A DNA stretch of 64,000 nucleotides, from IMG/VR virus record IMGVR_UViG_647533110_000001; one strand, 5' to 3'. The DNA comes from a virus. Its lineage: Duplodnaviria > Heunggongvirae > Uroviricota > Caudoviricetes. A program made the translations under genes and the position numbers. The notes under the pieces were generated by a model that had not been told where the DNA came from, did not search any database, and worked only from the letters and a program-made list of their open reading frames with translations. This document shows positions 1-64,000 of the stretch, piece after piece (within the stretch, counting starts at the first letter, position 1; every line of letters starts with the position of its first letter).

Positions 1-106
1 AAATTCTATATTCGATTCTATCCGTCTCTAACTTCTTCGCTACATTTTACATTTTGATTTGCACGACATGTGCCCCTATCTTTATTCCATAATCGGATAA
101 ATAAAA

Positions 107-694
107 TTGACCATGTTTATACAACAAAAGAGGGGACTGTCTGTATCCCCACCCATCATCATTACTTGTGAATTATGTAATACGCTGGAGAACCTGGATG
201 AATGTAATCCTCCGGGAGATATTTTGCGTATTATGAGTAAACGAAATGTCTGTTCTAAATGTGCTTTCTGGATGGATAAAATAGCTCATCCGGATATAGG
301 TAATGAAGTTATTGGTTCTCATTATTATATTGTATATCCATTTGTAAAACGACCCAATAACGTTATTAAAGGTTCTGAAGGTAAAGAATTTTATATTCGG
401 CGATTTGATGGAACATTAATCAAATCCAATAATATATGGCATCAAGGTGAAATCCCAGAACATTTTAGAAAACAATTGCCAGATACTGCCAATTTCCTAT
501 CATTGATAACTTACACCAAATTATCTAATGACTCTCATAAGTGTCATGCTAAAGGATGCTGGGATCGCTATAATTGCCTTAGATATAATTTATCTTGCGA
601 ACGAGATGGACCTTTCAATAAGATTCCGGCCAATCATATTATTGGCGATGAAAATTGTCCTTTATTTATAAATATAAACGAATTAAAAATATGA
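107..694 (+). CDS. hypothetical Cys-rich protein
   Basis: 195-aa ORF with many Cys/His pairs; no motif recognised. Confidence 0.4.
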   Translation: MTMFIQQKRGLSVSPPIIITCELCNTLENLDECNPPGDILRIMSKRNVCSKCAFWMDKIAHPDIGNEVIGSHYYIVYPFVKRPNNVIKGSEGKEFYIRRFDGTLIKSNNIWHQGEIPEHFRKQLPDTANFLSLITYTKLSNDSHKCHAKGCWDRYNCLRYNLSCERDGPFNKIPANHIIGDENCPLFININELKI

Positions 695-1023
695 TATATG
701 TAATTTTTATATTATGCTTAATATTGTTTGCCATTGCCATTTATGCACTTCGTAAACTATCTAAGCAATACAAAACTCTTCAAGAGATATATTATCTTCA
801 GAAGCTAATGTTATCTCACTCTCAATTTACGAATGATGCCAATGAAATGATTTTATGGAAAATCAGATATGATATATGGTGCTGGAATGAAAACTTAGTA
901 AAAGCGGAAAATTATGAAATGGCACAACAAGCCAAAGTAGCAACTAATATTATAGCTGATATGATAACTTTTTATCGTAACAATTTAAAAGCAGATAATA
1001 ATGATACATACATTAAAAAATGA
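691..1023 (+). CDS. small membrane protein
   Basis: ATGA overlap with upstream stop; hydrophobic N-terminal helix MIYVIFILCLILFAIAIYAL. Confidence 0.35.
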   Translation: MIYVIFILCLILFAIAIYALRKLSKQYKTLQEIYYLQKLMLSHSQFTNDANEMILWKIRYDIWCWNENLVKAENYEMAQQAKVATNIIADMITFYRNNLKADNNDTYIKK

Positions 1024-1735
1024 GATGGAACGAATGTGGAATCAGTTTGACCATAAAGCGTTTATCTCAAATGATCCTATTCAAATAGTACACCAAATAC
1101 GGAATCTTTCTGGGAGAACTACAGCGGATATTGAGGTTTGTGCAATATTAACGGCTATGGTTTCATGGGGACAACGTAGTCATATAATATATTGTGCAGA
1201 GAAGTTGATGAACGTATGTGGATGGGAGCCAGGTAAATATATTAAATTGGGTGATTTTTATGATATTCCGGACGAATGTAGTATTTACCGTACTCTTACA
1301 GGAAAAATATTTAAAGAGGTGTGTCATCAATTAAGATGCTTCTACAGTAAACACGATTCTATTCAGGAATATTTAAAAAAACATCCCATTTCACTTGATG
1401 ATTTATTACTCACGCTATGCAATTGGTGTGAACCGGCCCGTCTTGGAAGTCCATATCGTAACTCTGCTTGTAAACGTATTAATATGCTATTGCGTTGGAT
1501 GGTTCGTAAAGATGAAATAGATTTAGGAGTATGGCAGACTGACTTAATCAAACCTAAAAAACTATACGCTGTTATGGATACCCATGTTGCGCAGCAAGCA
1601 CAACGTATGGGGCTTATATCTTATCCTAAAGAGAGCTGGAAGGCTGTTATGGAACTCACTCATGTTTATCGCCAATGGGATGCAGAGGATCCATTAAAAT
1701 ATGACTTTATATTAATGACAAAAAACTTGAAATAA
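1001..1735 (+). CDS. DUF2400/TIGR02757-like protein (HhH-GPD-like fold suspected)
   Basis: 244 aa; resemblance to the TIGR02757 family recalled from memory (LYAVMDTHV region); not verified. Confidence 0.4.
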   Translation: MIHTLKNEMERMWNQFDHKAFISNDPIQIVHQIRNLSGRTTADIEVCAILTAMVSWGQRSHIIYCAEKLMNVCGWEPGKYIKLGDFYDIPDECSIYRTLTGKIFKEVCHQLRCFYSKHDSIQEYLKKHPISLDDLLLTLCNWCEPARLGSPYRNSACKRINMLLRWMVRKDEIDLGVWQTDLIKPKKLYAVMDTHVAQQAQRMGLISYPKESWKAVMELTHVYRQWDAEDPLKYDFILMTKNLK

Positions 1736-1736
1736 A

Positions 1737-1919
1737 ATGATTGTTATTCTTTTAATTGTATTGTCGCTTGTCTCAATCGCGGCTATAACCATTGTGGTTG
1801 CACAGAATACAGCTTGTAAAGATTGTCCTTTTAAACGGACATGCGATGAATTGTTGAGCCAAAATCAACTTAACTTGTGCCAACAAAATAATATGCCAAG
1901 TCAAAACGAAGAGAAATAA
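1737..1919 (+). CDS. small TM protein
   Basis: 60 aa, N-terminal hydrophobic helix. Confidence 0.3.
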   Translation: MIVILLIVLSLVSIAAITIVVAQNTACKDCPFKRTCDELLSQNQLNLCQQNNMPSQNEEK

Positions 1920-1954
1920 TAAATAGATGTATAACGAACTAATTTAATAAAAGT

Positions 1955-2143
1955 ATGGATATAGAAAATAAAAACAGGGTTTCTGTAGAAGATATGAGAG
2001 CATGTTATGCTGAAAGATTTCCGTATGCACCCAATAATCAACGCATAGGACGATTTGCAAAACAAATAGGTTTCCGTCTTACCAAACAGATGGTTAAAGG
2101 GCAGATTATTAGTTTTTATATAAAAGATGATATAAGCAAATGA
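1955..2143 (+). CDS. hypothetical small protein
   Basis: 62-aa ORF, ATGA overlap with next gene. Confidence 0.25.
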   Translation: MDIENKNRVSVEDMRACYAERFPYAPNNQRIGRFAKQIGFRLTKQMVKGQIISFYIKDDISK

Positions 2144-3699
2144 GTACGTTTTCCGACAAATTCGATAACCACTGGAAGTGCATTCCATACGCAATGGCAA
2201 CGTTAACATCCAGTGATGGCTTTATGATTTTATTTCATCTGTTACGAAGAGGCTATACAGATGGGGATAAGACAACATGCGCCATATCCAACAAAGAACT
2301 AGCTGACGTCATGGGAACTTCTATTAGTTCAGTACGCCGGGCAATAGATACCTTGAAGCAACTTAATCTTATCAGCTGTTCTCAAAATAAAGGGGCACTT
2401 TGCACATTCTATGTAAATTGGAGCGAGATACGAGCAATACATAAAGTAAGTTCTCAAATATCAGATAAAGGATGGGTATATTTGCGAGGCTTGTGCTTAA
2501 ATAGCGAGGTACGTCCAATTTCAGCGATTCCATTGACCATATTGAACGATGTAGTTCGTCAATATCCACACACTTCGCTCAATATGAACACACCCTCGCT
2601 CAATATGAACACACCCTCGCTCAATATGAACACACCCTCGCTCAATATGAACACACCCTCGCTCAATATGAACACACCCTCGCAAATAGACGAAGAAAAA
2701 GGTGAAGACATAGAAAAACTATCAGAAAATATAGTCAAAGAGCAATCTAACCTCGTTCAATATGAACAGGGGTCCGCTCAATATGAACGAGGGTGCGCTC
2801 AATATGAGCAGGGGTGTGTTCATATTGAACGAGGGTCCGCTCATATTGAACAACAGAATAAGATATATATAGATAATATAGAGAATAAAGAGAATCATAA
2901 CGAACGAAGTGAGTTTAATAAAGAAACTGATATGAAGATTTTGGAATGGTTCAATTCTCGTGACTTATCTTTTCCAGATCTTTCTTCTTCTGATTTTGAA
3001 ACTATCATTAACCTTCCAGATTTTGCCGATAATGATTTTGATATGGCAATAAGAGAAGTTTGGGGATACTTGCAATATGATGAAGACTCTCCAGGTAATT
3101 ACATTCCAGCTGAATATTTCAAAGATATTCTTTACCGTGCTTGGAATGATTTAAAAACTATCAATCCGGATTTCTCTCTTTCGGAACAAGACATGAAGAA
3201 TATTTTTGGATTCGATGTTGAGATGCAGAATGGAGAACCTGTATGTTATGTGACTCCCAGTAAAATTAAAAACATCAATCAATCTCCTTCATCTTCCAGA
3301 AAAATTAAACGGAAGGGAGTAGGGGACCGAACCTCCAGATTAATATTTCTTGAATCTATCCGACAAGTCGCTGAAAGAGATACGAACATGTTGACAGATG
3401 CCGAATATGCAATATGGCTTATGATTGAGTTCGTGAAAGAACGGGAGAGTAATCAGCAACCTCGTCCATCGGAAGTGACAAAAGCAGTTTATGAAGATTT
3501 GCTTAAACGTTTCTCAAACGAATCGAAGGTACCTGTGGAAGATTTGAGAACCCTCTGGAAAGAACTTCCTCAAAAAAATACAGTTAAACTTCATCCTCAA
3601 CAGTTATCAGTCGATAAGATTATAAACTATAACGTGCAAGTAAATCAGGCAAGTGATGTGGAAGAGCTTTATAACAAAAAGATGGCAGAACAACCATGA
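2140..3699 (+). CDS. replication-initiator-like winged-HTH protein with internal iterons
   Basis: N-terminal wHTH (ELADVMGTSISSVRRAIDTLKQLNLI); tandem PSLNMNT x5 and AQYEQG-type peptide repeats encoded by DNA iterons; acidic C-terminus. Confidence 0.55.
   Translation: MSTFSDKFDNHWKCIPYAMATLTSSDGFMILFHLLRRGYTDGDKTTCAISNKELADVMGTSISSVRRAIDTLKQLNLISCSQNKGALCTFYVNWSEIRAIHKVSSQISDKGWVYLRGLCLNSEVRPISAIPLTILNDVVRQYPHTSLNMNTPSLNMNTPSLNMNTPSLNMNTPSLNMNTPSQIDEEKGEDIEKLSENIVKEQSNLVQYEQGSAQYERGCAQYEQGCVHIERGSAHIEQQNKIYIDNIENKENHNERSEFNKETDMKILEWFNSRDLSFPDLSSSDFETIINLPDFADNDFDMAIREVWGYLQYDEDSPGNYIPAEYFKDILYRAWNDLKTINPDFSLSEQDMKNIFGFDVEMQNGEPVCYVTPSKIKNINQSPSSSRKIKRKGVGDRTSRLIFLESIRQVAERDTNMLTDAEYAIWLMIEFVKERESNQQPRPSEVTKAVYEDLLKRFSNESKVPVEDLRTLWKELPQKNTVKLHPQQLSVDKIINYNVQVNQASDVEELYNKKMAEQP
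2575..2679. repeat. 5 perfect tandem 21-bp iterons TCGCTCAATATGAACACACCC
   Basis: direct reading; five exact head-to-tail copies inside the CDS 2140..3699. Confidence 0.9.
2745..2855. repeat. degenerate iteron cluster in both orientations (CTCAATATGAAC / GTTCATATTGAAC), followed by an AT-rich tract to ~2960
   Basis: five further copies of the iteron core, the last two inverted; AT-rich stretch follows. Confidence 0.7.
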
Positions 3700-3744
3700 A
3701 GTCTTTTGCCACCTTCCAGAATCCTTTTCCTTAGCCGGACTTGA

Positions 3745-4659
3745 TTATCTTATTTCGGGTTCGGCTAAAAAGTTTCTTCTAATTTCTATTTCTTCAGACA
3801 GTATTCTAATCGCATCTTTCTCTCTTCGAAAATAATTGCCTGCCAGATAACGTTTATTGCTTGTTACAGTTCCTTTTTCCACATCTGAAGTAACTTGCAT
3901 CTTATCTGTAATATACCAGTAGCGTTCTCCTGTAGCTACTTTCATGTTCAAAGGCTCAATTCGTTTTAGAAAATGATTCCATGTCTTACCAACCTTAGCT
4001 AATTCTACATCCAGAGCCTTTCTTTGATAATCCGCTGGCTTGAAAGTTGTGAACGAGAAATCATCTATTTTTCCCAAATACTCGTTCATGCTGTATTTAA
4101 CCGGTTCCCCTTTGATAACATAGCAATACATAACGATGTCTCCAGAGGATTTATCTGCAAGTCTTACGACTCCATATCCTTCTTGACCAGTTTTATGATT
4201 ATGGAAGCATACTAAATCACATGATTTGGGAATATATTTAGTGGAAATTACGAAAAATGGGTTGCCAAATTCCTGGCCATTTTCATCTAAAACTAAATAG
4301 AGGCGATTTAAAGCATTTTCTCCGGCTGGGGTTATAATGTCTACAGGAATTGTTATTTTGTCGAAATTAGGCGTGTTTCCGTCAATTCTAAGGCATATTA
4401 AAACAGTATTCACATTCCCTTCTTGTACCAAACCTATAGAATCGTTCCATTTTACTGCATCTCCAGCTCCAAATCCTTTGTCAAACCAGTTGGCAAATGT
4501 AGCGTAATCGAGAGCTTCAGGATCGTCTGAATAACTGGAAGGTACATGCAGCTTAATATTATATTCTGTTTTGCAATAAGAACTGATTCCTTTAAAGTCT
4601 ATCTCAGACTTATATTTTCTTTTTCTTAGAAAATGCTCTACTTGTTTTTTAGTTTTCAT
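3745..4659 (-). CDS. hypothetical protein
   Basis: 304-aa ORF, the only minus-strand gene in the first 30 kb; followed by a 900-bp AT-rich divergent intergenic region. Confidence 0.55.
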   Translation of the reverse strand: MKTKKQVEHFLRKRKYKSEIDFKGISSYCKTEYNIKLHVPSSYSDDPEALDYATFANWFDKGFGAGDAVKWNDSIGLVQEGNVNTVLICLRIDGNTPNFDKITIPVDIITPAGENALNRLYLVLDENGQEFGNPFFVISTKYIPKSCDLVCFHNHKTGQEGYGVVRLADKSSGDIVMYCYVIKGEPVKYSMNEYLGKIDDFSFTTFKPADYQRKALDVELAKVGKTWNHFLKRIEPLNMKVATGERYWYITDKMQVTSDVEKGTVTSNKRYLAGNYFRREKDAIRILSEEIEIRRNFLAEPEIR

Positions 4660-6459
4660 ATTTGGATAAAATAATCAATTGTTAGGCAAATGTAATATGA
4701 TTTTTTGATAAACATCAATTTGGATATAAAAATTTAGCTTAATTACCATAAAACGAGACTGAAAAAATAGGTGGCTGGAAAAAATCAGAAAACTTATATA
4801 TTGAATTTTTATATCATTGTCAATTTGAATATATTGGGAAATAATTATTTCTCTGTATTATAAAAATAAAGTTAATAAATTGATGCTGGGATAATTACAG
4901 AATCTCTACTTCCAGATTCGATATATTATAAAATTAATGTTAGAAATTGGAGATAATTTTATTGTATTGAATAACGTGGTCTGGAAGAGAATTGGCTTTT
5001 TGTACTATGATCGACTTTTGAAAAAACGAGATTGAAAAATCAGGTCGGATTATATATACGGTATTCGCTCCATAATTGACCGGCTCTGCCTTCTTTTTTT
5101 TATATTTTTTATTGCCATATTGCTGTAAATCAGTTAATTATATTGTTTCACTAATATACAAAAGTGAAACAAATGTGCTTTTGTTCTTTGTTTTGCCTAT
5201 TCTTTTGTTTTTGATACTCTTTTGAAATTATTACAAATTTACCCTTTTGTGTATGTGATTTGTTCCCGTTCCTTTTTGCATCCAGGTAACAACATCTCGC
5301 GCGCGTATATGTGTGCGTATGTGTGTATGTGTGTCGTGATTTGCCCTAATAAGTAACCACGCATACACGCACGTGTGTTGGGAATGCTTATTTAATTGAT
5401 TATCAATTGTTTATAGACGGTATTCTTTGTTGTATATTTATATATTGCTGAAAATCAGATGTTTATAAATTATTTTTAGTCTTAAAACGAAATTAATTGA
5501 TTATTTATTTGTGTATATCAAAACATTGCCATATCTTTGCAACGTCAAGTTAAGATAACGGCTACTTGATAAAGTGTTTACTTTCCGTTTTGGTTTTATC
5601 TGTAAACCTACAAAAAGCGAAAACCGCAAACAGATACGAGATAATAAACGTAATTAATAACCGTAAAAACAAGAAGTAAGAAACGGACAAAAGAAAGTAG
5701 TACATAAAAGCAAAAGGAGTGCGAAAGCGAAAGCAAAAGCGCACGCTCAGACATAAAACGGGATGTTTTGTGAACGGGGAAAAGAATACCCATAACTGTA
5801 ATGGTCAGTTATTAAAGATTGTCATGCAAACCGTCGCTGGCACTATGGGGGAGCTATATACATAAGTCTGCTACAAAAGCGTGCCATAGGTGCGTAGCTC
5901 CATGCAGCAAAAGGGAAAAGCGTGGGCTTAGTGCCATAAGTGTGCCTGTCACACTTGCATACCGAAAAACGGATGTCTGCGCAAAGGTGTGAAAATCTGC
6001 CCCTAATGCGAACTGAGAAAAGGTGAGCCAAAAGTGCGTGAAAACGTAAAACTGACTCTGTCGAAAGTGTGCCCAAGTTGCACCACCGTAATCACCAACG
6101 CAACGCAGCCCTAACAGTGAAGAAGTGTATGCCAAAAGTGTGCTTTAACGGTAACGATGGAAATTACCTACCACATAGGCGAAAGCGTATGTAAAAAACT
6201 GCAATTCAATCGGTTTGGTTGCAGTTGGTGAGCACTCATACACAAGGCGCACGGCTCCGTTGCGCTGTTAGTGACGGGCAAAAAGTTGTACATAGAGTGT
6301 GCTGGATAGGTGAATGTCCAGTATGCTCTGATTGGGCTTTAACGCAATCGAAAGCGTGTAAACGTTTTCGGTGGTGCGTTCCTATTTTGGTAGGTCGGGG
6401 TTCGATTCCCCGATTGCCTACAATGCGCTATTGCAGAAAATTCCTAAAAAACAGTAATC

Positions 6460-7152
6460 ATGGGAACAATTAGTAGGTATAACAGTGTACAATTTGAGAA
6501 CTTAAACGCAAACGAGTTGGTAGGCGTAACTTTGGTGTATAAGAGTGTAAACCGTGATGGAGAAACGCATTATTCAGGACTGAATTTTGCCGGTGATGAA
6601 TACACGCCAAAGGATAAGACACAGGACGAGATTTTCCGCGTGTGGAAAAATGTGGTAGCTACGTTCTGGACTGTGAAAGCGGTGGAAGCTGGGTTGCGTG
6701 AAGATAATGGTGGTATTGCATCCAAATTGCGTAGCGGTACACCGGCTGAAATCATAGTGCGTACAAGTGATTGCAAAGTGTCAAAGAAGTGGGATGTTGA
6801 GGGAAGTGTATGGAGCCGTATTGGTTTGGTGCCTACAAAGAAAGACCTGGATTGTGCAGCGCGTGATTTTAAGAAGAAAATCCATGCTGCTACAAAAGCG
6901 TCTTTCGATGCTCTGAAATTCCGTTTGAACTTTGAAGAAGTAGCCGCAAAAGCTGCTGACTATTATGAAATCTTGGGTGTGAAGCATGATGCTACGGAAG
7001 CGGAAATTAAAGCTGCATACAAACAAGCTGCTAAATCTGCTCATCCTGATGCCGGTGGTTCCAATGAAAAGATGCAAGAGGTAAATGCAGCATGGGAAGT
7101 TCTGGGAAATGCTCAAAAGCGTGCGGAATATGATGCGCGAATGGCTGCATAA
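6460..7152 (+). CDS. J-domain (DnaJ-like) protein
   Basis: C-terminal J domain DYYEILGV...AAYKQAAKSAHPD with HPD motif; N-terminal region unknown. Confidence 0.7.
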   Translation: MGTISRYNSVQFENLNANELVGVTLVYKSVNRDGETHYSGLNFAGDEYTPKDKTQDEIFRVWKNVVATFWTVKAVEAGLREDNGGIASKLRSGTPAEIIVRTSDCKVSKKWDVEGSVWSRIGLVPTKKDLDCAARDFKKKIHAATKASFDALKFRLNFEEVAAKAADYYEILGVKHDATEAEIKAAYKQAAKSAHPDAGGSNEKMQEVNAAWEVLGNAQKRAEYDARMAA

Positions 7153-7460
7153 ATAAAGAACTGGTAAGTCATAACATATATAGCACGTCTGGAGGTGAAT
7201 ACAGGCGTGCTATTTTTATGGGTAAAACGAACGTGGAAGCGCAGCGTGCAAGAAGTGCGAGTCTTTGTTACCCACTTTAATTGTGGCATGTACTTTTGAG
7301 TGCGTGCCATTTTTGTGTCTGATTGTAAATTTTAAAAAATAAAGCATGAAACGAGCAAGAATCCAAAGAACGAGCGTGAAAATCATTTCTACCTCTTGTG
7401 CAAGTATGACATTTTATTTGCCTAAATCTCAAAATGTTACTGTGAAGCGGAAAACTGTGT

Positions 7461-7811
7461 ATGATTTATTTAAAGCGTAAATCTATGAAGAAGTATGTTG
7501 TGGTATATAAGCGGAAAAAGTATATCAAAGTAGCTACTGCAATTGGTAGTAAATTCTATAGAATCTTGGTAGTTATATGCCTGTTGTTTTCCTGTATTGC
7601 GATAAATGCCAAAACTATAAGGGTATTTACAGGAAACATACAGCGCGTGGAGAAGACTGTGAGAATAGATGGAAACACTTACTTCCTAACATTGAAAGAT
7701 GGTACCATGTACCAACTAGAGGATGAGAAGCAATATAGTATTGTATTGGAGAGTTGGAAATATTTCAAGTTTATAATGATTGATGTGAAAGATAATGGCA
7801 AAAAAGAATGA
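7461..7811 (+). CDS. hypothetical protein
   Basis: 116-aa ORF with hydrophobic segment. Confidence 0.35.
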   Translation: MIYLKRKSMKKYVVVYKRKKYIKVATAIGSKFYRILVVICLLFSCIAINAKTIRVFTGNIQRVEKTVRIDGNTYFLTLKDGTMYQLEDEKQYSIVLESWKYFKFIMIDVKDNGKKE

Positions 7812-8052
7812 TATAGCCAGTTTCTTCTACTATATGTGGAATTGCTGGGATGAGCACGAATGTGCTGTTGCTTTTGAAAAAGCCGAATGTGGATGGAGAC
7901 ATTTATGGAACAAGTGGCGTGAATATAATAGTCAAAATGGTCATTATGGAGCGGTAGAAGAATTTTTTGCCAATTTGGATGACAGGAATCAGAACTTACT
8001 CGTAGAGCGTGCACTGGTGGAAATGTACAGCGGTAAAAAACGTATCAAATGA
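7795..8052 (+). CDS. hypothetical protein
   Basis: 85-aa ORF, overlaps neighbours in operon style. Confidence 0.4.
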   Translation: MAKKNDIASFFYYMWNCWDEHECAVAFEKAECGWRHLWNKWREYNSQNGHYGAVEEFFANLDDRNQNLLVERALVEMYSGKKRIK

Positions 8053-8324
8053 AAAAGATATTCAAAGTAATCGTGGGATGTGTTATTGTTATACTAACAT
8101 TAAAAGCCTGCCGCTTGAATTATGTGTGCGATGTAGTTGATAGTATTCCGAAAGAAATCCGAGAGCGCATAATTACAGAGCACCCAGAATGCGCCAATAT
8201 TGATTTGTTGGTGAAATTCTGGGAGACTAAAGGAGATTCCCTTGTTTCTGAAATTGCTAAGGAACAAATATATGACTGTGAACTTACCGAGTATTTGAAA
8301 CTCCATCCTGAAGAGAACAATTAA
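8049..8324 (+). CDS. secreted/small membrane-anchored protein
   Basis: N-terminal signal-like helix; ATGA overlap. Confidence 0.4.
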   Translation: MKKIFKVIVGCVIVILTLKACRLNYVCDVVDSIPKEIRERIITEHPECANIDLLVKFWETKGDSLVSEIAKEQIYDCELTEYLKLHPEENN

Positions 8325-8337
8325 TATCAAGACAATA

Positions 8338-8601
8338 ATGGAAACAAAAGTGTGTAAAGAATGTGGTCAGAGTTTGCCCAAATCAAATTTTTCTAAGAAC
8401 AAGGCAACCAAAGATGGGTTGGCAAACTATTGTAAGAAGTGTGACAAAGAAAGAAGACGCAAATCCAGTGGGGGCATAACTCAACAAGGAGTAAAAGCTA
8501 CTCTGAAAATGTCTGACTTTGATGACAACATGTTGTTTGCTGAATTGCGTAGACGTGGATACACTGGAGAATTACGTTATTCCAAAGTAGTAAATATATA
8601 G
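8338..8601 (+). CDS. zinc-ribbon-like small protein
   Basis: CKECG...CKKCD cysteine pairs. Confidence 0.4.
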   Translation: METKVCKECGQSLPKSNFSKNKATKDGLANYCKKCDKERRRKSSGGITQQGVKATLKMSDFDDNMLFAELRRRGYTGELRYSKVVNI

Positions 8602-8791
8602 GTATGTACACAAGTTATGGCTGGGAATTGACTAATCTTTTGCAGGGACAAGATGAGGAATATCTGCTTGAAGTGTTAACGGAAAATTACAGACGTTTGA
8701 GAGATGTGCCAGATCATCTTATTGTGACATTGCTTGAATACCGTGGTTATACTGGAAGATTGATAAAAAGTGAAAATTAAAATAAAGAAGT

Positions 8792-9469
8792 ATGATACCA
8801 GAAATTATTGAACAAATGCGCAAAGAGTTATACGATACTAAATTGTGCATCTCTGATTTCGAGAAGTATGATTTGAAAACTCTTGAAAAGACCAATGAGC
8901 CATTTTTTTGGTTAGTGCGCACACACGGAACACATTTGTGTTTTATTGGCCCCAGTGTAGAAAGTCTTTTTTCGTCAGAAAGTAACCGGTTTGCAATTAT
9001 GAAAGATTCTCATGCTATTATTGCAAGTATTGTTTATTGGGACGATTTGGACTATAATAAGTATTTTTATTGGGATGGAGCACAGCTTCAGAAAGTATCC
9101 AAGGATAAGGTTATTTCAATATTCAATAATATTTGGGGAAGCCGGATACATCAACTTTCCATTCAATACCCTGAAGAGTATGCAGCCATAAACAAACCAT
9201 TGGAATTAAAAATGTCCCCAGAAATATCAGAGCGTGTAAAAGAGGTCAAGAATATTGCTTCGGAATTGCAAGATTCAAGTTTTGAAGATTGCTTGAAAAG
9301 TCTACAAAAATGGGTGAGATTTGCCGTTAACCAACATATTGAAATATATGGTGATTTTGCGAAAAATAGCTTTGGATTCTCTGAGGTGGTAAATGGCAAA
9401 CGCAAAATTTGCGGCGGGATAATTATGTCCCCAAATGCGACTGAAAGACGTTGGAGTATTCATACATAA
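8792..9469 (+). CDS. hypothetical protein
   Basis: 225-aa ORF. Confidence 0.5.
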   Translation: MIPEIIEQMRKELYDTKLCISDFEKYDLKTLEKTNEPFFWLVRTHGTHLCFIGPSVESLFSSESNRFAIMKDSHAIIASIVYWDDLDYNKYFYWDGAQLQKVSKDKVISIFNNIWGSRIHQLSIQYPEEYAAINKPLELKMSPEISERVKEVKNIASELQDSSFEDCLKSLQKWVRFAVNQHIEIYGDFAKNSFGFSEVVNGKRKICGGIIMSPNATERRWSIHT

Positions 9470-9481
9470 AACTGTTGTAAT

Positions 9482-9799
9482 ATGAAGTATTCAGTAAATC
9501 CTAATCTCAATGCTGTTATGAATAGTATTGAGAAACTATTGTTATCCAAAGGAAAGGATAAGCAAGAGAGTATTCAAATTATTAAGAGGTATATAAAATC
9601 ATTTCCTAAAGAACCGGATTATAACTTGGCACAACATGGAGGTATGCTTGTTTCCCCTTATGATGTGAGAGAATTGAATATTAAATGCGGTTATAGTGCT
9701 GTTGTTCAGAACAGAATCTCTGATGGGAGAGTCTGGAATGAATACTTGCTGCGGGTAGGAAGAGTTGCTAAGGAACTTTTAAAAGCAAACGAACTATGA
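9482..9799 (+). CDS. hypothetical protein
   Basis: 105-aa ORF. Confidence 0.45.
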   Translation: MKYSVNPNLNAVMNSIEKLLLSKGKDKQESIQIIKRYIKSFPKEPDYNLAQHGGMLVSPYDVRELNIKCGYSAVVQNRISDGRVWNEYLLRVGRVAKELLKANEL

Positions 9800-10248
9800 A
9801 AGTTATATCAGAAATTTCACTTCGAGATTTCAAATTTTGGAGTGGGGGTGAGGATCGGGCAAAGAACTGTACCGATGAACAACTGGATAAAATTGAATCC
9901 ATAATGGAGAGTGCTGCTCCTGAAAGTGGTTGGACCGATGATGACATAAATAATTTCTTTTGGTTTGACTTTGATACAATTGCAGACTGGCTTGGATACA
10001 AGGATGGAGAACATTTTGATGCAGGAGTTAGTGAAGATGATGTGAAAGAAGCGCAAGATTGGTTTGACGGTATCACAGACACCGAAGATATGATTGATAT
10101 AGCCAGCCTTGACAGAGAAGACTATATTTCTACAGATGAAAATGGGGAAGAAGAATTTGATGAAGATCTTGTTTACTATGACTTTTCAAATTGGTGGAAC
10201 AATATGGATGATATTGAACAAGTGAAAGAGTATCGTAAGCACGAGTAA
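9796..10248 (+). CDS. acidic hypothetical protein
   Basis: 150 aa, very D/E/W-rich. Confidence 0.5.
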   Translation: MKVISEISLRDFKFWSGGEDRAKNCTDEQLDKIESIMESAAPESGWTDDDINNFFWFDFDTIADWLGYKDGEHFDAGVSEDDVKEAQDWFDGITDTEDMIDIASLDREDYISTDENGEEEFDEDLVYYDFSNWWNNMDDIEQVKEYRKHE

Positions 10249-10342
10249 AGTGTTATGGTAGAAATCCGGGTTCGATTCCCGGAACACTACATATATTTGT
10301 TGTTTCCATGTGTGTTGTTCGACATGTTTTTGTTTGAAGGGT

Positions 10343-10381
10343 GGCGCGATCAGAATGTTATTGTTCTGGTTGCGCCTTTTC
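10343..10381 (+). terminator. hairpin GGCGCGATCAG...CTGGTTGCGCC followed by a T-run
   Basis: GC-rich stem plus TTTTCC downstream of gene block. Confidence 0.3.
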
Positions 10382-10469
10382 CTTTAAAGTTAAAGCGAGT
10401 TAATATTCAAAAAGTGGACAACTATGGACACCATCAAAAAACTATTCGATAATAAAAACAAAAAGAAAT

Positions 10470-10847
10470 ATGCAAAAGGAATTGTTAGAAATAGAATTTC
10501 GTTATCATGACAGACCGATAGGTAGCTGCCCAGCTACTTCTTGTAGTAAGACAATTGCCATAGGTATATTTGATACTTTGGAAGAAGCAGTCAAAGCTGG
10601 TAATGAAACATTGAAGGTGTTGTCAGAACATTTCCAAGTAAGATCAGATGACCGATTTAAAGTTCGTGGTTTGTTTGGCACTCCAGATAGACTTGTAACA
10701 AATTGTTGTTATACAACTAAAGGGATTGCATATTTTGCAAAAATTACTCCTCTAAAATTTGATGATCTCTCTGAAACTATAGCAGAGACATTTAAAGCAT
10801 ACGATAGATACAGACAATATAGACGTGAACAAAAAAACGATGAATAA
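10470..10847 (+). CDS. hypothetical protein
   Basis: 125-aa ORF. Confidence 0.45.
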   Translation: MQKELLEIEFRYHDRPIGSCPATSCSKTIAIGIFDTLEEAVKAGNETLKVLSEHFQVRSDDRFKVRGLFGTPDRLVTNCCYTTKGIAYFAKITPLKFDDLSETIAETFKAYDRYRQYRREQKNDE

Positions 10848-11082
10848 TATGGATGTAATAGTCTTAAATCACAAAAACAAAGTATCCTTGCAGGTACAGC
10901 ATGTAGATATTGGTAGTTCTATTGATTTGCATTTTCCAAACGAAAATCAATCATTTGATGCTTTTCAGAAACTTCGTGAAATAGGTGTGAGATGTTTTCA
11001 TGCTGGTAAAAATGCTCCTTGTGGGGCTTCTGTAATGATGTATTCTTATGGTAATGATAATCTTCAACTTCAAATAAAGTAG
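10825..11082 (+). CDS. hypothetical protein
   Basis: 85-aa ORF. Confidence 0.4.
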   Translation: MNKKTMNNMDVIVLNHKNKVSLQVQHVDIGSSIDLHFPNENQSFDAFQKLREIGVRCFHAGKNAPCGASVMMYSYGNDNLQLQIK

Positions 11083-11086
11083 TAAA

Positions 11087-11551
11087 ATGGAAGAAAAGAA
11101 GTATATAAATATTGATAATATGGCGACACGCCTTTGTCAAATTCTCAAAGATGCACGTGAAAGCATGGTTGATGATAAAAATAAGGATTTTATCATGGAG
11201 AACTTTTCGGATGAATATCTGGAAGATTACAGTAATGTAATGGCTTGGCAATTTAATTCTGATATGAAGAAATACTTGCATAATCCGGACCATAGGATCT
11301 GTGGTAATTTTAATAACATTGATTATGACTACCCTTATCATATTTATGGAGAGGTTACATACGACACACCTCTTGTAAATGCTATGATTGCTAGGTTAGA
11401 TGCCGGTGAAGACAGCGAACAAGCTAACGAGGACCGGGACTTTCTTGTTGACTGGTTCTTTGAAACTTTTGGAACATGGGGAATATCCTATAATTTCCAG
11501 TCAAATATATCAGAGTTCCTTTATATGGAGTTTAAAAACCAACAATCTTAA
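11087..11551 (+). CDS. hypothetical protein
   Basis: 154-aa ORF. Confidence 0.5.
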   Translation: MEEKKYINIDNMATRLCQILKDARESMVDDKNKDFIMENFSDEYLEDYSNVMAWQFNSDMKKYLHNPDHRICGNFNNIDYDYPYHIYGEVTYDTPLVNAMIARLDAGEDSEQANEDRDFLVDWFFETFGTWGISYNFQSNISEFLYMEFKNQQS

Positions 11552-11555
11552 ATCA

Positions 11556-12260
11556 ATGAAAACAATAACATTGCAACTGTACACTTTTGATGAATTGTCG
11601 GAAGAGGTACAAAAAGAAATTATTGAGCGTGAACGCTGGAATATAATGGATCAGTGTATGGAGGCTTACGGTTCAGATTATGTAACGTCTCTAAGAACTT
11701 TCGAGAAATTGACAAATACCCAATCATGTAGTTGGAGTGTTAATTATAGCGGATACAATTTTAATTTTAAATATAATAATAATCCCATTTTTGAGTGTCC
11801 AATAGATTGCAGTAATGATATTTATGCAGAGGAATTATGTGGTAAACTATTATTTCGATATATCAATAATAATATTATGCCATACATTACACAAGGTAGA
11901 TATTATTCATCTTCAGGCAAATATATAAATGAAAAATACACTTACAAATACAGACGAAGCCGTATTATCAAATCTGTAGGTGATGATTGTCCACTAACAG
12001 GTATGTGTTATGATTTCTACTTGCTTGAACCTATCATCAAATATTATAAAACTTGGTGCAGTTATCCGGACAACTTTTCGCTCACAGACTTAATAGAACA
12101 ATGCTACGACAGTTTTTTCAAATGCTGGCATGAAGAATATGAGTATTGGGCCAATGATGAAAATGCAATCCGGGAGGAATTACATAACAACCAGTATGAG
12201 GACAGGTTGTATTATATGGATGGAAGAGTCTATAGTGGACCGTTAGATGATGTTGCATAA
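11556..12260 (+). CDS. hypothetical protein
   Basis: start chosen at MKTITLQ directly after the upstream stop (track ORF 11400.. overlaps the previous gene). Confidence 0.5.
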   Translation: MKTITLQLYTFDELSEEVQKEIIERERWNIMDQCMEAYGSDYVTSLRTFEKLTNTQSCSWSVNYSGYNFNFKYNNNPIFECPIDCSNDIYAEELCGKLLFRYINNNIMPYITQGRYYSSSGKYINEKYTYKYRRSRIIKSVGDDCPLTGMCYDFYLLEPIIKYYKTWCSYPDNFSLTDLIEQCYDSFFKCWHEEYEYWANDENAIREELHNNQYEDRLYYMDGRVYSGPLDDVA

Positions 12261-12277
12261 TTAAAATTCAAAAAACA

Positions 12278-12487
12278 ATGATACTCAATATAGTAAAAAA
12301 TGGTACAGATTCTTCAAGTATTTTAGAATGCGTGAGAAAAACTTTCAATAACTCAAAGGTCAGTATTAAAACAGACTATGAAATATCTGTTGATATTGAA
12401 GTAGTTGGCGAGGGTGGACTGCACAGTTTGGAAGGACTAAAAGAACTGGAAGATTATTTTAGAGACTATGACATCAGGGTTTGGTAA
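12278..12487 (+). CDS. hypothetical protein
   Basis: 69-aa ORF. Confidence 0.4.
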   Translation: MILNIVKNGTDSSSILECVRKTFNNSKVSIKTDYEISVDIEVVGEGGLHSLEGLKELEDYFRDYDIRVW

Positions 12488-12783
12488 TTTTAAGTGGTCA
12501 AGAAATGAACGGAGAACAGATAATACCGCCAATTACTGATCCATTAGGGAAACATTGGCAACAACCTCACAGAAGATTTATTGAACTGGACAATACCCAT
12601 GCACTTATGAGCGAACAAACGTTCAAGGGATTAAAAGAATATTCTACCTCAATACCCACAGGAAGATACGAAGGTAAAATGTGGAAAGGATTTACAAAAG
12701 GAGAATGGTATCTTGTATGGTTCGCTCCTGACATAAATCACAACTTACTTCGTATAGAAAGAAGGATAATATTAATAGTGTAA
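12481..12783 (+). CDS. hypothetical protein
   Basis: 100-aa ORF. Confidence 0.4.
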   Translation: MVILSGQEMNGEQIIPPITDPLGKHWQQPHRRFIELDNTHALMSEQTFKGLKEYSTSIPTGRYEGKMWKGFTKGEWYLVWFAPDINHNLLRIERRIILIV

Positions 12784-12808
12784 AATAAAATAAGAAAGGA
12801 GTAAAATA

Positions 12809-13507
12809 ATGAGTCATTTTGTAGTAATGGTCATTGGTGATGACGCAGAAAAACAATTAGAAAAATACGACGAGAGTTTGGAACTTCCTCCGTATATAAA
12901 ACACACAAAGGATGAGCTAGTAGCTTTGAAAAGAAAAGAGATTGAAGATTATCGAAACACTGTATATGCAAAGTATCTGGAAAACAAAGAACTTTATAAA
13001 CAGGGTTGTGAAAATGAAAGACATATAGAATATCTGGAAAACGAGTTTCCTCAAAAGTTACATTGGAGTGATGAACAAGTATATCAAGATGCTATAAAAT
13101 ACAGTGAAATAGACGAAAAAGGGAACGTTATTTCAACATATAATCCGGATGCTAAATGGGATTGGTATGTAAGAGGTGGCAGATGGGCTGGATACCTCTG
13201 GCTGAAAGAGGGAACTGAACCATTGGTACCTGTCAATTTCTCATGGGGATGGAGCGAAGAAGAAAAGCAGAAAGTTATTGATGAAAACAGAGCAGATGTA
13301 GCCGTAAAAAAAGACATTGCTAATTTGGATAATATTATACCATTTGCTATTGTTAAAGATGGTCATTGGTATGAAAAAGGACAAATGGGCTGGTGGGCTG
13401 TTGTGCTGAATGAGAAAGATGACCATATCTGGGAAGAAGAAGTGAAAAAACTATTAGAAGGACTTTCAGAGGATACTATCATTTCGATTTATGATTGTCA
13501 TATTTAA
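12809..13507 (+). CDS. hypothetical protein
   Basis: 232 aa, W-rich; RBS-like AGGAG upstream. Confidence 0.55.
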   Translation: MSHFVVMVIGDDAEKQLEKYDESLELPPYIKHTKDELVALKRKEIEDYRNTVYAKYLENKELYKQGCENERHIEYLENEFPQKLHWSDEQVYQDAIKYSEIDEKGNVISTYNPDAKWDWYVRGGRWAGYLWLKEGTEPLVPVNFSWGWSEEEKQKVIDENRADVAVKKDIANLDNIIPFAIVKDGHWYEKGQMGWWAVVLNEKDDHIWEEEVKKLLEGLSEDTIISIYDCHI

Positions 13508-13524
13508 TATATAACAGATTAGAA

Positions 13525-13740
13525 ATGAGTAAAGAGGAATTGATAAATCAAATAATTGCAATAATTGGATCTGATGATAATTTTGATAATCAAATTTCCG
13601 ATTATGAACATGTTTCAATGTCGCGTCCAGAAGATTTGATTCAAGATAGGACATCGTTTGAACAGATGGTTTTGTACGCTAATGAAATGATGTATAAAAT
13701 CGAAAATGTGAGAAATTTGGTATTAAATGAAATAGATTAA
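13525..13740 (+). CDS. hypothetical protein
   Basis: start at MSKEELINQ, in frame within track ORF 13495..13740. Confidence 0.4.
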   Translation: MSKEELINQIIAIIGSDDNFDNQISDYEHVSMSRPEDLIQDRTSFEQMVLYANEMMYKIENVRNLVLNEID

Positions 13741-13931
13741 TATTCAAAGTGGAAAGATATGATATTATTTGAAAACCCACCTACTGTCTATTTTGAGAAA
13801 GTAGAAGATTATGAAGAAAAATCGACTCCGTGGAGACGGGTTCCTCCTACATATAAAGGCTCCTCAACAAAAAATGGACGTAACAAGAAGCAAATAAGAA
13901 AAGACCGGAAACGAAATAAGAAAAGATAATT

Positions 13932-14279
13932 ATGTCACAAAAATCAATGAAACTCCCAAAACTGTATAGGATCATCGTTGATGTCCAATTTGGAGACATG
14001 CTGGACGAATGCAATAAACTGTATGATGGCGAAGGGTATGGAACTGTCTTTACCGATGCGAATGGAGATGCTGTTATTGACTATCTTAAACAATGGGATA
14101 GTGATGAATGGACTGACGATGATATTCGCAGCGAAGAACCAAGGTGGGTGAATAATGGCACTGATTCCGTACATCAAAAGGATGGATACACCCTTATTTA
14201 CAACTCAACTATTGGTGGTGTATATATGCTGTATCGTGAAGCAAATGATGCTGAAATAGAATGGTATAATAACAATTGA
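13932..14279 (+). CDS. hypothetical protein
   Basis: 115-aa ORF. Confidence 0.5.
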   Translation: MSQKSMKLPKLYRIIVDVQFGDMLDECNKLYDGEGYGTVFTDANGDAVIDYLKQWDSDEWTDDDIRSEEPRWVNNGTDSVHQKDGYTLIYNSTIGGVYMLYREANDAEIEWYNNN

Positions 14280-14542
14280 TATGTATGAAAAATGAAACAA
14301 AAATAACTTTCGTAAAATCTCCAGAAGAAGGAGAAATATGTGCTGTATTTGTGAATGAATTTTGGGATAGGTTCAAAACTAAATTGACAAGCTATATGCA
14401 CATCGGACAACACGCCGGTTGCTCTCCTGACATTCTGAAAAATTGGCCTTTAGCTACTGAACAAGAATATCGGTCATTGTTAGAAGAACTTAACACAATA
14501 GGATATGAAAACATCAAAATCATTCAATCAAGAATACATTGA
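14276..14542 (+). CDS. hypothetical protein
   Basis: 88-aa ORF. Confidence 0.4.
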   Translation: MICMKNETKITFVKSPEEGEICAVFVNEFWDRFKTKLTSYMHIGQHAGCSPDILKNWPLATEQEYRSLLEELNTIGYENIKIIQSRIH

Positions 14543-15116
14543 GAAAGCGAAAACGCTAATCCATGAGATCCTCGAAGATAAAAAAGAGTACGATGACTGG
14601 ACTCAAATCTGTTTTTCCATGCAAAATGCAGTACAAGCTGCGGCTAATATATGGGGAATATCATCAGATGAACAGATTAATAAAATGAGATCCTTTATTA
14701 CAGAAATGGTTTTTACAGAACTTTCAAATCTCAAACAGTTTGACATAGTGTTTAAAAAGAAGGGGGCACAAGTAGAAAGGTCATTAGACACATTGTATTG
14801 CTCAAAATGTGGAAGCAGTGATGTTGAAAAGAGGGTATGGGTAAATCCGAATACACGTGAAATCAGATGCAATGATTCAATTGAGGTGACAGATTGCTGG
14901 TGTGGCATTTGTGAAGAGCATGTAGAATTATGCACCCTTTCAGAATTATGGGAAATGTTTGGAGACATTCCGGTCAATAACGATGATGAGATTGAAGAAG
15001 ACTTTCTCAACTTCCCGGCCGGAACCTTAAAGATTGATGTCTGGCATTGGTTTGATGAACGATGTCCTAACAATTTACACGATGATTTAATGTATTTTAA
15101 AAACGATGCCGTATAA
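14505..15116 (+). CDS. Cys-rich (zinc-binding?) protein
   Basis: CSKCG...C..CWCGICEEHVELC cysteine cluster. Confidence 0.45.
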   Translation: MKTSKSFNQEYIEKAKTLIHEILEDKKEYDDWTQICFSMQNAVQAAANIWGISSDEQINKMRSFITEMVFTELSNLKQFDIVFKKKGAQVERSLDTLYCSKCGSSDVEKRVWVNPNTREIRCNDSIEVTDCWCGICEEHVELCTLSELWEMFGDIPVNNDDEIEEDFLNFPAGTLKIDVWHWFDERCPNNLHDDLMYFKNDAV

Positions 15117-15429
15117 ATCAGAAAAGACTCGTATCGCTGGAACCCAATATGATAGACGAATAAAGCTCACTCCAGACCAAAAAGAATATATAAAATGGTT
15201 GAGAGAAAAGCAATTAATCAGTTACTCTAAACTTGCTAAAATATTTGGAGTGAGCAAGCGTCTTATTCAATTTATTTGTTGCCCAGACAAATATTTGAAA
15301 AATAAAGAGAGTTTAAAACAACGTAAAGCAGAAGGGCGATACAAACCTACAAAAGCAGAATGGGCAGCAACAATTCGTGAGCACAGGAGATATAAGGAAC
15401 AACTCAAAAAGAAAGGAGATATAAAATGA
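15106..15429 (+). CDS. small HTH DNA-binding protein (transposase/resolvase-type HTH), paralog of 21119..21427
   Basis: KLTPDQKEYIKWL...LAKIFGVSKRLIQFI resembles IS-transposase N-terminal HTH; ATGA-coupled to the RT gene. Confidence 0.55.
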   Translation: MPYKSEKTRIAGTQYDRRIKLTPDQKEYIKWLREKQLISYSKLAKIFGVSKRLIQFICCPDKYLKNKESLKQRKAEGRYKPTKAEWAATIREHRRYKEQLKKKGDIK

Positions 15430-16694
15430 AAGATAAGATTCTTACAATGTTCTTCGACATTAATAGATGGACAAAAGCAATTGAGAAAGGCGTTCTGAAG
15501 GATATTCGGAAGAGCGAACTTATCAAACTGACAGAAGAACCAACCAGAATTCGCATGGCAGAAGCTATGTTGAATGGTAAATATCAAATAACACCACCAC
15601 ATATTGCACAAATCCCGAAGGATAACGGAGAGTTTCGTACTGTATATGTCAATGAACCTATTGACCGTATAATCCTAAACATCGCGAACGATTTGTTATT
15701 TGATTTAATGCCAGAGATGATTCATCCTGCTTGTAAATCTTATCAGGTCGGTATTGGTTGCGGTAAAGTGGTTCTGGAAGTAAGTCACACAATTGTTGAC
15801 ATGAAAAGTGATGGTTATGTGGGCTGGAAATCTGATTTAAGTAAATATTTCGACACTGTTCCTATCCGGTTTATTGACGCAGCTTTTGATAAGGTAGAAG
15901 CTAAGTATGGTCACTCTGTGTTAATTGATGTATTAAGAAAATACTATCATTGCGGATTGTATTTCGATGAGAACAACGAACTGCATGAAAAATATCAATC
16001 ACTTAAACAAGGATGCGCAGTAGCAAGCTGGTTAGCCAACGTGTTGCTATATAGCCTGGATGATGAACTGTCCCAATTGAATGGGTTTTACGTAAGGTAT
16101 TCGGATGATATGTTGTTCGTTGGTCCGGACTATGAAAAGGCTATGACCATTTTACAAAAGAGATTGGCCGAAAAATCAATGAATTTGAATCCCAAGAAAG
16201 TAGAGTACCTGACTATGGACAAGTGGTTTAAATTTCTAGGTTTCAGCATTAAGGGAAGTATGATTTCTTTCTCTCCCAATCGTCTTAAAACCTTCCAGAA
16301 AGAAATAGAATCAAGAACCATCAGAAAACGTGGTATTACGTTGAAGAAGGCTGTGGATTCGGTTAACCGATATTTATATAAAGGCAATGGAGAATATAGT
16401 TGGGCGACTCAGACCCTTCCAGTATGTAATGTTCGGGTTGATATTAATGAATTGAATAAATTCGTAATGGATTGCCTTAGAGCCGTTGAAACTGGGAAAC
16501 ATAAAGTTGGTGGCCTTGGCTATGTTAAGGATAAGCCGGATGGTTGTGTTGTTAGAAGTATTGGTCGGAACGTAAAGGCTAATCGAAATAAATCTAAGAG
16601 TAAAGAAATTGAAGGTTATTTGACAATAGGTTGTATGCAGAATGCTATTTTGACCAGAAGAGCAGCGTACAATACTTTAGTGGCAATATTGTAA
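15426..16694 (+). CDS. reverse transcriptase, unassigned class
   Basis: RT motifs 1-7: IPKDNGEFRTVY, GWKSDLSKYFDTVP, LKQGCAVASWLANVLL, YVRYSDDMLFVG (YxDD), LNPKKVEYL, FKFLGFSI; no En/maturase/DGR IGxxxSQ signature. Confidence 0.85.
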   Translation: MKDKILTMFFDINRWTKAIEKGVLKDIRKSELIKLTEEPTRIRMAEAMLNGKYQITPPHIAQIPKDNGEFRTVYVNEPIDRIILNIANDLLFDLMPEMIHPACKSYQVGIGCGKVVLEVSHTIVDMKSDGYVGWKSDLSKYFDTVPIRFIDAAFDKVEAKYGHSVLIDVLRKYYHCGLYFDENNELHEKYQSLKQGCAVASWLANVLLYSLDDELSQLNGFYVRYSDDMLFVGPDYEKAMTILQKRLAEKSMNLNPKKVEYLTMDKWFKFLGFSIKGSMISFSPNRLKTFQKEIESRTIRKRGITLKKAVDSVNRYLYKGNGEYSWATQTLPVCNVRVDINELNKFVMDCLRAVETGKHKVGGLGYVKDKPDGCVVRSIGRNVKANRNKSKSKEIEGYLTIGCMQNAILTRRAAYNTLVAIL

Positions 16695-16740
16695 CTACAA
16701 TCTGAACACACAGTAAATGAATCCGAGGAACAAGTGTTTA

Positions 16741-16837
16741 ATATCCAGATTATATATTAGGTGCCCCGATTCTATCCTTGAAGGATTACATCCTTCAGTA
16801 TCTACTCCGGGCACCATATAATCATCTGGATTATATC
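16741..16837. repeat. long imperfect palindrome (ATATCCAGATTATATAT ... ATATAATCATCTGGATTATAT) with a nested inner hairpin
   Basis: direct reading, 47 bp downstream of the RT stop. Confidence 0.8.
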
Positions 16838-16847
16838 AATGAAGATA

Positions 16848-17500
16848 AAGAGATGTGCCAATTGTTATGAGGATTTTTATCAAGTAGCACAGCAGGCAAG
16901 TTCAAGAAGATATTTTCATATTCTAAATTTGAATGATTGATCATTTCACCGGAGGTTACAAGGCTATATAGCCTTTCACCTCAGGTTCTACGATCAAGTC
17001 ATATTTAGAATTATCATAAAAATAAAGTAATGTGCCGATTATTTGAGAACTTGTAAAATAAATGAAATACATCAAAAGTTATCCAAGGAATACATTTGTT
17101 TACTGTTCCGGTGAGCAGCTTCCTGGACCTATGAGTCGATAACTCATCTGCTCCAGGAATATCCAACCGGAATACATCTATTGGGTAAAGTAATGTATCA
17201 GTATTATGAGGATAACTATTTAGCACAGAAATGTAATTCAAGAAATATCATTTATATAGCTGGTTATATATCAGGAAGGACCGAGTACTAATTGTCCTGG
17301 TCCGTTCCTGATCACACCAGCTCTAAATCGAATAAGTATAGAAATGTGCCAATATTTTGAGAATTACAACTTATTACTTAACACAAAGTTTACAGTCTGG
17401 GATTTAGTAATTTAACATACTGGACAAGATATGATGCCCGCGTGATGACGGTCATCCTATGTATGACCTAGGATTACGCGGGCATTACTTGATACAGTAT
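16848..17500. repeat. four tandem ~160-bp modules, each with a conserved box (ATGTGCCAATnnTTnTGAGrAT) plus a unique 40-65-nt hairpin; candidate RT-associated ncRNA
   Basis: boxes at 16853, 17029, 17194, 17343; hairpins at 16947-16987, 17106-17172, 17267-17314, 17433-17485; only short spurious ORFs. Confidence 0.6.
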
Positions 17501-17718
17501 ATATCATAAACATATAGACATGTGTCACGCTAAATGGGGGCTGTTTTATAAGTAACACAACTTTCATTTATACAAGAACCTTGCGTTTAACAACTATCCG
17601 ACAATTACGCCGGCATCTACGGTTTTATAAACCTTTATTCCGGCGTATTCTGGATGTTAATATCAGGCTTTTAAAGAAATGTGTCAAAGGTTTGAGTATA
17701 AAATCAAAAGTAAACATT

Positions 17719-18177
17719 ATGAAAAATATTTATCAAGAATCAATACAGGCTGTAGAGAACGGAACCAAGTTTAAAGTAGATTTTAAAACACGAAGTTTCA
17801 AACTTAATGGCCAATATATTATACAGAATTCGCAGTATGAGGGAGACTTAGGTGTGGAATTATGCGCTTCTCTTGATGAGTTTCTGTCTAATGTAGAGCA
17901 TTTATATACTCGATATAAACATTCTATTCCATCAACAATGAGTGAATGTAAAAGCCGAAAATACTTTAAGGCTTTGTCTGATAAAGATTTGGAGGATGAA
18001 GACATGTTGTTTGGAGTTGGTCGAGATATAGCACAAGTCGAATTGGAATTATACATTCTCTGTCAAATAATATTGGGTATAGGTTGGGATGCTAATAAAA
18101 TGGGTAAATGGTTTTGGCAAAGCAACAAAGATAGAGATTTAGTAATTCTCAAAAACTGGGTTACAGTAGAGAAATAA
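17719..18177 (+). CDS. hypothetical protein
   Basis: start at MKNIYQES, in frame within track ORF 17581..18177; the upstream part overlaps the repeat region. Confidence 0.4.
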   Translation: MKNIYQESIQAVENGTKFKVDFKTRSFKLNGQYIIQNSQYEGDLGVELCASLDEFLSNVEHLYTRYKHSIPSTMSECKSRKYFKALSDKDLEDEDMLFGVGRDIAQVELELYILCQIILGIGWDANKMGKWFWQSNKDRDLVILKNWVTVEK

Positions 18178-18211
18178 ATAATCAGACTAAAAATTAAATT
18201 ATTAATAAGTT

Positions 18212-19201
18212 ATGAAACAGTTAAAATTTGAATGTCCTGAGTGTGGTACCGAGTTTACGCTTACAGCTAATCAAACCAAAGCTAAGGAGCGTATTGAAGC
18301 TCTAAAGAAAGCTGGTGTTGATGTTAGTGAGCTTTTTGCAATGCAAAGTGCAGATGGTTTGGAGTTTATAGCCTCAAAAAGAGATGGTGTCATTAGTATC
18401 TTGGAAGAAGATGATCCAATCTTCCAGGCCATTATAATTCAAGGCACAATTCCTAATCGGCAATTATTCAGACGTTGGGTAATGGCACAGATGTTCCGCA
18501 TAATTTATATAACTACCAATACCCACGGTGCTTATAAGCCGATTGGAGTTTCAGAGGTGATTCGTAATATGGGATATGAATATCAGTGGAAGATGCTAAA
18601 TAACGAGTTGTACGCCCAGCACAAAATGATGCAGAATGGTGATGTCGATAATTTCAGAGATCGAAATCGCTGGTTCAACAAAAGAGTGGTATTAGATATG
18701 GCAAAAGACTATATCGAGAAACTCAAAAAGAGATTTGAGAAGTTGAAATTGAGAAAATGTAAAGGGGTACCGTATAAACGTATCAACGGCCAAAACATTT
18801 TCGTTGATGATTTTGATAAAAAAGTAATCAAGCCATTGTTGTTTGCAGTACATAAAATACAACATGCCGAAAACACTTATGAACTTTGGCATTCGGTGCA
18901 GGAGTTCAATAAAAGGCGTATCAAAATGCATTGGGGTACTCCTCAAAATGCAGCATGGCTAGATGCTTACAAAGGAGCTGGAGCGTTCTTTACAATGCAG
19001 AACATGATTCGTTTTCATAATTGCGTTATCATTGATGACAATGGAAAAACATTAAGTAAAAACGCGTCCCTTGCTTTTTTGAATAAGAAGGCAAAGTTGT
19101 ACGAGAATAGAGAAGGTTGGCGTTTGATTGGTATGTTGAAGAAAACGCTGGATGACAACAACATTGATGTGGTTGCTAAAATGAAGGAATGGCGTAAATA
19201 A
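18212..19201 (+). CDS. hypothetical protein
   Basis: 329-aa ORF; N-terminal CPECG zinc-ribbon-like pair. Confidence 0.55.
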   Translation: MKQLKFECPECGTEFTLTANQTKAKERIEALKKAGVDVSELFAMQSADGLEFIASKRDGVISILEEDDPIFQAIIIQGTIPNRQLFRRWVMAQMFRIIYITTNTHGAYKPIGVSEVIRNMGYEYQWKMLNNELYAQHKMMQNGDVDNFRDRNRWFNKRVVLDMAKDYIEKLKKRFEKLKLRKCKGVPYKRINGQNIFVDDFDKKVIKPLLFAVHKIQHAENTYELWHSVQEFNKRRIKMHWGTPQNAAWLDAYKGAGAFFTMQNMIRFHNCVIIDDNGKTLSKNASLAFLNKKAKLYENREGWRLIGMLKKTLDDNNIDVVAKMKEWRK

Positions 19202-19252
19202 CTTAATCAAGGCAGTTTTCATAAACCAGTTTAGGTACATTTCCTCTGGTTT

Positions 19253-20425
19253 ATGAAAATAAAATTAGAAAGATTGATTATGAGAAACGATATAATATTC
19301 AAACGTTCCGTCCAATTTCGGGACCAAAATAAAAACAGTTGGACTGTAGATTTTGAGGTTTATAAAGAAGAATCTACTCGTATAAACCGTGAAACATTGC
19401 AAAAATTTAAACAAAGTTTCAGCGTTTCGGTATGTGGGGCTGGTGGTATGAGTGCTGGGCAATGCTACGATCATATAAATCCTCGTACAGAAGGACAAAA
19501 GAAACTTTTGGAATTTTGGAACAAATATCATCTAGGTGGTATGTCTGGCGGTACAGTTCGTCAAGATGAATATTTAAACGGTGAGCAATATGTTAACGAT
19601 TACAATTACTTTGTGGAGTTGTTTAAAACATATAATGAGCATTACCGTGAACAGTTTGATGATATTTCTTTTCAGATTCTTGTTAAGAATTTTAATATTA
19701 GTGACGCGGCTATAATACAGGTGAGAAATGTGCTTTATGAGAAAATGAGGAATAATCCCATTCAATATATCCTTGGATTGTCAAACAAATACTTCCATAC
19801 ATCTTCAGACTACAACGTAAAATGTTTCTTTCTTGCTATAAAAGGCTTATATGTAGATAATGGATATAAATATGGTAATGGCTGGTTATACAGTCCGCTT
19901 CCAGATAATATTGAAGAGATCATAAATAATATTTGTGACCTTGTTGAAGAAGAAGAAACTGCGTTAACAGAAGAACTGGAAGCGGTTTTTGACATGGGTA
20001 AAGAAGGGTTTATTGCCACAAAAGAAATCATCCAGCAAGTAATGGATTTACGTGAATGTGACGAAGATGAAGCCAAACGCTTTGTTGCATTGGGAGTACA
20101 TTTGGGATGTACATTCGGTGATTTGAATGATACATTTGAAGAATGTTCCTATGGTGAACAACTATACTGTGCAAATGGTATTGATTATTATATTGGCACG
20201 GAAGATGAACTGACCAATATAGCTAATGATATAGTATATAAAGATGATGAATATGCGTATTTATGGCGTGAATCTGTGGCGGCTCAAAGAACTACTGATT
20301 CATTGAGTGATTGGTTGGATTCAATCATAAATGAGGATGGTTGGTGCTCTGTGCTAAATCATTGGGATGGACGCTATGAGGAATATAAAATTGCCGGAGA
20401 ATATATTTGTGTTTGTAGGTCATAA
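19253..20425 (+). CDS. hypothetical protein
   Basis: 390-aa ORF, acidic. Confidence 0.55.
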   Translation: MKIKLERLIMRNDIIFKRSVQFRDQNKNSWTVDFEVYKEESTRINRETLQKFKQSFSVSVCGAGGMSAGQCYDHINPRTEGQKKLLEFWNKYHLGGMSGGTVRQDEYLNGEQYVNDYNYFVELFKTYNEHYREQFDDISFQILVKNFNISDAAIIQVRNVLYEKMRNNPIQYILGLSNKYFHTSSDYNVKCFFLAIKGLYVDNGYKYGNGWLYSPLPDNIEEIINNICDLVEEEETALTEELEAVFDMGKEGFIATKEIIQQVMDLRECDEDEAKRFVALGVHLGCTFGDLNDTFEECSYGEQLYCANGIDYYIGTEDELTNIANDIVYKDDEYAYLWRESVAAQRTTDSLSDWLDSIINEDGWCSVLNHWDGRYEEYKIAGEYICVCRS

Positions 20426-20439
20426 AATATTGAATTATC

Positions 20440-20808
20440 ATGGAATATATGGAGCATTCTAATTTTTACGCCATGTGTGATAAAATTAGAAAAATGGAAG
20501 CTAGAGAATTACATTTAGCATTGGAAGCTCATGGTGGCGAATTTGTCTGGATTAATGATGAAAACGATGAGGAAGAATTATATGACCCGCCTATAATCCT
20601 AGTCAACCTGAATGACGGACCTATGGATGTCGTGATCCATAAGGTATGGTTGAATGACGGATGCATTGAATTATCGGCTTTTGATAACGAATGGGGCAAC
20701 CAGGTAGATATTGAACTGGAGGATATTGTTCCTGGACACCTTGCATATCTTATAGAGTACATGCCTATCACCGACAAGGTAAAATCTGTGGCAATAAATA
20801 ATGATTAA
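20440..20808 (+). CDS. hypothetical protein
   Basis: 122-aa ORF. Confidence 0.45.
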   Translation: MEYMEHSNFYAMCDKIRKMEARELHLALEAHGGEFVWINDENDEEELYDPPIILVNLNDGPMDVVIHKVWLNDGCIELSAFDNEWGNQVDIELEDIVPGHLAYLIEYMPITDKVKSVAINND

Positions 20809-20983
20809 TATGGGGCACAAAAAGACGATTGATTATTGGAGACACCCGACCAAAAGGGAAATCAAGTTCGGTGAGGGAGCTATTCATTGGTTAACAGTGG
20901 ATATTGAGAAAGTTCAGAAGTCAGACGGAAGTTTGAAGAAATGGTTTATTCATACAGACGGACTAAGGTACAATCGACCATAG
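20801..20983 (+). CDS. hypothetical small protein
   Basis: 60-aa ORF overlapping the upstream stop. Confidence 0.3.
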   Translation: MINMGHKKTIDYWRHPTKREIKFGEGAIHWLTVDIEKVQKSDGSLKKWFIHTDGLRYNRP

Positions 20984-21118
20984 TTAAAGTGATGTCTGTA
21001 AAGCAAAGGCTGTTCTAACAAAATAGAGCAGCCTTTTGTGTTAAACAATGGTTAAAGTGGACAACTATTCACACCATATAAAACAATAAAATCTATTCAC
21101 ATTAAAACAGTAATAAAT

Positions 21119-21427
21119 ATGCCATTGAAAATTGAGAATATCAAGTTGGCAGGAACCAAGTTTGATGGTCGCGCTAAGTTGTCCCCAGAACAACGTCAGG
21201 CTATTCAAATTTTGGCCCGTGAAGGATATAGCCAAAGAAGGTTGGCTGCTATGTTCAATGTTAGCAAGCGGCTTATACAATCTATACTATCTCCTCCTGT
21301 TCGCAAGCACTCTAAACAATATCCAACAGAATATTGGACAGAGTTAAAACGGAAGTATCGAAAAAAGAAAATTGATTTATACAAAAATGGAAAGATCAAA
21401 TTTAATAACAAGCTGAAAAATAAATGA
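21119..21427 (+). CDS. small HTH DNA-binding protein, paralog of 15106..15429
   Basis: KLSPEQRQAIQILAREGYSQRRLAAMFNVSKRLIQSI aligns with 15106 product (~40% id). Confidence 0.5.
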   Translation: MPLKIENIKLAGTKFDGRAKLSPEQRQAIQILAREGYSQRRLAAMFNVSKRLIQSILSPPVRKHSKQYPTEYWTELKRKYRKKKIDLYKNGKIKFNNKLKNK

Positions 21428-21690
21428 AACGCAAGCGTATCAAGTATGTAGCTAACATTGATTTCGACTATCGTTCAATTACTGATGCAAAGCAACATAT
21501 AAAAATATTCTTGAAATCGCTTCTTTCGCAAATAGGGTTACAATCAGGAATAGACTATATCGTAACAGCTAACCATTTGCGAATTAGACATGTGAAAAAT
21601 ATTACAGGAAAAATAACTACCACACTTAAAGAGATATTCCCAGTATTCAATTTTTATTGGAAGACTCCAAGACTATTGGTGTGGTTCTAA
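21424..21690 (+). CDS. hypothetical protein
   Basis: 88-aa ORF, ATGA-coupled. Confidence 0.4.
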   Translation: MKRKRIKYVANIDFDYRSITDAKQHIKIFLKSLLSQIGLQSGIDYIVTANHLRIRHVKNITGKITTTLKEIFPVFNFYWKTPRLLVWF

Positions 21691-21717
21691 AATCAATATT
21701 AATAATAATTTACAAGT

Positions 21718-22416
21718 ATGGAAACGTATTCTATTTCGGTTTTAGGAGCCGACAAGAAACAGTATGAAATCGCAGATTTCAGAGCAAGAGGTATGAATTA
21801 TGCTAATGCTATTGGTATTATCGTAGAAACAGAATTTATGAGTCGTGTTTTGGCGTTTGACACTTGGCAAGAACAATGGGGAAATACTGATAGGATCTTA
21901 ACGGAAGAGCAGAATGAATCCGTTGCTATGCAAACTTTCTCCGGACTTGATCTAACCAAACGTATTGTAGAAGCACAAACTGATATTGATGGAATGACTG
22001 CCGCCAAACGCTGCTGGAACTATCAAAAAGGTGGCCTCCAGTGGTATTTGCCTTGTTTGATGGAGCTAGGAGTGCTTTGCGCATATCATGATGAGATAAA
22101 CAAAGCAATGAAAGAAATTGGATGTCCCGATGAATGTTTACTTCCTACAGAAGATTCTGATGCAACCTGGGTTTGGAGTAGCAGTGAGCGCAGTCAGGGC
22201 AACAGCTGGGGCGTGTACTTTAGTAATGGCAACTTCTACGGCAACTTCAAGTGCAGCAGTAGCATGGTGAGAGCGGTTGCAGCATTTCAGCCTTCGCCGA
22301 GCCTGTTGACAGGCGAGGCAAAAAGTAACGATTGTCTGCATAGTGACGAAGCTCTTATAAACATGTTACGTGAACGTGGTTATAAAGGCGAATTGACTAA
22401 GACCTTGACTATTTAA
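21718..22416 (+). CDS. hypothetical protein
   Basis: 232-aa ORF. Confidence 0.5.
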   Translation: METYSISVLGADKKQYEIADFRARGMNYANAIGIIVETEFMSRVLAFDTWQEQWGNTDRILTEEQNESVAMQTFSGLDLTKRIVEAQTDIDGMTAAKRCWNYQKGGLQWYLPCLMELGVLCAYHDEINKAMKEIGCPDECLLPTEDSDATWVWSSSERSQGNSWGVYFSNGNFYGNFKCSSSMVRAVAAFQPSPSLLTGEAKSNDCLHSDEALINMLRERGYKGELTKTLTI

Positions 22417-22469
22417 TATTATCGCCACCCATATTTGATATGGTATGGGTGACAGAATATTTTTGACAC

Positions 22470-22721
22470 ATGGAAACATTTAAAAAGATTATAAGACAAT
22501 ATGCACAAAGCGAAGTGTGTATGGGAGAATTGTTAGCTAATATTTCGGCAGATGGCATGTCTATTGAAGATGCTTTTGAATTGTATATAAAAGCTATGAA
22601 CTATGCTGAAAAAGATGAATTTTATCAATTAGCTGACGGAGAAGTGAAACTATTAACAGCTAAGAGTGAAGATGACAAACAACCTTTAAAACAATTGTTA
22701 GATTCGCTAAATATGTCCTAA
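22470..22721 (+). CDS. hypothetical protein
   Basis: 83-aa ORF. Confidence 0.4.
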   Translation: METFKKIIRQYAQSEVCMGELLANISADGMSIEDAFELYIKAMNYAEKDEFYQLADGEVKLLTAKSEDDKQPLKQLLDSLNMS

Positions 22722-22730
22722 TATATAAAA

Positions 22731-23363
22731 TTGAACATGAATAAATACTATTTTATAAATATTGGTGCTGAAGTAATATGGCACCCTGAAAATAGTGACG
22801 AGCAGAAAGTTGTGCAAATATGCACCTCGGTTTCTTATCCTGTTGAAAATGACACATTAGTTTCTCTAATTTTTTCTGATAAAAAAGGGAGTGTAAAAGT
22901 AAAGGCCGACGAATTAACTCCAAAATTGACTGACTTCAATCAAGGGTACTGGTGCGCACTTCAAGATGCAATAAGTAATGGTGCCTCTGATATGGTTATT
23001 CAGGAAATGCTACGCAGTGCCGGATTTACATACTGGGAATGTTACTGGCATATACAAAATTCTGATTTTCAGTCAGAAAAAATATGGTCGATTATTCGTG
23101 GGATGTTTTGCCAAAATCCAGATTATATTGATTGGAATGGTGCTGATTATCCAATAAAAACGGTAGTAATCTTTGAAAATACTCCTGATGAAGAAAAGGT
23201 GACTGTATCTGTAGAACGGTTAGCGCGACAATTATTAGATGATATGGGTAATTGGAGTACACGAGAAGCAGAATTTGTAGATGAACAGATTTATTTCTAT
23301 CTGGATGAAGATACCTTTAATATGCCTGATGAAGATATTGTAGAATACTTGGAAAAACAATGA
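22731..23363 (+). CDS. hypothetical protein
   Basis: 210-aa ORF, ATGA-coupled to the methyltransferase gene. Confidence 0.5.
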   Translation: MNMNKYYFINIGAEVIWHPENSDEQKVVQICTSVSYPVENDTLVSLIFSDKKGSVKVKADELTPKLTDFNQGYWCALQDAISNGASDMVIQEMLRSAGFTYWECYWHIQNSDFQSEKIWSIIRGMFCQNPDYIDWNGADYPIKTVVIFENTPDEEKVTVSVERLARQLLDDMGNWSTREAEFVDEQIYFYLDEDTFNMPDEDIVEYLEKQ

Positions 23364-24997
23364 AATTACTTTATATAGATTTATTTTGTGGTGCCGGTGG
23401 AACCAGCACAGGGGTAGAAAAAGCCCGTTTAGAGAATGAACAATGTGCTAAGGTAATAGCATGTGTAAATCATGATAAAAATGCGATTGCAAGTCATGCT
23501 GCTAATCATCCGGACGCTCTTCATTTTACAGAAGATATTCGTACACTAAATTTATCTCCTTTAGTTTCCCATCTACAAAAATGCAGAGCTGAATACCCTG
23601 AAGCATTGATAGTTTTATGGGCTTCGTTGGAATGTACTAATTTCTCGAAAGCTAAAGGTGGTCAACCACGAGATGCAGATAGTAGAACACTTGCAGAGCA
23701 CTTGTTTCGGTATATTGAGGCTATTAACCCAGACTATATTCAAATTGAGAATGTAGAAGAGTTTATGTCATGGGGAGATTTGGATGAGTACGGTAAACCC
23801 ATTAGTCGTGATAAAGGTAAATCTTATTTGAGATGGCTGGATAACGTAAGGTCTTATGGCTACAAATTTGAACATAAAATATTAAATTCAGCAGACTATG
23901 GGGCTTACACTTCTAGGAAGAGATTTTTCGGAATATTTGCGAAAGGGAGTTTACCTATTGTTTTTCCAGAGCAAACCCATTCTAAAAAGCCAGACCAAAA
24001 ATTAAAGAACTGGAAGGCAGTACGAGAAGTGTTAGACTTTGATGATGAAGGAAAAAGTATTTTTGGTCGGAAAACACCTTTAGTAGATTCTTCTTTATTA
24101 AGAATTTATGCAGGACTTATTAAGTTTGTAGCAGGTGGGAAAGATGCCTTCATGGTTAAGTATAACTCAATGAGTAAAGCTGGAAAGTACAATGCTCCGG
24201 GAGTTGAGGATCCATGTCCAGTAATATCTACTCAAAATCGACTTGGTGTTGCTTGCATAAACCGTTTAAATATTCTAACCGGAAAAGCATTTATTTCTGT
24301 TCATTATGGAAATGGATTTTGTAAATCTGTAGATGAACCAGCACCAACCGTAACAACAAAAGACCGATTTTCATTAATTTCTTCTGTGTTTATTGACCAA
24401 CAATACGGAAACAGTAAGCCTTCTTCACTGGATAAACCACTAGGCTGTATTACTGTTAATCCCAAATATAGCCTTGTAAGCTGTAAACCTTGGATTTTAG
24501 ATACAAATTTTAAGAATGTTGGCACAAGTATAAATCAACCGGCACCAGTAATTACCGCAAACCGTAAATGGCATTACTTGATGAATCCTCAATTTAATTC
24601 TGCTGGCGGATCTGTAGATAAACCTTGTTTTACGTTAATCGCTAGAATGGATAAGATGCCGCCATATTTGATTGAAGCATCTGGAGGGGGAGAGCTACCT
24701 GGCTTTATTAAGATGTTTCCAGAAGGATTGGTATATGAGATATATGACACAGATAGTGATGTAATGAAGAAAATAAAGGAATTCATGGCCATGTATGGAA
24801 TTTCCGACATAAAAATGAGAATGCTAACGATTCCAGAGTTGAAACGTATTATGGGATTCCCAGAAGATTATATGCTAATAGGAACAAAAGCAGAACAGAA
24901 AAAGTATATAGGAAACGCCGTAGAAGTTAATATGGCACGAGTTCTTTGTGAGGCATTATGTAAAATATTAGTAACAATGCAACGTAAGGTTGCGTAA
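23360..24997 (+). CDS. DNA (cytosine-5) methyltransferase, orphan
   Basis: motif I LFCGAGG, motif VI ENV, motif VIII SRKRFFGIF, motif X GNAV; motif IV reads SLECTNFS instead of PCQxFS. Confidence 0.75.
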   Translation: MKLLYIDLFCGAGGTSTGVEKARLENEQCAKVIACVNHDKNAIASHAANHPDALHFTEDIRTLNLSPLVSHLQKCRAEYPEALIVLWASLECTNFSKAKGGQPRDADSRTLAEHLFRYIEAINPDYIQIENVEEFMSWGDLDEYGKPISRDKGKSYLRWLDNVRSYGYKFEHKILNSADYGAYTSRKRFFGIFAKGSLPIVFPEQTHSKKPDQKLKNWKAVREVLDFDDEGKSIFGRKTPLVDSSLLRIYAGLIKFVAGGKDAFMVKYNSMSKAGKYNAPGVEDPCPVISTQNRLGVACINRLNILTGKAFISVHYGNGFCKSVDEPAPTVTTKDRFSLISSVFIDQQYGNSKPSSLDKPLGCITVNPKYSLVSCKPWILDTNFKNVGTSINQPAPVITANRKWHYLMNPQFNSAGGSVDKPCFTLIARMDKMPPYLIEASGGGELPGFIKMFPEGLVYEIYDTDSDVMKKIKEFMAMYGISDIKMRMLTIPELKRIMGFPEDYMLIGTKAEQKKYIGNAVEVNMARVLCEALCKILVTMQRKVA

Positions 24998-25012
24998 TTT
25001 AACAACAATAAT

Positions 25013-25231
25013 ATGGAAAATTTAAAATTTAATGTTGGGGATAATGTGAAAATTGTCTCTAATGATTTGCAACCGGCAATGGTTGGTAAAATTGGTCGAA
25101 TAAAGAAAGTGTATCCATCATTTTCTGAAGATTCAGATAACAATGTTCAGCCTTCTTACTTTTATCGCGTTGAAGTTGGAGGAGCTGTTTTAAAAGGTGT
25201 GGCTACCAATAACGATTTAGAAAAAGCATAA
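25013..25231 (+). CDS. hypothetical protein
   Basis: 72-aa ORF. Confidence 0.4.
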   Translation: MENLKFNVGDNVKIVSNDLQPAMVGKIGRIKKVYPSFSEDSDNNVQPSYFYRVEVGGAVLKGVATNNDLEKA

Positions 25232-25233
25232 CT

Positions 25234-25467
25234 ATGATGAAAATATTCAAAGAAATGAAAGGTAAGAAGTATATTGTAATAGCTTGGATTATAATTGCTT
25301 TTCAGTTATTGTTACCAATTAAGTGGTGGTATTATATATCCAAATTCATAGGCTGTAGCAATATTCTTTATTTACATATAGCTTTATCGGTTATAGGTAT
25401 TGCTATGCCCATAATATTTATAATTAAAAACAGAATATGTAATGAGAAAATATCGAGTGACGATTGA
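25234..25467 (+). CDS. small membrane protein
   Basis: two hydrophobic helices. Confidence 0.35.
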   Translation: MMKIFKEMKGKKYIVIAWIIIAFQLLLPIKWWYYISKFIGCSNILYLHIALSVIGIAMPIIFIIKNRICNEKISSDD

Positions 25468-25638
25468 TCTGGATGCTTTTGAAATAGTGGTTTCGGCTAA
25501 TAATAAAGCCGAAGCCAAAAGAAAAGCTATCGAGAGACTTCAAAGAAAGAAGATCACTTCCCTGATTCGTAAATCTTGGCCTAACAACAAGAAAGAGGTG
25601 TATGTTGATGAGAAGTAATTTGAAAATCAAAAGGAGAT

Positions 25639-26334
25639 ATGAGCAAAGATAATATTACAGAATCTGTGAATACCTGGGAAGATTTCTATCAAAGTCGTGT
25701 CTGTAACAACAGTTATGTGAATGTGTTTTGTAAAAAATACAACCGTTTTATAGAAGAAATAATTATCAATATACAACAAATATCCTACGACCTGAAAGCA
25801 CCTCTTATCTTAAAAGAGGAAGGATGTGGAATAGGTACTGTAAGCCTTGCTATTTCGCAAATAGGAGAGAGGTTGTTTAATTCTTTTAGATTAACCAGTG
25901 TTTCTAATACAAAGAAAATTTCAAAAGTTATCTTCTCAGACATCAATATTCCTATGTTGGATTTATGTTGCAAGAACACACTCTCAATATCCACGGATAA
26001 TTACTTAGGAAAAGTCCCATTGTTTTATGTTAAAGAGAATATTTGTGAACCTAAGTTTTTTGAATCATCTACAGTAGTGGTAACACATGGGGTCTTGGAA
26101 CACTTTTCAGATGTAGATATAACAAGAATCATGTCAACATATAATAATGATAAGGTTTTGTTTCAAGCTCATTATGTTCCAACTAGCCAATACACATCTC
26201 CTTCTTTTGGAGACGAACGTTTGCTGCCTATAGATTACTGGATCACATTAGTAAAACCGGATTATTATCTTCTTGATAATAATGGTAAAGATTTGTATAT
26301 GTTTAAAACTAAACCGGCACCGACAAGAAGATAA
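25639..26334 (+). CDS. class I SAM-dependent methyltransferase-like protein
   Basis: ILKEEGCGIGTVSLA (motif I-like), VIFSDIN (acidic beta-2 end), VVTHGVLEHF (Methyltransf_11-like). Confidence 0.45.
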   Translation: MSKDNITESVNTWEDFYQSRVCNNSYVNVFCKKYNRFIEEIIINIQQISYDLKAPLILKEEGCGIGTVSLAISQIGERLFNSFRLTSVSNTKKISKVIFSDINIPMLDLCCKNTLSISTDNYLGKVPLFYVKENICEPKFFESSTVVVTHGVLEHFSDVDITRIMSTYNNDKVLFQAHYVPTSQYTSPSFGDERLLPIDYWITLVKPDYYLLDNNGKDLYMFKTKPAPTRR

Positions 26335-26346
26335 GAGAGTCTATAA

Positions 26347-26583
26347 ATGATAAATTTTGAGAACATGGCAACTAATGTTAATAATGCGGAAAGATTAAGA
26401 AGTTATTTTCTTTCTCACAAACAAAGGGAAAATATTATCAATGTATGTAGAGCACGCCCAAATTGGGACGGTTGTGACTATTGTGACTTATATTCAGGTT
26501 CAGGGCTTCCATGTTGGAAGCAAGATGATAAACATAATTGTTGCAAATTAGAGGAAGTCAAAACAAAAAACAAGAATGTATGA
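26347..26583 (+). CDS. Cys-rich small protein
   Basis: CDYCD...CWKQDDKHNCC. Confidence 0.35.
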   Translation: MINFENMATNVNNAERLRSYFLSHKQRENIINVCRARPNWDGCDYCDLYSGSGLPCWKQDDKHNCCKLEEVKTKNKNV

Positions 26584-26735
26584 AAGAAAAATCAGAAACA
26601 AAAGATTTAGCAATGACACCTAAAGAACAGGAAATGGATTTGCGTAGATGGTGTGTGGAAGTATCGGTGAAAATCTGTGATAAAGAATCCATCATTGAAG
26701 TTGCCGAAAAACTGTACAAATGGATTACACAATAG
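26580..26735 (+). CDS. hypothetical small protein
   Basis: ATGA overlap with upstream stop; start MKEKSE. Confidence 0.3.
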   Translation: MKEKSETKDLAMTPKEQEMDLRRWCVEVSVKICDKESIIEVAEKLYKWITQ

Positions 26736-26787
26736 AAAATGACGTAAAGTCAGGTAGCAATAGTTGTGCACGCCCTGACTTTAAACA

Positions 26788-27006
26788 TTAGTCTAATTCA
26801 AAAACAACATGTCCTTTACCAGCAGCAGCTATGTTAATTAGCTCTGATGTTAATTTGCATCCTGCATTGGTACAAATGAGAGTTACGTTATTCTTTGACG
26901 CAGCCATAGCAATGTTGATTAGTTCTGAAGTTAGTTTTGATTTACAGTTAATCTTTACACTTCCACCTGCGTTGAGGATGTTGATAATTTCACTAGTTAA
27001 TTTCAT
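26788..27006 (-). CDS. small protein with three KLTSELINIA repeats
   Basis: internal triplicated 20-aa repeat; start chosen at internal Met. Confidence 0.4.
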   Translation of the reverse strand: MKLTSEIINILNAGGSVKINCKSKLTSELINIAMAASKNNVTLICTNAGCKLTSELINIAAAGKGHVVFELD

Positions 27007-27142
27007 AAACAATAATTTTTTAAATTCGACAGTTGTAAAAGTAGTAATAAAAAACAAAGGGCGCATCCATTTCAGCAATAATTTTAAAATTCGACACTTT
27101 ATTTTTATTAGGGTGTGCTCTTTAACTAATAAATGTATAGAA

Positions 27143-27454
27143 ATGAAGATAAGAATAGGAAAATCTTTTGATAAAGAAACAAATGAAGTCTTTTATCAGC
27201 TACAATTTAAATTGGATGGAGAACGGACCTATAACGCATATTCTTATGATGTTTTTAAAGAGGAATCTGACGCAAAAGAAGCTCTTAACAAACATCTAAA
27301 TGGTGAACGTGAATACACTTATTTTGTGAGTGCTGAAAAAGTTAAAAGAACAATCAAAGGGAACCGCGTAGATGTGAAAAAAGTATTAGCATTTCATGTT
27401 ATGTCAGCTAAATCAGATTTACCAGGTTCTCGTATCTGGGTGAAAATTAACTAA
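27143..27454 (+). CDS. hypothetical protein
   Basis: start at MKIRIGKSF, in frame within track ORF 26831..27454; the upstream part overlaps the minus gene. Confidence 0.45.
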   Translation: MKIRIGKSFDKETNEVFYQLQFKLDGERTYNAYSYDVFKEESDAKEALNKHLNGEREYTYFVSAEKVKRTIKGNRVDVKKVLAFHVMSAKSDLPGSRIWVKIN

Positions 27455-27473
27455 TAAAAAGATAGTAATAAAT

Positions 27474-27659
27474 ATGGGAACATTTATTTTTAGACTATGC
27501 ATTGATAATACACTTTGCTTAGTTACCGCTTTTGATAAAATAGAAGCAGAACACATGTTGGAGAAAAACAAAGGCATCATCTCAAAGGCCGAGTATTATT
27601 TTGTTGGGGTAACGAGCGGGGTGATTACTATTAGTAAAGATGGAAATTTAACTTATTAA
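27474..27659 (+). CDS. hypothetical protein
   Basis: 61-aa ORF. Confidence 0.35.
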   Translation: MGTFIFRLCIDNTLCLVTAFDKIEAEHMLEKNKGIISKAEYYFVGVTSGVITISKDGNLTY

Positions 27660-27668
27660 ATATCGGAA

Positions 27669-27902
27669 ATGAGTAAAAAGAGATTTACAGATGACCGTAA
27701 ACAGCTTTTAATACGGTATAAGATAGATGAAAAAGGATGTGTTTCTTTTATAGACCCCTGCTGCGATGAAATTCCAGTTTGCCTTTTCGGTAAGATAATG
27801 GAAGCTATATCAAATGTAGAACAAGAATGGAATTGTAGAATTGCTAATAAGGTCGACTCTCTTCTGCCTAATATTACATCCGAGAAACCAACACTCAGAT
27901 AA
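27669..27902 (+). CDS. hypothetical protein
   Basis: 77-aa ORF. Confidence 0.4.
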   Translation: MSKKRFTDDRKQLLIRYKIDEKGCVSFIDPCCDEIPVCLFGKIMEAISNVEQEWNCRIANKVDSLLPNITSEKPTLR

Positions 27903-27910
27903 GAATAAAT

Positions 27911-28300
27911 ATGAAATTCTGTGATTTACCGATTGATACTCAACAACGATTAAATTGCGAACGATTGAATTTACATAATCGTTCAATTAATAGTGCATAC
28001 GAAGTGCTATTGTATAATCAACCTGGTACTCGTTATTTTCATGCAAGACGTCATCAAAATTCGTGGTCTGATGATAAAGGTAACTATATGCCGTTTGGAG
28101 GTGGTTCTGAATGGACGCTGCAATATGGATGTATAGGTTTCTCTCGTAAGAAACAAGTAATGGGTTACGATTATGAATTATGTCGTGGCAAGACCTATTC
28201 TAAGTCTGCAAATGGGACAATTATTCCAGCTTCCGTAAAAACAAAGAAGGAAGTTTTGAGTATAGCAAAAGCGATTGGAATATTGAAAACATTGGTTTAA
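27911..28300 (+). CDS. hypothetical protein
   Basis: 129-aa ORF. Confidence 0.45.
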   Translation: MKFCDLPIDTQQRLNCERLNLHNRSINSAYEVLLYNQPGTRYFHARRHQNSWSDDKGNYMPFGGGSEWTLQYGCIGFSRKKQVMGYDYELCRGKTYSKSANGTIIPASVKTKKEVLSIAKAIGILKTLV

Positions 28301-28318
28301 TTAAAGTTGATATACAAT

Positions 28319-28444
28319 ATGGGTAAAACAATAGTTAATGAAATCGAGAAATGTACACAATGTCCGCATTGTACAATTCTTCCAGACCCAGAACCGTATG
28401 ATTGGTTTTGTGACGATGACGTAAAACTCTTCTGTGAAAAATAA
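28319..28444 (+). CDS. zinc-ribbon-like mini-protein (41 aa)
   Basis: MGKTIVNEIEKCTQCPHCT...; below ORF-track cutoff; fits the +-strand gene string better than minus ORF 28301..28747. Confidence 0.3.
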   Translation: MGKTIVNEIEKCTQCPHCTILPDPEPYDWFCDDDVKLFCEK

Positions 28445-28540
28445 AAAAGGACAGTAGCCGCTGCACTTCGACCCTACGAAAGTGACGAAGTTGATATTCC
28501 CAGTGATTGTCCTCTGGAATAAAATATAATAATAAGAAAT

Positions 28541-28678
28541 ATGAACGAAACATTGGAACAACAAATTAAACGTCTGGAATTCTGTCGTGATTGCATTGAC
28601 CAGTCTTATAAAGCTGGGAGAGATGAATACAATCGCCTTGAACGGATGATTGAAGAATTGAAAGAAAAACAAAAATAA
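28541..28678 (+). CDS. mini-protein (45 aa)
   Basis: MNETLEQQIKRLEFCRDCID...; below ORF-track cutoff. Confidence 0.3.
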   Translation: MNETLEQQIKRLEFCRDCIDQSYKAGRDEYNRLERMIEELKEKQK

Positions 28679-28699
28679 GAAAACACATAGAAGAAAGAA

Positions 28700-28912
28700 A
28701 TGATTATGGAAGTAAATAATGGAATAATAATTAATGGAGTTTTGCATGAGTTTGTCATACCGAGCGAATCCCCTTGTTTAGAGTGTTCTTTAAAGAATGA
28801 GTGTGGTACTTATTTAGGTGATAGGTTGTATTCAGATCCATGCGATGTTTTTAATTCATGTAGTGGAATATTTGTAATACGTGCCAAAGTAAAGATAGAA
28901 ACGGAGGATTAA
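28700..28912 (+). CDS. Cys-rich small protein
   Basis: 70-aa ORF. Confidence 0.4.
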   Translation: MIMEVNNGIIINGVLHEFVIPSESPCLECSLKNECGTYLGDRLYSDPCDVFNSCSGIFVIRAKVKIETED

Positions 28913-28914
28913 CT

Positions 28915-29325
28915 ATGGGATTTACAACACCTGTGTTTATACTCAAAAACACACCGGAGCTTCGAGATAAGTTAGTTCGTTTAGGGTATAAAATAGGATA
29001 TGAAAGGTATATAAACGATGATTTTTTAGCGACAGACAATGATGAGATGTTTGGAATTGATGTTCCATATCCTCCTGAACAATGTAATGGGTATATTCAT
29101 TGCGGAACTAATGAGGCTTTGTTCCTTGCCATAGCCGCATTGAGAGACGATACTGACGATTCACAATGGTTTGTATATCCTCCTGAAAATATTTGGTTTA
29201 TATGCGATGACGATGACATCAATTATGCACGAGAAAATATTAAAGATAGTGTACAGGCGGCATGGTTCCATTGTAGTCATAAGGCAACGGTGAAAGAGCT
29301 TATAGAACATTTTAAATCTGTTTAG
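28915..29325 (+). CDS. hypothetical protein
   Basis: 136-aa ORF. Confidence 0.45.
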   Translation: MGFTTPVFILKNTPELRDKLVRLGYKIGYERYINDDFLATDNDEMFGIDVPYPPEQCNGYIHCGTNEALFLAIAALRDDTDDSQWFVYPPENIWFICDDDDINYARENIKDSVQAAWFHCSHKATVKELIEHFKSV

Positions 29326-29329
29326 AGAA

Positions 29330-29509
29330 ATGAGTTATGATTTTTTAGGAGACATAGATCGAATAGGCATGGATGCCTACAAGCAAGGTGAAGAAGATGC
29401 CAAGAAAAGAGCTATAGAAATTCTGGCTTCTGTTTTAGAGAATTGGGTACATGGTGGTGATGCAGATTGTATCATTGCCGAATTTGAAGAAGAACTAATG
29501 AAAAAATGA
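29330..29509 (+). CDS. hypothetical mini-protein (59 aa)
   Basis: MSYDFLGDIDRIG...; fills the gap between neighbouring genes. Confidence 0.3.
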   Translation: MSYDFLGDIDRIGMDAYKQGEEDAKKRAIEILASVLENWVHGGDADCIIAEFEEELMKK

Positions 29510-29516
29510 TAACGAT

Positions 29517-29942
29517 ATGGCACAGTTTACAACACAAGTTGCAACAAGCATAGAGCAGTCGCAACAATTAATAGAGCTAGGTGTAAAACCTGAAACAGCA
29601 GATTTGGTATATCGCTGTACAAAATCAAGCACTGATTCATTGGAATGGGAACTACAATTGTGTCCACCATCACTGGAAAACATAGACAACAATGACATTC
29701 CAGCATGGAGCTTGGTCCGGTTACTTGAACTGCTTCCTTATGAGATTCCTTGCGACCGACCAAATGTTCTTCACCATCCAGAATTGATTAAGTATGAGGA
29801 TGGGTATAACTTCTCCGTATGTAGATATACCGTAGATTGTTTTGCTGGTACTCCTATCGAGAACAGCCCTTTTGACAGTTGTGTGTCTATGATTAAGTGG
29901 CTTATTGCAAAAGGGTATTTTAGCAAAGAATTTTTGCTATGA
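29517..29942 (+). CDS. hypothetical protein
   Basis: 141-aa ORF. Confidence 0.45.
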   Translation: MAQFTTQVATSIEQSQQLIELGVKPETADLVYRCTKSSTDSLEWELQLCPPSLENIDNNDIPAWSLVRLLELLPYEIPCDRPNVLHHPELIKYEDGYNFSVCRYTVDCFAGTPIENSPFDSCVSMIKWLIAKGYFSKEFLL

Positions 29943-30433
29943 GAAGAATGCCTTTTACTCTTATGGATGATCCATGCTATCATCCATTCTGCAAGTTCCC
30001 GGAAGAATATTACTGGAGGATGCCTTTATGGAAAGACAGGGACAAGGTTAATTCACGTACATTTTTAGGATGGTGTATGCGAGTAATAGAAAAGGTGTAC
30101 TTAGCAATGCAAACAGAGCCAACCATTCTACAAACTCCTCCTTCTTTGATAAACCGGTATGTACCTCCGACACCAGAGCATCTTTATTCAATGCAGATAA
30201 TAATTCCTTCTCGACCTCTTGCCTATGACGTTCAAGAAGAATTGCGTAGTTGTATAGAGTTACGCCAGCTGTACTCACACCAATGGTCAACACGACTGTC
30301 AGACAAAGAAATACCACGCGGGTACATAGCGGTTCTTGAAAATTATCATGGAGGGAAACTAATATCCCGTATAGGCTTGCGCTGGCTACGAGTACACCCT
30401 GCCAAAATTCTGATCTTTTCTGAAAAGCTTTAA
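29939..30433 (+). CDS. hypothetical protein
   Basis: 164 aa, ATGA-coupled; a competing minus ORF 30048..30494 with TM helices cannot be excluded. Confidence 0.4.
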   Translation: MRRMPFTLMDDPCYHPFCKFPEEYYWRMPLWKDRDKVNSRTFLGWCMRVIEKVYLAMQTEPTILQTPPSLINRYVPPTPEHLYSMQIIIPSRPLAYDVQEELRSCIELRQLYSHQWSTRLSDKEIPRGYIAVLENYHGGKLISRIGLRWLRVHPAKILIFSEKL

Positions 30434-30604
30434 AAGACAGTTTACTGTTTTCTTTGTGGTTGTCTTCGTAATATTTATTAGGTGTTTTGTACATGATTAA
30501 AAATATTTATTTCAAATAATAGTAGCCAACATGATATTCATTATCATAGTTGGCTACAAATTTAATAATAATGTGTATAATCGAATATAATCGTATTTAA
30601 ATAA

Positions 30605-30844
30605 ATGAACAAAGAAAGGAAAGGTAGATTCAACGATGTTATTAGTTCCCTGGAAGAAGCGAAGGGAGAAGTGGAGGACATCTTAAATGAAGAACAAGAC
30701 TCTTACGATTCTCTCCCAGATGGCTTACAAATGTCTTCTAGAGGAGAAAAGATGCAGGACTATATCGGCTTGATGGAGGACTGTATAAGCAAGATAGATA
30801 AGGTCGTTGGGTTTGTGGAGGAGAAAATTATAAAGAAAAAATAG
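30605..30844 (+). CDS. hypothetical protein
   Basis: 79-aa acidic ORF. Confidence 0.4.
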   Translation: MNKERKGRFNDVISSLEEAKGEVEDILNEEQDSYDSLPDGLQMSSRGEKMQDYIGLMEDCISKIDKVVGFVEEKIIKKK

Positions 30845-30904
30845 GTATTATTTGTGTATATCAAATACATTGCTTATTTTTGTTGTATTATTAACTATAA
30901 GAAC

Positions 30905-31321
30905 ATGAATAGACAAGAATTTTGCCAAATAATTGCAGATATACGAAAGCAGTCTACCATTAAAATGAAAGATATTTGTTTTCAAATGGGGGTTATGCCT
31001 ACTGCTATATATCGTTTAGAAAAAGGAAGTAACAATTTTGAAATGGGGAATATGATGTCGTATATTAAAGCACTACAGCATATTCTTGTAATTGAGAACG
31101 GCCAACATTCATATCGTACAAATGATGCACAAGAATTAGGAAGTATATTAGCATTAATTCGTAAAGAAAAAGCAATTTCACAGAGAGCTTTGGCTGAAAA
31201 AGCAGGGTATTCTCACCTTACAATTGCGAATATTGAGAGAAAAACAACTACTATTAGTATAGATACATTACTTAAAACAGTAGATGTTCTGGGATATACA
31301 ATTAATATCGAAAAACAATAA
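30905..31321 (+). CDS. XRE-family transcriptional regulator with two HTH_3 domains
   Basis: two Cro/CI-type HTH segments (MKDICFQMGVMPTAIYRLEKG; ISQRALAEKAGYSHLTIANIERK). Confidence 0.7.
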   Translation: MNRQEFCQIIADIRKQSTIKMKDICFQMGVMPTAIYRLEKGSNNFEMGNMMSYIKALQHILVIENGQHSYRTNDAQELGSILALIRKEKAISQRALAEKAGYSHLTIANIERKTTTISIDTLLKTVDVLGYTINIEKQ

Positions 31322-31326
31322 TTGCT

Positions 31327-31596
31327 ATGGTTGCGTTTATTTGTGTTATTATTTGGATTATAGTAACACCTTGCATTGCTGTTATATGTGGGTTGTCTTT
31401 AAAAAAAGAAAAAAGTCAACGTATTTCGTGGAAAAGATATAGTACATGTATGTTATTAGTGTCTGTATTTACTTTTTTCCTTTTGTATATGTATGACGAA
31501 CATTATGAATTACTGTATAAGTTTTTCTTAGCTATTGGGGTAATTGGTGTCGTTATTTATGCTTTGGGTATATCGTTTTTTAGAACTAAAAGATGA
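31327..31596 (+). CDS. small membrane protein
   Basis: two or three TM helices. Confidence 0.4.
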   Translation: MVAFICVIIWIIVTPCIAVICGLSLKKEKSQRISWKRYSTCMLLVSVFTFFLLYMYDEHYELLYKFFLAIGVIGVVIYALGISFFRTKR

Positions 31597-31704
31597 TTGT
31601 CTGGTAATAAGAGCTGGCATATTATTTATGATTTCAATACCTTTTTCATAACCGTATTTCTTCTTTTTTTTCTATTCTATAGAAAACAATTTTAAGAAGA
31701 TAGT

Positions 31705-32076
31705 ATGGAAAAAGAGTTGCATACAAACGAAAGTAACAATATAGATATACATTCAACTTCTTTAGAAAGAAAACTTTCATTGGCGTTGCATAAAAGATAC
31801 CCCGTTATATGGGCAGCAGATAATATTCAGGAATTGGTATTAGATGATAAAGCAACAGTTGAGAATGTATATGACGTACTGGCAGAAATCGAGGATAAGT
31901 GCGTGCATTTATCAAAACTCATAAATATAGAATTTAATCCTTCCAATGTTCAGAAATTGGAAGAGGAATATGGGGTACAAATTTCTGAACATTGGAAAAA
32001 TTACGCTCTAAATGTAATAAATAATTTTGCAGGAGAGGTGCTTGCTTTTGCGATGCAGGCTTCTTCTGTGCGTTAG
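31705..32076 (+). CDS. hypothetical protein (cassette 1, forward gene)
   Basis: preceded by the conserved TTCTATTCTATAGAAAA promoter/operator motif. Confidence 0.45.
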   Translation: MEKELHTNESNNIDIHSTSLERKLSLALHKRYPVIWAADNIQELVLDDKATVENVYDVLAEIEDKCVHLSKLINIEFNPSNVQKLEEEYGVQISEHWKNYALNVINNFAGEVLAFAMQASSVR

Positions 32077-32321
32077 TCTTCTGGATAGAAAGCAGGTTTA
32101 TGTCGGTCGTTGATATACATTATTACAACTTTTATAGCTTCTTCTACATGATATTCGGGAATACCGTTCTTGAAAGTTGAAAAAAGTTGTCTATTGGCAG
32201 AAAGATAGGTGCAACACCCATCCCAAATACGTGTTGCGATATAAGAGTCGTTTTCATGGTTGATTCGTCTTCCAATAACTTTACTTAACAATTCAATTTG
32301 CTCTTTTTCTTTTATGTTCAT
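32073..32321 (-). CDS. hypothetical protein (cassette 1, convergent gene), paralog of 32813..33067
   Basis: MN.KEK..ELL.K...RIW.GC.TY.S...GIP.YH shared with 32813..33067; 4-bp 3'-end overlap with forward gene. Confidence 0.5.
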   Translation of the reverse strand: MNIKEKEQIELLSKVIGRRINHENDSYIATRIWDGCCTYLSANRQLFSTFKNGIPEYHVEEAIKVVIMYINDRHKPAFYPED

Positions 32322-32471
32322 AGTATCAATTGTTTTTAATCACAAATATATAAAATCATTGATAATTGAGCACAATTGTGGTTAATAAATTTTTCAAAAT
32401 AAATCCAATAACATAACCATTCCCCTTTTTTCATTCTATTCTATAGAAAATAATAAAGAATATGGAAGAAT

Positions 32472-32816
32472 ATGGAAGAACCTAAAAATGCAAAATTATT
32501 TTTGGCATTAAAAAGTAGATATGCCTTACACAATACCGACCGTTTGGTAGAGTTCATATTGGATGATCAGAAGACATCTTTTGACTTTATTACTGAAATT
32601 ATTCCCCAAATAGAAGAAGAGAATAAAAAAGCTCCTAAACTTTTCAAGGTAACTGTTGATACAGACATTCTGGAAAGGTTACGTGCAAAACAAACATGTA
32701 AGGGGAAATACCCCCTTAATGATGCGAATATAGCAAATGAAGTAAGGCTGATAGAAGTATATCTAGCAGATAAGGTTTGGGACCTTGTTGGACTAGCCTA
32801 TATGGACCAACGCTAA
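32472..32816 (+). CDS. hypothetical protein (cassette 2, forward gene)
   Basis: preceded by a second copy of the promoter motif. Confidence 0.45.
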   Translation: MEEPKNAKLFLALKSRYALHNTDRLVEFILDDQKTSFDFITEIIPQIEEENKKAPKLFKVTVDTDILERLRAKQTCKGKYPLNDANIANEVRLIEVYLADKVWDLVGLAYMDQR

Positions 32817-33067
32817 AATTCTATTATATTTCCAGCTATTTTAGGGTTATCAATCATTTTCTGAGATAATTCTAACGCTTTATCAATATGATATTGAGGA
32901 ATTCCATGTCGGCAAGATTCAAAAAAAACTTGCGGACATGTGGAAACGTATGTTTGGCACCCAACCCAAATTCTCTCTTTTTCATAAGGGGTTACTTCAG
33001 GGCCAAAAGCTCTTGTTACAAATTTTACTAATAACTCAATGAGGTCTTGCTTTTCTTTTGTATTCAT
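32813..33067 (-). CDS. hypothetical protein (cassette 2, convergent gene)
   Basis: paralog of 32073..32321; 4-bp convergent overlap. Confidence 0.5.
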   Translation of the reverse strand: MNTKEKQDLIELLVKFVTRAFGPEVTPYEKERIWVGCQTYVSTCPQVFFESCRHGIPQYHIDKALELSQKMIDNPKIAGNIIEF

Positions 33068-33291
33068 TGTATCATCAATTGGTTTGATTGCAAAAATACA
33101 CCAATATCATAACTATTTTTCTGTTTTTCTTATCTAAGCTAATCCTATTAGAATAAATGCTGCAACAAATTTGTAATTAAAAAATAAATTATTACCTTTA
33201 CCAGACAAATTGGAAATGATTTTGTACATTGAACAATCCTGTTAATTATGTCAGTCTGTGTAATTAATTCATAATAAAAATAAAATAAGCT

Positions 33292-33945
33292 ATGTACCCA
33301 CACGATAATATTTTTAGTATTTATTACAATATAGGGAAACGAACTCCATTCTTGGTTAAACGATGTGAGTTAGGATTAGCACGTTCATCCAGCGAGGAAA
33401 GACGTATTGATCCAAATCAAGATAGAACCTTCTTAGTCGAAACTGTAAAGCCGCGTGGCAAATATGGTAAGGCTTATGGCAAGTGTTTTGTAAATGGTAA
33501 GCCTGATGATACATATAGGCAGGAATGTTATCCAAATATCAAAGACGAAGAAATCCCTTGCGCTGGATGTGGAGAATGGGTTTTGATTGATGTTCCCGGT
33601 GTATCGCTTAATGAAATATTTCCCATTCATAAAGCGGATGAAATACTTATGTTTGGTAAATATAAGGGGAAAACTTTTGGTGACATTTATAAGATAGATT
33701 ATCAATATCTTCATTGGCTAGAAAAAACAGACAGGCTTTTCAAAGTTGATTTTGAGGAGCTTAAACAATTATACCCAGATGTCGAAAAACAGGAAGATAT
33801 ATCTATTGCAGACCAAGTAATTGATTTTGGGAAATATAAGGGACAAAAGTTTCGTGACATTAAAGATGATATTTCTTATCTTGAATGGCTTGTCTCAATA
33901 GACAAAATATCTATTGAAGATTTTGAGTTGTTGTCCACGATATAA
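33292..33945 (+). CDS. protein with two DUF3820-like (ExoX C-terminal-like) repeats
   Basis: FGKYKGKTFGDI..YQYLHWL and FGKYKGQKFRDI..SYLEWL. Confidence 0.45.
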   Translation: MYPHDNIFSIYYNIGKRTPFLVKRCELGLARSSSEERRIDPNQDRTFLVETVKPRGKYGKAYGKCFVNGKPDDTYRQECYPNIKDEEIPCAGCGEWVLIDVPGVSLNEIFPIHKADEILMFGKYKGKTFGDIYKIDYQYLHWLEKTDRLFKVDFEELKQLYPDVEKQEDISIADQVIDFGKYKGQKFRDIKDDISYLEWLVSIDKISIEDFELLSTI

Positions 33946-33990
33946 TACCATACAGTTTTGGCTATAAACACTTTTAACACCCATATTTAT

Positions 33991-34482
33991 ATGAATAAAT
34001 TTTTATGCTCTCTTGTATTTGTGCTTTCTTTTTCTTCAGTCCATGCACAATCTAATGATTCACAAAAGGAAATACAAACACTTGTCCAGAGAGTCGATTC
34101 TCTTGAACATGAATTGTCATACCTTAAATTGACTTATGAATTAAATACACTTAATTCCGACATAACAATGTTTTCAAACGAGGTGTACACCAAATCTATC
34201 GCAATTCAATTAGACCTCTATAATCGAAATTTTAATTCCAAATTAGGTGATGCGTATCAACAATATTATGAAACATGCCAACGTAAGAAACAATCAATTT
34301 CTGAACTCATTGAAGCTAAGAAAACATTATACTTAATTAAAGTTATAACATATCCTTATTCCGAGAGTGAACTAAAGACGTTAAAGGCAAGTTATAACGT
34401 AATTAATGATGCGTATGACTCGTTAGGGAAATCAATGGAGTTACTGGAAATTGTTATTGATACATATAATAAGTTTTTGTAA
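33991..34482 (+). CDS. secreted coiled-coil protein
   Basis: signal peptide MNKFLCSLVFVLSFSSVHA; start chosen at internal Met. Confidence 0.45.
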   Translation: MNKFLCSLVFVLSFSSVHAQSNDSQKEIQTLVQRVDSLEHELSYLKLTYELNTLNSDITMFSNEVYTKSIAIQLDLYNRNFNSKLGDAYQQYYETCQRKKQSISELIEAKKTLYLIKVITYPYSESELKTLKASYNVINDAYDSLGKSMELLEIVIDTYNKFL

Positions 34483-34807
34483 CTATTTAATTTCGGCTTA
34501 TTCGATAAGTTGTGGAATTCCGAAATTGGTGTTAAAAAAGAATTTTGTCATTCTGGTGTAATAACTAAAAATAACAACCATTCTTTTTCCATCTTTCCTA
34601 TTCTATAGAAAACTGTAGTTGTCAATATCAGTACTTTGGTATCTGGTATTGTATCTATTTAATATGATATTGTTATAGACTAAAATTTTGTTATATGAAA
34701 GCTATTATTGAAGCAAAAAAATATAGGGACACTGATTCTTCGTATATTGTTGTCGAGATACGTTTTTTGTGTGTTCCTATATTTTATTATAAAAAGCAAT
34801 GGGCTTG

Positions 34808-34981
34808 TTAGTCGATTTTTACGAAAGCATTTATATTTCCTGTTATTGTAAGATATGCTCCTTGGGTATGACTCCAGTACACTGCGGTTAAATGTTCATT
34901 GTCTATTTTATCTATAACAACCATCTTTATAGGATCAATGGCATTGACAATTTTTACGCTGTCTCCAATTTCTATATTCAT
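34808..34981 (-). CDS. hypothetical mini-protein (57 aa) (cassette 3, convergent gene)
   Basis: MNIEIGDSVKIVNAID...; overlaps by 4 bp the stop of + mini-ORF 34695..34811 that follows the third copy of the promoter motif. Confidence 0.3.
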   Translation of the reverse strand: MNIEIGDSVKIVNAIDPIKMVVIDKIDNEHLTAVYWSHTQGAYLTITGNINAFVKID

Positions 34982-35380
34982 AATGATAAATATTTATTAA
35001 TCGTTTCAGCAAAGATACTGCTATTTATTGATAATTGAATACAATTGTAGCCAATTAATTTTCCCAAAATGTACTTGGTTTTCTAAACTAATCCCATCCA
35101 GTTCCAACTATTACTTAAAAAAGGTCGGAGATATGTTCTCCGGGCATACAGATAAAATTCATCAATTTGCAGAGTCTTTCTGACTCCTTTTGGTTAGTCC
35201 TGCAAACCTTGCGATGGCGGCTGAAATAATATCATAAACCAGAATAGCATAATTGATCCATGATATTCCAGGCGCATCGGCGAGGTTTGCTACTAAAAGG
35301 GCAACCAACATGACTAATCTTACCATGTTGGTTACAAAATTACATAAATCGTTGATAATCGTATATAATCATTTATAAAT

Positions 35381-35704
35381 ATGACAAAAAACAAATTATC
35401 TATTGCGCCTCCAGATAAGAAGAAGACTTTGGAGGCCTTTTTTCGTTATTATGAGTTAAGCCGTTTATTGTTCGGTCAAAAGCAAAACGAAATATATGAT
35501 GTCACGGATATTCCAAAGACAAATAAGTTTTATGAGTTAGCGAAAGAAATAGCTAAACAATTAGAAATTGACTGGGAAAATATGACACATGAAGAAAGTA
35601 ATCGTGTTATGTTGGCCTTATTGGAAGATTCATTTAATCTTATACGTGATATTGAAGACTCCAAATCTATAATCCTTCAAACTAAAATAGTGATAAAGAA
35701 ATGA
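35381..35704 (+). CDS. hypothetical protein
   Basis: 107-aa ORF. Confidence 0.45.
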   Translation: MTKNKLSIAPPDKKKTLEAFFRYYELSRLLFGQKQNEIYDVTDIPKTNKFYELAKEIAKQLEIDWENMTHEESNRVMLALLEDSFNLIRDIEDSKSIILQTKIVIKK

Positions 35705-36063
35705 GTGATGCACAGATTTATGACTTGTATGCTCAAAAGATTTCGGATATAACCAATATTCCATATCCTTATATTATTGCATTGAGAGATAATGGTTTGT
35801 TGAATCAGAAAGAAGCAAGAGATAAGTTAATCCGACATGATTATTGGAAATTGATGAAAACAAACAAATTCACACATAACCAGATACTTGAAAAACTTTC
35901 TGGTATATATGATGTCAATAAACGTAAAATTTTATATGCGATAAAAGTTAAACCCAAGCGCGTATATTATTGTAGGCAATGTGGACTCCAGTTATCGAAA
36001 GTCAAATACATGCGGAACGATGGTATATGCGATAAGTGTATTTCTAAACAAATAAAATTATAA
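35701..36063 (+). CDS. hypothetical protein with C-terminal zinc ribbon
   Basis: CRQCG...CDKC. Confidence 0.45.
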   Translation: MSDAQIYDLYAQKISDITNIPYPYIIALRDNGLLNQKEARDKLIRHDYWKLMKTNKFTHNQILEKLSGIYDVNKRKILYAIKVKPKRVYYCRQCGLQLSKVKYMRNDGICDKCISKQIKL

Positions 36064-36066
36064 ATT

Positions 36067-36384
36067 ATGGACAATCTGTACATTGAAGCGTATAAGTTCT
36101 ATAAGAATGACTACGCACATGGTTTAGTATTATTTCATATCCAATCTCATTTTGAGGCTTATGAAGATGATGCTATTCAACTGGGGGCAGTACTGAATCT
36201 CCCAGTATATCTGCAAGAAGGCGTGAAATTCTGTAGTTTCCCGGATTATGAACTTGAAAACACCTTGTTGTTCCTTGTACAGATTGGTATCTCGGTTAAG
36301 ACTATAGAATATCGAGATGAAAATGGGGTATTCGCAATACCAAAAGTGAAACAAATTTTGGATGATATTGAAGCTGATTATTGA
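36067..36384 (+). CDS. hypothetical protein
   Basis: 105-aa ORF. Confidence 0.45.
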   Translation: MDNLYIEAYKFYKNDYAHGLVLFHIQSHFEAYEDDAIQLGAVLNLPVYLQEGVKFCSFPDYELENTLLFLVQIGISVKTIEYRDENGVFAIPKVKQILDDIEADY

Positions 36385-36611
36385 CATTTTCGATATACTA
36401 ATAGTGATTTTTGTAAATATCTGTAATATAGTCAATTATATTAAGTATTATATTTAGTTTTATATATAGCTAATCTATTGTATAACAGTTGATTAAATAT
36501 AAAATAATTAATAAATTGATGTCGTAATTTAAAACAAAGTCGTACCTTTGCCTCACCATCTTAACAAAATAGTTGGTGAGGCTTTTATATGTAAACAAAA
36601 ATCATAGGAAT

Positions 36612-37139
36612 ATGGATAAGATAAAAACAAAATTGAAATTTATTAAGTCAGACCGTACAGAGTCATGGGTAGGATTTGTTTCTATCAATACTAAAACCGG
36701 TTACATTAAGGGCGTTAGAGAAGACGCAAAGGGTCCTAAAAAAGTATGTATTGTAACACATGAGCTAGAGCCAATTATTGAGCCGAATGTGCTTTATGAT
36801 GTACAAATGGTTCCTATGAAAAATGAAAAGGCTGGATACATCGTTGTAGCAGCGGAACCACATGCTTTTGATGCAAAGATTACTTCTACAGTTGTAAAGA
36901 ACGCTGTGTATTTAGTGGAAGTAAAGTTCGGAAACAAGACAATCAAATACGATCCGCTGGATGGGGTCAAAGATTCTGTTCGTACTATTGATGGGGTTGT
37001 AGAGGAACTGTCAAAACGTAAAGACATCAAAAATCTATTGCTGGTAATTGATGATTTCTGTAAGTCAGCAAACATTGTATTAACCGCATTCCAGAACGAT
37101 GGTCATTATGTCGCAGCAAAAAAAGTTCTCAAAAAGTAG
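36612..37139 (+). CDS. hypothetical protein
   Basis: start at MDKIKTK, in frame within track ORF 36573..37139. Confidence 0.45.
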   Translation: MDKIKTKLKFIKSDRTESWVGFVSINTKTGYIKGVREDAKGPKKVCIVTHELEPIIEPNVLYDVQMVPMKNEKAGYIVVAAEPHAFDAKITSTVVKNAVYLVEVKFGNKTIKYDPLDGVKDSVRTIDGVVEELSKRKDIKNLLLVIDDFCKSANIVLTAFQNDGHYVAAKKVLKK

Positions 37140-37341
37140 AAAACCTAAGCTTCCGAGAAAAAGAAAAAAGGCTTGTATAAAAGCACAAGGACGTGCTTCG
37201 TATTATAGCACTGTTAATCTTGCTAAAGTAGAAGGAGAGTGGCCTTGTAAATTTTGGGTTAATTCGACAGTAGAAATAAAACCGGTAATGATAAATGGTG
37301 CTGTGGCTCTTATTCCCACACCCGCTCAATATTGGTAGAAT

Positions 37342-37740
37342 ATGATAGAAATTCCAGTAGAGGGAATAGCTACAGACGCAGCTCATTCCACGAAAAATAA
37401 AATAACAGAGTTTCAGGGGATAGATTTACGGACCGGTAAGCGGATCTTTTATCAGAACCTGGGTAATAAAACGGTGAATATTGGTGAGTTCTTAGGTGTT
37501 GTTGAAGCAGCAAAATATATCATAGAAAATGATTATTCTCCCAGAATTATCTATACAGATAGTATAACAGCTATAGCTTGGTTTCAAAACAAAAAAACAG
37601 CATCCAAGAAGAAATGCAAAGAACTTCAGAAAGCCGAGATATTTCTTAAAGCTCTTGCATGGGATGTTGATACAATTGAAGTCAGACACTGGAACAACAA
37701 AGAATGGGGTGAGACCCCTGCTGATTTTGGAAACAAATGA
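37342..37740 (+). CDS. ribonuclease H-like protein
   Basis: RNase HI catalytic pattern: TDAA (D), GEF (E), YTDS (D), C-terminal H..N...AD. Confidence 0.55.
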   Translation: MIEIPVEGIATDAAHSTKNKITEFQGIDLRTGKRIFYQNLGNKTVNIGEFLGVVEAAKYIIENDYSPRIIYTDSITAIAWFQNKKTASKKKCKELQKAEIFLKALAWDVDTIEVRHWNNKEWGETPADFGNK

Positions 37741-37753
37741 AAATAAATACAAT

Positions 37754-38080
37754 ATGAAGATTAAATTTCGCGTTGGTAATAAGAAAGTTAAAACTTTATG
37801 GCTCTTATTCCAATTTCTCTTTTGTATATATTTCTTCGTAATGGCCATTACGGAAGTATATCAAAGCTGTAGTATTGATTATACTTGGACAACTTTGAGT
37901 ATATATGTTAGTGGAAGTGAGATAACTTGTGTACTAATATTAATGGGGCTGTTATTGAGTTTTTGCACTATCTTATCAAGCATGGCTGATTTCTTATCAA
38001 TCTTAGCTTGTTGGGTGCGTTATTTTACGACAAAGAAAAACTGTGCCGCCAACCACGACACAGAGTTAGATGCAAAATAA
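37754..38080 (+). CDS. small membrane protein
   Basis: start at MKIKFRVG; three hydrophobic helices. Confidence 0.35.
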   Translation: MKIKFRVGNKKVKTLWLLFQFLFCIYFFVMAITEVYQSCSIDYTWTTLSIYVSGSEITCVLILMGLLLSFCTILSSMADFLSILACWVRYFTTKKNCAANHDTELDAK

Positions 38081-38357
38081 TCAATTGAAAGTATAGGACA
38101 CTGCTGTTGATTACAAGTTAAACAAAGACATTAAACGCTCTATTCCTTTTAGGATGCAGGATAAATTGAGCAATCTGACATTAAAGTAAGTTTCGGTGTG
38201 TTTTACCTCAACTTGATTGGATTTAATGTTTGTCTTAGTTCTCTTTGCTTCAATATTCACAAGGCAGTGCTCCTTGCTTTTAGTTACCATTGCAAATACA
38301 AAGTTATGTATTTTGAACTTACAAACAGTAGAATCTCCTAATTAAATTAATTATAAT

Positions 38358-38573
38358 ATGAAAGAGCAAATCATATCTGAAAGGGCAAATATTATTGCCA
38401 ATTTGAGACAATTGGTTCAGTCCTTAGTGGAGTTGAATATGAGAGCTAAAACACACGTGTCTTCCAATAAGGCAGACATTAAGAAATTGAGAAAAGACAA
38501 TAAAGAGTTGGAGAAGATGAAAATCCGAAACTCATTCTTTATCCGGATTTTTTCTTTGTTCTTTAAGTCTTGA
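38358..38573 (+). CDS. hypothetical coiled-coil protein
   Basis: 71-aa ORF. Confidence 0.35.
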   Translation: MKEQIISERANIIANLRQLVQSLVELNMRAKTHVSSNKADIKKLRKDNKELEKMKIRNSFFIRIFSLFFKS

Positions 38574-38582
38574 TAAGATGAT

Positions 38583-38668
38583 GCCGCAATGGTGGAATTG
38601 GTAGACACGATGGACTTAAAATCCATTCGTCCGAAAGGACGGTGCAGGTTCGACTCCTGTTTGCGGCA
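38583..38668 (+). tRNA. tRNA-Leu(TAA)
   Basis: acceptor GCCGCAA/TTGCGGC, D arm, anticodon loop CTTAAAA, long variable arm, T arm GCAGG-TTCGACT-CCTGT; no encoded CCA. Confidence 0.85.
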
Positions 38669-38874
38669 CAATGACATAAGTCAACAAGAGTTCTTTGAAA
38701 TATACCAAACTTAATATGCGATGAAAAAGTATATAGAACAATTCTTTTTTATGATAGCGGTCTTATTCATAGGCAATAGAGTATTCAATCATGTTGACGC
38801 TTGGTTGGGAATTGCTATATGTTTTGGGGTTTGCTATCCAGTTATTAACATCATTAAATTAATTATCAAAAAAC

Positions 38875-39666
38875 ATGAAAACGAAGATTAAGTTTATGTT
38901 GGTTGCTCTTATGGCAACAGTGATTTTTTCATCTTGTGAGCGTGTTGCTCCTAACTATGCCGGTGTCCTTATGGAGAATTATGGTAAGGAAGGTAAAGAA
39001 GATTTTAAGATTGTATCCGGAAAAGTTTCCACATGGGAATGGGGAACAGAGTTGTTTCAGGTGCCATTGTTTGAACAGCGTGGAGGATTTCAGAAATCAG
39101 TTACCCTAAAAGCTGCTGACAATACAGAGTTCAATGCTACTCCGTTATACTCATATAGAGTTATCAAAGACAAGGCAATTGACGTTGTTTTTGATAATAA
39201 ACATATCGGAAACGGAGATGGATTTATGAGATCTTTGGAAGACAATATTCTGGAACCACGTATTTACGACCTTATTAAAGAAGAAAGCCGGAAATATAAA
39301 ACAGATACACTTATGGCTGATGGGGGTTCTTTAGCTTTTGAGAAGAAGCTGGAGGATATTGTTAGGGCGGAATTTAAAGATAGAGGATTGGACCTGAAGT
39401 CATTTTCAGCCCAATTAGAATTTAGTGATCGAGTCCGGGAAAAGATTGATAATAGAAACGAGGTTAACACTAATATTTCCGTTATTGATCAGAAAATCGA
39501 AGAGCAGAAAAAGCAAAACGAACTGGAAAGATTAAAAACCGAACAGGCTCTTATCACATCGAAAGGGTTAACTAAAGAAATTCTATATAAACAGTTTATT
39601 GATAAATGGGACGGAAAAACACCGCTGTATGGGGTAATTCCAGAATTTCTGAAGATGACGAATTAA
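38875..39666 (+). CDS. lipoprotein, possibly SPFH/band-7-like
   Basis: signal peptide plus lipobox (FSSC); C-terminal coiled coil; SPFH assignment tentative. Confidence 0.55.
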   Translation: MKTKIKFMLVALMATVIFSSCERVAPNYAGVLMENYGKEGKEDFKIVSGKVSTWEWGTELFQVPLFEQRGGFQKSVTLKAADNTEFNATPLYSYRVIKDKAIDVVFDNKHIGNGDGFMRSLEDNILEPRIYDLIKEESRKYKTDTLMADGGSLAFEKKLEDIVRAEFKDRGLDLKSFSAQLEFSDRVREKIDNRNEVNTNISVIDQKIEEQKKQNELERLKTEQALITSKGLTKEILYKQFIDKWDGKTPLYGVIPEFLKMTN

Positions 39667-40006
39667 AACTCATAAATAAATTGGAAAGAGGAGGGGTGCG
39701 ATCCATGTAGTTTCCAACTTTGGTTTCGCTGGGATGGCTGCATGGGTTGTTAAGAAGCATCTTGGAAAAATGTTTTGCACCCCTTTATTCCTCTGGATGG
39801 AAATTATGTAAAATGCTTGAATGCCTGTGAACCGATCGTATTTCACATTCCAAATGGCAAGAAAGCTCAATTGTTGTTTTTACGTCCTACGGACGGCTTA
39901 TCGTCTTTTGATTTCCTGTATAAGAGTTTGTATCTCTCGTACAAGGAGGACAAGCAACAGCAAATAAATTTCCATTGCGGCTGCAAAGTTAAGGATTTTG
40001 CAGTGA

Positions 40007-40076
40007 TGGGCAATAGTTTAATTGGTAGAACGTCCGTTTTTAACGGAAAGTCCGGGTTCAAGTCTCGGTTGTCCAA
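40007..40076 (+). tRNA. tRNA-like element, possibly Lys(TTT), weak anticodon stem
   Basis: acceptor TGGGCAA/TTGTCCA (one G-U), D arm GTTT..GAAC, loop TTTTTAA, T arm CCGGG-TTCAAGT-CTCGG; lies at the 3' end of a ~400-nt structured segment. Confidence 0.3.
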
Positions 40077-40444
40077 CGAATTATAAATAGCCTGTAATAT
40101 ATTAAAAAGAGAAACTTTAATTATTTTTTAACTTATAATATACATTATGAAAATTGTTTTTAACAAATCATCTTTTGAGTTTGACGGTTTAAATGTTGTA
40201 TTGAGCGTTATACTATTATATGCGGCGTTCAATAACGAGTTGTCTTTTAATCCCTTCTATTTGGATTCTGTATGGCTAAAAGGTATATGGATAGCTTTTT
40301 TGATTATTCTATTTATTTTATTGATACTAAGAGGTATTCTCTTAGTCATTCAACTGAAAAGGATATTCAAAGAAAAGAAAGTAAATAAAGACAATTAATG
40401 TGTTAACGCTTTCTATTAAATGCCGGTGAAAAATCCGGCTGTTT

Positions 40445-40516
40445 GCTCGGTTCGTTTATCGGAAAGGACATCTGCCTTTCGAGCAGAAAAGAATGGTTCG
40501 ACTCCATTACCGAGTA
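40445..40516 (+). tRNA. tRNA-like, Glu(TTC)-type, non-canonical D arm
   Basis: acceptor GCTCGGT/ACCGAGT, anticodon arm TCTGC-CTTTCGA-GCAGA, T arm AATGG-TTCGACT-CCATT; 72 nt. Confidence 0.4.
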
Positions 40517-40729
40517 CAACAAGCCCGAAGTACAAGGGAACGAACATGCAGGTTATGTTGAGACAAGTCAATATACAAGTAAACTAAGCCCTGTCCGGAA
40601 TCGTTGGTCCGGGAGTGTGATACCGAGCTATTGGTAGAATCGGTATGTTAGATGTCTTTATGGGAGTGTTCGATTCCTCCACCATCGCCGAAAGGGGATG
40701 GGTCGGTTAGGGAGATAAAGACATCATTT

Positions 40730-40801
40730 GCTCTTATAGCTTAGTGGTAGAGCAGATGACTGTTAATCATCAGGTCGGTGGTTCAAATCCATCTAAGAGC
40801 G
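40730..40801 (+). tRNA. tRNA-Asn(GTT)
   Basis: acceptor GCTCTTA/TAAGAGC, D arm GCTTAGTGGTAGAGC, anticodon loop CTGTTAA, T arm GGTGG-TTCAAAT-CCATC. Confidence 0.8.
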
Positions 40802-40884
40802 CATTTAAGGTTAAAAAGATTGTTATTGGATTAGCTTATTTTTCTTTCCGCGAAGCTGTGAAGTTGTGAAACTTCCAGCTATCT

Positions 40885-40955
40885 GGTTCATTAGCCAAGT
40901 GGTAAGGCAATGGTCTACAAAACCATGATCGCAGGTTCGATTCCTGCATGGGCCT
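40885..40955 (+). tRNA. tRNA-like, anticodon loop CTACAAA (ACA), isotype uncertain
   Basis: acceptor GGTTCAT/ATGGGCC with two G-U pairs, D arm GCCAAGTGGTAAGGC, T arm GCAGG-TTCGATT-CCTGC. Confidence 0.45.
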
Positions 40956-41314
40956 CATAAAAATGGGGAGTTGAAATTACTCCCCAAAGATGACAACCAT
41001 AGGGCTAATATGGTTGTGAAATCAAAATGACAGCGGCTATTCGCAAAGTTGAATCAAAAGAGATATGACAGCTATAATTGTCTGAAGGACAACACAGATT
41101 GCAACTATATTGTCTCTTCGCTCTTGGCTAAAATGATTCGATTTACCCGTAGGTTTAGTTATATTGCTTGCAAAGGTAAGTGAAATTTGCGATAAACTGT
41201 CTTTTGACCGAAAAACTGTTAAGGGTTAAGTGGAAACCGGCCCCTGTGCAATTACTGGAAACTTCAGTACAAACACTCATCCGGTCATGGTGGTTACAGT
41301 TGCTCCACCATTAT

Positions 41315-41387
41315 AGTACATTAGTTCAGTGGTTAGAACGCTACATTGTCACTGTAGAGATCACGAGTTCGATTCTCGTATGCACTG
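41315..41387 (+). tRNA. tRNA-Asp(GTC)-like with one acceptor-stem mismatch
   Basis: D arm GTTCAGTGGTTAGAAC, anticodon arm CTACA-TTGTCAC-TGTAG, T arm ACGAG-TTCGATT-CTCGT. Confidence 0.5.
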
Positions 41388-42112
41388 CAAAAATACAACC
41401 ATGCAGCCAACTACTGCATGGAGAAAGATAAAAATAAATCAATTGTTAAATCTACGGACAATCCATTTGCCTATAAGGTAGATTGCAGTACAAACCGCGA
41501 AACTGGCAGTAATTGACACTGCTAATGTCAAGTCCAGATTGATGTCGTAGTTAACATTAACATTTACATTGGTCGTAAAGTTTGCGTTAATGTTTGTATT
41601 ACAGCTATTTATAGCAAACATTTGAAGGAAAGCCGTTATCAACGGATTCATTTCAATCTGTTTTAACCGCAAAGATACGGCTTTTCTTCTTATTGTCCGT
41701 CTAAAAGCATTATTATGAGTAGTCAAACAAAAACATCCGGTAATGGAATCGGATTCTTAGGATTGCTGGCAATTGTGTTTATCACATTAAAGTTGTGCAA
41801 TGTAATCAATTGGTCATGGTAGTGGGTGACTATGCCTCTCTGGGCATTTCCAGTCGCATGTTTGTGGGGATCGATTATTGCAGTGATTGTATGTTTTTTA
41901 CTTTCATGTTTAATCGTATTATGAAGCGGAAATAATCACATATTCATAATGTACGCTGCACTTATTACAGATATTTTACTAATTGTTTCAAGGTAGTATT
42001 GGATAAGTTTGGGAAATGGATAAAACGGAACGACAATAAAAAATATAATGTAGATAATATAACCAAATAAATAAGTATATTTGCGTAGTGTTATGTAATT
42101 TATATAAATGAT

Positions 42113-42979
42113 ATGAGCCTAAGTTATACATTAGATAATAGTAGAAGAGAATATTGGATAGAACAGATAAATTCTATTCGTACTCAAATATTAAGATTCT
42201 CACTTGACCGTATTGTAGAATTAAATTTCTGTAATATAAAAAAGGAGGAATTTACTCCAGTACATATTGTTTTACTAGCATGTCTATGCGAACATTTGTA
42301 TCGGTTAAAATTTAATATAAGAGTTAACGCTAGTGCTGAAATAGTAGATTTTTTGAAAGAAGAGCTTAAATTTCATTTGTATTTTGATAACTCTAGCAAT
42401 GAACATATTGAGTCTGAAAATAGTTCTATATTAAATTTGTGGAAAGTCGTAAAAAATAGAGCTCAGGGATATAGCATAAGTGTTACAACCTTTTTCCGCA
42501 GAACATGTTTTGATGGGTATGATTTAACAGGACTTCAGACTTCATTGGATGAAATATATAACAATATTGCAGATCATTCAGAATCTAACGGGAATGCATT
42601 CTCTTATATTAGTTATGAGGAGGAAAAGCACATGATTCATGTTGCTGCTTGTGACTTTGGGGTAGGTATTCCGTTTACATTAAAAAGAGCTGGATATAAT
42701 TATGAGAATGATGCGGAAGCTATAAGACAATCTTTGGAAGTAGGTGTCTCTGCAAAATCTCAGACGCACAACAAAGGTTTTGGATTGGATAATGTCACAT
42801 CTAATCTTTCTGAGGGTGGTATGTTAAGAATGGTGAGTAATAGTGGCGTTGTATTTTGTACAAATGCTAAGAATAATGTGAAACAGTATCTAATAGATTA
42901 TAATTTTCAGGGGACTTTGGTCTTTTTTGATATATGTATAGATACATTTGAAGAGATGTTGGACGATATAATGATTTAA
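42113..42979 (+). CDS. GHKL/histidine-kinase-like ATPase domain protein
   Basis: C-terminal HATPase_c boxes: N..ADHS, DFGVGIP (G1), GFGLDN (G2); N-terminal 150 aa unknown. Confidence 0.6.
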   Translation: MSLSYTLDNSRREYWIEQINSIRTQILRFSLDRIVELNFCNIKKEEFTPVHIVLLACLCEHLYRLKFNIRVNASAEIVDFLKEELKFHLYFDNSSNEHIESENSSILNLWKVVKNRAQGYSISVTTFFRRTCFDGYDLTGLQTSLDEIYNNIADHSESNGNAFSYISYEEEKHMIHVAACDFGVGIPFTLKRAGYNYENDAEAIRQSLEVGVSAKSQTHNKGFGLDNVTSNLSEGGMLRMVSNSGVVFCTNAKNNVKQYLIDYNFQGTLVFFDICIDTFEEMLDDIMI

Positions 42980-42980
42980 T

Positions 42981-43283
42981 ATGGAAAATGTAGTATTATT
43001 AAAAGACATTCTGAAGGATAATCAATATCCAGAAGCAGGAGTGTTATTATTTAAAATAGCAAAAGAGGCTATAGATAATGGAGAAACCCTTATTTTAAAT
43101 ATGAGCGAGATCGAATCTGTTCCAACTGTATTTATGAATACATCCTTTGGAGAACTTATTGCATTGTATGGAATTGAAAAGACAAAGAAAGTTTTTCTTT
43201 TTAAAAGCATAACTAAAGCACAACTTCAAAGAATACGGAAGTATTTTGCAGATTATGAAAATATTGTTATGAAAAAAGATTGA
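42981..43283 (+). CDS. STAS-like DUF4325 protein, partner of the GHKL ATPase
   Basis: 100 aa, starts 2 bp after upstream stop; DUF4325 assignment from recalled family resemblance. Confidence 0.5.
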   Translation: MENVVLLKDILKDNQYPEAGVLLFKIAKEAIDNGETLILNMSEIESVPTVFMNTSFGELIALYGIEKTKKVFLFKSITKAQLQRIRKYFADYENIVMKKD

Positions 43284-43394
43284 ATATTTTTTGATAAATA
43301 GTATACGGAAGAGAGGTTGTTTTATTACCTCTCTTTTTTATTTGCCAGATACATTTTAGTTCTATCAAAAGCTAATTTATTTCAATAAAAAGAT

Positions 43395-43886
43395 ATGAAG
43401 AAGGATGATGATAGGCATTGTAGCGAGTGTAAACATTATGAAATATGTACGAATTTCTATATGTATTGTAAAGTCTTAAAAAGACGAATTACAGCCAGAA
43501 AGAAACCTTGTAAACATTACGAATCATTTATAAGAAAACAGAAAATGAAAAAATCACTGGATGAGATAGAAGCGGGAGATGAAGTGTATTATACTTCTCG
43601 TTATTATTCAAAAATACTCAAAGTAGACCGTGTTACTTCAACTACTATCGTTTGTGGAAGCGAAAAGTTTAGAAAGCAAAATGGTCGCCAGATACCGGCA
43701 GATACATGGGGTAGTAGTTACATTTCAGTACTTACTGAAAGTCTGAAAAATCAATATTATGAAATGATAAGAAAGAAACAACTTATAACCAAGATAAAGT
43801 CAGTAGACCTTTTTCAGTTATCTGTTGACTCCCTCCAACAAATATCAGATGTTATTCAAAATAGTATGACCGATGAAAATACTTAA
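43395..43886 (+). CDS. hypothetical protein with N-terminal Cys cluster
   Basis: CSECKHYEIC...CKHY. Confidence 0.45.
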   Translation: MKKDDDRHCSECKHYEICTNFYMYCKVLKRRITARKKPCKHYESFIRKQKMKKSLDEIEAGDEVYYTSRYYSKILKVDRVTSTTIVCGSEKFRKQNGRQIPADTWGSSYISVLTESLKNQYYEMIRKKQLITKIKSVDLFQLSVDSLQQISDVIQNSMTDENT

Positions 43887-44210
43887 AAGAGTGAAAAAAA
43901 TGGTATAATAACATGTTGCAATTTAATAGAGATACATATTCTGAAGCCAACTCTCCCATTAAAAATCGCATAGAGCGAAGAAGATTGGCAAAAGGACGAA
44001 AATAAAATCTCTAATAGTTATACATAGTCTAAAAACTTTTGTATCTTTGAAACATAAAACAAGTGAGTCTATCCTACATTTATTAACCTATGGTTGGTAA
44101 TGTAGATGAATTGAAATATTGGGATGTGATACTAAAATGATACCAAATGTGTAATTATCTGACTATCAACATCAATTTTACCCCCTGAGGGTGTATATGC
44201 TGTATTTGAG

Positions 44211-44723
44211 GTGAAGCCTGATATTGGAGGAACATCCGCCGGTAAGCACAATATTGTATATGCTGGAGAAAAAGTCGCAAGTGTTAGACGACTTATGAGA
44301 ACTAGTACTCATATGATTAATTCAGGTCAAAAGTATGCCCCTCGACCGTTAACTAAAATTATCGGAGGTATTCTCGGCACCAATTGTTCACAAAAAGAAG
44401 ATACCGTCGAAAAGCATATTAAAGAACTTTCTGGATTTTATACATTAGAAATGGGGTGTACCATTGAAAACGGTAGTTTCTTTGTTGACTATAACAACAA
44501 AGAGGGAGAAACTGAAATTAAGACTGCGAATTTCGAGGATTTTCAAAAATACTACAATAACAGAGAATTTAATTCTATCAAATTCAGCAATCCAAATCAT
44601 TCCCTGATTATGTTTCTGATGCAGCTTACAAGTTATTTGCAACAATCAATAGGTACAGTGCCAGCAATCGATATGCAGAAATATTTGGACAACATTAACG
44701 AAACTATCGATGATGAAATTTAA
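44211..44723 (+). CDS. hypothetical protein
   Basis: 170-aa ORF; true start may be downstream. Confidence 0.4.
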   Translation: MKPDIGGTSAGKHNIVYAGEKVASVRRLMRTSTHMINSGQKYAPRPLTKIIGGILGTNCSQKEDTVEKHIKELSGFYTLEMGCTIENGSFFVDYNNKEGETEIKTANFEDFQKYYNNREFNSIKFSNPNHSLIMFLMQLTSYLQQSIGTVPAIDMQKYLDNINETIDDEI

Positions 44724-45017
44724 TCAGAGAAGTTCTCAGTTTATCAGCATTAGAATTTCAAGGTAGTGTAAACTGAACTGTGTCAAGTCTTGTTTACACT
44801 ACCAAAATCCCAACAGCTATGGAAATGACCTATGTCCACCCAAGGACACCAGGCATTAAGCATTGCTCTTTATGGAGATAGCAGGCCTCTGAAACGGCCT
44901 GTTATTTTTATTCTGGGTATCAATGCGCTCGTTCGTTTTCTTTACTAGGGCACTGAAGTAATTTTTGCCACAAAATTGAATATTTTTTGTGGCATTATAC
45001 ATCATTGTGGTATTCAT

Positions 45018-45623
45018 TCAATCTTCATCATCCTCGTATGAACAAGTCCAATCTTTCGTCTGAAACTCTTTCCCAAAGGCCTCCAAATCCGCACTAAGTC
45101 TCTCTTGCAGACCCTCTTCTCCGTCATCACCACTCATCATCCGATCTACGCGAGTTGCATATATTTCTGCTATACGCATTTGCCGATAGGCTTCCTTCAT
45201 AACATTTATCGTCTCGTCAGACAGATTCAAGACATCAGCGTCATACGGATAGCGGTCATAATAACAATGATGGATTGAGTATAATACCGGAATCTGTTCG
45301 CCGTCAGAAGTGTCAGACATATATCGCGTTGTTGATTGGAATATCACCCCATCACCAAAGAATTGTCGGTCTACATATTTTTGTTCTGCCTTAACGATAG
45401 TTGTATCTCTTAGAAGAAAAGATTCCGCATCTTTATAACTGGCAAAACTCATGTAGTCCTTATAGCTATGGTATGAGCCAAAGCTATCTTTCTCGTAAAT
45501 AGTCCAATAGTTTTCATAAACCTTTTCTGGCTTTGGCTGTAAGGCTCTTGCTATATCACGCTCAATAGTATCCGCTATCTCGCGCATTGCATATGTGCTC
45601 CTATCAAAATATCCGCCACTCAT
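45018..45623 (-). CDS. hypothetical protein, co-operonic with AAA+ ATPase
   Basis: 201 aa, 20 bp downstream of the ATPase stop. Confidence 0.5.
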   Translation of the reverse strand: MSGGYFDRSTYAMREIADTIERDIARALQPKPEKVYENYWTIYEKDSFGSYHSYKDYMSFASYKDAESFLLRDTTIVKAEQKYVDRQFFGDGVIFQSTTRYMSDTSDGEQIPVLYSIHHCYYDRYPYDADVLNLSDETINVMKEAYRQMRIAEIYATRVDRMMSGDDGEEGLQERLSADLEAFGKEFQTKDWTCSYEDDED

Positions 45624-45643
45624 AGTTCTTTAATTTAATCAAT

Positions 45644-47026
45644 TCATTTCATCAACTCAACAACATCTTCCGGCAACATCGCATTCCCTGCATCATCTTT
45701 CGGAGCATTCTTAAGGAGCAACATCGGAACAATGGTATAGTTCTTGGCAAACGGCAATAAATTAGCCTTGCGAAGAAGTTCAGTTGTTAACTGTTTACCA
45801 TTCTCTTGATTTGTCCATTTACATTCTCCAACCAGCAGATATTTTTTATCAAGAGATTCAGCCATTACATCAAATTCCACTTGTTCAGGCTTCTTATCCT
45901 CATTGAGAACAGAACCCCACCAGCGTTTTGCCTTACCGTAAACAATTCCATTGACCATATTTCCCGTTACAGCATCCCTGCATAGTTTTTCCCAATGCAT
46001 ACTCACATACTCCGAGAAATGGGCTGCCAATGCCTGTTCTAATGGTAAACGACGACCAAGCTCGATGAACGAACGGTTAGGCACGACAAACTGATAGTAG
46101 AATGCCATAAAAGGGTCTGCAATCTTATATAGGCTCTTTTTTGCATTCTTTTCGTCAATTCCGAACGGAACATCTTTCTCTAAAAATCCGAGGTCAATAA
46201 GTTTCTTCAATGGACGTGACAGATTAGTTGCAGGCTCATTACATCTGGCAGCAATCTCAGAAAGACGATTTGCACCGGATCCGATATAGGACATGATTGT
46301 AGAAGTCTTGACAATGTCCTTCACATCATCTTGAAACAGTTTTATCGGCTCCTCGTAAAGAGTGCCATTTACAGAAAGGATATTGTGCCACAACGCATCG
46401 GAAAGTGAACTTCTGTTTTCTCGCAGTTCCCAGTAACGAGGCACACCGCCCCATACAGCATACTCTTCAACGGCACCCACAGCGTCAAGGTTCAAAGCCT
46501 CCTGAATATACGGCAAGCGTATAGGCATAAGTCTCATAATCTCATCAGCACGGCCATAGAGAGGTGCCGTAGAATCAAGAAACAGTCCATACATCATATT
46601 TTGCGATGAACCACAAAGTACAAGATTATACTTCAACTGCTTTTCATCAACAAATTTCTGCAACACTGACGGCAGTTCCGGGGATTGTTCCACCAGATAC
46701 GGAAATTCATCCAGGCATAGCGTGAAACGCTTGTCTGTGCGATAATTGACCGCACGAAACAGAGACTCCCAATCCGGATAAGTCAACTTGTCAAAATCAG
46801 GAAATACTTGTGCTACTACCTTTGCAAGTAAAGTCCTTTGGTGCTGTCCTTCCGAACGGTCAGCAAGGAAATATACATCACTGTCCGACAACACCCTTTT
46901 GATAAGTGTTGACTTACCCAATCGCCTGCGACCGTACACTACGACCAACGAGGACTTCTCTCTTGAAAGAGCATCCCTCAGTCGTGCTGTTTCTTCTATT
47001 CTATCAACGAAGTTCATATTCAACAT
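45644..47026 (-). CDS. AAA+ ATPase (Arch_ATPase/DUF234-type ATP-binding protein)
   Basis: Walker A GRRRLGKSTL; Walker B LCLDEFPYL. Confidence 0.7.
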   Translation of the reverse strand: MLNMNFVDRIEETARLRDALSREKSSLVVVYGRRRLGKSTLIKRVLSDSDVYFLADRSEGQHQRTLLAKVVAQVFPDFDKLTYPDWESLFRAVNYRTDKRFTLCLDEFPYLVEQSPELPSVLQKFVDEKQLKYNLVLCGSSQNMMYGLFLDSTAPLYGRADEIMRLMPIRLPYIQEALNLDAVGAVEEYAVWGGVPRYWELRENRSSLSDALWHNILSVNGTLYEEPIKLFQDDVKDIVKTSTIMSYIGSGANRLSEIAARCNEPATNLSRPLKKLIDLGFLEKDVPFGIDEKNAKKSLYKIADPFMAFYYQFVVPNRSFIELGRRLPLEQALAAHFSEYVSMHWEKLCRDAVTGNMVNGIVYGKAKRWWGSVLNEDKKPEQVEFDVMAESLDKKYLLVGECKWTNQENGKQLTTELLRKANLLPFAKNYTIVPMLLLKNAPKDDAGNAMLPEDVVELMK

Positions 47027-47109
47027 TAATTATGTATTGCAAACATAATGATTATGCAGCATAATACAAAATTTCAAGCCAAGTGTTTTTCTATATGGCA
47101 AAAGAATTT

Positions 47110-48900
47110 AATGTAAGGTAAGCGTCTCCAGGATGCCGTATCAGCATAAGAAAAGCAGGGTCACTGGCCCTGCTTGTTCTTTTTCCAGCGGTCTGGAAGT
47201 ATATCTCTGTACGCTTCCAGTGTGGCGGACCTCTGCAAGACATCCGCTCTGTTAAGTATGTCTGTGAGGTACTCGAAGAAGTTTATCTTGTGCAGCCTGC
47301 ATGAACATGCGAGAGAGTAGAAGATGCAGCCACGCTCTGCTCCGGCATGGCTGCCGAAGAAAAGGGAATTCTTTCTGGACAAGGATATGTACCTGTTGAT
47401 TCTCTCAATGAGATTATTGTCCCACGAGTAGTCTCCACCAGTAGTTATAGCTTCGATACCATCCCATTCGTTGAGCATGTATTTGGCGGCCTTGAACATC
47501 TGCGACTTTGGAGGATATTTCCGAGGTTGAGACTTGATCTTGAGAAGCATCTCCTTCATCTGCCTGAGTATATGAGACGCATACTCCTGTCGCCACCTCA
47601 GATTATCTTTGACCGTCCAGCCGTCTTCTCCGATCTTATGCTTATGTTCATTCTGATAGAGCTGATTGGCTAGAGTCAGTATCTTGTCTGCATCAGCATT
47701 GCCTTTCATGTCCAGGAACTCTCTCTTGCAATGCTGAAGACAGGCTAGTCTTAATATCTTTCCTCCGGACTGTGCTGCGACTTTCTTGTAAGCTCCCAGG
47801 CCATCTGACTGTATCGCTCCGCTATATCCCTTGAGCTCTTTCAGTATTACCTCTTCGCTTCTTGAACCATCATCATAGAAGAAGTATGCCAGGCCGAGAT
47901 GTGCTGCTACAATCACCCAGACATAACCCTTGCGGCTTCCCTTGCCGTCATTCAGTTCCTTCTTTACGAGAACTCTGTGGTAGGTCTCATCGCAGCAGAG
48001 ATAGTTATCTTCTTTGACTGCCTTCTGCATCGCCTTGTATAAGTTTTCGAACAGAAGTGCTGTCTTCTTCAGCAGCCCGTGAGCGGTCTGTTTGTCGATA
48101 TTGAAGCCGTTCTCGTTAAAGTACGCCACGATACGTTCCACCGGCATTGAGTACAGATAACGGAGCTGGGCTATGCCTGAGATGAACGACCCGTCGAAGC
48201 TGGAGTTCTGAAGAGGTGCAAGAGGAGCCTTTGCGCTTACAAGCTTATCTCCATCCTTTACTGTGTGGATATAATACAAGTGTTTGATGAACCTTGGAGG
48301 TATCATCTCATAGCGGACAGTCTCTCTTGTACTGAGCGGCTTCCGTCCTTCCATGCCGTCAGGATACACGTCATGCTTGACTGTCTCCATCTCGAAATGC
48401 ATATTACGCTTTGCACCATTGTTACCGCGGGACTTGCGCTCAACTTCCTTCTGAGCAATCTCTTCTTCTGTCTTAGGAGTTACTGGAGTAGATGCTTGTT
48501 TCTCTGACTTCTTCTCAAGAAGCTTTGACATGCCACGAACTTGATTGTTGGCCTTGTCGAGACTCTTGTCGCGTTCTTTCAGGAGAGACTCCAGATTCGC
48601 TATAGTCTCGCGAAGCTCTGAGATGGTCACGACCATGGCATTCATGCTGGCAGACATGTTGTCAATAGTGAGTCTCAGCTGATCGTTTGTCGCATTCGAC
48701 GCCTTCAGCCGAGACTCCAAAAGTTTGATTATCATGTCCTTTCCCATACATCTAAGGTACGAAGAAAAACGAGATATGTAATAGTTTTTAAGATTTATTT
48801 TATTGGTAATATTCTTAACCATCTTAAAAATATACACTTAAATATTTTATAATCAATATATTATAAGAAAGGTAATTTTAATGGAGAAACAAATAAGGAA
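47110..48900 (-). mobile_element. IS66-family insertion sequence, single ORF; boundaries approximate
   Basis: terminal GTAAGCG motif at ~47116 as in IS66 inverted repeats; opposite inverted repeat not found; no tnpA/tnpB ORFs. Confidence 0.45.
47161..48747 (-). CDS. IS66-family transposase
   Basis: N-terminal coiled coil; DETYHRV, GYVWV, DGLGAY and CLQHCKREF (zinc/H..RRxF) motifs; C-terminal DNNLIERINRYISLSRKNSLFFGSHAGA..YSL; start chosen at MGKDMII. Confidence 0.8.
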   Translation of the reverse strand: MGKDMIIKLLESRLKASNATNDQLRLTIDNMSASMNAMVVTISELRETIANLESLLKERDKSLDKANNQVRGMSKLLEKKSEKQASTPVTPKTEEEIAQKEVERKSRGNNGAKRNMHFEMETVKHDVYPDGMEGRKPLSTRETVRYEMIPPRFIKHLYYIHTVKDGDKLVSAKAPLAPLQNSSFDGSFISGIAQLRYLYSMPVERIVAYFNENGFNIDKQTAHGLLKKTALLFENLYKAMQKAVKEDNYLCCDETYHRVLVKKELNDGKGSRKGYVWVIVAAHLGLAYFFYDDGSRSEEVILKELKGYSGAIQSDGLGAYKKVAAQSGGKILRLACLQHCKREFLDMKGNADADKILTLANQLYQNEHKHKIGEDGWTVKDNLRWRQEYASHILRQMKEMLLKIKSQPRKYPPKSQMFKAAKYMLNEWDGIEAITTGGDYSWDNNLIERINRYISLSRKNSLFFGSHAGAERGCIFYSLACSCRLHKINFFEYLTDILNRADVLQRSATLEAYRDILPDRWKKNKQGQ

Positions 48901-49597
48901 CAAAAATAGGAATTAAAGTGATTTCTCATTTTTCTATTTGCACTCTGTTTCTTTCTTTTCGTTTGTTTGCTTTCAGAGTGCATTCCGAGCAATTTTATCT
49001 GCTCTCATCATTCGAAGAATTTGCTCCTAACTTTAACTAACAAATTATTTGCAGCTCATAAAGAGAATACAAATTATTATCTCTTGAAGTTGTATTGCTT
49101 GTAGCAAAGATAATCTTTTTTGTACAGGCAGCCAAAAATGCCTGCCTATATTTAGTTTAATTTAGTTTAGCATATATAAGGCTAACAAACTAAACCAAAC
49201 TGGATTTTCATGTTACTTTTTGTGATTTTCCCATTCTACCCATACAGCCAAAAGAGAAGATAAGCTCTTGCCTCTTTTCTCTTTTCGCTGCGATACTCTT
49301 TTACTTCATAGCCACCTTTTACACACATCCGTACCGAGCAAACTCCCACATGCTCGCATATCAACTTTCGGTCTGCCCGATGGGAATTGTGTCGCAAAGG
49401 TATTTGCCATGTCTTTATTGTATGCAAGGTTGTAACCTGAAGGTTCACTACAAAATCTCCACGCTCCGCTTCGCAGAGGTAGTATTTTGTAGTGAAACCC
49501 TGCATACATAGCCATGCCACCTGTTGAAGCGACATAATTTCAATCAAGCCCGAAAGTAAGTGAAATGCTACAGGAGGGAAAGTAACAAACTTAAAAC

Positions 49598-49909
49598 TTG
49601 GTATTTATGGCAAATTATGCAACCAACATTTTCCACGCAAGAACGGAAAATAAAACAGACCTCGACAAAATAGAGGCTTTCTTGGATGACACTTTCAGCG
49701 AATTTACCAATCGATATGGTGATAGTGTAGATGCAGAATTTTCCTCTCGTTGGGTGTATCCAGAAGAAGAAATCAAAAAATTGGTAGAATCGTTGGAGGA
49801 CAAAGATAAAGTCTATATCAAGATTCTAACCTATGAATTTGAAGACGAGTACGTGAGCTTTAGAATATTCTCTCAGGGAGAATGGAAGGTCAAATTAATA
49901 ACTGAATGA
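49598..49909 (+). CDS. hypothetical protein
   Basis: 103-aa ORF. Confidence 0.4.
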   Translation: MVFMANYATNIFHARTENKTDLDKIEAFLDDTFSEFTNRYGDSVDAEFSSRWVYPEEEIKKLVESLEDKDKVYIKILTYEFEDEYVSFRIFSQGEWKVKLITE

Positions 49910-50091
49910 GTAGAAGAAGATAAAGTAAAATTATGGTCTATCCTACACTTTGCTTATTCTATAAGAGACACACGGATGGAACGATTGTCGGTGATTTCGA
50001 CAACAAAATCACTGTTCGTTTCATCTGTGGCAAAGAGAGAGTATTAAATACTGTGATGAAGTAATTTTTACAATTTTACAACATAGAAACC

Positions 50092-50421
50092 ATGACACAG
50101 ATAGCAATGAAATTCGTCCAATGGGATGTGCCCGAATTGGAAAAACTGAAAGATAGCAAGGTTTACAAATTACGGGAACGTCTTGATAATGGCGACAAGT
50201 TGAGTCGGGAAGAAAAGAACTGGCTCACCCGCAATGTGAAAGAGTGCTGCCATTTCAAAAGAGGTATCGCTTTAATGGGCTACCGTTTTGACTTCTCCGA
50301 TGTTCTCAAACGGTATTTCGTGAAACAACACGGACATATTGCCGAATATTATACCATTGACAAAACCGCACTACGTTCTGTCCTATATGGTCGAATTGAA
50401 GATATAATCGAAGTACAATAA
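50092..50421 (+). CDS. hypothetical protein
   Basis: 109-aa ORF. Confidence 0.45.
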   Translation: MTQIAMKFVQWDVPELEKLKDSKVYKLRERLDNGDKLSREEKNWLTRNVKECCHFKRGIALMGYRFDFSDVLKRYFVKQHGHIAEYYTIDKTALRSVLYGRIEDIIEVQ

Positions 50422-50435
50422 AAATCAAAAGAAGC

Positions 50436-50789
50436 ATGAAAGTAACAATTGAACACAGCTTTTGCCCCTATTGTGACGAGGTAACTGAACTTTATTTCCG
50501 AATCATTAACACGATTCTTTTTTCTGGCAATGAGGCGGAATTGCGTGAAAGCATGAGACAGTTGGAGAAAAAAACTCCACTTGATGAATATTTCACATAC
50601 GGTTACGGTGCACGACACCTTTGGGTTTGCCAGCGACGTCCCAGCGACAAAACCAAAATATTCGAGCATGATTCCACCTCCCTTTATAGTTCACCTTCCT
50701 CCGATATAGTACGGGCAATCCGTTCCGGTTGTCCGTTACCCTGTTTTAACACCCCTGTTTTACAGTTTTATTCATCCCTTTCTATTTGA
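50436..50789 (+). CDS. hypothetical protein; C-terminus runs into direct repeat copy 1
   Basis: N-terminal CPYCDE zinc-ribbon-like. Confidence 0.4.
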   Translation: MKVTIEHSFCPYCDEVTELYFRIINTILFSGNEAELRESMRQLEKKTPLDEYFTYGYGARHLWVCQRRPSDKTKIFEHDSTSLYSSPSSDIVRAIRSGCPLPCFNTPVLQFYSSLSI

Positions 50790-51030
50790 TTGTCATTTAT
50801 TATCGTTTCGCTGCTGCCGTGCGACCTCTCGTGGACTTATTTTCCCGCAAAGGTAATAGGCTGCTCCAATCTTGCCAATGCCGGCGTTCCGCCGCGAGTG
50901 AGCCGCAAAAATCTTCCTCTCCGTCTGTCGAGCGTATTTTCCCGCATCAGCCTTGTCAGATTGTTTCCGCCACCTTTTGGAGGCAGAAAAATAAATCCCA
51001 AAGGTCGCAAACAGGTTGAACAAAGGGAAA
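50670..51030. repeat. direct repeat copy 1 (~360 bp), about 97% identical to 53588..53955
   Basis: aligned by eye; identical except for a handful of substitutions and one 1-nt indel. Confidence 0.9.
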
Positions 51031-51058
51031 TAGTAACAATAAAAACAAAAATAACATT

Positions 51059-51280
51059 ATGAAAACAGAGATTAGGCAGAATGGCAAAGTGATACTATCG
51101 AGTACAGACGATATATCCATTCCGATGATTTTCAAAAACTTATGTGGTAAGAACTTTTCTGGAAACGACTATCAAAACTATCTCAGAACAGTTTGTCAGG
51201 ATATTGGTGTTACGACGGGGGCGATTGAGTATTATGCCGACAACGTTTTGATTGAGAAAGCAACTATTCCTGAATTTTAA
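51059..51280 (+). CDS. hypothetical protein
   Basis: 73-aa ORF, first gene after repeat copy 1. Confidence 0.4.
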   Translation: MKTEIRQNGKVILSSTDDISIPMIFKNLCGKNFSGNDYQNYLRTVCQDIGVTTGAIEYYADNVLIEKATIPEF

Positions 51281-51292
51281 AAACTATATACA

Positions 51293-51865
51293 ATGAAAAG
51301 GAAAGAGAAAGCAGCAGTAGATGAATTTGTTGCCCTTGTAGGAGGCAAGACATGGGAGCCTGTACGCCATAAATGTATGGGTAAATGGAGTGGTATGACC
51401 GATTACGGTTTTGTCATAGACGGACGGATAACGCTCTTTGTTTCCAATAGTATGGCATACTTTAAGAAACGGATTCGTGAGTGGATTAAGTCGATACATA
51501 CTTTTGAAGCGAAGAAAGATTGCTACCTTCGCTTGCTACGTGAACAAATTGAAAAGGACAACGACAAGGCAAAGGACGAAAAGTTAAATCCTGTCAGACT
51601 GATAGACATTGGCATCTTATCCCCCGAAAGCAATAGCCCGTTTGATTTTTTTACCCCTTATGTGTTAGTCGAAATAAACGGCAGGCGGTTCAAGCATCAA
51701 ACAGCGGAGTTAAGTTGCGCTATTATGGTGGATAGTTTGGCAGGATACCTTGAAGAATGCAACTGCAAGGATATATACACGGCAAGGGCAGTGCGTACAC
51801 CTGACTACATTTTTTGCGGTGTGCGGTTTGACTCCCGTGATAATATGTATAAGATTGGAAAGTAG
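51293..51865 (+). CDS. hypothetical protein
   Basis: 190-aa ORF. Confidence 0.5.
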   Translation: MKRKEKAAVDEFVALVGGKTWEPVRHKCMGKWSGMTDYGFVIDGRITLFVSNSMAYFKKRIREWIKSIHTFEAKKDCYLRLLREQIEKDNDKAKDEKLNPVRLIDIGILSPESNSPFDFFTPYVLVEINGRRFKHQTAELSCAIMVDSLAGYLEECNCKDIYTARAVRTPDYIFCGVRFDSRDNMYKIGK

Positions 51866-52004
51866 AGATTAATGATGTCTGAAGAAGTTATCACTTACAA
51901 CGATAACTCCAGTCGTTTTAAAGGACGGCATCAGCATTTGACCTACTAAATACATAAGTTCCCAATTTACGATTGGAGACTTATGTATTTTTCTGTATGG
52001 AAAA

Positions 52005-52358
52005 CTAATCAAATAATCGCTGACTTATCATCCAGTCATTAAGCACGTCCGGATCTACACGATTTGTAAGATTCACATTTTTACTCAAACAACCGATTTT
52101 CTCACCTCTTAAATAAATAACTGGTGGGGTTAATGTATTCGGATTGTATGGACTTAACGATGAACTGGGACTTCCATATATGGAATACCGATTCTTGAAA
52201 GATATACTTGAAAAGTGACTACCGTATATATTCTCGTTGTTGGATATGGAATCAGGAGTAGATGTGTTCAACGACAATCTGCCTAAATACAAACCGTCAT
52301 TTGCCAATAGAAACGATTCTTTCCTTGAAATTCTGGTATCTAAACCTATTCTATCCAT
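52005..52358 (-). CDS. hypothetical protein
   Basis: 117-aa ORF. Confidence 0.4.
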   Translation of the reverse strand: MDRIGLDTRISRKESFLLANDGLYLGRLSLNTSTPDSISNNENIYGSHFSSISFKNRYSIYGSPSSSLSPYNPNTLTPPVIYLRGEKIGCLSKNVNLTNRVDPDVLNDWMISQRLFD

Positions 52359-52377
52359 GCCCTATGATTTAACGCCA

Positions 52378-52863
52378 TTATTTAATAATGCCATAACGTC
52401 TTTTAGTTGCATTATCGAACACCTCTGTCTCTCTTAGAAACTGCATTACCCGTTCCCTGTCTTCGGAAATCAGGCAACCTTTCAGTTTACCGTTCTTTTC
52501 CGTGATTTTTAATTTTGAAAGTTCGAATATATCGGAACAATCCAGCCAACTGTCATAGTCCAGAATATCACGATAGTTCCGAACCATCAAAGGATATTGG
52601 CAGTCCAGTAGCTCTTCCGACCTCTTGGAAGAATCTATTTCCGAATTTATCAGTAAGGCACCGATAGCGACACCTTCCGGAGTAAAGCCGATAATAACAA
52701 TATATTTATTGCGGTCTTTATATCCGTCTTTTAGTATCAGTCCGTCCTCTTCGTCCAAGGGGACATAAATAATGTCACCAATTTTGACTGATGACATATC
52801 TACTTGCTCAGCTTTGGCCATTATAGCTTTCAGCCTTTCCAATGCACCGGTTTTGTCGTCCAT
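52378..52863 (-). CDS. candidate toxin partner of Panacea-domain protein
   Basis: 161 aa, starts 6 bp after the Panacea gene stop on the same strand. Confidence 0.45.
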   Translation of the reverse strand: MDDKTGALERLKAIMAKAEQVDMSSVKIGDIIYVPLDEEDGLILKDGYKDRNKYIVIIGFTPEGVAIGALLINSEIDSSKRSEELLDCQYPLMVRNYRDILDYDSWLDCSDIFELSKLKITEKNGKLKGCLISEDRERVMQFLRETEVFDNATKRRYGIIK

Positions 52864-52868
52864 TTGAT

Positions 52869-53459
52869 TTAAGATAAAGCGTTCTTGACAATCTGCTTTT
52901 CTCGGATATAATCTACCATGTCCTCGGTAGCTTTTCCTGCCCGGGCTATATCTATAATGGTAATGAAGTTCTTTTGAGGATCATCCTGAATGCGTGTCAT
53001 CGCCTCTTCCCATGCCGAGTCATGCGACAAATCGGACAAGTCATAAGGGTCTGTATCCTTATATTTAGCGATAGCAGCGTCAAGACAACGTTTGTTGGCA
53101 CCTGATATATAGTCCATATCGGGTACGGCAGAAGTATATACCTTCTTGTCACGAACCTCTATGTCTGAAAGGAACTCGTCAAAATTCCCGTCCAAGGGTT
53201 TGCCTTCTGCAATTTGCAGTGCCTTGTAGGTATAGGCTGGCACCGGGCCATGCTTCAATGCTCTGAAAGAGTCTTCGACAATCACTTTGCCATATTTGAC
53301 AAGATGGTCCTGTTGGGCAAAATAAAGTATTTTAAATAACTTTATATAGTCCACTCCTTGAGTGAAACTCTGCATGATGTAGAGTACCACTGCTCTTATT
53401 TTAGCAATCTGTATAGCTGTTTTCATTTCAAAAAAATCTATGCGATTACAAAGATACAA
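52869..53459 (-). CDS. Panacea-domain (DUF4065) protein, putative antitoxin
   Basis: KLFKILYFAQQDHLVKYGKVIVEDSFRALKHGPVPAYTY matches the Panacea core KLxKLLYFA...AW.YGPV. Confidence 0.55.
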   Translation of the reverse strand: MYLCNRIDFFEMKTAIQIAKIRAVVLYIMQSFTQGVDYIKLFKILYFAQQDHLVKYGKVIVEDSFRALKHGPVPAYTYKALQIAEGKPLDGNFDEFLSDIEVRDKKVYTSAVPDMDYISGANKRCLDAAIAKYKDTDPYDLSDLSHDSAWEEAMTRIQDDPQKNFITIIDIARAGKATEDMVDYIREKQIVKNALS

Positions 53460-53587
53460 CTAATTTGCTGAATAATACGCTCATGATACAAAAAAAATAG
53501 TCCGTTGCATTTTTTTACGACATTTAATATAGTCGTCATTCTGAGAGTAATAGTCTGCAATTATCAAGAGATGGGCCAATCCACCCG

Positions 53588-53955
53588 ATTCCACCTCCCT
53601 TTATAGTTCACCTTCCTCCGATTATAGTACGGGCAATCCGTTCCGATTGTCCATTACCCTGTTTTAACACCCCTGTTTTACAGTTTTATTCATCCCTTTC
53701 TATTTGATTGTCATTTATTATCGTTTTGCTGCTGCCGTGCGACCTCTCGTGGACTTATTTTCCCGCAAAGGTAATAGGCTGCTCCAATCTTGCCAATGCC
53801 GGCGTTCCGCTGCGAGTGAGCCGTAAAAATCTTCCTCTCCGTCTGTCGAGCGTATTTTTCCGCATCAGCCTTGTCAGATTGTTTCCGCCACCTTTTGGAG
53901 GCAGAAAAATAAATCCCAAAGGTCGCAAACAGGCCGAAAAAAGGGAAAAAAAGAA
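53588..53955. repeat. direct repeat copy 2 (~360 bp), leader of the methylase-helicase gene
   Basis: same sequence as 50670..51030; ends just before ATG 53966. Confidence 0.9.
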
Positions 53956-53965
53956 AGGTTAAATT

Positions 53966-56900
53966 ATGAGTTACAACAAATTGAAATCATTGGTAGCGAA
54001 CGTGGAAGCCATAGAAACGGCAATGAAAATCCAAGTTCAAGGCAGGCAGGCCACTGCGGAAGAAAAAGAAATTTTATCCCGATATTCTGGTTTCGGGGGT
54101 ATCAAAGAAGTGTTGAATATAGGTACGGACAAGCCCATAGGTGGTGATATGCAAGAACCGATACAAAGATTGCAGGAGTTAATCAATGCTTACCCTCATT
54201 TCACAGAACCCATGCGACACAATGTCATAGAGGGTATCAAAGCATCTGTACTGACAGCATTTTACACTCCTAAATTCCTTGTTGATGCAGTGGTGCGGCA
54301 GATACACGCCACGTTCAGCGAAAACGGCCTCAAAATGCGTTCATTTCTCGAACCGAGTGCAGGTATAGGCGGTTTTCTGCCCATAGCCATGTCCGGCACG
54401 TATGGCTATGCCATTGAGAAAGATCTCATTTCGGGGATGATACTTTCCCTGCTCCATGAGAACACGCTAACACGGACGGCTGCATTTGAAACCATTGGAG
54501 AACAAGGTTTTGAGCATACAACTTTCGATGTCATAGCCTCCAACATCCCGTTTGGCAATTTCCGGGTATTCGATGCGGAGCTGTGGAAGAAAGGCGGTAT
54601 GTACGAACAGGCCACCAAGACCATACACAACTACTTTTTTGTCAAAGCGATGGAGTTGTTGAATGAGGGTGGATTATTGGCTTTCATCACATCGAGGGGC
54701 ATAGCCGACACGCCCGGTAACAAGTTCGTGCGTGAATATCTTGTAAATCATGCAGACCTGATAAGTGCAATCCGTCTGCCCGATATGCTTTTCATGCAGA
54801 CAAGCGGTATAGAGGTAGGCAGTGACCTGCTGATATTCCAAAAGCACACGCACAAGACGGTACTCTCACAACGGGAACAACTGTTTTTACAAGTAGGCAG
54901 GGAAAAGGCGGACGCCATAGGCACAATGACCGAATACGCCAACAAATTGTTTACCATGCCGAAAACTACCCTTGCAACAGGTAGCCGCATTGTACAGAAC
55001 CAATACGGAAAATATGTGCGCAAATACCAATGGCAGGGAAATGAAAATGCCATGTCGCAATATCTCGCCGCACTGCTGAAACTCGACTTTGGCCGATATT
55101 TCCGCAAAAGTCTTTTCACTGGGAACGGACAGGGCAGCGAACATATGCAAATGTCCCTTTTCGGGAATGTAGCGATGAAACAAGTAGAAAAAGGTAAACG
55201 AGCCTACACGGATGGGGTGGAAGCATGGATGAAAGACGGCGCAATGGTACTGTTTGAGGGCCAGGTGGGTACTATCCAATATCGAAAATCAAGTCTTTAT
55301 CAAGAGGTAGCCATTGATTTTGTGCCGGTGGACGAGGGTAAGGTCAATACAGATAGGGCGAAAGACTATTTTCCTATACGCAAAGCATACTTTGAACTGT
55401 CAATCAAAGAAAGGGAAGAACAAAAAGAGGATAACGGGTTGCGTAGAGAGTTGAACGCCCGATACGATGCCTTTGTTGCCAAATGGGGCTGTTTCCACGA
55501 GAACGACAACAAGGAGTTTATCATGCTTGACAGCCTCGGTGTGGAAGTCTTTACAATAGAAATGCAGCTTGGAAAGGATTTAGTCAAGTCCGATATCATG
55601 CGTGAACCTGTGGCGTTCAAGAAGATAGACTCGAACAAAAGGCTGACACCGATTGAAGCGTTGGCAAGCAGCTTGAATTTCTACGGCAGGGTTGATATGG
55701 ACTACCTGATGCAGTCCACGGACAGCACCGAGGAAGAAATCATCGGCGACCTCAAAGGTGAGATATTTTACAATCCTGCTATTGGGGAGTGGGAGCACAA
55801 AGGCAAGTTCCTTTCAGGCAATGTCATAACCAAATGCAAGGAGATAGGTTCTTACTTGTCCGAACTCACGGACAGGGAAAAAGATTGGACGGAAACTGCT
55901 GTAAGGGCTTTGGTGGATGCGACACCCGAAGCGATACCCTACGAGGAACTCGACATTAACATGGGTGAGCGTTGGATTGACACAAAGTTATACGCCGATT
56001 TTGCAACTGAACTTTTCAAGGTAGAGACAAGTGTAATGTATTTCGATGTGAACGACACCTACATGGTACGTCTGCAAAGTTACTCTCCGGTGGCTTACAA
56101 CACCTATTTCGTCCGCAACTATAATGGTGAGGATTTGTTTGTTCATGCCCTGCATGATACTGTACCCGAAATTACGAAAAAGATATACCGCAATGGTGAT
56201 AAGGTGCGTGTGCCGGACGAGGAAGCCATACAAGAGGCAGCCACCAAGATACAGGAGATTAGAGACCGTTTCAACTGCTGGCTTGACAGGCAGCCGATAG
56301 AGGTTCGGGACGAGCTGGTAAGGGTATATAACGAGCGTTTCAACTGCTATGTTAGGCCGCACTATGACGGTTCGGCACAAACCTTTCCGCAGCTCTCTTT
56401 TGAGCAATTTCCATACGATAGCCTCTATCCCTCACAGAAAGATGCTATCTGGATGATTAAGCAGAACGGAGGCGGTATCTGTTGGCATGAGGTAGGCACA
56501 GGCAAGACGATGATAATGTGTGTTGCCGCTTACGAAATGAAACGTCTCGGACTGGCACACAAGCCGCTTATTATCGGGCTGAAAGCCAATGTACACGAAA
56601 TCGCCGATACGTTCCGTAAGGCATACCCTACGGCCAAAGTTCTCTATCCGGGCAAGGACGATTTTACCGCTGCCAACAGGCAAGAGGTCTTTTTAAAAAT
56701 CAAGAACAACAACTGGGACTGCATCATACTCACGCACGACCAGTTCGCCAAGATACCGCAGTCAGAAGAGACCATGATAGATATATTCACGGAAGAGCTT
56801 GCCGATGTGGAACGTAACCTTGAATTTTTGGAGCAGTCCACTATGCGTTACCGTAGCGGAAAGATGCAGGAGGGGTTAGAAAAGCGCAAACAGAACCTTG

Positions 56901-57082
56901 GGGCTAAATTACAAGAACTGCGTATGAAAATCAATAATCGGAAAGACGATGCTGTGGACTTCCACACAATGGGAATAGACCATATTTTTGTAGATGAATC
57001 GCATTATCAGAACTTTTTTGAAAATTCGGCTTTTGTTGGTAAGATGTTAGTGTATAATATGTTACAATATTATATTTTCTGA
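53966..57082 (+). pseudogene. N6-DNA methylase/SNF2-helicase fusion gene, 5' part, interrupted by an insertion at ~57010
   Basis: MTase motif VIASNIPFGNF, helicase Walker A HEVGTGKTM and DESH; frame leaves homology right after DESH and stops; continuation resumes at 62994. Confidence 0.7.
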
Positions 57083-57418
57083 TTAATATCTATAGTAGGT
57101 TTGCAGAAGAAATTTAATTTGTTATTTTGGAAAGTACAGAGATTTACAATTCTATTATAAAATGGGGCTTTAATGCTTATCTATTGAATCATAAAAGCAT
57201 TTCCTCTAAAAGACAAAGGTAAGATAAATGCAATATCAAATTCAATAATCCCAACTTATGCTTGCATATTCCAAAGCATAAAACATACACTATGCTGATA
57301 GAAGGAATAAATAGTTCTTTCCACCAACTATTAATAGCAATCATCAATAAGACCTTAGGTTAAGAAAACAACTTAACAAAAAAACGAAATCAGCAATATT
57401 ATCTCAATCTATTTGTTT

Positions 57419-57979
57419 TTAGTGAACGATTAGATCTTTTGGAACAATTGCATCAATTTCATCTTCTTCTGTTGTTGATTCCTTGTTTGTTCTCAACGCT
57501 TTCTCAGCTCGTTTTACAGCAGCAGGAAAAGTATGAGGTGCTTTAATATACAGCAAATCTTCTTCCTCTCGTAATTCATTTCTTTTATCTACAATTTCAT
57601 TATCATTCAACAATCCGGCTAAAATATCTGTCATTAGAGATTCGTACTTATTCCTTAGGTCATGTAATTTTGCTGCAAAATTTTTGTTTAATTTAGCCTT
57701 TTCTTCAAGTTGTCCATCTTTATAGCGCACTGTAAAATAAGACAAAAGTATTGCTAAGAAAGCTGTAATTGATCCTGATATTTGAGGCTCGATAAAAGAT
57801 AATATGGAACTCAAAGCACCACCTGTCGTAAGGACAGACAACCAGCATGTAATATTTTTCACGCATCGATCTTTTTCAAGATATATATCCCCTTGAATCT
57901 CTTGAATTTTGTGTGACCACGTTACTTTAACATAACGTCCTTCTATACATTTATATAACAAACGAGTTGATTCATTCAT
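57419..57979 (-). CDS. 2-TM protein, candidate SLATT-like effector
   Basis: two adjacent TM helices (ITCWLSVLTTGGALSSIL / ITAFLAILLSYFTV) then charged helical tail; overlaps upstream gene stop. Confidence 0.45.
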   Translation of the reverse strand: MNESTRLLYKCIEGRYVKVTWSHKIQEIQGDIYLEKDRCVKNITCWLSVLTTGGALSSILSFIEPQISGSITAFLAILLSYFTVRYKDGQLEEKAKLNKNFAAKLHDLRNKYESLMTDILAGLLNDNEIVDKRNELREEEDLLYIKAPHTFPAAVKRAEKALRTNKESTTEEDEIDAIVPKDLIVH

Positions 57980-58571
57980 GATTTAATAATCTTTTTATTA
58001 GCATTCGTCTTAGTGGCTCAGACTTCAGATAGTTTCGGAGCTTAGACTTTGCAATTCCTATACCCAACTTTGACTTATACATTTTTCTGATACTTTCTAT
58101 GTCACCAATCTCAATGTAATATTCTATTCTTGCATCATCACCATGCCGTTCGGCAGGCCATGGTGCTTCATTATACCTCTCATAGTAGGCTACCCAATAG
58201 AAGAAAGAACTGAGATTTGAGACAAAACTTTGTAACTGAAATCCATGTGGATAATACTCTGAAAATTTTTCAGGTAGCCCCAGACACAAAGTTCCATCTA
58301 CATTGATATGCAAATCCCCATGAAAAATTTGTTTCCTTTGGGCAATCTTCTTTATCTTGTTATCAGGATTATAAACTATAGGATACTCATTCCTGTTTTT
58401 CATTCGCCACAGTCGTACCTCTATTTCAAAAGTTGCCTTAATAATAGGTTTACTTTCATAACGATGATTAATAAAGAAAGGTCCATGTATTATGGACTTT
58501 TCTTTATCATATGTGAGCATTGGATAATTATCCCTTAGCCAATTCTGTTCTTCTTCGTTGAGCCGAACCAT
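57972..58571 (-). CDS. hypothetical protein in NTase operon
   Basis: 199 aa, overlaps both neighbours. Confidence 0.45.
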   Translation of the reverse strand: MVRLNEEEQNWLRDNYPMLTYDKEKSIIHGPFFINHRYESKPIIKATFEIEVRLWRMKNRNEYPIVYNPDNKIKKIAQRKQIFHGDLHINVDGTLCLGLPEKFSEYYPHGFQLQSFVSNLSSFFYWVAYYERYNEAPWPAERHGDDARIEYYIEIGDIESIRKMYKSKLGIGIAKSKLRNYLKSEPLRRMLIKRLLNHE

Positions 58572-59476
58572 GGACGACTTGGATTTTGTTGAATATATAC
58601 TCCTTGATTTTCTCGTTTTGAATTCTCTTTCGTTTTAGGGAACTCTTCTCCAAAAATTTTAATCCATTCTTCTGATGCCTCCATAGGCTTATCGTTATCA
58701 TTGTATTCTAAAGCCTTTTGGGCACGATTAAATGCTTTGTCAATATAAGATTTAATACAATCATTACATCTTGAACGCATATAATCAAAAAAGTCGAATA
58801 CAATTTTATCGTATCCTATATTATTTGCTCCAGACGCATAGTTGGCATCCAAAAATGCTATTATATCATCCATCCTCTCACAAGATTTATAACTCATTGA
58901 AGGAGTATTGTGCGCCCACGCTTTAAGCATCTTGGCTAAATCACGCGTAAGACCAGAAGTTGCTTTATTGGATTCGTTAAACTTGTCTATTTCCATTCTA
59001 GGATCAAAATAATCCCACGAGCCACCATTCTCTGAGTTAGGAATAAGAAATGTCCCATCTTCTTTTTCCAAAGCAGGAAGAAGCTCTACATTATGATGGT
59101 TTTCTGCGAATTGCACGAGAACTACTTTACCCCAAGCTTTGATTTTGTCCGTAGTGGTATATTTCTCTTTTAACACGTCTTTTATTTCTTGAAGCAAAGC
59201 GCATTGTCCGTTACTCTTATAGCCATCATATTTTTTAAAAGTATCTTCAGGTATCTTGAATAGGACATCAATATCCTGTTCTTCTGTAAATGGCCGTACA
59301 TTTGTTTTGGTTTTATATGAACCAAATAGATACTTTTTACTACTATCATAAGCTCCTTCTCCATAGTAGAATTTGTAAAGCTTTTCACATACACCAGTAT
59401 ACTTTGTCTGTGCATCTTCTTGTTGACCAGATGTCAACGTGATGTTCGATAAAAAATCTTTGAATGAATTTTCCAT
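58535..59476 (-). CDS. SMODS/CD-NTase-like nucleotidyltransferase
   Basis: pol-beta NTase signature FGSYKTKTNVRPFTEEQDIDVLF (GS..x..DxD); 313 aa, the size of CBASS cyclases / SMODS. Confidence 0.55.
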   Translation of the reverse strand: MENSFKDFLSNITLTSGQQEDAQTKYTGVCEKLYKFYYGEGAYDSSKKYLFGSYKTKTNVRPFTEEQDIDVLFKIPEDTFKKYDGYKSNGQCALLQEIKDVLKEKYTTTDKIKAWGKVVLVQFAENHHNVELLPALEKEDGTFLIPNSENGGSWDYFDPRMEIDKFNESNKATSGLTRDLAKMLKAWAHNTPSMSYKSCERMDDIIAFLDANYASGANNIGYDKIVFDFFDYMRSRCNDCIKSYIDKAFNRAQKALEYNDNDKPMEASEEWIKIFGEEFPKTKENSKRENQGVYIQQNPSRPWFGSTKKNRIG

Positions 59477-59659
59477 TAAGAATCGTTTTTAATTTTATTA
59501 AAAAATAGCAAATTTCGTGCCAACACATTAACATATTTAGAATTTCAGACATAAGAAAGGACTCTTTGTCTGATTGGCACAATTTAGTTGGAATATCAGA
59601 CAAAGTGTCCTCATAGGTTAGGGAAATATGCCAACTAAGAATATTTAAAAGTATAAGAA

Positions 59660-60718
59660 TCAGTCGGCTGCCCCAATTAGAGGTAATCCAAGAAATTCTT
59701 CAAGTCCCCCTTTGTTAGCCATTTTCCATCTTTTTTGTAACTTCCTTTGATCTTCATTTTCGAGTGTCTCTAACGCTTTTGATTCCTGTTCGGTTGTTAT
59801 GTCCAAATATACCATTGTCGTTTGGATACATTCATGTCCGAGTAGATACGATATTTGTGCTATATTCATGCCATTTTCGAGCCAATGTGAGGCTTTGGCA
59901 TGTCGGAACTGATGGGCATGCAGATTCAAGGGTACTTCTTTACATATTTTTTTCGCTATTGCGGCATACCGCTTCAATAGTTTATTCACATTCTCGGCAG
60001 ACATTGGTACGTAAATCCCCCTGCTTTTGGAATAGAACAAAAGGGCATCCGGATTATTGGGATTCGGATGGCATTCCGCAAGGTATTGTTTTATGTACTG
60101 TACTGGTTTGGCCAAAAGTGGTATAGGACGCTTTTTTCTGCCTTTTCCGATAACGATAATTCGCGGTTTCGGACCATCTGTAAAAATATTGCCAATTTTC
60201 AAAGAAAGGAGTTCGTTAATACGGACTGCCGTAGAATACAAGGTCAGCATTAGGGTATAGTCTCTGAGACCGCGAATCGTCCTCTGGTTGGGAACTGTGA
60301 AAAGGGCATTCACGGCCATCTTGCTAAGCCCCACGACTTTTCTCTTGGGTGTTTTCTGATTAGGCACTGTCTCTGCCTGAAGATAGGAAGTCATAAACGC
60401 TATGTCTTTATCAGCCATATATTTTAGGAAGGCTCTTAGTGCCGACAGCCTTACATTACATGTTGCAGGGCTGCAAGACCTGTGTTCTTTTAACCATAGA
60501 ATCCATTCATTCATGTTTTCTAAAGAAAAGCACTGGGCACTCAATGTCTTCGGAGAGATCTGCTTGACACTCCTCAAAAACATCACATAAAGTGCCACTG
60601 AAGTTTCGTAGTTTCTTTTGGTATAAGGACTGCATGCCTTTATTGATGGCACGTGGTATTCAAGCCATTCATTCAGGTATTTTGCAATTAGCAATGCTTG
60701 TGGATTAATCTTTTTCAT
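59660..60718 (-). CDS. tyrosine recombinase (RIT trio, third)
   Basis: R (AVRINELLSL), HAHQFRH, LGHECIQTTMVY with catalytic Tyr. Confidence 0.8.
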   Translation of the reverse strand: MKKINPQALLIAKYLNEWLEYHVPSIKACSPYTKRNYETSVALYVMFLRSVKQISPKTLSAQCFSLENMNEWILWLKEHRSCSPATCNVRLSALRAFLKYMADKDIAFMTSYLQAETVPNQKTPKRKVVGLSKMAVNALFTVPNQRTIRGLRDYTLMLTLYSTAVRINELLSLKIGNIFTDGPKPRIIVIGKGRKKRPIPLLAKPVQYIKQYLAECHPNPNNPDALLFYSKSRGIYVPMSAENVNKLLKRYAAIAKKICKEVPLNLHAHQFRHAKASHWLENGMNIAQISYLLGHECIQTTMVYLDITTEQESKALETLENEDQRKLQKRWKMANKGGLEEFLGLPLIGAAD

Positions 60719-61712
60719 ATTGCGTATTGGGTATTAGAAATTCATACATTTCTGCATCAGCAGATTCTATAATATCGGAGATTCCCGGTGTCAAGGAGTA
60801 ATAGGCCATTGTACTTTCCACCTGCTTATGTCCCATGCTTTTGCTCAAGGCCAGTAACTTGTCATGAACTGTAAATCCCTGATGATTCCAACTATTGATA
60901 TTCTCGATAGCATAATTGTGTCTTAATTCATAGGGTATGGCTTTGGAACTATTGCAACTTTTCCATAAAACTCTAAAGTGGTATGTTACCCAGGCAGGAG
61001 AATGTGCCTTGTCATCCAGAGTAGGGAAAAAGTACTCACGATTTGGAAGTATATCTGATATTCTGTCATTGTAAATATGCATTAGCAAAAGCATCGTGTC
61101 ATGAAGTACGACAAAATGCTGGTCATATCCTTTTCCTGACTTTATTGACACGACTCCACTTTCAAGGTTTACATCATCGCGTTTAAGCCTTATGGCCTCA
61201 GTTGTCCTCATCCCTGAACTATACAGTAAGCGGAAAAAAACCGGAAGCGTTATCCTCTGTATTGTCGACAGGATACCTTTTCTTGGTTTTATATTGTCAC
61301 AGGCAGTGAAAAATCTAATCAGTTCTTCATGCGTGAAGGCGTGAGGTATATAAGTTTTTGGTGATGACTTCGGTACTGGCGGAAGAGTTATATGGGTCTT
61401 TCCTCGTTTTTTTAGGTATTTGAACAAGTCAAGCACGGGATAAATCCTGGATACACATGAGTTTGTGCTCTCGGTTTCCCGCTGTTTGCACCATCTATCT
61501 GCTATTTCTTGAGTCAGTTCCGTATGTCCGGGATATTCTCTGGCACAAAAATGATCGAATAATACCACGTTTTTCACATAACTGTAGCTTGTACGTCCTG
61601 ATATCTTACGGTATCTGATATATCCTTCGATGGAATTGGCAAGAAATGATTGTAACTTCATTGATAAAACACCTCCTTTCTCACTGGGTAATTTTCTATG
61701 CTTAGGGCACAT
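60705..61712 (-). CDS. tyrosine recombinase (RIT trio, second)
   Basis: MRTTEAIRLKRDDV, YELRHNYAI, MGHKQVESTMAYY; overlaps both flanking recombinase genes. Confidence 0.75.
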   Translation of the reverse strand: MCPKHRKLPSEKGGVLSMKLQSFLANSIEGYIRYRKISGRTSYSYVKNVVLFDHFCAREYPGHTELTQEIADRWCKQRETESTNSCVSRIYPVLDLFKYLKKRGKTHITLPPVPKSSPKTYIPHAFTHEELIRFFTACDNIKPRKGILSTIQRITLPVFFRLLYSSGMRTTEAIRLKRDDVNLESGVVSIKSGKGYDQHFVVLHDTMLLLMHIYNDRISDILPNREYFFPTLDDKAHSPAWVTYHFRVLWKSCNSSKAIPYELRHNYAIENINSWNHQGFTVHDKLLALSKSMGHKQVESTMAYYSLTPGISDIIESADAEMYEFLIPNTQYEKD

Positions 61713-62872
61713 TCTTTGAGGCTTTTAAACTCGGCATTAAGATAAGGATTAAGAGACTTTGGGGAGGCATGTCCCAGCGTGGAGCTTATTACAGGCTGTT
61801 GGACTCCGGCTCGAAGCAATGATGTTGCCACATGATGGCGGAAAAGGTGTAATCCCTTCCTTTCAGAGGCTTTGAGCCTTATACCAGCCTTATGCATGAT
61901 TTTTACACATATTGCATTAAGATTGGATGTATGGAGCTTTCTATATGGAGAATTCACAGTAAGGAATACGTATGGTTCATAGCACTTAGGGCGTTCCTCT
62001 ACCAGATAATCATAGATAGCATTGCCAACAACAGCTCTAAGCGGTAGTGTTAATGCCGTTCCTGTTTTCGATTGGGTAATAATAATCAGGTCTCCTTCCC
62101 AATCAAAATCTTTCATAGTCAATGCCGATATATCGCAGCTACGCAGTCCTGTGTACAATGCAATGGTCGCAATAGCTTTGTCCTGTAGAGATATGGTCTT
62201 ATCATGTTCCAACACATGCTTTATTGCCTCGATCTCAGCTTCAGTAAGGTACTGTATGTTCTTTCTACTATTCGGTATGGTGGGCAGGTATGACATTATA
62301 TGTTCTATAATGCCATCATTGTAGTAAGGGACACATTTTTTCAATCCATATTCCACACTATATTTAAATGAATGACTTCTTATCGGTATATCATTTGGGG
62401 AAAACACCATTTGAACGGCTTCCTCATCTATAGCATCCAAGGAGTTTATTCCATATTTCTGTAAAGTTAAAAAGAACGAACTCATGGCTACTTTAATGGT
62501 TGGAACCATTTTTGTGTCTTTTCCAATGAATTTACATGCTATGTCCACGACTTTCATAAACTCTTCACATAGCTGATGGTAGTTGGATGGCTTGTGATAG
62601 TGTTTGTGTCCATCAGGTAAAGAAGCTTCCTCATCATAACGCTGAATGATACGGAGCAAACGGCTTTTATTGGCAAAAGTATGTTTGTTGTGCCATAACT
62701 TCGCTAACGTATGCTCTATATCAGCATAATTTTGCCATTCGTAACACATGGAGTTGCTTACAATCCACTTGGTTAAGTGGTTGATGTACCATATATATTG
62801 GGAAGTGTAACCAACTTCCTTCATATAGGCAACAAGACCAATAACTTTTTCTTTTAAATGCAGTATATCCAT
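61658..62872 (-). CDS. tyrosine recombinase (RIT trio, first)
   Basis: LRSCDISALTMKDF, LHLFRHHVATSLL, LGHASPKSLNPY. Confidence 0.8.
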   Translation of the reverse strand: MDILHLKEKVIGLVAYMKEVGYTSQYIWYINHLTKWIVSNSMCYEWQNYADIEHTLAKLWHNKHTFANKSRLLRIIQRYDEEASLPDGHKHYHKPSNYHQLCEEFMKVVDIACKFIGKDTKMVPTIKVAMSSFFLTLQKYGINSLDAIDEEAVQMVFSPNDIPIRSHSFKYSVEYGLKKCVPYYNDGIIEHIMSYLPTIPNSRKNIQYLTEAEIEAIKHVLEHDKTISLQDKAIATIALYTGLRSCDISALTMKDFDWEGDLIIITQSKTGTALTLPLRAVVGNAIYDYLVEERPKCYEPYVFLTVNSPYRKLHTSNLNAICVKIMHKAGIRLKASERKGLHLFRHHVATSLLRAGVQQPVISSTLGHASPKSLNPYLNAEFKSLKECALSIENYPVRKEVFYQ

Positions 62873-62993
62873 AACACATTAATATTAGTGACACGGGTAA
62901 TATACAAAAATAATCAGAACTTATCATGATATTAATTTGCCGATTTTTAGTAACATCAAATACAAAAATGGTATAATAAAAAAGTTCTGATAA

Positions 62994-64000
62994 TGCGACA
63001 AATCCAAAATTCCGGATTTATCGCATATTTTCAAGAACTTAATGTTCCAGACACGCCATAATCGTGTGGCAGGTATCGGCAACACCAAAGGCTCTCAAAG
63101 GGCAATGAACCTCTTGTTCGCCATTCGTGACATCCAACTTCGTACAGGTCGTGACCTTGGGGCTACGTTTCTGTCGGGTACAGTGGTGGTAAATGCACTG
63201 ACCGAACTATATGTGATGTTCAAGTATTTGCGTCCGCAGGAGCTTCAACGGCAACGGATTAGCTGTTTCGATGCGTGGGCAGCCATATTCACAAAGAAAA
63301 CGGCAGATTATGAGTTGAACGTGACAGGCTCGGTGAAGCGCAAAGAGCGTTTTCGTACTTACATCAAAGTACCGGAACTGGCAATGTTCCTGCGTGAGAT
63401 TACGGATTACCGTACAGCCGACATGATAAATCTTGATGTGCCTGAGAAGAACGTGCGTTTCCTTTCTTATCCCCCGACAATTGAGCAGGAGGAAATGATA
63501 GGACGCTTGGTATCTTTTGCCGGTAGCGGCCAGTGGGAGGACTTGGGGCTTGACGTTCCGCAACCCGACAACCTCGACAAGGCTAAAATGTTGGTTGCGA
63601 CCAATGTAGCCCGAAAAATGGCTCTTGATATGCGCTTGTTGGGTTGCAAGTTCAAGGATGATGCCGATAACAAGGCTTCTATCTGTGCGAGGACAATCTA
63701 TGACTACTATATACGCTCGAATGACAATCGGGGTACACAGTTCGTGTTCAGCGACCTTGGTACATACAAACCGAACGAATGGAACATATATACCGACATC
63801 AAAGAAAAGTTGGTACGGCTCGGTATTCCTGCTGATGAAATACAGTTTATCCAATGCGCCACTACCGAGAGGACAAGAAAAAAGCTGTTTGAAGAAATGA
63901 ATAACGGCAAGGTGCGAGTTCTTTTTGGAAGTACGACCATGTTAGGCACAGGTGTGAACGCCCAACAAAGGGCTGTGGCGGTGCATCACCTTGAAATACC
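62994..64000 (+). pseudogene. methylase/SNF2-helicase gene, 3' continuation, runs off window
   Basis: open frame: ...SHIFKNLMFQTRHNRVAGIGNTKGS...FSDLGTY...VRVLFGSTTMLGTGVNAQQRAVAVHHLEIP (helicase C-terminal motifs). Confidence 0.65.

Follow-up and report, generated by a model that had tools for sequence, protein, structure and literature searches.

A candidate lambda O-like replication origin within the initiator-like gene of a large Bacteroides prophage

Phage SPP1 carries its origin oriL inside gene 38, whose product, the replisome organiser G38P, binds the repeats with its N-terminal domain. In lambda and the Stx phages, the iterons lie in the middle of the initiator gene and an AT-rich tract follows directly after them; lambda has four iterons and the Stx phages have six, and the number differs among related phages (PMC7466680). 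A comparable arrangement is found in plasmids. The Rep protein of pSK41 binds Rep boxes located centrally in rep through its N-terminal winged-helix (DnaD-like) domain, while the origin-encoded central domain is a dispensable linker and the C-terminal domain is host-specific (PMC5703833). The Rep protein of pPR9 is chimeric, and its N-domain, a phage-origin HTH (PF13730, HTH_36), supports autonomous replication (PMC5703833). In systems of the RepA_N type, among them the V. cholerae PLE RepA, each iteron is a semi-palindrome whose inverted halves meet at an A/T tract (PMC7145576).

Here, we analysed a stretch of 64,000 nt (in the following called the window) from a large Bacteroides prophage that is found integrated in complete chromosomes. 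The ORF at 2140-3699 on the plus strand encodes an initiator-like protein of 519 aa and contains the entire candidate origin. An earlier note, made from the letters of the window, had proposed a lambda O-like origin within this initiator gene, and our computations support this proposal. All elements of the layout are present and in lambda's order: an N-terminal winged helix, the iterons right after it, the AT maximum of the gene directly downstream and a separate C-terminal domain. Lambda put through the identical scripts yielded the identical layout. In our reading, a large temperate Bacteroides phage quite probably has its lytic theta-type origin here, within the part of its own initiator gene that encodes the linker. 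The features are as follows.

2140-2580, plus strand: N-terminal winged-helix DNA-binding domain, presumed reader of the iterons (aa 1-147; AlphaFold pLDDT mostly 80-96)
2535-2549, minus strand: extra inverted iteron CGTTCAATATGG (centre 2541, 42 nt from the first array-1 centre and in phase)
2555-2574, plus strand: degenerate iteron copy TCAATATCCACACAC (includes TCAATATCC at 2559-2567)
2575-2679, plus strand: array 1, five iterons
2581-2910, plus strand: predicted disordered linker segment (aa 148-257), coinciding with the iterons and the AT tract
2680-2752, plus strand: spacer between the arrays (94 nt centre to centre, ~9 helical turns)
2753-2815, plus strand: three direct iterons of array 2 (cores 2757-2767, 2778-2788 and 2799-2809), in a reading frame different from that of array 1
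2816-2853, minus strand: two inverted iterons of array 2 (cores 2818-2828 and 2839-2849)
2855-2960, no strand: AT-rich tract, candidate DNA-unwinding element (core 2855-2900)
2899-2915, plus strand: degenerate mini-hairpin remnant AACGAAC-GAA-GTGAGTT (5 of 7 pairs; 0 kcal/mol, does not fold)
2911-3696, plus strand: C-terminal domain (aa 258-519), kept across the family, with no known fold

Array 1 consists of five exact head-to-tail copies of the 21-nt unit TCGCTCAATATGAACACACCC; it had been described in the earlier note and was recovered by direct reading, TRF and a repeat finder alike. The second, degenerate cluster with its last two copies inverted, also described there, was delimited to 2753-2853 with a period of 21 and comprises three direct and two inverted copies. 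Read as its reverse complement, unit 4 of this array matches the complete array-1 21-mer almost perfectly, and the distance of 21 nt from centre to centre is maintained through the switch in orientation. Array 2 shows no variation among close alleles. Two further sites upstream of array 1 (centre 2541; 2559-2567) were absent from the earlier note and conform to the 20-22 nt phasing; in total, the window holds about 12 sites, spaced 20-22 nt. The half-sites form the semi-palindrome TTCA-ATA-TGAA. Iteron-type theta origins in general have at least three repeated, helix-phased sites of ~17-22 bp, and such sites are found here.

Allowing at most one mismatch, the core TCAATATGAAC matches 13 times in the 64-kb window, with 10 of these matches within 2579-2849. 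Shuffled sequences contained 2.65 matches on average and 8 at most, and none of 100 reached 13; elsewhere in the 64 kb the motif is not above chance. The repeats translate to (P)SLNMNT five times, as had been read before, and then to QYEQG/QYERG (the AQYEQG type of the earlier note) and HIERG/HIEQQ. Among strains, the copy number of array 1 ranges from 3 to 11, and the encoded proteins are 505-561 aa long, differing by multiples of 7 aa. In short-read assemblies, the copies of such arrays can be miscounted and the assembly can break there. A DnaA-box-like sequence, ATATCCACA (8 of 9 positions, 2562-2570), overlaps the degenerate iteron copy. In the relatives, DnaA boxes occur in roughly chance numbers at unrelated positions; because its position is not conserved, this match is probably due to chance.

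The AT-rich tract, placed at about 2860-2960 and called strongly AT-rich in the earlier note, exists, but it is modest, with 83% AT at 2855-2900 and just 74% over 2855-2960. The stretch 2841-2900 (80% AT) is the highest 60-nt stretch of the gene and belongs to the top 2% of 60-nt windows in this AT-rich 64-kb sequence; nearby intergenic DNA is richer. In eight of the first nine genes analysed, the 60-nt AT maximum begins no more than ~70 nt from the last iteron. Lambda shows the same; in L016 and L017, the maximum lies farther downstream.

Seven of 12 family members have, next to the candidate unwinding region, a mini-hairpin of the GCGAAGC or GCGNAGC kind that folds with -6.0 to -6.8 kcal/mol. 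Hairpins of this type designate sites recognised by primase (PMC13037366) and occur in the origins of G4, ST-1 and alpha3 and in ssiA of RSF1010. Unlike those, the present origin is of the double-stranded iteron type and lies inside a coding sequence, and the copy in the window is degenerate. With low confidence, we suggest that the family may have two features new for iteron-type origins of dsDNA phages. One would be a conserved and exceptionally stable GCGAAGC-type hairpin with a G-tract on the coding strand, ~30 nt past the last iteron, serving after the melting of the AT tract as an intrinsic signal for single-strand priming or loading. The other would be a distal array of 3-11 copies that tunes firing or the incompatibility between co-resident prophages. 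If this is true, the phage of the window represents a lineage that lost the hairpin feature.

The protein divides in the same way as the DNA. The AlphaFold model has pLDDT values below 50 at aa 148-243 and 245-257, between two confident domains. The winged-HTH N-terminus that had been read from the translation is borne out by this confident model, by sub-threshold Pfam HTH matches at aa 30-100 and by winged-helix neighbours in Foldseek. The Pfam matches (HTH_Crp_2, HTH_36, Phage_rep_O and Phage_rep_org_N) are all sub-threshold. Foldseek of the full-length model against the PDB pointed to the winged helices of MarR, ArsR, CodY and RepE54, generic ones with no neighbour at E ≤0.001, and the PDB sequence-profile search returned just generic HTH regulators (E ≥0.016). 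In PHROGs, the N-domain matched “replication initiation O-like” and “DnaD-like helicase loader” at 1e-6, with a best E of 1.2e-8 across the family; initiator families make up seven of the nine PHROGs matched across the family. As judged from these profiles, the only family-level matches of the N-domain are phage replication initiators. Placement in a non-replication family, for example as a surface repeat protein, which the earlier note had named as speaking against an origin, did not occur.

We compared the locus with 12 distant loci, and surveyed 26 members with Pfam at E ≤0.01. In all 12 distant relatives the N- and C-terminal domains are kept, and the site is semi-palindromic with a wholly different sequence in each. 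Every one of these loci has 8-21 half-sites in arrays that begin at nt 395-480 of the gene, and a spacer of 73-126 nt separates two arrays in most family members. The inverted halves stand around an A/T tract, as in ACCTGCTCA-GAAAT-TGAGCAGGT (L007), CCTATGCA-AAAAT-TGCATAG (L009) and GGTCAAATTTTGACC (L015). In most loci, copies of one motif with one orientation are translated in two or three different frames, and inverted copies encode unrelated peptides. The 75 centre-to-centre spacings measured across the family cluster at 21, 30-34, 42-44 and 60-65 nt and are phased to the DNA helix (Rayleigh R of 0.68 at 10.5-10.75 bp; matched by none of 20,000 random sets).

Against relatives with 74-79% protein identity, array 1 shows no synonymous codon changes (0/45 and 0/48), whereas the same relatives differ at 15-19% in array 2 and at 38-44% in both flanking domains. 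The array-1 result is weaker than these raw counts suggest because the copies are not independent, and their identity could partly reflect recent expansion or gene conversion. Iteron and protein also change together: the same recognition helix goes with the same iteron down to 74% protein identity, an altered helix goes with a different iteron, and at least eight distinct pairs of iteron and recognition helix exist in the family. Because the motif occurs in several frames and orientations, synonymous sites are frozen and the iteron co-varies with the helix, the family comparison shows, at the level of sequence, that selection acts on the repeats as DNA rather than on the peptide they encode.

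Compared with lambda O and ori-lambda, and with the Stx phages P27 and 933W, the locus shares the N-terminal DNA-binding domain, the mid-gene iterons, the AT tract, an inverted repeat and the C-terminal domain. As in lambda O, the iterons contribute residues to the linker (PMC7466680). The locus differs in having ~12 sites in the window, and up to 21 half-sites in relatives, versus 4-6, in the arrangement of two arrays with a spacer and some inverted sites, and in the period of exactly 21 bp. Its C-domain is unrelated, no P-like loader gene follows, and the host is Bacteroides and not an enterobacterium. The match to Phage_rep_O (PF04492) reaches 17.6 bits versus a cut-off of 28.7 (E of 5.7e-3), and 3 of the 26 members match at E ≤0.01; the N-domain profile aligns with lambda O co-linearly at 7 bits. 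Since it stays below the Pfam threshold, the protein is lambda O-like in layout and not a demonstrable member of Phage_rep_O.

The pSK41/RepA_N plasmid arrangement is an equally close analogue. As in the staphylococcal pSK41 Rep, the origin is central and the iterons coincide with the low-pLDDT segment aa 148-257; the iterons here also share the semi-palindromic form, in which inverted halves meet at an A/T tract. In contrast to the plasmid, this is a phage with many more sites, and RepA_N (PF06970) gave no match for the window protein at E ≤1 and none among the 26 members at E ≤0.01. The pPR9 domain HTH_36 is the commonest Pfam match in the family (10 of 26 members at E ≤0.01, best 1.5e-5); the C-domain differs from that of pPR9, and the window protein remains sub-threshold with 21.4 versus 25 bits. 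With SPP1 G38P the locus has in common a candidate origin within the initiator gene, an N-terminal domain presumed to bind the repeats and a weak Pfam match, Phage_rep_org_N, which is also sub-threshold here (17.4 versus 23.3 bits).

Bacteroides genomes and metagenomes contain over 1000 homologues of the initiator-like protein, with ~30 representatives at 50% identity. Its gene belongs to the early block and adjoins genes for a dUTPase and an NAD-dependent ligase, and the flanking gene order is kept in every relative fetched. The next ORF (3745-4659) is convergent, with only a sub-threshold Pfam match and no PHROG family. Among the neighbouring ORFs scanned, we recognised no helicase, loader, primase or polymerase, and a P-type helicase-loader gene was not found directly downstream. 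The phage also encodes a J-domain protein (6460-7152). No curated family model recognises the protein family; curated sources label the protein “hypothetical” or “Crp-like HTH”, and a relative in BFVD carries the automatic name “Replication initiator A family protein”. We found no deposited phage or plasmid record encoding a relative, and tblastn against deposited phages was empty. Megablast of window positions 1-37000 against phages and plasmids returned only two short pieces common with the Bacteroides phages BS-TP1 and BS-TP2. The element is also present on contigs of ~90-100 kb, which could be free circles.

Rfam identified only tRNAs elsewhere in the window and nothing at or near the locus. 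A scan of 1700-6600 for sigma-70 promoters and terminators, which is unsuited to Bacteroides promoters, gave no more hits than shuffles. GC skew was rejected as an origin marker; the skew tracks the direction of transcription, which is all plus-strand from 5 to 44 kb.

Phased arrays of semi-palindromic sites also exist in plasmid centromeres and in control iterons. The repeats might accordingly bind their own gene product and still serve autoregulation or copy control by handcuffing, act as a partition centromere of an extrachromosomal form or be recognised in packaging, which we consider unlikely. That array 1 ranges from 3 to 11 copies without obvious cost would fit such a role, as would free circles, if the ~90-100 kb contigs are such; and since the outer iterons of Stx phages are weakly bound (PMC7466680), some of the sites here may be regulatory. 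Against this, the N-domain matches replication initiators and not families of the ParB, ParR or TerS type, the gene sits in an early DNA-metabolism block and not beside a terminase, and complete chromosomes carry the element in integrated form. Centromeres and operators also have no need of the AT tract that follows the arrays, joined in relatives by a priming-type mini-hairpin.

The true origin could instead be the AT-rich, ORF-free region 4660-5560 downstream, with the intragenic repeats as accessory sites. Of the 12 most AT-rich 60-nt windows in the first 9 kb, six fall in this region, and relatives retain a gap of comparable size. However, it contains just two-copy repeat families, without initiator sites or iteron arrays, and its right half resembles a conserved structured RNA more than an origin, so that we regard this location as very improbable. 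Still less credible is that the repeats are a coding VNTR, prone to slippage, which specifies a low-complexity peptide linker, does nothing as DNA and resembles an origin by coincidence. The predicted disorder of the segment, the shift of copy number by a frame-preserving 21 nt and the miscounts and breaks of short-read assemblies at arrays are all compatible with a coding VNTR. Such a linker would not, however, keep inverted copies or one motif in three frames, hold spacings at multiples of 10.5 bp, freeze synonymous sites in lineages that differ at ~40% of synonymous codons elsewhere, or swap the entire motif upon a change of the recognition helix. Two other readings were rejected: a small terminase with a pac site, on protein size, PHROG matches and the early-block position, and phase variation, as all copy-number changes preserve the reading frame.

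For an origin within the initiator gene, we propose the following course. Upon induction, the 519-aa protein would be made, and its N-terminal winged helix, probably as a dimer, would bind the ~12 sites with the core CG(C/T)TCAATATGA(A/G)C. With sites every 21 bp, or two turns, and two arrays ~9 turns apart, all would come to face the same side of the helix. Oligomerisation would wrap the DNA in an O-some-like complex, and the resulting strain would melt the AT-rich stretch 2855-2900. The C-terminal domain, presumed to recruit host replication proteins, would then bring the host helicase, its loader or primase. We infer the binding of the protein to its own repeats, the melting of the AT tract and the recruitment by the C-domain from the analogy with lambda O and with pSK41 Rep, whose C-domain binds the DnaG primase.

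Temperate phages of Bacteroides are abundant in the human gut, and we found no description of how they replicate. With this locus, a widespread group of these phages gains its first candidate origin, and not a surprising one. If the reading is correct, the repeat arrays are the reason why assemblies of such phages often break at the initiator-like gene. Possible uses include compatible Bacteroides replicons or inducible copy-up vectors, the annotation of this initiator family in gut viromes and the study of how the specificities of initiator and origin co-evolve. If true, the finding would give a widespread group of ~100-kb phages a defined module of initiator and origin, in which the binding sites are predicted to the single base and for which nature offers a set of specificity variants.

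The repeats that an earlier note had read as a lambda O-like origin within an initiator-like gene were borne out: five exact 21-nt copies lie inside the ORF, together with a second array that includes two inverted copies. The features of this locus are:

2140–3699, plus strand: initiator-like ORF, 519 aa
2575–2679, plus strand: array 1, five exact head-to-tail copies of TCGCTCAATATGAACACACCC
2753–2853: array 2, period 21, separated from array 1 by a spacer
2757–2767, 2778–2788 and 2799–2809: cores of the three direct copies in array 2
2818–2828 and 2839–2849: cores of the two inverted copies in array 2
centre at 2541: inverted CGTTCAATATGG, an in-phase leftward extension of array 1
2559–2567: degenerate iteron copy, likewise an in-phase leftward extension of array 1
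2855–2900: AT-rich tract directly after the arrays, 83% AT

Unit 4 of array 2 matches the reverse complement of the entire array-1 unit almost perfectly. In total, about 12 sites can be recognized in the gene, with the consensus accctCG(C/T)TCAATATGA(A/G)Cacaccc and a core, TTCA-ATA-TGAA, that forms an imperfect palindrome. Allowing at most one mismatch, this 11-mer core has 13 matches in 64 kb, ten of them at the iteron locus; shuffled sequences averaged 2.65 matches, and none of 100 reached 13. The AT-rich tract is present, but shorter and weaker than previously claimed, since the AT content of 83% in its core falls to just 74% over the whole of 2855–2960. The segment 2841–2900 (80% AT) is the maximum of the gene and belongs to the top 2% of 60-nt windows in this AT-rich DNA.

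Five independent tests (architecture, frames and orientation, phasing, synonymous sites and co-variation) say that the central repeats are DNA elements and contradict the alternative that they are purely a peptide linker. Searching 1.8 billion representative proteins, we found a small family of ~30 full-length members of 493–748 aa. Both domains are kept in all members, but the central repeats encode wholly different peptides. All 12 distant loci contain 8–21 half-sites, each locus with its own semi-palindromic motif, for instance ACCTGCTCA-GAAAT-TGAGCAGGT, CCTATGCA-AAAAT-TGCATAG, TCATGGTCA-TGTGG-TGACCATGA or GGTCAAATTTTGACC. Array positions begin at gene nt 395–480, usually with two arrays 73–126 nt apart, and the AT-richest 60 nt begins within ~70 nt of the last iteron in eight of the nine genes first analysed; in loci L016 and L017 the AT maximum lies farther downstream. 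Most loci translate one motif in one orientation in two or three frames, and inverted copies encode unrelated peptides; the single DNA core of the window is read as LNMN, as QYE and, inverted, as HIE.

The 75 centre-to-centre spacings group at 21, 30–34, 42–44 and 60–65 nt, with maximal phase coherence at 10.5–10.75 bp (R = 0.68), a value reached by none of 20,000 random sets, including sets limited to multiples of 3. We also compared the codons of identical residues between the window and relatives at 74–79% protein identity. Synonymous differences amounted to 38% in the N-domain and 43–44% in the C-domain, compared with 15–19% in array 2 and 0/45 and 0/48 in array 1 plus flank; the array-1 copies are not independent and the raw counts therefore exaggerate the significance, but synonymous change is likewise low in 13 flank codons and in array 2. 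Finally, the iterons co-vary with the recognition helix. Members with the helix GTS(I/V)SS(V/I)RRAI(D/E)TL have the iteron of the window, down to 74% identity, whereas locus L026 combines the helix GVSSSTVLRAIKNL with the iteron CCCATATCATAATGA, and the GVSYHTVNNSIKEL helix group has CCTATGCA-N5-TGCATAG.

In one subfamily, a conserved insert of ~40 aa lies between the two arrays (e.g., gene nt 787 to 907 in L012), with the approximate consensus CNxSSHYxxKxxxxYxLxVVLSNAExLLxxxxG. This insert, a small folded module in an otherwise variable linker, is carried by the family proteins P0125, P0126, P0136, P0138, P0145, P0148, P0150 and P0153.

Alleles that are otherwise 98–100% identical differ in the number of array-1 units alone. 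We observed 3, 4, 5, 6, 8, 9, 10 or 11 copies, giving proteins of 505 to 561 aa, with array 2 invariant; the high counts derive from long contigs and complete genomes. Arrays of this kind may be collapsed in short-read assemblies. The IMG/VR viral contigs L025, L027, L029/L035 and L034 begin or end in array 1 (protein residues 144–174), because the exact 21-nt tandem repeat breaks assembly. Short-read copy numbers are therefore unreliable, and the five copies in the window may be an under-count. Locus L036 has eight tandem 15-nt units CCTATGCAGAAAATG at gene nt 412–531 (peptide ENAYA x8), of which its close relatives (compare L033 and L009) have 2–3. This expansion arose independently in another lineage, so half-site expansion recurs in the family.

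A perfect GC-containing hairpin whose loop is three bases long (e.g., AACGAGC-GAA-GCTCGTT, GGGAGC-GAA-GCTCCC, GCAGC-GAA-GCTGC, GCGAGC-GAA-GCTCGC) lies approximately 30 nt beyond the last iteron in 8 of 12 loci, against 0.31 loci expected from shuffles. It was predicted on nine loci and then present in all three fetched later. The stems vary in a compensatory manner and the encoded peptides differ (ERSSFN, ERSSHN, QCSEAA and others); the relatives' hairpins have folding energies of -6.0 to -6.8 kcal/mol (z -2.8 to -4.2). Seven family genes contain GCGNAGC, an extraordinarily stable DNA mini-hairpin found at the priming sites of G4, ST-1, alpha3 and RSF1010 ssiA (PMC13037366). The window retains only a remnant at 2899–2915, with 5/7 pairs and without folding. 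A conserved G-tract, AATA(A)AGGGGG(A/G), follows ~10–20 nt after the mini-hairpin in most relatives (e.g., L009 gene nt 797–806, L012, L013, L015, L017) and may form one single-strand signal with it; the window retains this tract only in the decayed form AATAAAGAAAC (2916–2926).

The window is a portion of a large Bacteroides prophage, classed as viral in IMG/VR, with homologues at 92–100% identity in chromosomes of B. xylanisolvens, B. ovatus, B. thetaiotaomicron and B. faecis and close homologues on many metagenomic contigs of ~90–100 kb. No relative of the initiator protein is encoded by the deposited phages or plasmids searched. Beyond the upstream edge lies a minus-strand Mu-type portal gene, from which an early block diverges in the order DUF4494, dUTPase, NAD-dependent ligase, small integrase-like gene, DUF2400, two small ORFs and the initiator gene. 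This order is unchanged in relatives whose initiators share just 21–50% identity. GC skew was uninformative as an origin marker in the window because it tracks transcription direction.

Directly downstream of the initiator gene follows a convergent ORF (3745–4659, minus strand, ~304 aa), retained in position and size (302–314 aa) in nearly all relatives. It falls into no PHROG family, and its one Pfam match is below threshold (cap-snatching endonuclease, E 0.004). The ORF-free gap of ~1.8 kb behind it (4660–6460) is retained in all relatives. Its right half (5560–6450) is GC-richer and ends in a tRNA-like element, GGTAGGTCGGGGTTCGATTCCCCGATTGCCTACA (~6390–6423); it is a candidate for a large structured RNA whose 3′ end resembles a tRNA. 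Over the last ~170 nt, identity is 80% between phages with initiators of just ~31% identity (counterparts at L010 7440–7616 and L012 7430–7604), with compensatory changes in the T-stem (TCGGGG/CCCCGA, TCAAGG/CCTTGA, TCGGAG/CTCCGA) and in an acceptor-like stem; Rfam gave sub-threshold tRNA-like matches only (mascRNA, tmRNA T-arm). Adjoining this region, a phage-encoded J-domain protein (6460–7152, plus strand; Pfam DnaJ, 8e-20) has equivalents at the corresponding position in L010 and L012. As lambda replication depends on host DnaJ and DnaK for preprimosome remodelling, a link to the candidate origin is conceivable.

Elsewhere, a 422-aa ORF (15426–16694, plus strand) matches a PHROG reverse transcriptase family (2.7e-20). 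Six tRNA genes at 38583–41388 (plus strand; Leu-TAA, Lys-TTT, Glu-TTC, Asn-GTT, Cys-ACA, Asp-GTC) sit in a low-GC plus-strand block and thus probably belong to the phage. From ~44000 to 64000 the GC content rises from 0.33–0.37 to 0.40–0.47 and gene strands are mixed; this part, with a transposase (47161–48837, minus strand), a 1038-aa DarB-like methyltransferase/helicase (53966–57082) and an integrase (61658–62872, minus strand), probably represents either the end of the prophage or a further mobile element.

AlphaFold, run on a 26-member family alignment, gave two confident domains (aa 9–147 and 260–519) and a linker with pLDDT <50 (aa 148–257, window 2581–2910) that coincides exactly with the iterons and AT tract. 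The N-domain is a winged helix. Its Pfam matches were all sub-threshold (HTH_Crp_2, HTH_36, Phage_rep_org_N, Phage_rep_O), HTH_36 being the most frequent in the family (10/26 members). In PHROGs it matched 'replication initiation O-like' and 'DnaD-like helicase loader' at 1e-6, and across the family seven of nine matched PHROG families are replication initiators (best E 1.2e-8). The structural search of the PDB returned generic winged helices, RepE54 included, and no match at E ≤ 0.001. No partner was found for the C-domain among the neighbouring ORFs scanned.

As a positive control, phage lambda was passed through identical scripts. Its annotated iterons lie at O-gene nt 349–433 (spacing 20–24 nt), directly followed by its AT-richest stretch (nt 436–475, 80% AT) and an inverted repeat, GTCAGAG...CTCTGAC, a layout described previously (PMC7466680); six iterons in Stx phages, versus four in lambda, add 13 residues to O (PMC7466680). 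In plasmid pSK41, the Rep boxes are central in rep and bound by the N-terminal domain, the origin-encoded linker is dispensable as protein, and a genus-specific C-terminal domain binds DnaG primase (PMC5703833). Iterons of the RepA_N family, semi-palindromes converging on an A-tract (PMC7145576), have the same form as the sites described here.

We propose, from co-variation and family matches, that the N-domain would bind the phased sites and wrap the DNA. By analogy with lambda O and pSK41 Rep, we infer that the AT tract would then melt and the C-domain would next recruit host replication proteins. The initiator-type matches, the location within the early block and, next to the arrays, an AT tract and hairpin make it less likely that the repeats have another DNA-binding role, such as control iterons, centromere or packaging site. 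It is improbable that the origin lies instead in the intergenic segment 4660–5560, which is AT-richer but has neither iteron arrays nor sites of the initiator protein.

The protein whose gene contains the candidate origin would work in the manner of lambda O and the RepA_N initiators but fails the sequence models of both, scoring 17.6 bits for Phage_rep_O against a cut-off of 28.7, and is sub-threshold for HTH_36 too. We therefore file it as a new protein family having a known type of origin architecture.

Follow-up and report, generated by a model that had tools for sequence, protein, structure and literature searches.

Large ornate RNAs of bacteria and phages are rare and mostly without an assigned function. 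GOLLD and ROOL are often found beside tRNAs, with which they are possibly co-transcribed, according to PMC5737381. The same study (Weinberg et al. 2017, PMC5737381) is the source of Bacteroidales-2 (Rfam RF02943), a candidate structured RNA that goes without discussion in its main text. A literature search returned no text on Bacteroidales-2 as an RNA, nor on tRNA-like elements in Bacteroides phages.

Outside this group, tRNA-like modules are found as parts of several larger non-coding RNAs. In MALAT1 and MEN-beta, the mascRNA is reportedly a tRNA-like 3' processing module. Bacterial Y RNAs (YrlA) carry tRNA-like modules that mimic the T-arm and acceptor, and the tRNA-like domain of tmRNA is built from the 5' and 3' ends of the molecule, which also contains a tag ORF.

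The locus described here lies in a 64,000-nt stretch of DNA from a tailed virus (Caudoviricetes; IMG/VR record IMGVR_UViG_647533110_000001), hereafter the window, and comprises a non-coding block at 5560-6460 and the gene that follows it. Taken as a whole, it is probably explained by a plus-strand RNA of ~880 nt that has a tRNA-like element at its 3' end, is a divergent homologue of Bacteroidales-2 constrained on the strand antisense to the Rfam model, and is set off from the mRNA of a J-domain protein by tRNA-type punctuation. Like GOLLD and ROOL, this would be a large multi-junction RNA, and the contigs that carry it are classed as viral, as theirs are phage or prophage. It differs from them in that their neighbour is a normal tRNA gene, whereas here a dedicated tRNA mimic is fused to the RNA, and in its fixed link with one protein gene. 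There is also no sequence or structure match to GOLLD or ROOL, nor to HEARO or OLE, either at the gathering threshold or at E ≤ 10, so the comparison with GOLLD and ROOL made in the original prediction has to give way to one with Bacteroidales-2. As in MALAT1/mascRNA, the long non-coding RNA proposed here would end 3' in a tRNA-like cloverleaf whose D region is reduced, and mascRNA is the best weak Rfam match of 6370-6418 (22.4 bits, gathering 42.5), although it is a eukaryotic family and homology with the window element is not implied. The likeness to tmRNA consists in a non-coding RNA embedding a T-arm and acceptor mimic of the kind recognised by tRNA enzymes; unlike that of tmRNA, the cloverleaf in the window is local. 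No YrlA or other Y RNA is among the Rfam matches of the window. The features of the locus are listed in Table 1.

Table 1. Features of the non-coding block, its promoter and the adjoining gene (positions in the 64,000-nt window).
Feature	Position	Strand	Details
Bacteroides-type promoter	5508..5539	+	TTTG, 20 nt, TATCTTTG (-33 and -7 elements)
Purine-rich, T-poor 5' tract	5610..5790	+	A 50%, T 12%; holds a conserved hairpin
Three-way junction	5789..5849	+	Outer helix CCCAUA/UAUGGG around hairpins 5795-5809 and 5819-5841, joined by UAUUAAAGA
Central domain	5905..6011	+	8-bp outer stem, 5920-5927 with 5975-5982
Optional peripheral insert	6021..6064	+	Hairpins including CGU-GAAA-ACG
Most conserved core	6100..6290	+	95-98% column identity
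13-bp hairpin	6293..6330	+	Loop AGGUGAAU
tRNA-like cloverleaf, 88 nt, four arms	6333..6420	+	All arms supported by RNAalifold and pair counts
CAAU, small hairpin and A-rich leader	6421..6459	+	Conserved CAAU; small hairpin UGC-GCUAUU-GCA (6424-6435); A-rich to the ATG
J-domain (DnaJ-like) gene	6460..7152	+	Pfam DnaJ, 8e-20

The block is a genuine feature, and chance is excluded as its source. As originally noted, it holds no ORF longer than 93 aa in the ORF listing; no ORF in it is conserved, and none of its six longest ORFs matches Pfam at E ≤ 1. A decayed pseudogene, for which protein homology would have to be found, was considered and rejected, Pfam being blank for all the ORFs of the block. 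The claim that the block is richer in GC stands relative to the AT-rich stretch upstream (44-49% in 5700-6400 versus 22-32%), while the downstream gene has about the same GC content. The 5' tract, described earlier as almost free of T, is depleted in it, but at 12% (with G 22% and C 16%) the description was overstated. In general terms, the original observations were borne out in part and their interpretation in part. The proposal of a large structured non-coding RNA beside a tRNA-like element is supported by covariation, strand asymmetry and conservation.

The upstream border is marked by the promoter, which is the sole full match to TTTG-N17-23-TAnnTTTG in 4600-6500 on either strand. TAnnTTTG is said to be the -7 consensus of Bacteroides. 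Both the -33 and the -7 elements are kept among relatives, with a variable spacer between them, and a transcript start is predicted near 5546. Just 3' of the promoter, conservation climbs from about 0.75 in the AT-rich flank to above 0.9, and it is at least 0.9 across the block. Between 5540 and 6460 there is no canonical promoter, and no terminator-like site on either strand.

Judged from sequence, the block is a structured RNA locus on the plus strand. Compensatory changes were counted at 30 base pairs in all. In 5780-6090, 18 of 64 pairs show such changes, 97% of the cells are paired as against 90.5% in shuffled alignments (0/500), and the covariation score is 0.257 versus 0.03-0.08 in slid controls. 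In 6085-6430 the corresponding count is 12 of 94 pairs, with an observed score that none of 500 shuffles reached. The plus strand is also the better folding one: RNAalifold gives -48.9 versus -27.3 kcal/mol (plus versus minus) for 5780-6090 and -95.9 versus -71.7 kcal/mol for 6085-6430, and in single-sequence folding it is stabler by 4.6-16 kcal/mol in all eight relatives (8/8), even though it is the strand poorer in G+U. Folding z-scores for 5790-6425 are -3.5 (plus) and -2.5 (minus), and GNRA tetraloops are located on the plus strand at 5729-5732, 6182-6185 and 6358-6361. Many core helices show zero variation among the available relatives.

From 5' to 3', the first conserved structure is the hairpin within the A-rich tract, in which GUGCG (5719-5723) pairs with CGCAC (5740-5744) around a GC-GAAA-GC mini-hairpin (5727-5734). 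Its stem carries a compensatory G-C to A-U change in relative L020 (5721 with 5742), whereas no change is seen in its loop of 16 nt. The three-way junction that follows (helices 1-3 of alignment A5) contains eight pairs with compensatory changes, with 99-100% of cells paired. Inside the outer stem of the central domain lie UGCCAUAAGU, a CCUGU-loop hairpin and a CCG-AAAAA-CGG hairpin; the strands of this stem change from GCGUGGGC/GUCUGCGC to GUGUAAAC/GUUUACAC or GCGUGGAC/GCCCACGC in relatives, G.U pairs being frequent and A.C rare. The peripheral insert is shared by the window with relatives L001, L003, L005, L019 and L015, and all the other relatives lack it. The core at 6100-6290 comprises a GGUAA/UUACC helix, a GNRA-capped CAUAGGC-GAAA-GCGUAUG hairpin, an 11-bp hairpin (6199-6226) and a long-range helix between GUGUGCUUU (6138-6146) and AAGGCGCAC (6245-6253). 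Since most of their pairs are invariant, these modelled helices are supported mainly by folding energy and G.U content. Finally, the 13-bp hairpin shows six pairs with compensatory changes and about 47 G.U cells versus one A.C cell, with no such prediction on the minus strand, and all related groups have a hairpin with an RGGUGAAW loop ahead of the tRNA-like element.

The recurrent AAAGYGTG motif had led to the alternative proposal of a protein-binding repeat array, and more specifically the block could be a DNA element, that is, an origin or operator array in which the motif copies serve as iterons for a neighbouring initiator. The motif does cluster locally, as originally noted, but the recurrence of at least eight copies is reached only when degenerate variants are counted. 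With both strands of the 64-kb window counted, there are eight exact copies where 4.2 ± 2.0 are expected, and five of these fall in 5876-6358, every one on the plus strand; for the looser AARGYGYR, 10 of 32 window matches lie within 5736-6358. A gene for an O-like/DnaD-like replication initiator is close by (2140-3699), and the strand-asymmetric A-rich tract could favour unwinding or an R-loop. All this notwithstanding, such a DNA element is very improbable. The spacing of the motif is irregular, the G.U asymmetry would be meaningless in duplex DNA, and better origin or operator candidates are available in the AT-rich 4660-5500. The cores mark the 5' edges of helices and covary at their G/Y positions with distant partner strands, as when AAAGCGTGGGC becomes AAAGTGTAAAC while GTCTGCGC becomes GTTTACAC. 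The AAAGYGTG cores are not iterons; each consists of an A-rich linker and, 3' of it, a G/U-rich helix strand that covaries with a distant partner.

The element at the 3' end of the block had been described as a minihelix of T-arm and acceptor without D or anticodon arms. Its T-arm is real: within 6395-6413, the sequence CGGGG-UUCGAUU-CCCCG (6396-6412) forms a stem of 5 bp, with G53-C61 as its closing pair, and a UUCRAUU-type loop of 7 nt, as in tRNA, and the stem covaries across groups (CGGGG/CCCCG, CGAGG/CCUCG, UGAGG/CCUUG, UCCGG/CCGGA). The rest of the description is replaced by the four-arm cloverleaf of Table 1. Its acceptor-like arm pairs UGGGC with GCCUA (6333-6337 with 6416-6420), its D-like arm pairs AACGCA (6341-6346) with UGCGUU (6374-6379) around a GNRA hairpin (6349-6370), and its anticodon-like arm is CCUAU-UUUG-GUAGG (6381-6394; stem 6381-6385 with 6390-6394). 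The GTAGG/CCTAC helix formerly taken to close the minihelix is probably not native: it suffers two A.C breaks in L020. With CCUAU/GUAGG and UGGGC/GCCUA in its place, no pair is lost and compensatory changes are gained. Because GTAGG/CCTAC shows a compensatory change too, in L016-18, alternative conformers of the element are possible.

The cloverleaf departs from a tRNA in several respects. The 7-bp acceptor stem and the 7-nt anticodon loop of tRNA are both absent from 6333-6420, the latter being replaced by a loop of 4 nt. The acceptor-like stem in the window consists of 4 bp, two U.U mismatches and 1 bp, and with so weak a stem its recognition by RNase P or RNase Z is doubtful. The anticodon-like arm varies between groups in length and loop, and has no conserved anticodon. 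Neither ARAGORN nor Rfam (RF00005, 29 bits) finds a tRNA at 6333-6420, and the six tRNAs that both report in the window all lie at 38.5-41.4 kb. ARAGORN likewise reports no tmRNA, and the RF00023 match, at 13.6 bits versus a threshold of 47, covers the T-arm only. These data also bear on whether the element is what is left of a host tRNA gene, as the core of an attP or attachment site, with decayed coding sequence making up the rest of the block. The T-arm and 3' acceptor strand do resemble the usual target of integrases, and ARAGORN labels the version in the distant group of relatives tRNA-Cys. Such an origin is nonetheless hardly credible, as all four arms covary, which implies that the element evolves as an RNA in its own right. 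Against it stand also the variable anticodon-like arm, the silence of the Rfam tRNA model, the distance to the nearest integrase genes (53 kb), the lack of Pfam matches for the block ORFs, and indels among relatives of which some, at 2 and 43-44 nt, are not divisible by three.

Downstream of the element, the CAAT and a covarying small hairpin recur in all groups (TGGC/GCCA in L016, ACGCA/TGCGT in L021), and the J-domain gene, correctly recognised at the outset as adjoining the block, begins with its ATG at 6460. Among the loci listed for the T-arm pattern, this gene lies 60-70 nt 3' of the T-arm in at least 68 loci of the Bacteroidales-2 type and at least 53 of the window type, and it is missing from two window-type loci. 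The order RNA, tRNA-like element, J-domain gene is thus kept in at least 121 loci.

With this arrangement in mind, the proposed course of events would be as follows. Transcription would start from the host-type promoter and yield a transcript made of a purine-rich, mostly unpaired 5' tract, the multi-helix core (5790-6290), the GGUGAA-loop hairpin and the cloverleaf. As no terminator intervenes, it would continue into the J-domain gene, so that both are presumably co-transcribed. From its position and anatomy, the tRNA-like element would act as punctuation, its 5' side being the target of host RNase P and its 3' side that of host RNase Z or CCA-adding enzyme. Two products would be freed, a non-coding RNA that is folded and stable, and the J-domain mRNA headed by a short A-rich leader. 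This, our best guess, follows the logic of operon-embedded tRNAs and of MALAT1/mascRNA, the processing of mascRNA serving by analogy as the model for cleavage by RNase P and RNase Z.

Alternatively, the RNA might act in cis alone, as a giant structured 5' leader that regulates or stabilises the J-domain operon transcript and is never released, the tRNA-like element being a stabiliser or a handle for protein binding. The nearly invariant linkage with the J-domain gene, the lack of a terminator or further promoter ahead of the ATG, and the gap of only 39 nt between the tRNA-like element and the start codon all accord with such a leader. We regard it as rather unlikely on three grounds, none of them decisive. 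Its size of ~880 nt, with some 150 conserved pairs, is excessive, all known bacterial cis-regulators being, to our knowledge, far smaller. Swappable cassettes and optional hairpins occur in the core, as in free ornate RNAs, and a T-loop with an acceptor-like stem exactly at the boundary fits a processing signal better.

The kinship with Bacteroidales-2 emerged from distant relatives whose J-domain protein is 50% identical and which carry RF02943 at the same place (262-432 bits). In the window itself RF02943 is found neither at gathering (204.3 bits) nor at E ≤ 10 on 5000-6700 or on 5700-6300, and Rfam scans of the block (gathering; E ≤ 10 on 1.7 kb and 0.6 kb) gave only chance-level matches. 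Direct blastn between the window and the distant group aligns only the T-arm and an 18-nt motif, and profile searches were required to link the two. An HMM of the window group produced 24 matches below 100 bits over 2.03 Mb (E 5e-7 to 8e-3), of which all 24 lie inside RF02943 intervals, antisense to the Rfam model, and cover the corresponding stretches of the window-group profile. The reciprocal profile matches 5882-5946 of the window (E 9e-4). R1, a covariance model built on the central domain of the window type, reached the distant group only at a non-significant 8.5-9.2 bits (E 6-9).

In both groups the RNA occupies the same slot, from an A-rich tract of like character in the same position to the GGUGAA hairpin, the tRNA-like element and the J-domain gene. 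By inspection, and on the strand opposite to Rfam's, Bacteroidales-2 also appears to have an outer helix with two hairpins and a UUAAAKA linker, as well as UGCCAUAAGU with a CCWGU-loop hairpin after it. The central domain is the stretch of the window nearest to Bacteroidales-2 loci, with TGCCATAAGTGCGCCCAGTTGC common to both. The two differ in that the window RNA has a contiguous 3' core (6100-6290) where its relatives have an AT-rich spacer, and in that it is constrained on the plus strand, opposite to the Rfam model.

This last difference raises the possibility that the functional RNA is made from the minus strand, as in Rfam, or that both strands are used, with antisense control of the long plus-strand leader of the J-domain operon in the manner of plasmid copy-control RNAs. 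RF02943 is modelled opposite to the tRNA-like element in all 72 of the 72 loci listed. In 18 of 18 diverse distant-group loci, a canonical TAnnTTTG on the minus strand lies between Bacteroidales-2 and the tRNA-like element and points into Bacteroidales-2. At the Rfam 3' end in this group hairpins are followed by U-runs, the window hairpin at 5719-5744 is likewise followed by a T-rich run on the minus strand, and the locus lies within a replication module. Folding energies in the distant group are strand-neutral, RNAalifold slightly favouring the Rfam strand (-60.4 versus -55.6 kcal/mol), while A.C/G.U counts and GAAA loops favour the opposite one. In five cleanly aligned Rfam helices of that group, the Rfam orientation yields 23 A.C and 0 G.U cells. 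The 'UUUC' loops of the Rfam model read as GAAA on the plus strand, including that of an inserted CCUAC-GAAA-GUAGG hairpin, and left of its A-rich tract the distant group has a conserved TTTGCA-17-TATAAT on the plus strand. For the window group, folding is far poorer on the minus strand, where the covarying helices break into A.C mismatches, and 5540-6460 contains neither a canonical minus-strand promoter nor a terminator-like site. A minus-strand RNA, alone or paired with a plus-strand one, is therefore considered quite unlikely, and the plus-strand RNA with its tRNA-like end is preferred.

The locus combines a predicted promoter, a tRNA-like 3' boundary and a nearly invariant J-domain co-chaperone partner within a replication module, and its two divergent sub-families are open to comparison. 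It also suggests that Rfam Bacteroidales-2 may need re-orientation and extension by the hairpin and the tRNA-like module. A far-reaching interpretation, offered as speculation and in our judgement improbable, is that these loci represent a new module of phages and mobile elements. It would consist of an ornate RNA of 0.4-0.8 kb and a tRNA mimic that hijacks host tRNA enzymes, would control a chaperone/replication operon, and would in some lineages be accompanied by antisense transcription, the Rfam strand being wrong or secondary. If so, the module would be opposed in those lineages by an antisense RNA that mirrors it and is driven from a separate promoter.

Regarding its distribution, none of 50,697 phage records matched 5000-7200 in blastn, and megablast (24 kb) and tblastn (J-domain protein) retrieved only unannotated human-gut 'Bacteriophage sp.' records and no cultured relative. 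A genome scan with the T-arm pattern, which demanded a trailing CAAT and so leaves identity with host tRNAs outside its reach, returned mostly unrelated matches, together with the module on one contig of a Bacteroides ovatus MAG and one of a Tannerella MAG. A link to a diversity-generating retroelement (DGR) was considered for the window and rejected, the reverse transcriptase at 15.4 kb having no repeat of 50 nt or more nearby. Elsewhere in the window, a second copy of the promoter is located at 30851-30882, directly 5' of an HTH gene, and the AT-rich 4660-5500 contains palindromes and inverted repeats that are conserved across groups.

A gene-free gap of 1.8 kb (4660-6459) separates a minus-strand gene (3745-4659) on the left from the J-domain gene on the right. 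AT-rich sequence (22-32% GC) fills its left half, 4660-5500, while the block at 5560-6460 has 44-49% GC and adjoins the J-domain gene, as originally noted. An ORF scan bears out the absence from the block of any ORF longer than 93 aa and, in keeping with the claim that it encodes no sensible protein, its six longest ORFs are without a Pfam match at E<=1. The T depletion described for 5610-5790 exists, although "almost devoid of T" overstates it, as T still makes up 12% of this tract (A 50%, G 22%, C 16%).

Relatives were collected with the J-domain protein as query, which yielded 43 viral-contig loci in two groups; a degenerate T-arm pattern, run over genomes and metagenomes as well as viral contigs, added more. 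In the window-type group, the J-domain protein is 83-100% identical and the upstream region 72-99% identical; column identity is at least 0.9 in the block versus about 0.75 in the AT-rich flank, with an optional insert at 6021-6064 as the exception. This insert, a 44-nt hairpin, is present only in some relatives, and 5836-5909 is replaced by a longer, unrelated cassette in four loci (L004, L009, L019 and L020). Such variation indicates a mosaic RNA whose peripheral domains are exchanged as modules. In the distant group, whose J-domain protein is 50% identical, the layout is that of the window: an AT-rich zone comes first, then an A-rich, T-poor tract and a GC-richer block, and the T-arm stands at an equal offset from the J-domain gene. 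Among the fetched loci with the T-arm pattern, the J-domain gene lies 60-70 nt 3' of the T-arm in at least 68 loci of the Bacteroidales-2 type and at least 53 of the window type. The only exceptions to this linkage, among the matches listed, are two window-type metagenome loci in which the J-domain gene is missing after the RNA. In one of them, L173, the downstream sequence diverges immediately 3' of CCTAAAAAACA.

The block is a genuine and well-supported structured-RNA locus, with a conserved, covarying fold on the plus strand. Covariation among the homologues appears in the RNAalifold folds and, in pair counting, exceeds the controls. For 5780-6090, 97.0% of the cells are paired (90.5 +/- 0.5% in shuffled alignments), 18 pairs show compensatory changes (10.1 +/- 1.8 shuffled) and the covariation score reaches 0.257 (shuffles 0.144, slid partners 0.03-0.08); the observed values were reached by none of 500 shuffles. 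For 6085-6430, the corresponding figures are 99.4% paired, 12 compensatory pairs versus 6.1 and a score of 0.163 versus 0.117. Since fold prediction and pair counting draw on one set of alignments, these pair statistics are flattered, a bias from which the slid controls and the strand contrast are free. That contrast bears on the rival reading as a minus-strand or antisense RNA. Besides the consensus folds (see table), single-sequence folding favours the plus strand by 4.6-16 kcal/mol in all eight relatives, though this strand is poorer in G+U, and the minimum free energy of 5790-6425 is -213.7 kcal/mol on the plus strand (z = -3.5) and -181.3 on the minus strand (z = -2.5). The 13-bp hairpin at 6293-6330, with about 47 G.U cells versus one A.C cell, is not predicted in the minus-strand RNAalifold consensus, and GNRA tetraloops (GAAA, GUAA/GCAA) cap helices on the plus reading only. 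Together with conservation and covariation, the strand contrast supports the original proposal of a large structured non-coding RNA.

Coordinates and properties of the predicted folds, promoter and genes in the window
Feature	Position	Strand	Details
Replication-initiator-like gene	2140-3699		Further left of the gap
Predicted promoter	5508-5539	+	TTTG-N20-TATCTTTG; only full consensus match on either strand of 4600-6500
RNAalifold consensus, 12 sequences	5780-6090	+	-48.9 kcal/mol; 64 pairs, 18 with compensatory changes
RNAalifold consensus, 12 sequences	5780-6090	-	-27.3 kcal/mol; 41 pairs, 6 with compensatory changes
RNAalifold consensus, 13 sequences	6085-6430	+	-95.9 kcal/mol; 94 pairs, 12 with compensatory changes
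RNAalifold consensus, 13 sequences	6085-6430	-	-71.7 kcal/mol; 77 pairs, 5 with compensatory changes
Acceptor-like stem	within 6333-6420		UGGGC with GCCUA
D-like arm			AACGCA with UGCGUU; two compensatory pairs; encloses GNRA hairpin 6349-6370
Anticodon-like arm	within 6333-6420		CCUAU-UUUG-GUAGG
J-domain gene	6460-7152	+	Pfam DnaJ, 8e-20
Reverse transcriptase	15426-16694		RVT_1, 4e-20
IS66 transposase	47161-48837		
Methylase/helicase gene	53966-57082		1038 aa
SMODS nucleotidyltransferase	58535-59476		
Three tandem tyrosine recombinases	59660-62872		

The recurrent AAAGYGTG motif had been offered alternatively as a protein-binding repeat array, and a DNA-level origin is a related rival. Clustering is real: of eight exact matches in the whole 64 kb, five fall in 5876-6358, all on the plus strand, but the "8 copies" reported there require degenerate variants; of 32 matches to the looser AARGYGYR, 10 lie in the cluster. 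The original observation was thus sound, and overstated in T depletion and copy number. In most cores an A-rich linker leads into a helix by its G/U-rich 5' strand, while two form a GAAA loop plus a 3' strand instead. For example, AAAG-CGUGGGC (5917-5927) pairs with GUCUGCGC (5975-5982), and the versions in relatives are AAAG-UGUAAAC with GUUUACAC, or GCGUGGAC with GCCCACGC. Because the core strands change in step with their distant pairing partners, the cores behave as parts of RNA helices and not as iterons, against the repeat-array reading. Elsewhere, the AT-rich zone at 4660-5500, beside the replication-initiator-like gene, contains likely operator or origin sites: GTTTCAC...GTGAAAC as an inverted repeat (5143-5171), an imperfect palindrome rich in CG/TG (5296-5380) and the palindrome AATTGATTATCAATT (5394-5408). 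The distant group has conserved counterparts of them, namely GGTTTACTTT..AAAGTAAACC, TTGATATTCAA and TCGCGCGTATGCGT.

At the 3' end, the predicted T-arm CGGGG-UUCGAUU-CCCCG is real and canonical (6396-6412). It had been placed in a minihelix closed by GTAGG/CCTAC, without D or anticodon arms. The closing helix gains one compensatory change in L016-18 and suffers two A.C breaks in L020, and the consensus fold of 6333-6420 is instead a four-arm cloverleaf with D-like and anticodon-like arms; the latter uses the same GUAGG, and the cloverleaf pairs are never broken in relatives. Other groups have a compact version, and in 20 of these covariation affects the acceptor (GGGCAC/GUGCCC) as well as the D-like and T-arms, with G.U variants on the plus strand; neither length nor loop is constrained in the anticodon-like arm. 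The element is therefore a tRNA mimic and not a decoding tRNA; an attP remnant is the rival reading. In all groups a hairpin with an RGGUGAAW loop stands before it, and after it come CAAU, a small hairpin that covaries and A-rich sequence; no terminator was found between it and the ATG. ARAGORN and Rfam (gathering) detected nothing in the block and six ordinary tRNAs at 38.5-41.4 kb of the window; ARAGORN calls the distant-group element tRNA-Cys(GCA), and the Rfam tRNA model does not match it. The best weak Rfam matches at E<=10 include mascRNA (22.4 bits versus a threshold of 42.5), and the T-arm matches tmRNA at only 13.6 bits (threshold 47). Separately, other viral contigs found by the T-arm pattern carry tRNA genes of 102-154 nt (L060 10880-11033, 11136-11248 and 12594-12695; L063 3983-4084 and 5380-5492), which match the full Rfam tRNA model at 31-51 bits and are therefore tRNAs with insertions of about 30-80 nt.

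The Bacteroides-type promoter consensus is TTTG-N17-23-TAnnTTTG. Both elements of the match upstream of the block are conserved in relatives around a variable spacer, and high conservation starts just downstream. A near-identical copy, TTTGTGTATATCAAATACATTGCTTATTTTTG (30851-30882, plus strand), precedes an XRE-like HTH ORF (from 30906) by 24 nt, which suggests that the element has a promoter family of its own, extended in the -33 region. Since the motif scan found no promoter of its own for the J-domain gene, the RNA and this gene are probably co-transcribed. In the proposed mechanism, by analogy with MALAT1/mascRNA and operon-embedded tRNAs, enzymes of tRNA processing would cleave one primary transcript at the tRNA mimic, so that the J-domain mRNA is separated from a stable non-coding RNA. 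A purely cis-acting leader is a rival reading.

Regarding known families, the suggested kinship with GOLLD, ROOL, HEARO or OLE failed, as none matched the block at the gathering threshold or at E<=10. A passage in Weinberg et al. (PMC5737381) places GOLLD and ROOL near tRNAs, with co-transcription as a possible reason. The distant-group block matches RF02943, the uncharacterised Bacteroidales-2 motif, at 262-432 bits. The window RNA is unmatched by this model even at E<=10 (5000-6700 and 5700-6300) and thus lies outside the family as Rfam defines it; direct blastn between window and distant group aligned only the T-arm and an 18-nt motif. A window-group profile of 5545-6330, searched over 2.03 Mb of fetched loci, gave 24 matches outside window-type sequences (E-values 5e-7 to 8e-3), all inside RF02943 intervals, all antisense to the Rfam orientation and spanning corresponding stretches of the profile. 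Common sequence blocks include a hairpin followed by UAUUAAAGA, TGCAAACC, TGCCATAAGTGCGCCCAGTTGC, TGAGAAA and ATAATCACCA; by inspection, two sub-structures also correspond to Bacteroidales-2, a three-way junction with a UUAAAKA linker and an outer stem that encloses both UGCCAUAAGU and a hairpin with a CCWGU loop. The distant group was not recovered with a covariance model built on the window-type central domain (best scores 8.5-9.2 bits, at the right place), and homology is therefore rated as probable. The locus is a divergent variant of a known motif; what is new is the tRNA-like terminal module, the promoter, the nearly invariant J-domain-gene linkage and the evidence that constraint acts on the strand complementary to the one Rfam annotates.

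In the distant group, the evidence is divided as to whether the functional RNA is on the Rfam (minus) strand; in all 72 fetched cases, the Rfam model runs antiparallel to the T-arm. In favour of that strand are a canonical TAnnTTTG, which it carries in 18 of 18 loci between the Bacteroidales-2 interval and the tRNA-like element, U-runs after hairpins at the Rfam 3' end and a slightly better RNAalifold energy; single-sequence folding is strand-neutral. However, in 21 non-redundant sequences the Rfam helices contain 61 A.C versus 37 G.U cells in Rfam orientation, 16 of the latter at one terminal pair, and five clean helices have 23 A.C and no G.U. The model's "UUUC" loops are GAAA on the plus strand, also in an inserted hairpin, CCUAC-GAAA-GUAGG; A dominates the unpaired regions on plus and U on minus; to the left of the A-rich tract there is a conserved TTTGCA-17-TATAAT; and the homologous window RNA is clearly on plus. 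Both strands may be transcribed in this group as a sense/antisense pair; the motif scan found no minus-strand promoter motif in the window group. In L021, a distant-group locus, the canonical -7 motif occupies 3782-3789 (minus), pointing into the RF02943 interval, and the motif lies at the equivalent position in 18 distant-group loci.

As to the element itself, the contigs come from IMG/VR and human-gut metagenomes, and no cultured relative was found by blastn against 50,697 phage records, megablast of 24 kb or tblastn with the J-domain protein. None of the approximately 30 window ORFs scanned matched a virion protein, and "phage-borne" is therefore to be read with caution; the element may be plasmid-like or a phage-plasmid. 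Near the reverse transcriptase, no direct repeats of at least 50 nt and no obvious template/variable repeat pair of a diversity-generating retroelement were found within 9-24 kb. The window also carries, besides this gene and the tRNA cluster, methylases and a restriction-modification-like gene, and 45644-62872 is occupied by a mobile/defence-type gene cluster that includes an ATPase/DUF234 gene.

Follow-up and report, generated by a model that had tools for sequence, protein, structure and literature searches.

An array of six hairpin units accompanies the UG27 reverse transcriptase of a temperate gut Bacteroidales phage

The locus considered here raises the question of what kind of reverse transcriptase (RT) it encodes and what the structured spacer of about 1 kb behind the RT gene represents. 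A previous sequence-only reading of the window, i.e., the whole 64,000-nucleotide stretch of phage DNA that was analyzed, placed the RT in no assigned class, which proved to be wrong. The best profile for the RT ORF is PADLOC RT_UG27, matched at full length (E 2e-229, profile positions 1-419 of 420), and the runner-up PADLOC profile is UG26 (2e-32); the families nearest to UG27 by profile are UG26, Drt9/UG28 and UG17. As judged from its sequence, the RT is a member of UG27 among the Class 2 UG/Abi RTs, and copies with an identical RT protein are held in IMG/VR. The residues R-Y-x-D-D are invariant in 34 RTs that are 27-42% identical to the first aligned sequence. Pfam detects RVT_1 only (residues 63-275), in agreement with the earlier statement that the maturase (X) and En domains of group II introns are absent, and no Rfam intron family was matched. 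The string QGCAVASW, on which the earlier reading had also remarked, is present in the ORF. A DGR identity was rejected: no template/variable repeat pair lies near the RT, as direct repeats of 40 nt or longer with more than 73% identity are absent within positions 9000-26000, and the RT profile is that of UG27, not DGR. Membership in the retron clade was rejected as well, as the top retron profile (RT_Ec107-like) reaches 8.5e-10 versus the value given above for UG27. The features of the locus are collected in Table 1.

Table 1. Genes and array units of the UG27 locus (positions in the window; z, long hairpin as RNA compared with dinucleotide shuffles)
Feature	Position	Strand	SL1 or its loop	Long hairpin (z)	Closing box	Further details
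Small HTH-like ORF	15106..15429	+				107 aa; overlaps the RT start by ATGA
UG27 reverse transcriptase (Class 2 UG/Abi)	15426..16694	+				422 aa; catalytic motif YSDD
Array unit 1	16695..16859	+	CTG-AACACA-CAG 16702-16713	16743-16831 (-6.55)	ATGTGCC 16853-16859	TAAAG at 16846; loop ACACA and box TGTGC form 4 pairs plus one A.C mismatch
Array unit 2	16860..17036	+	GCACA 16887-16891	16909-17015 (-6.29)	ATGTGCC 17030-17036	loop and box exactly complementary
Array unit 3	17037..17199	+	ATACA 17067-17071	17104-17174 (-4.49)	ATGTATC 17193-17199	unusual box TGTAT paired by unusual loop ATACA (compensatory)
Array unit 4	17200..17350	+	GCACA 17223-17227	17248-17331 (-5.89)	ATGTGCC 17344-17350	paralogue of unit 2
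Array unit 5	17351..17526	+	ACACA 17381-17385	17417-17500 (-7.97)	ATGTGTC 17520-17526	loop ACACA exactly complementary to box TGTGT
Array unit 6	17527..17685	+	ACACA 17555-17559	17576-17671 (-3.59)	ATGTGTC 17679-17685	terminal box 34 nt before the RTas346 start codon
RTas346 (Mestre cluster 346)	17719..18177	+				152 aa; profile E 1.6e-67
RTas337 (Mestre cluster 337)	18212..19201	+				329 aa; profile E 4.9e-142

On the plus strand, the RT gene is followed by the structured RNA array and then by RTas346 and RTas337, two conserved UG27 partner genes that the earlier reading had overlooked. RTas337 contains a CxxC zinc-ribbon-like motif at the N terminus and an all-helical body; a recognizable fold was sought in both partner proteins and found in neither. 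Between the RT and RTas346, the region 16695-17718 is indeed free of a credible ORF, the sole plus-strand ORF being an upstream TTG extension of RTas346. The same combination was described by Mestre et al. 2022 (NAR 50:6084; PMC9226505), who reported UG27 with clusters 346 and 337 in 1,447 dereplicated genomes of gut phages of Bacteroidetes and Firmicutes, which places UG27 among the most abundant RTs of human gut phages. For the interval that separates the RT from cluster 346, these authors also predicted a stem-loop ncRNA with "three long stem-loops", and they found UG27 to have no enrichment in defense islands and no known function (PMC9226505). The RT profile, RTas346, RTas337, a spacer with long stem-loops and carriage by a gut phage are all found at the present locus, which is a canonical UG27 RT system of a temperate gut Bacteroidales phage. 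It is hardly credible that an RT of unassigned class defines a new retroelement or defense system here, as had been proposed. The spacer has no Rfam match at E ≤1 (the whole window yields six tRNAs only) and the accessory proteins lack a known fold, as would suit a new system, but the full-length UG27 match, the two known partner families, the publication of the system with its ncRNA in 2022 (PMC9226505) and the identical RT protein in IMG/VR argue against it. The system is thus already known, and what is added here is structural detail of the RNA array.

The RT had further been described as ATGA-coupled to an upstream small HTH gene. The overlap is real, and the HTH character rests on weak matches to HTH_3 and to a PHROG "transcriptional regulator", both below the cut-offs. 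This ORF adjoins the RT upstream only where RT identity is 90% or more and is therefore a lineage-specific neighbor rather than a core part; it is not upstream of the RT in the clade at 73-78% identity, and it lies about 3 kb downstream in loci L077 and L078.

A search of IMG/VR revealed 373 relatives of the locus; for distant relatives, single-RT queries gave nothing and an alignment-based scan succeeded. In addition, 33 loci were found in genomes of Bacteroides, Alistipes, Segatella, Muribaculaceae and a few Firmicutes, and one in the cultured Bacteroides phage BS-TP1. Every complete locus at 73-100% RT identity keeps the order RT, spacer, RTas346, RTas337, as do most loci at 54-75%. A UG27-like RT lineage at 57-59% identity has neither an adjacent array nor the partner genes. 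In the close set (52 distinct spacers), the arrays contain 5-8 boxes at a spacing of 150-190 nt, and a period of about 170 nt also appears in more distant arrays with box hits. Homologous arrays accordingly consist of 5 to 8 units, which are swapped like cassettes.

In the window, the spacer consists of six boxes and six long hairpins in units of about 150-177 nt, not of four modules as had been counted. The palindrome that was set apart as the opening of the region is real and is the first of the six hairpins, and a sixth had been missed. The four hairpins listed previously are real as well, but they are only the cores of longer hairpins of 71-107 nt. The box consensus given earlier, read literally, recovers the first copy only at up to 3 mismatches, whereas a box profile recovers all six at E ≤0.0025. 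All six hairpins are more stable than their dinucleotide shuffles, with z from -3.6 to -8.0 as RNA and from -3.9 to -7.6 for the complementary ssDNA. The closer likeness of modules 1 and 3 and of modules 2 and 4 noted in the earlier reading was confirmed, and an equivalent B-C duplication was found in further lineages. Unit 1 is a deletion hybrid; compared with locus L022, the lineage of the window has lost the H0 hairpin and an A-type box. Unit 2 shares just 84-86% identity among phages in which the RT gene is 97-99.8% identical. When compared with the rest of the window, the hairpins showed nothing beyond matches of 13-14 nt, as expected by chance. A home-made tolerant hairpin finder was dropped because false positives were too frequent in AT-rich DNA.

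Each unit begins with a small stem-loop, SL1 (loop A-RYRYA), followed by CAAGG and ATTYAAY segments and the long hairpin, which is almost purely Watson-Crick and specific to the unit type. On the 3' side of the hairpin, the motif AYA-TCRA-n5-TAAAG-nn-A leads to a 5-nt box that is complementary to the unit's own SL1 loop. As the box core pairs with the SL1 loop upstream of the same unit's hairpin, it closes the unit. The box had been taken as a constant leader; it is instead the strand that closes the preceding unit on its 3' side, fused to TGAG, the conserved beginning of the following unit. Complementarity to the own box was observed in 309 of 370 distinct units from 129 arrays, with 19 types of 5-mer, whereas the upstream-box control matched in 72 of 283 (about 25%; permuted mean 93). 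The possibility that the box serves as a 5' leader for the SL1 of its own downstream unit was rejected on this ground, the upstream matches being equal to the permuted level. In the loop-box helix, 98.9% of cells are paired and three of the five pairs change on both sides; the covariation score is 0.717 versus 0.216 in shuffles, none of 500 of which reaches 0.717, and slid registers pair in 18-44% of cells. Among held-out genome loci the rule was obeyed by 57 of 77 units (permuted mean 17.5, maximum 27), and phage BS-TP1 obeys it with further pair types. At the position of unit 6, the 73-78% clade carries loop ACGCA and box TGCGT, a covariation between clades. By eye, some units seemed to have a further helix around SL1, with its strands following TGAG and preceding CAAGG; permutation gave no signal for it (3.10 versus 3.18), and it was rejected. 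Synteny and repeats conserved in 129 distinct arrays, together with the strong covariation, support the earlier proposal of an RT with a multiplied, structured ncRNA encoded in cis.

The loop-box covariation also bears on an explanation at the level of DNA, in which the boxes would be iterons, promoters, attP arm sites, an oriT or an origin, and the hairpins cruciforms or terminators. The window encodes phage-type replication genes and a tRNA cluster, and the regularly spaced repeats do adjoin the replication-region genes; the hairpins, moreover, fold as DNA on either strand. A protein-binding iteron or a promoter would be expected to stay constant, however, whereas the box and its partner some 130 nt distant covary in 19 complementary types. 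Outside the array, the box profile finds nothing better than E = 4.8 in the 64 kb, a scan for promoter-like and terminator-like sites showed no enrichment, and the array is always linked to the UG27 RT in the same orientation. An explanation of this kind is consequently very improbable.

The long hairpins themselves have evolved in a compensatory manner, 43 of 158 consensus pairs showing compensatory Watson-Crick types. More than 95% of the stem pairs are Watson-Crick, and G.U pairs are rare whichever strand is considered, as counted within these stems alone. The ratio of G.U to A.C in the long hairpins is 115:41 in plus-strand structures and 70:46 in minus-strand structures, which favors neither strand clearly. 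The minus strand has a slight advantage in stability when single sequences are folded, and the complementary strand folds equally well as DNA. Another conceivable reading is that the array works purely as RNA, for example by acting on host proteins as a decoy or sponge or by regulating the genes downstream, with the RT binding and not copying it. The type-specific hairpin tips are conserved across genomes (e.g., A-type CTTGAAGG...CCTTCAG), which suits protein binding sites, and the terminal box is located just upstream of the RTas346 start codon. Such a role is nevertheless unlikely, considering that the catalytic residues of the RT are invariant across the family and that G.U pairs are so scarce in the stems on both strands.

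Our overall reading, to which we give a probability of about 60%, is that this UG27 system co-transcribes its array and that the closed units are RT substrates, with the long hairpin as the most likely template. The array would be transcribed together with the UG27 operon, each closed unit would be bound by the RT, and copying of the hairpin would yield several different structured cDNAs, by analogy with retron and Class 2 UG RTs, which copy a defined part of their ncRNA. RTas346 and RTas337 would be obligatory partners, and the system would probably have a role in phage-host or phage-phage conflict. The complementarity of loop and box would also be kept in a cDNA, and therefore a static RNA pseudoknot is not its sole reading; it could alternatively represent a primer-template relation. 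As the loop-box sequence often differs between the units of one array, it can act as a unit-specific address. More tentatively, each of the 5-8 units may be an independent retron-like template, so that one transcript would give rise to a set of structured ssDNAs; the 5-nt address would prevent mispairing of neighboring units, and swapping of cassettes between phages would alter DNA binding or mimicry directed, for example, at host defense sensors.

A template other than the long hairpin is suggested by what is known of related enzymes. All characterized Class 2 UG RTs copy a short confined template into tandem-repeat cDNA, not a long hairpin (PMC13174585), and the UG27 profile is closest to those of UG26, Drt9/UG28 and UG17. 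By analogy with DRT3a, DRT9 and DRT10, the hairpins might thus be scaffolds or protein-binding arms, and the RT might make tandem-repeat or homopolymeric DNA from a short, confined single-stranded segment of each unit, the candidates being the ACACA-like SL1 loop and the TCAA...TAAAG linker. The DRT3a template, 5'-ACACAC-3' (PMC13174585), resembles the SL1 loop of UG27 (A-GCACA or A-ACACA). This alternative appears doubtful, as the 5-mer of the SL1 loop varies (19 types) and is occupied by pairing with the box, and as the maintenance and cassette exchange of 5-8 type-specific hairpins is hard to explain for mere scaffolds. The partly accessible preprint bioRxiv 10.64898/2026.09.22.753630 is, moreover, unranked for UG27 combined with "tandem-repeat", "homopolymer" or "rolling-circle". 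Copying of the long hairpin remains our preferred reading.

Rather than a single ncRNA, the RNA partner of UG27 comprises an array of units that close on themselves by unit-specific pairing. This architecture offers precise and cheap handles, namely compensatory loop-box mutants and the deletion or swapping of units, and cultured material exists in phage BS-TP1 on Bacteroides salyersiae BG8, with further genome loci in the strains Alistipes putredinis DSM 17216 and Segatella copri HDD04. If it is true that each unit templates its own DNA, UG27 would be a phage-borne multi-template retroelement without a characterized counterpart, of interest for tools for multiplexed ssDNA production in cells. 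It is very likely that this UG27 RNA is also the subject of the preprint cited above (Minerva, a genome language model; 24 Sep 2026). Its term counts, as far as its content is accessible, are 74 for UG27, 20 for "UG27 system", 11 for "UG27 ncRNA", 33 for hairpin, 27 for array, 24 for cDNA, 12 for pseudoknot and 8 for Bacteroides. On this partial evidence, the preprint may already describe the architecture of units and pseudoknots as well as a cDNA product, and priority for much of what is presented here may belong to it.

Compared with the UG27 system of Mestre et al., the present locus has the same RT family, partner genes, gene order, structured-ncRNA spacer and habitat; it differs in that 5-8 loop-box-closed units, six of them in the window, take the place of the three stem-loops described there. 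Like retron msr/msd, the locus combines an RT with an RNA encoded in cis, whose lineage-variable long hairpin lies inside a closing helix; this helix is formed by a1/a2 in retrons and by the SL1 loop with the box in UG27. On the other hand, the UG27 RT lies outside the retron clade, no Rfam retron family matches at E ≤1, and the RNA is downstream of the RT, whereas retron RNA is upstream. The closing helix of UG27 is a 5-bp loop-to-strand pairing instead of terminal inverted repeats, and the unit is multiplied 5-8 times. The downstream position had been considered foreign to known systems; the ncRNA of DRT3 (UG3 + UG8), which is located downstream of its RT genes, provides a precedent (PMC13174585). 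In the Class 2 UG RTs studied to date, part of an ncRNA encoded in cis serves as the template (PMC13174585), and DRT2, DRT3, DRT9 and DRT10/UG17 depend on a conserved RNA of this kind; the UG27 locus also encodes a conserved, structured RNA in cis, on which its RT may depend. DRT2, DRT3, DRT9 and DRT10 are bacterial defense systems, each with one ncRNA and a short template, whereas UG27 is phage-borne, is not enriched in defense islands (PMC9226505), and combines an array of units with different partner genes.

The RT belongs to a compact locus (15106-19201) in which the ORF listing gives four co-oriented ORFs and a 1,024-nt non-coding gap. Against the PADLOC models, RT_UG27 was matched over the whole length of the protein (E 2e-229), followed by UG26 (2e-32) and then by Drt9/UG28 and UG17. 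The RT is intact and its YxDD motif is invariant. The sequence-only reading had left this RT in no assigned class and had proposed a new RT-plus-ncRNA system. The full-length RT_UG27 match together with RTas346 and RTas337, both encoded downstream, refutes the first proposal, and the second is superseded by Mestre et al. (2022; PMC9226505), who counted 1,447 dereplicated genomes of gut phages carrying UG27 with clusters 346 and 337, observed no defence-island enrichment and placed a predicted conserved ncRNA with "three long stem-loops" between the RT and cluster 346. All testable hallmarks of the UG27 system are present, and, judged by sequence, the locus is the system of that study; the element itself is already known. 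Searches with Pfam, PADLOC, Rfam and for repeats recovered no defining features of retrons, group II introns or DGRs at the locus. A small HTH-like ORF, previously regarded as coupled to the RT gene, does overlap the RT start. Among the relatives it adjoins the RT only where RT identity is at least 90%, and hence it is not a core part of the system. AF2 models of RTas337 (pLDDT 81.5; a zinc-ribbon-like N-terminus and a helical body) and RTas346 (pLDDT 73) gave no informative match to solved structures. Several RTas337 homologues from Bacteroides and Phocaeicola (among P0036, P0048, P0083 and P0104) are named "ubiquitin carboxyl-hydrolase" at NCBI and one JGI entry "PHP family hydrolase", names that neither Pfam nor the structure search supported.

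Roughly the first 44 kb of the window are phage-like and encode a replication initiator, a methyltransferase and a cluster of six tRNA genes that is typical of phage. Two further proteins of this region (6460-7152 and 33292-33945) carry a C-terminal DnaJ domain and an ExoX-like C-terminal motif, respectively. At 44000-64000, G+C rises to about 0.40-0.47 from 0.31-0.38 and gene content shifts as well; this part may be the prophage end and a neighbouring mobile or defence island.

Features of the UG27 locus, its surroundings and related loci (window coordinates unless a locus is named; z, fold as RNA versus dinucleotide shuffles)
Feature	Position	Strand	Remark
RT	15426-16694	plus	422 aa; RVT_1 the sole Pfam domain
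Long hairpin 1	16743-16831		z -6.55
Long hairpin 2	16909-17015		z -6.29
Long hairpin 3	17104-17174		z -4.49
Long hairpin 4	17248-17331		z -5.89
Long hairpin 5	17417-17500		z -7.97
Long hairpin 6	17576-17671		z -3.59
Six boxes	16853, 17030, 17193, 17344, 17520, 17679		looser search and profile
RTas346	17719-18177	plus	first ORF 3' of the gap; E 1.6e-67
RTas337	18212-19201	plus	ORF after RTas346; E 4.9e-142
Six tRNA genes	38583-41388	plus	Leu-taa, Lys-ttt, Glu-ttc, Asn-gtt, Cys-aca, Asp-gtc
ATPase_2/DUF234 protein	45644-47026	minus	
Transposase	47161-48837	minus	
DarB-like methyltransferase/helicase	53966-57082		1,038 aa
SMODS nucleotidyltransferase	58535-59476	minus	
Integrase-family genes	59660-60718, 61658-62872	minus	
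Small inserted ORF	L028, about 7000-7370		
Small inserted ORF	L033, about 7430-7720		
Small inserted ORF	L090, about 6100-6380		

In this conserved operon, an array of structured units that close on themselves follows the intact RT. Placed side by side, the units share the order small stem-loop SL1, conserved elements CAAGG and ATTYAAY, long hairpin, AYA-TCRA-n5-TAAAG-nn-A and box core. The SL1 stem covaries (CCG/CGG, CTG/CAG, CTT/AAG, GGT/ACC), and its loop reads A-GCACA, A-ACACA or A-ACGCA. That loop has its reverse complement in the 5-nt box core, downstream across the hairpin. An initial test found full Watson-Crick complementarity (5/5) in 75 of 104 distinct combinations, compared with 21/82 for the upstream-box control. 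Among 370 distinct units from 129 distinct arrays, which use 19 different box 5-mers, 309 contained an exact complement of the downstream box within their first 95 nt, compared with 72/283 for the upstream box and a mean of 93 (maximum 111) for permuted pairings. The opposite arrangement, in which the box core would complement the SL1 loop 3' of it, was rejected on these low upstream-box values. The rule was replicated in 33 genome loci fetched after it had been formulated (57 of 77 new units; permuted mean 17.5, maximum 27). In a fixed-length alignment of 111 distinct rows, chosen without loop-box pairing but with the SL1 stem, which makes the SL1 figures partly circular, 98.9% of loop-box cells were paired, falling to just 18-44% in slid registers. 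Both sides change in three of the five loop-box pairs (AU 48/GC 48, CG 99/UA 7, AU 85/GC 24), and the covariation score of the whole structure, 0.717, was reached by none of 500 shuffles (0.216). The box was therefore misread as a constant leader: because its core pairs with the upstream SL1, the 22-nt box joins a strand that closes one unit at its 3' end to the conserved TGAG with which the next begins, and because it closes the upstream unit, the first unit has no preceding box and the last box no following hairpin. A role of the boxes at the DNA level, as iterons, promoters, attP or oriT sites, is unlikely, since the covariation partner of the box lies far from it and promoter-like sites are not enriched in the window.

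In the window, the motif proved to be repeated as first noticed, but six times rather than four; the literal consensus, allowing up to three mismatches, matches the first copy only, whereas a profile of 185 boxes from all loci finds these six sites at E <= 0.0025 and nothing else in the 64 kb better than E = 4.8. Likewise, the four hairpins plus palindrome of the sequence-only reading are structured, but there are six long hairpins, all much more stable than dinucleotide shuffles; the greater likeness of modules 1 and 3 and of modules 2 and 4 is real. Loop-box pairing is perfect in five units, among them unit 3 with its unusual ATACA/TGTAT pair. Unit 1, a deletion hybrid, has one A.C mismatch, the sole imperfect pairing of the array. 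Compared with the closely related locus L022, the window lineage has undergone a deletion of ~167 nt that removed the H0 hairpin together with the A-type box and joined the H0-unit leader to the A-type hairpin (window 16695-16859 vs L022 spacer 1-308). At the unit-1 position close relatives, L004 among them, have an ATGTGTC box, and the pairing is perfect again.

Hairpins of one unit type keep a common shape, with compensatory Watson-Crick types at 43 of the 158 consensus pairs. Their pairing is over 95% Watson-Crick. With structures derived from the plus strand, G.U exceeded A.C exceptions by 115:41 in the long hairpins, and with structures derived from the minus strand, that strand's own G.U prevailed by 70:46; single-sequence folds were slightly more stable for the minus strand (160 vs 60), and the complementary strand folded as DNA gave z values similar to those of RNA. 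Such an ambiguous signal would be expected, though it is not proof, if the helix forms both in RNA and in a DNA copy. Both the plus-strand G.U tolerance of the loop-box helix and the gene orientation point to a plus-strand RNA.

IMG/VR holds 373 RT relatives, including copies with an identical RT protein. Of 81 sequences (the window and 80 fetched loci; RT identity 73-100%), 76 are long enough to reveal the gene order, and in these it is RT, a spacer of 811-1,494 nt, RTas346 and RTas337. All 52 distinct spacers contain 5-8 boxes, 150-190 nt apart, and loop-box and hairpin pairs covary, so that the expected conservation of box and hairpin among homologues is borne out. In the 73-78% clade, unit types are position-specific and follow a fixed order (H0, A, B, C, D, terminal box), long arrays having additional B/C-like units. 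A profile-based scan added 80 loci with 54-75% RT identity, most of which keep the synteny, with spacers of about 0.5 to 2.5 kb and again a period of about 170 nt. The cultured Bacteroides phage BS-TP1 (L081) has a UG27 RT, both partner genes and a 1,349-nt gap that contains eight units; its RT (L081 4381-5643; PQ571274.1 79351-80613) is annotated as "tail protein" and the gap carries no annotation. The 33 loci in bacterial genomes come from Bacteroides, Alistipes, Butyricimonas, Prevotella/Segatella, Muribaculaceae, Barnesiella and a few Firmicutes, and some lie within complete chromosomes, indicating that these phages are temperate.

On identity comparisons, the array is a mosaic. Where phages share 97-99.8% identity in the RT gene, identity drops to 82-94% in units 2 and 3 (window 16846-17185 vs L002-L029) and is mostly 97-100% in the remaining units, except for the first segment (leader plus HA; 85% in L010, 82% in L022). 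For L025 the corresponding values are 86% (RT) and 85-98% (units), every unit except unit 2 exceeding the RT. It follows that units are gained, lost and swapped as cassettes. Some arrays, though not that of the window, have a small ORF (~75-80 aa) between the terminal box and RTas346, which in L028 begins ATGACAGCAAAAGAAATTGAAATCGGC. A UG27-like RT lineage with 57-59% identity to the window RT (L089, L097, L102, L125, L129, L130, L132, L134, L135, L145 and L156; RT at about 3489-4772 of each locus) has no box match and no RTas346 or RTas337 match downstream in these 11 loci. In the three inspected (L089, L125, L145), coding sequence directly follows the RT and no unit-like signature occurs within about 3.5 kb on either side. 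Either the RNA of this lineage is encoded elsewhere in the genome or the lineage works without one. L143 (RT 3495-4724) has a weak RTas346-like match immediately after the RT, without a spacer, and L144 (RT 3507-4754) has RTas346 and RTas337 upstream of the RT; neither locus has a unit signature.

The units would be RNA substrates of the RT, by analogy with characterised Class 2 UG RTs, every one of which copies part of a cis-encoded ncRNA (PMC13174585). A 2026 preprint (bioRxiv 10.64898/2026.09.22.753630) in which the terms UG27, hairpin, array, pseudoknot and cDNA occur together points the same way. The main rival to the long hairpin as template is a short confined template of the DRT3a kind, whose 5'-ACACAC-3' resembles the SL1 loop; the long hairpin is favoured as the putative template because no other part is unit-specific and because the hairpin's complement folds just as well. 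To the 2022 description, the present analysis adds the grammar of the units and their unit-specific closing helix, both of which the preprint may already contain. The closing helix around the long hairpin recalls the a1/a2 arrangement of retrons, which also speaks for the units as RT substrates. The locus would work like a Class 2 UG RT with its ncRNA; unlike these RTs, it is carried by a phage and its units form an array.
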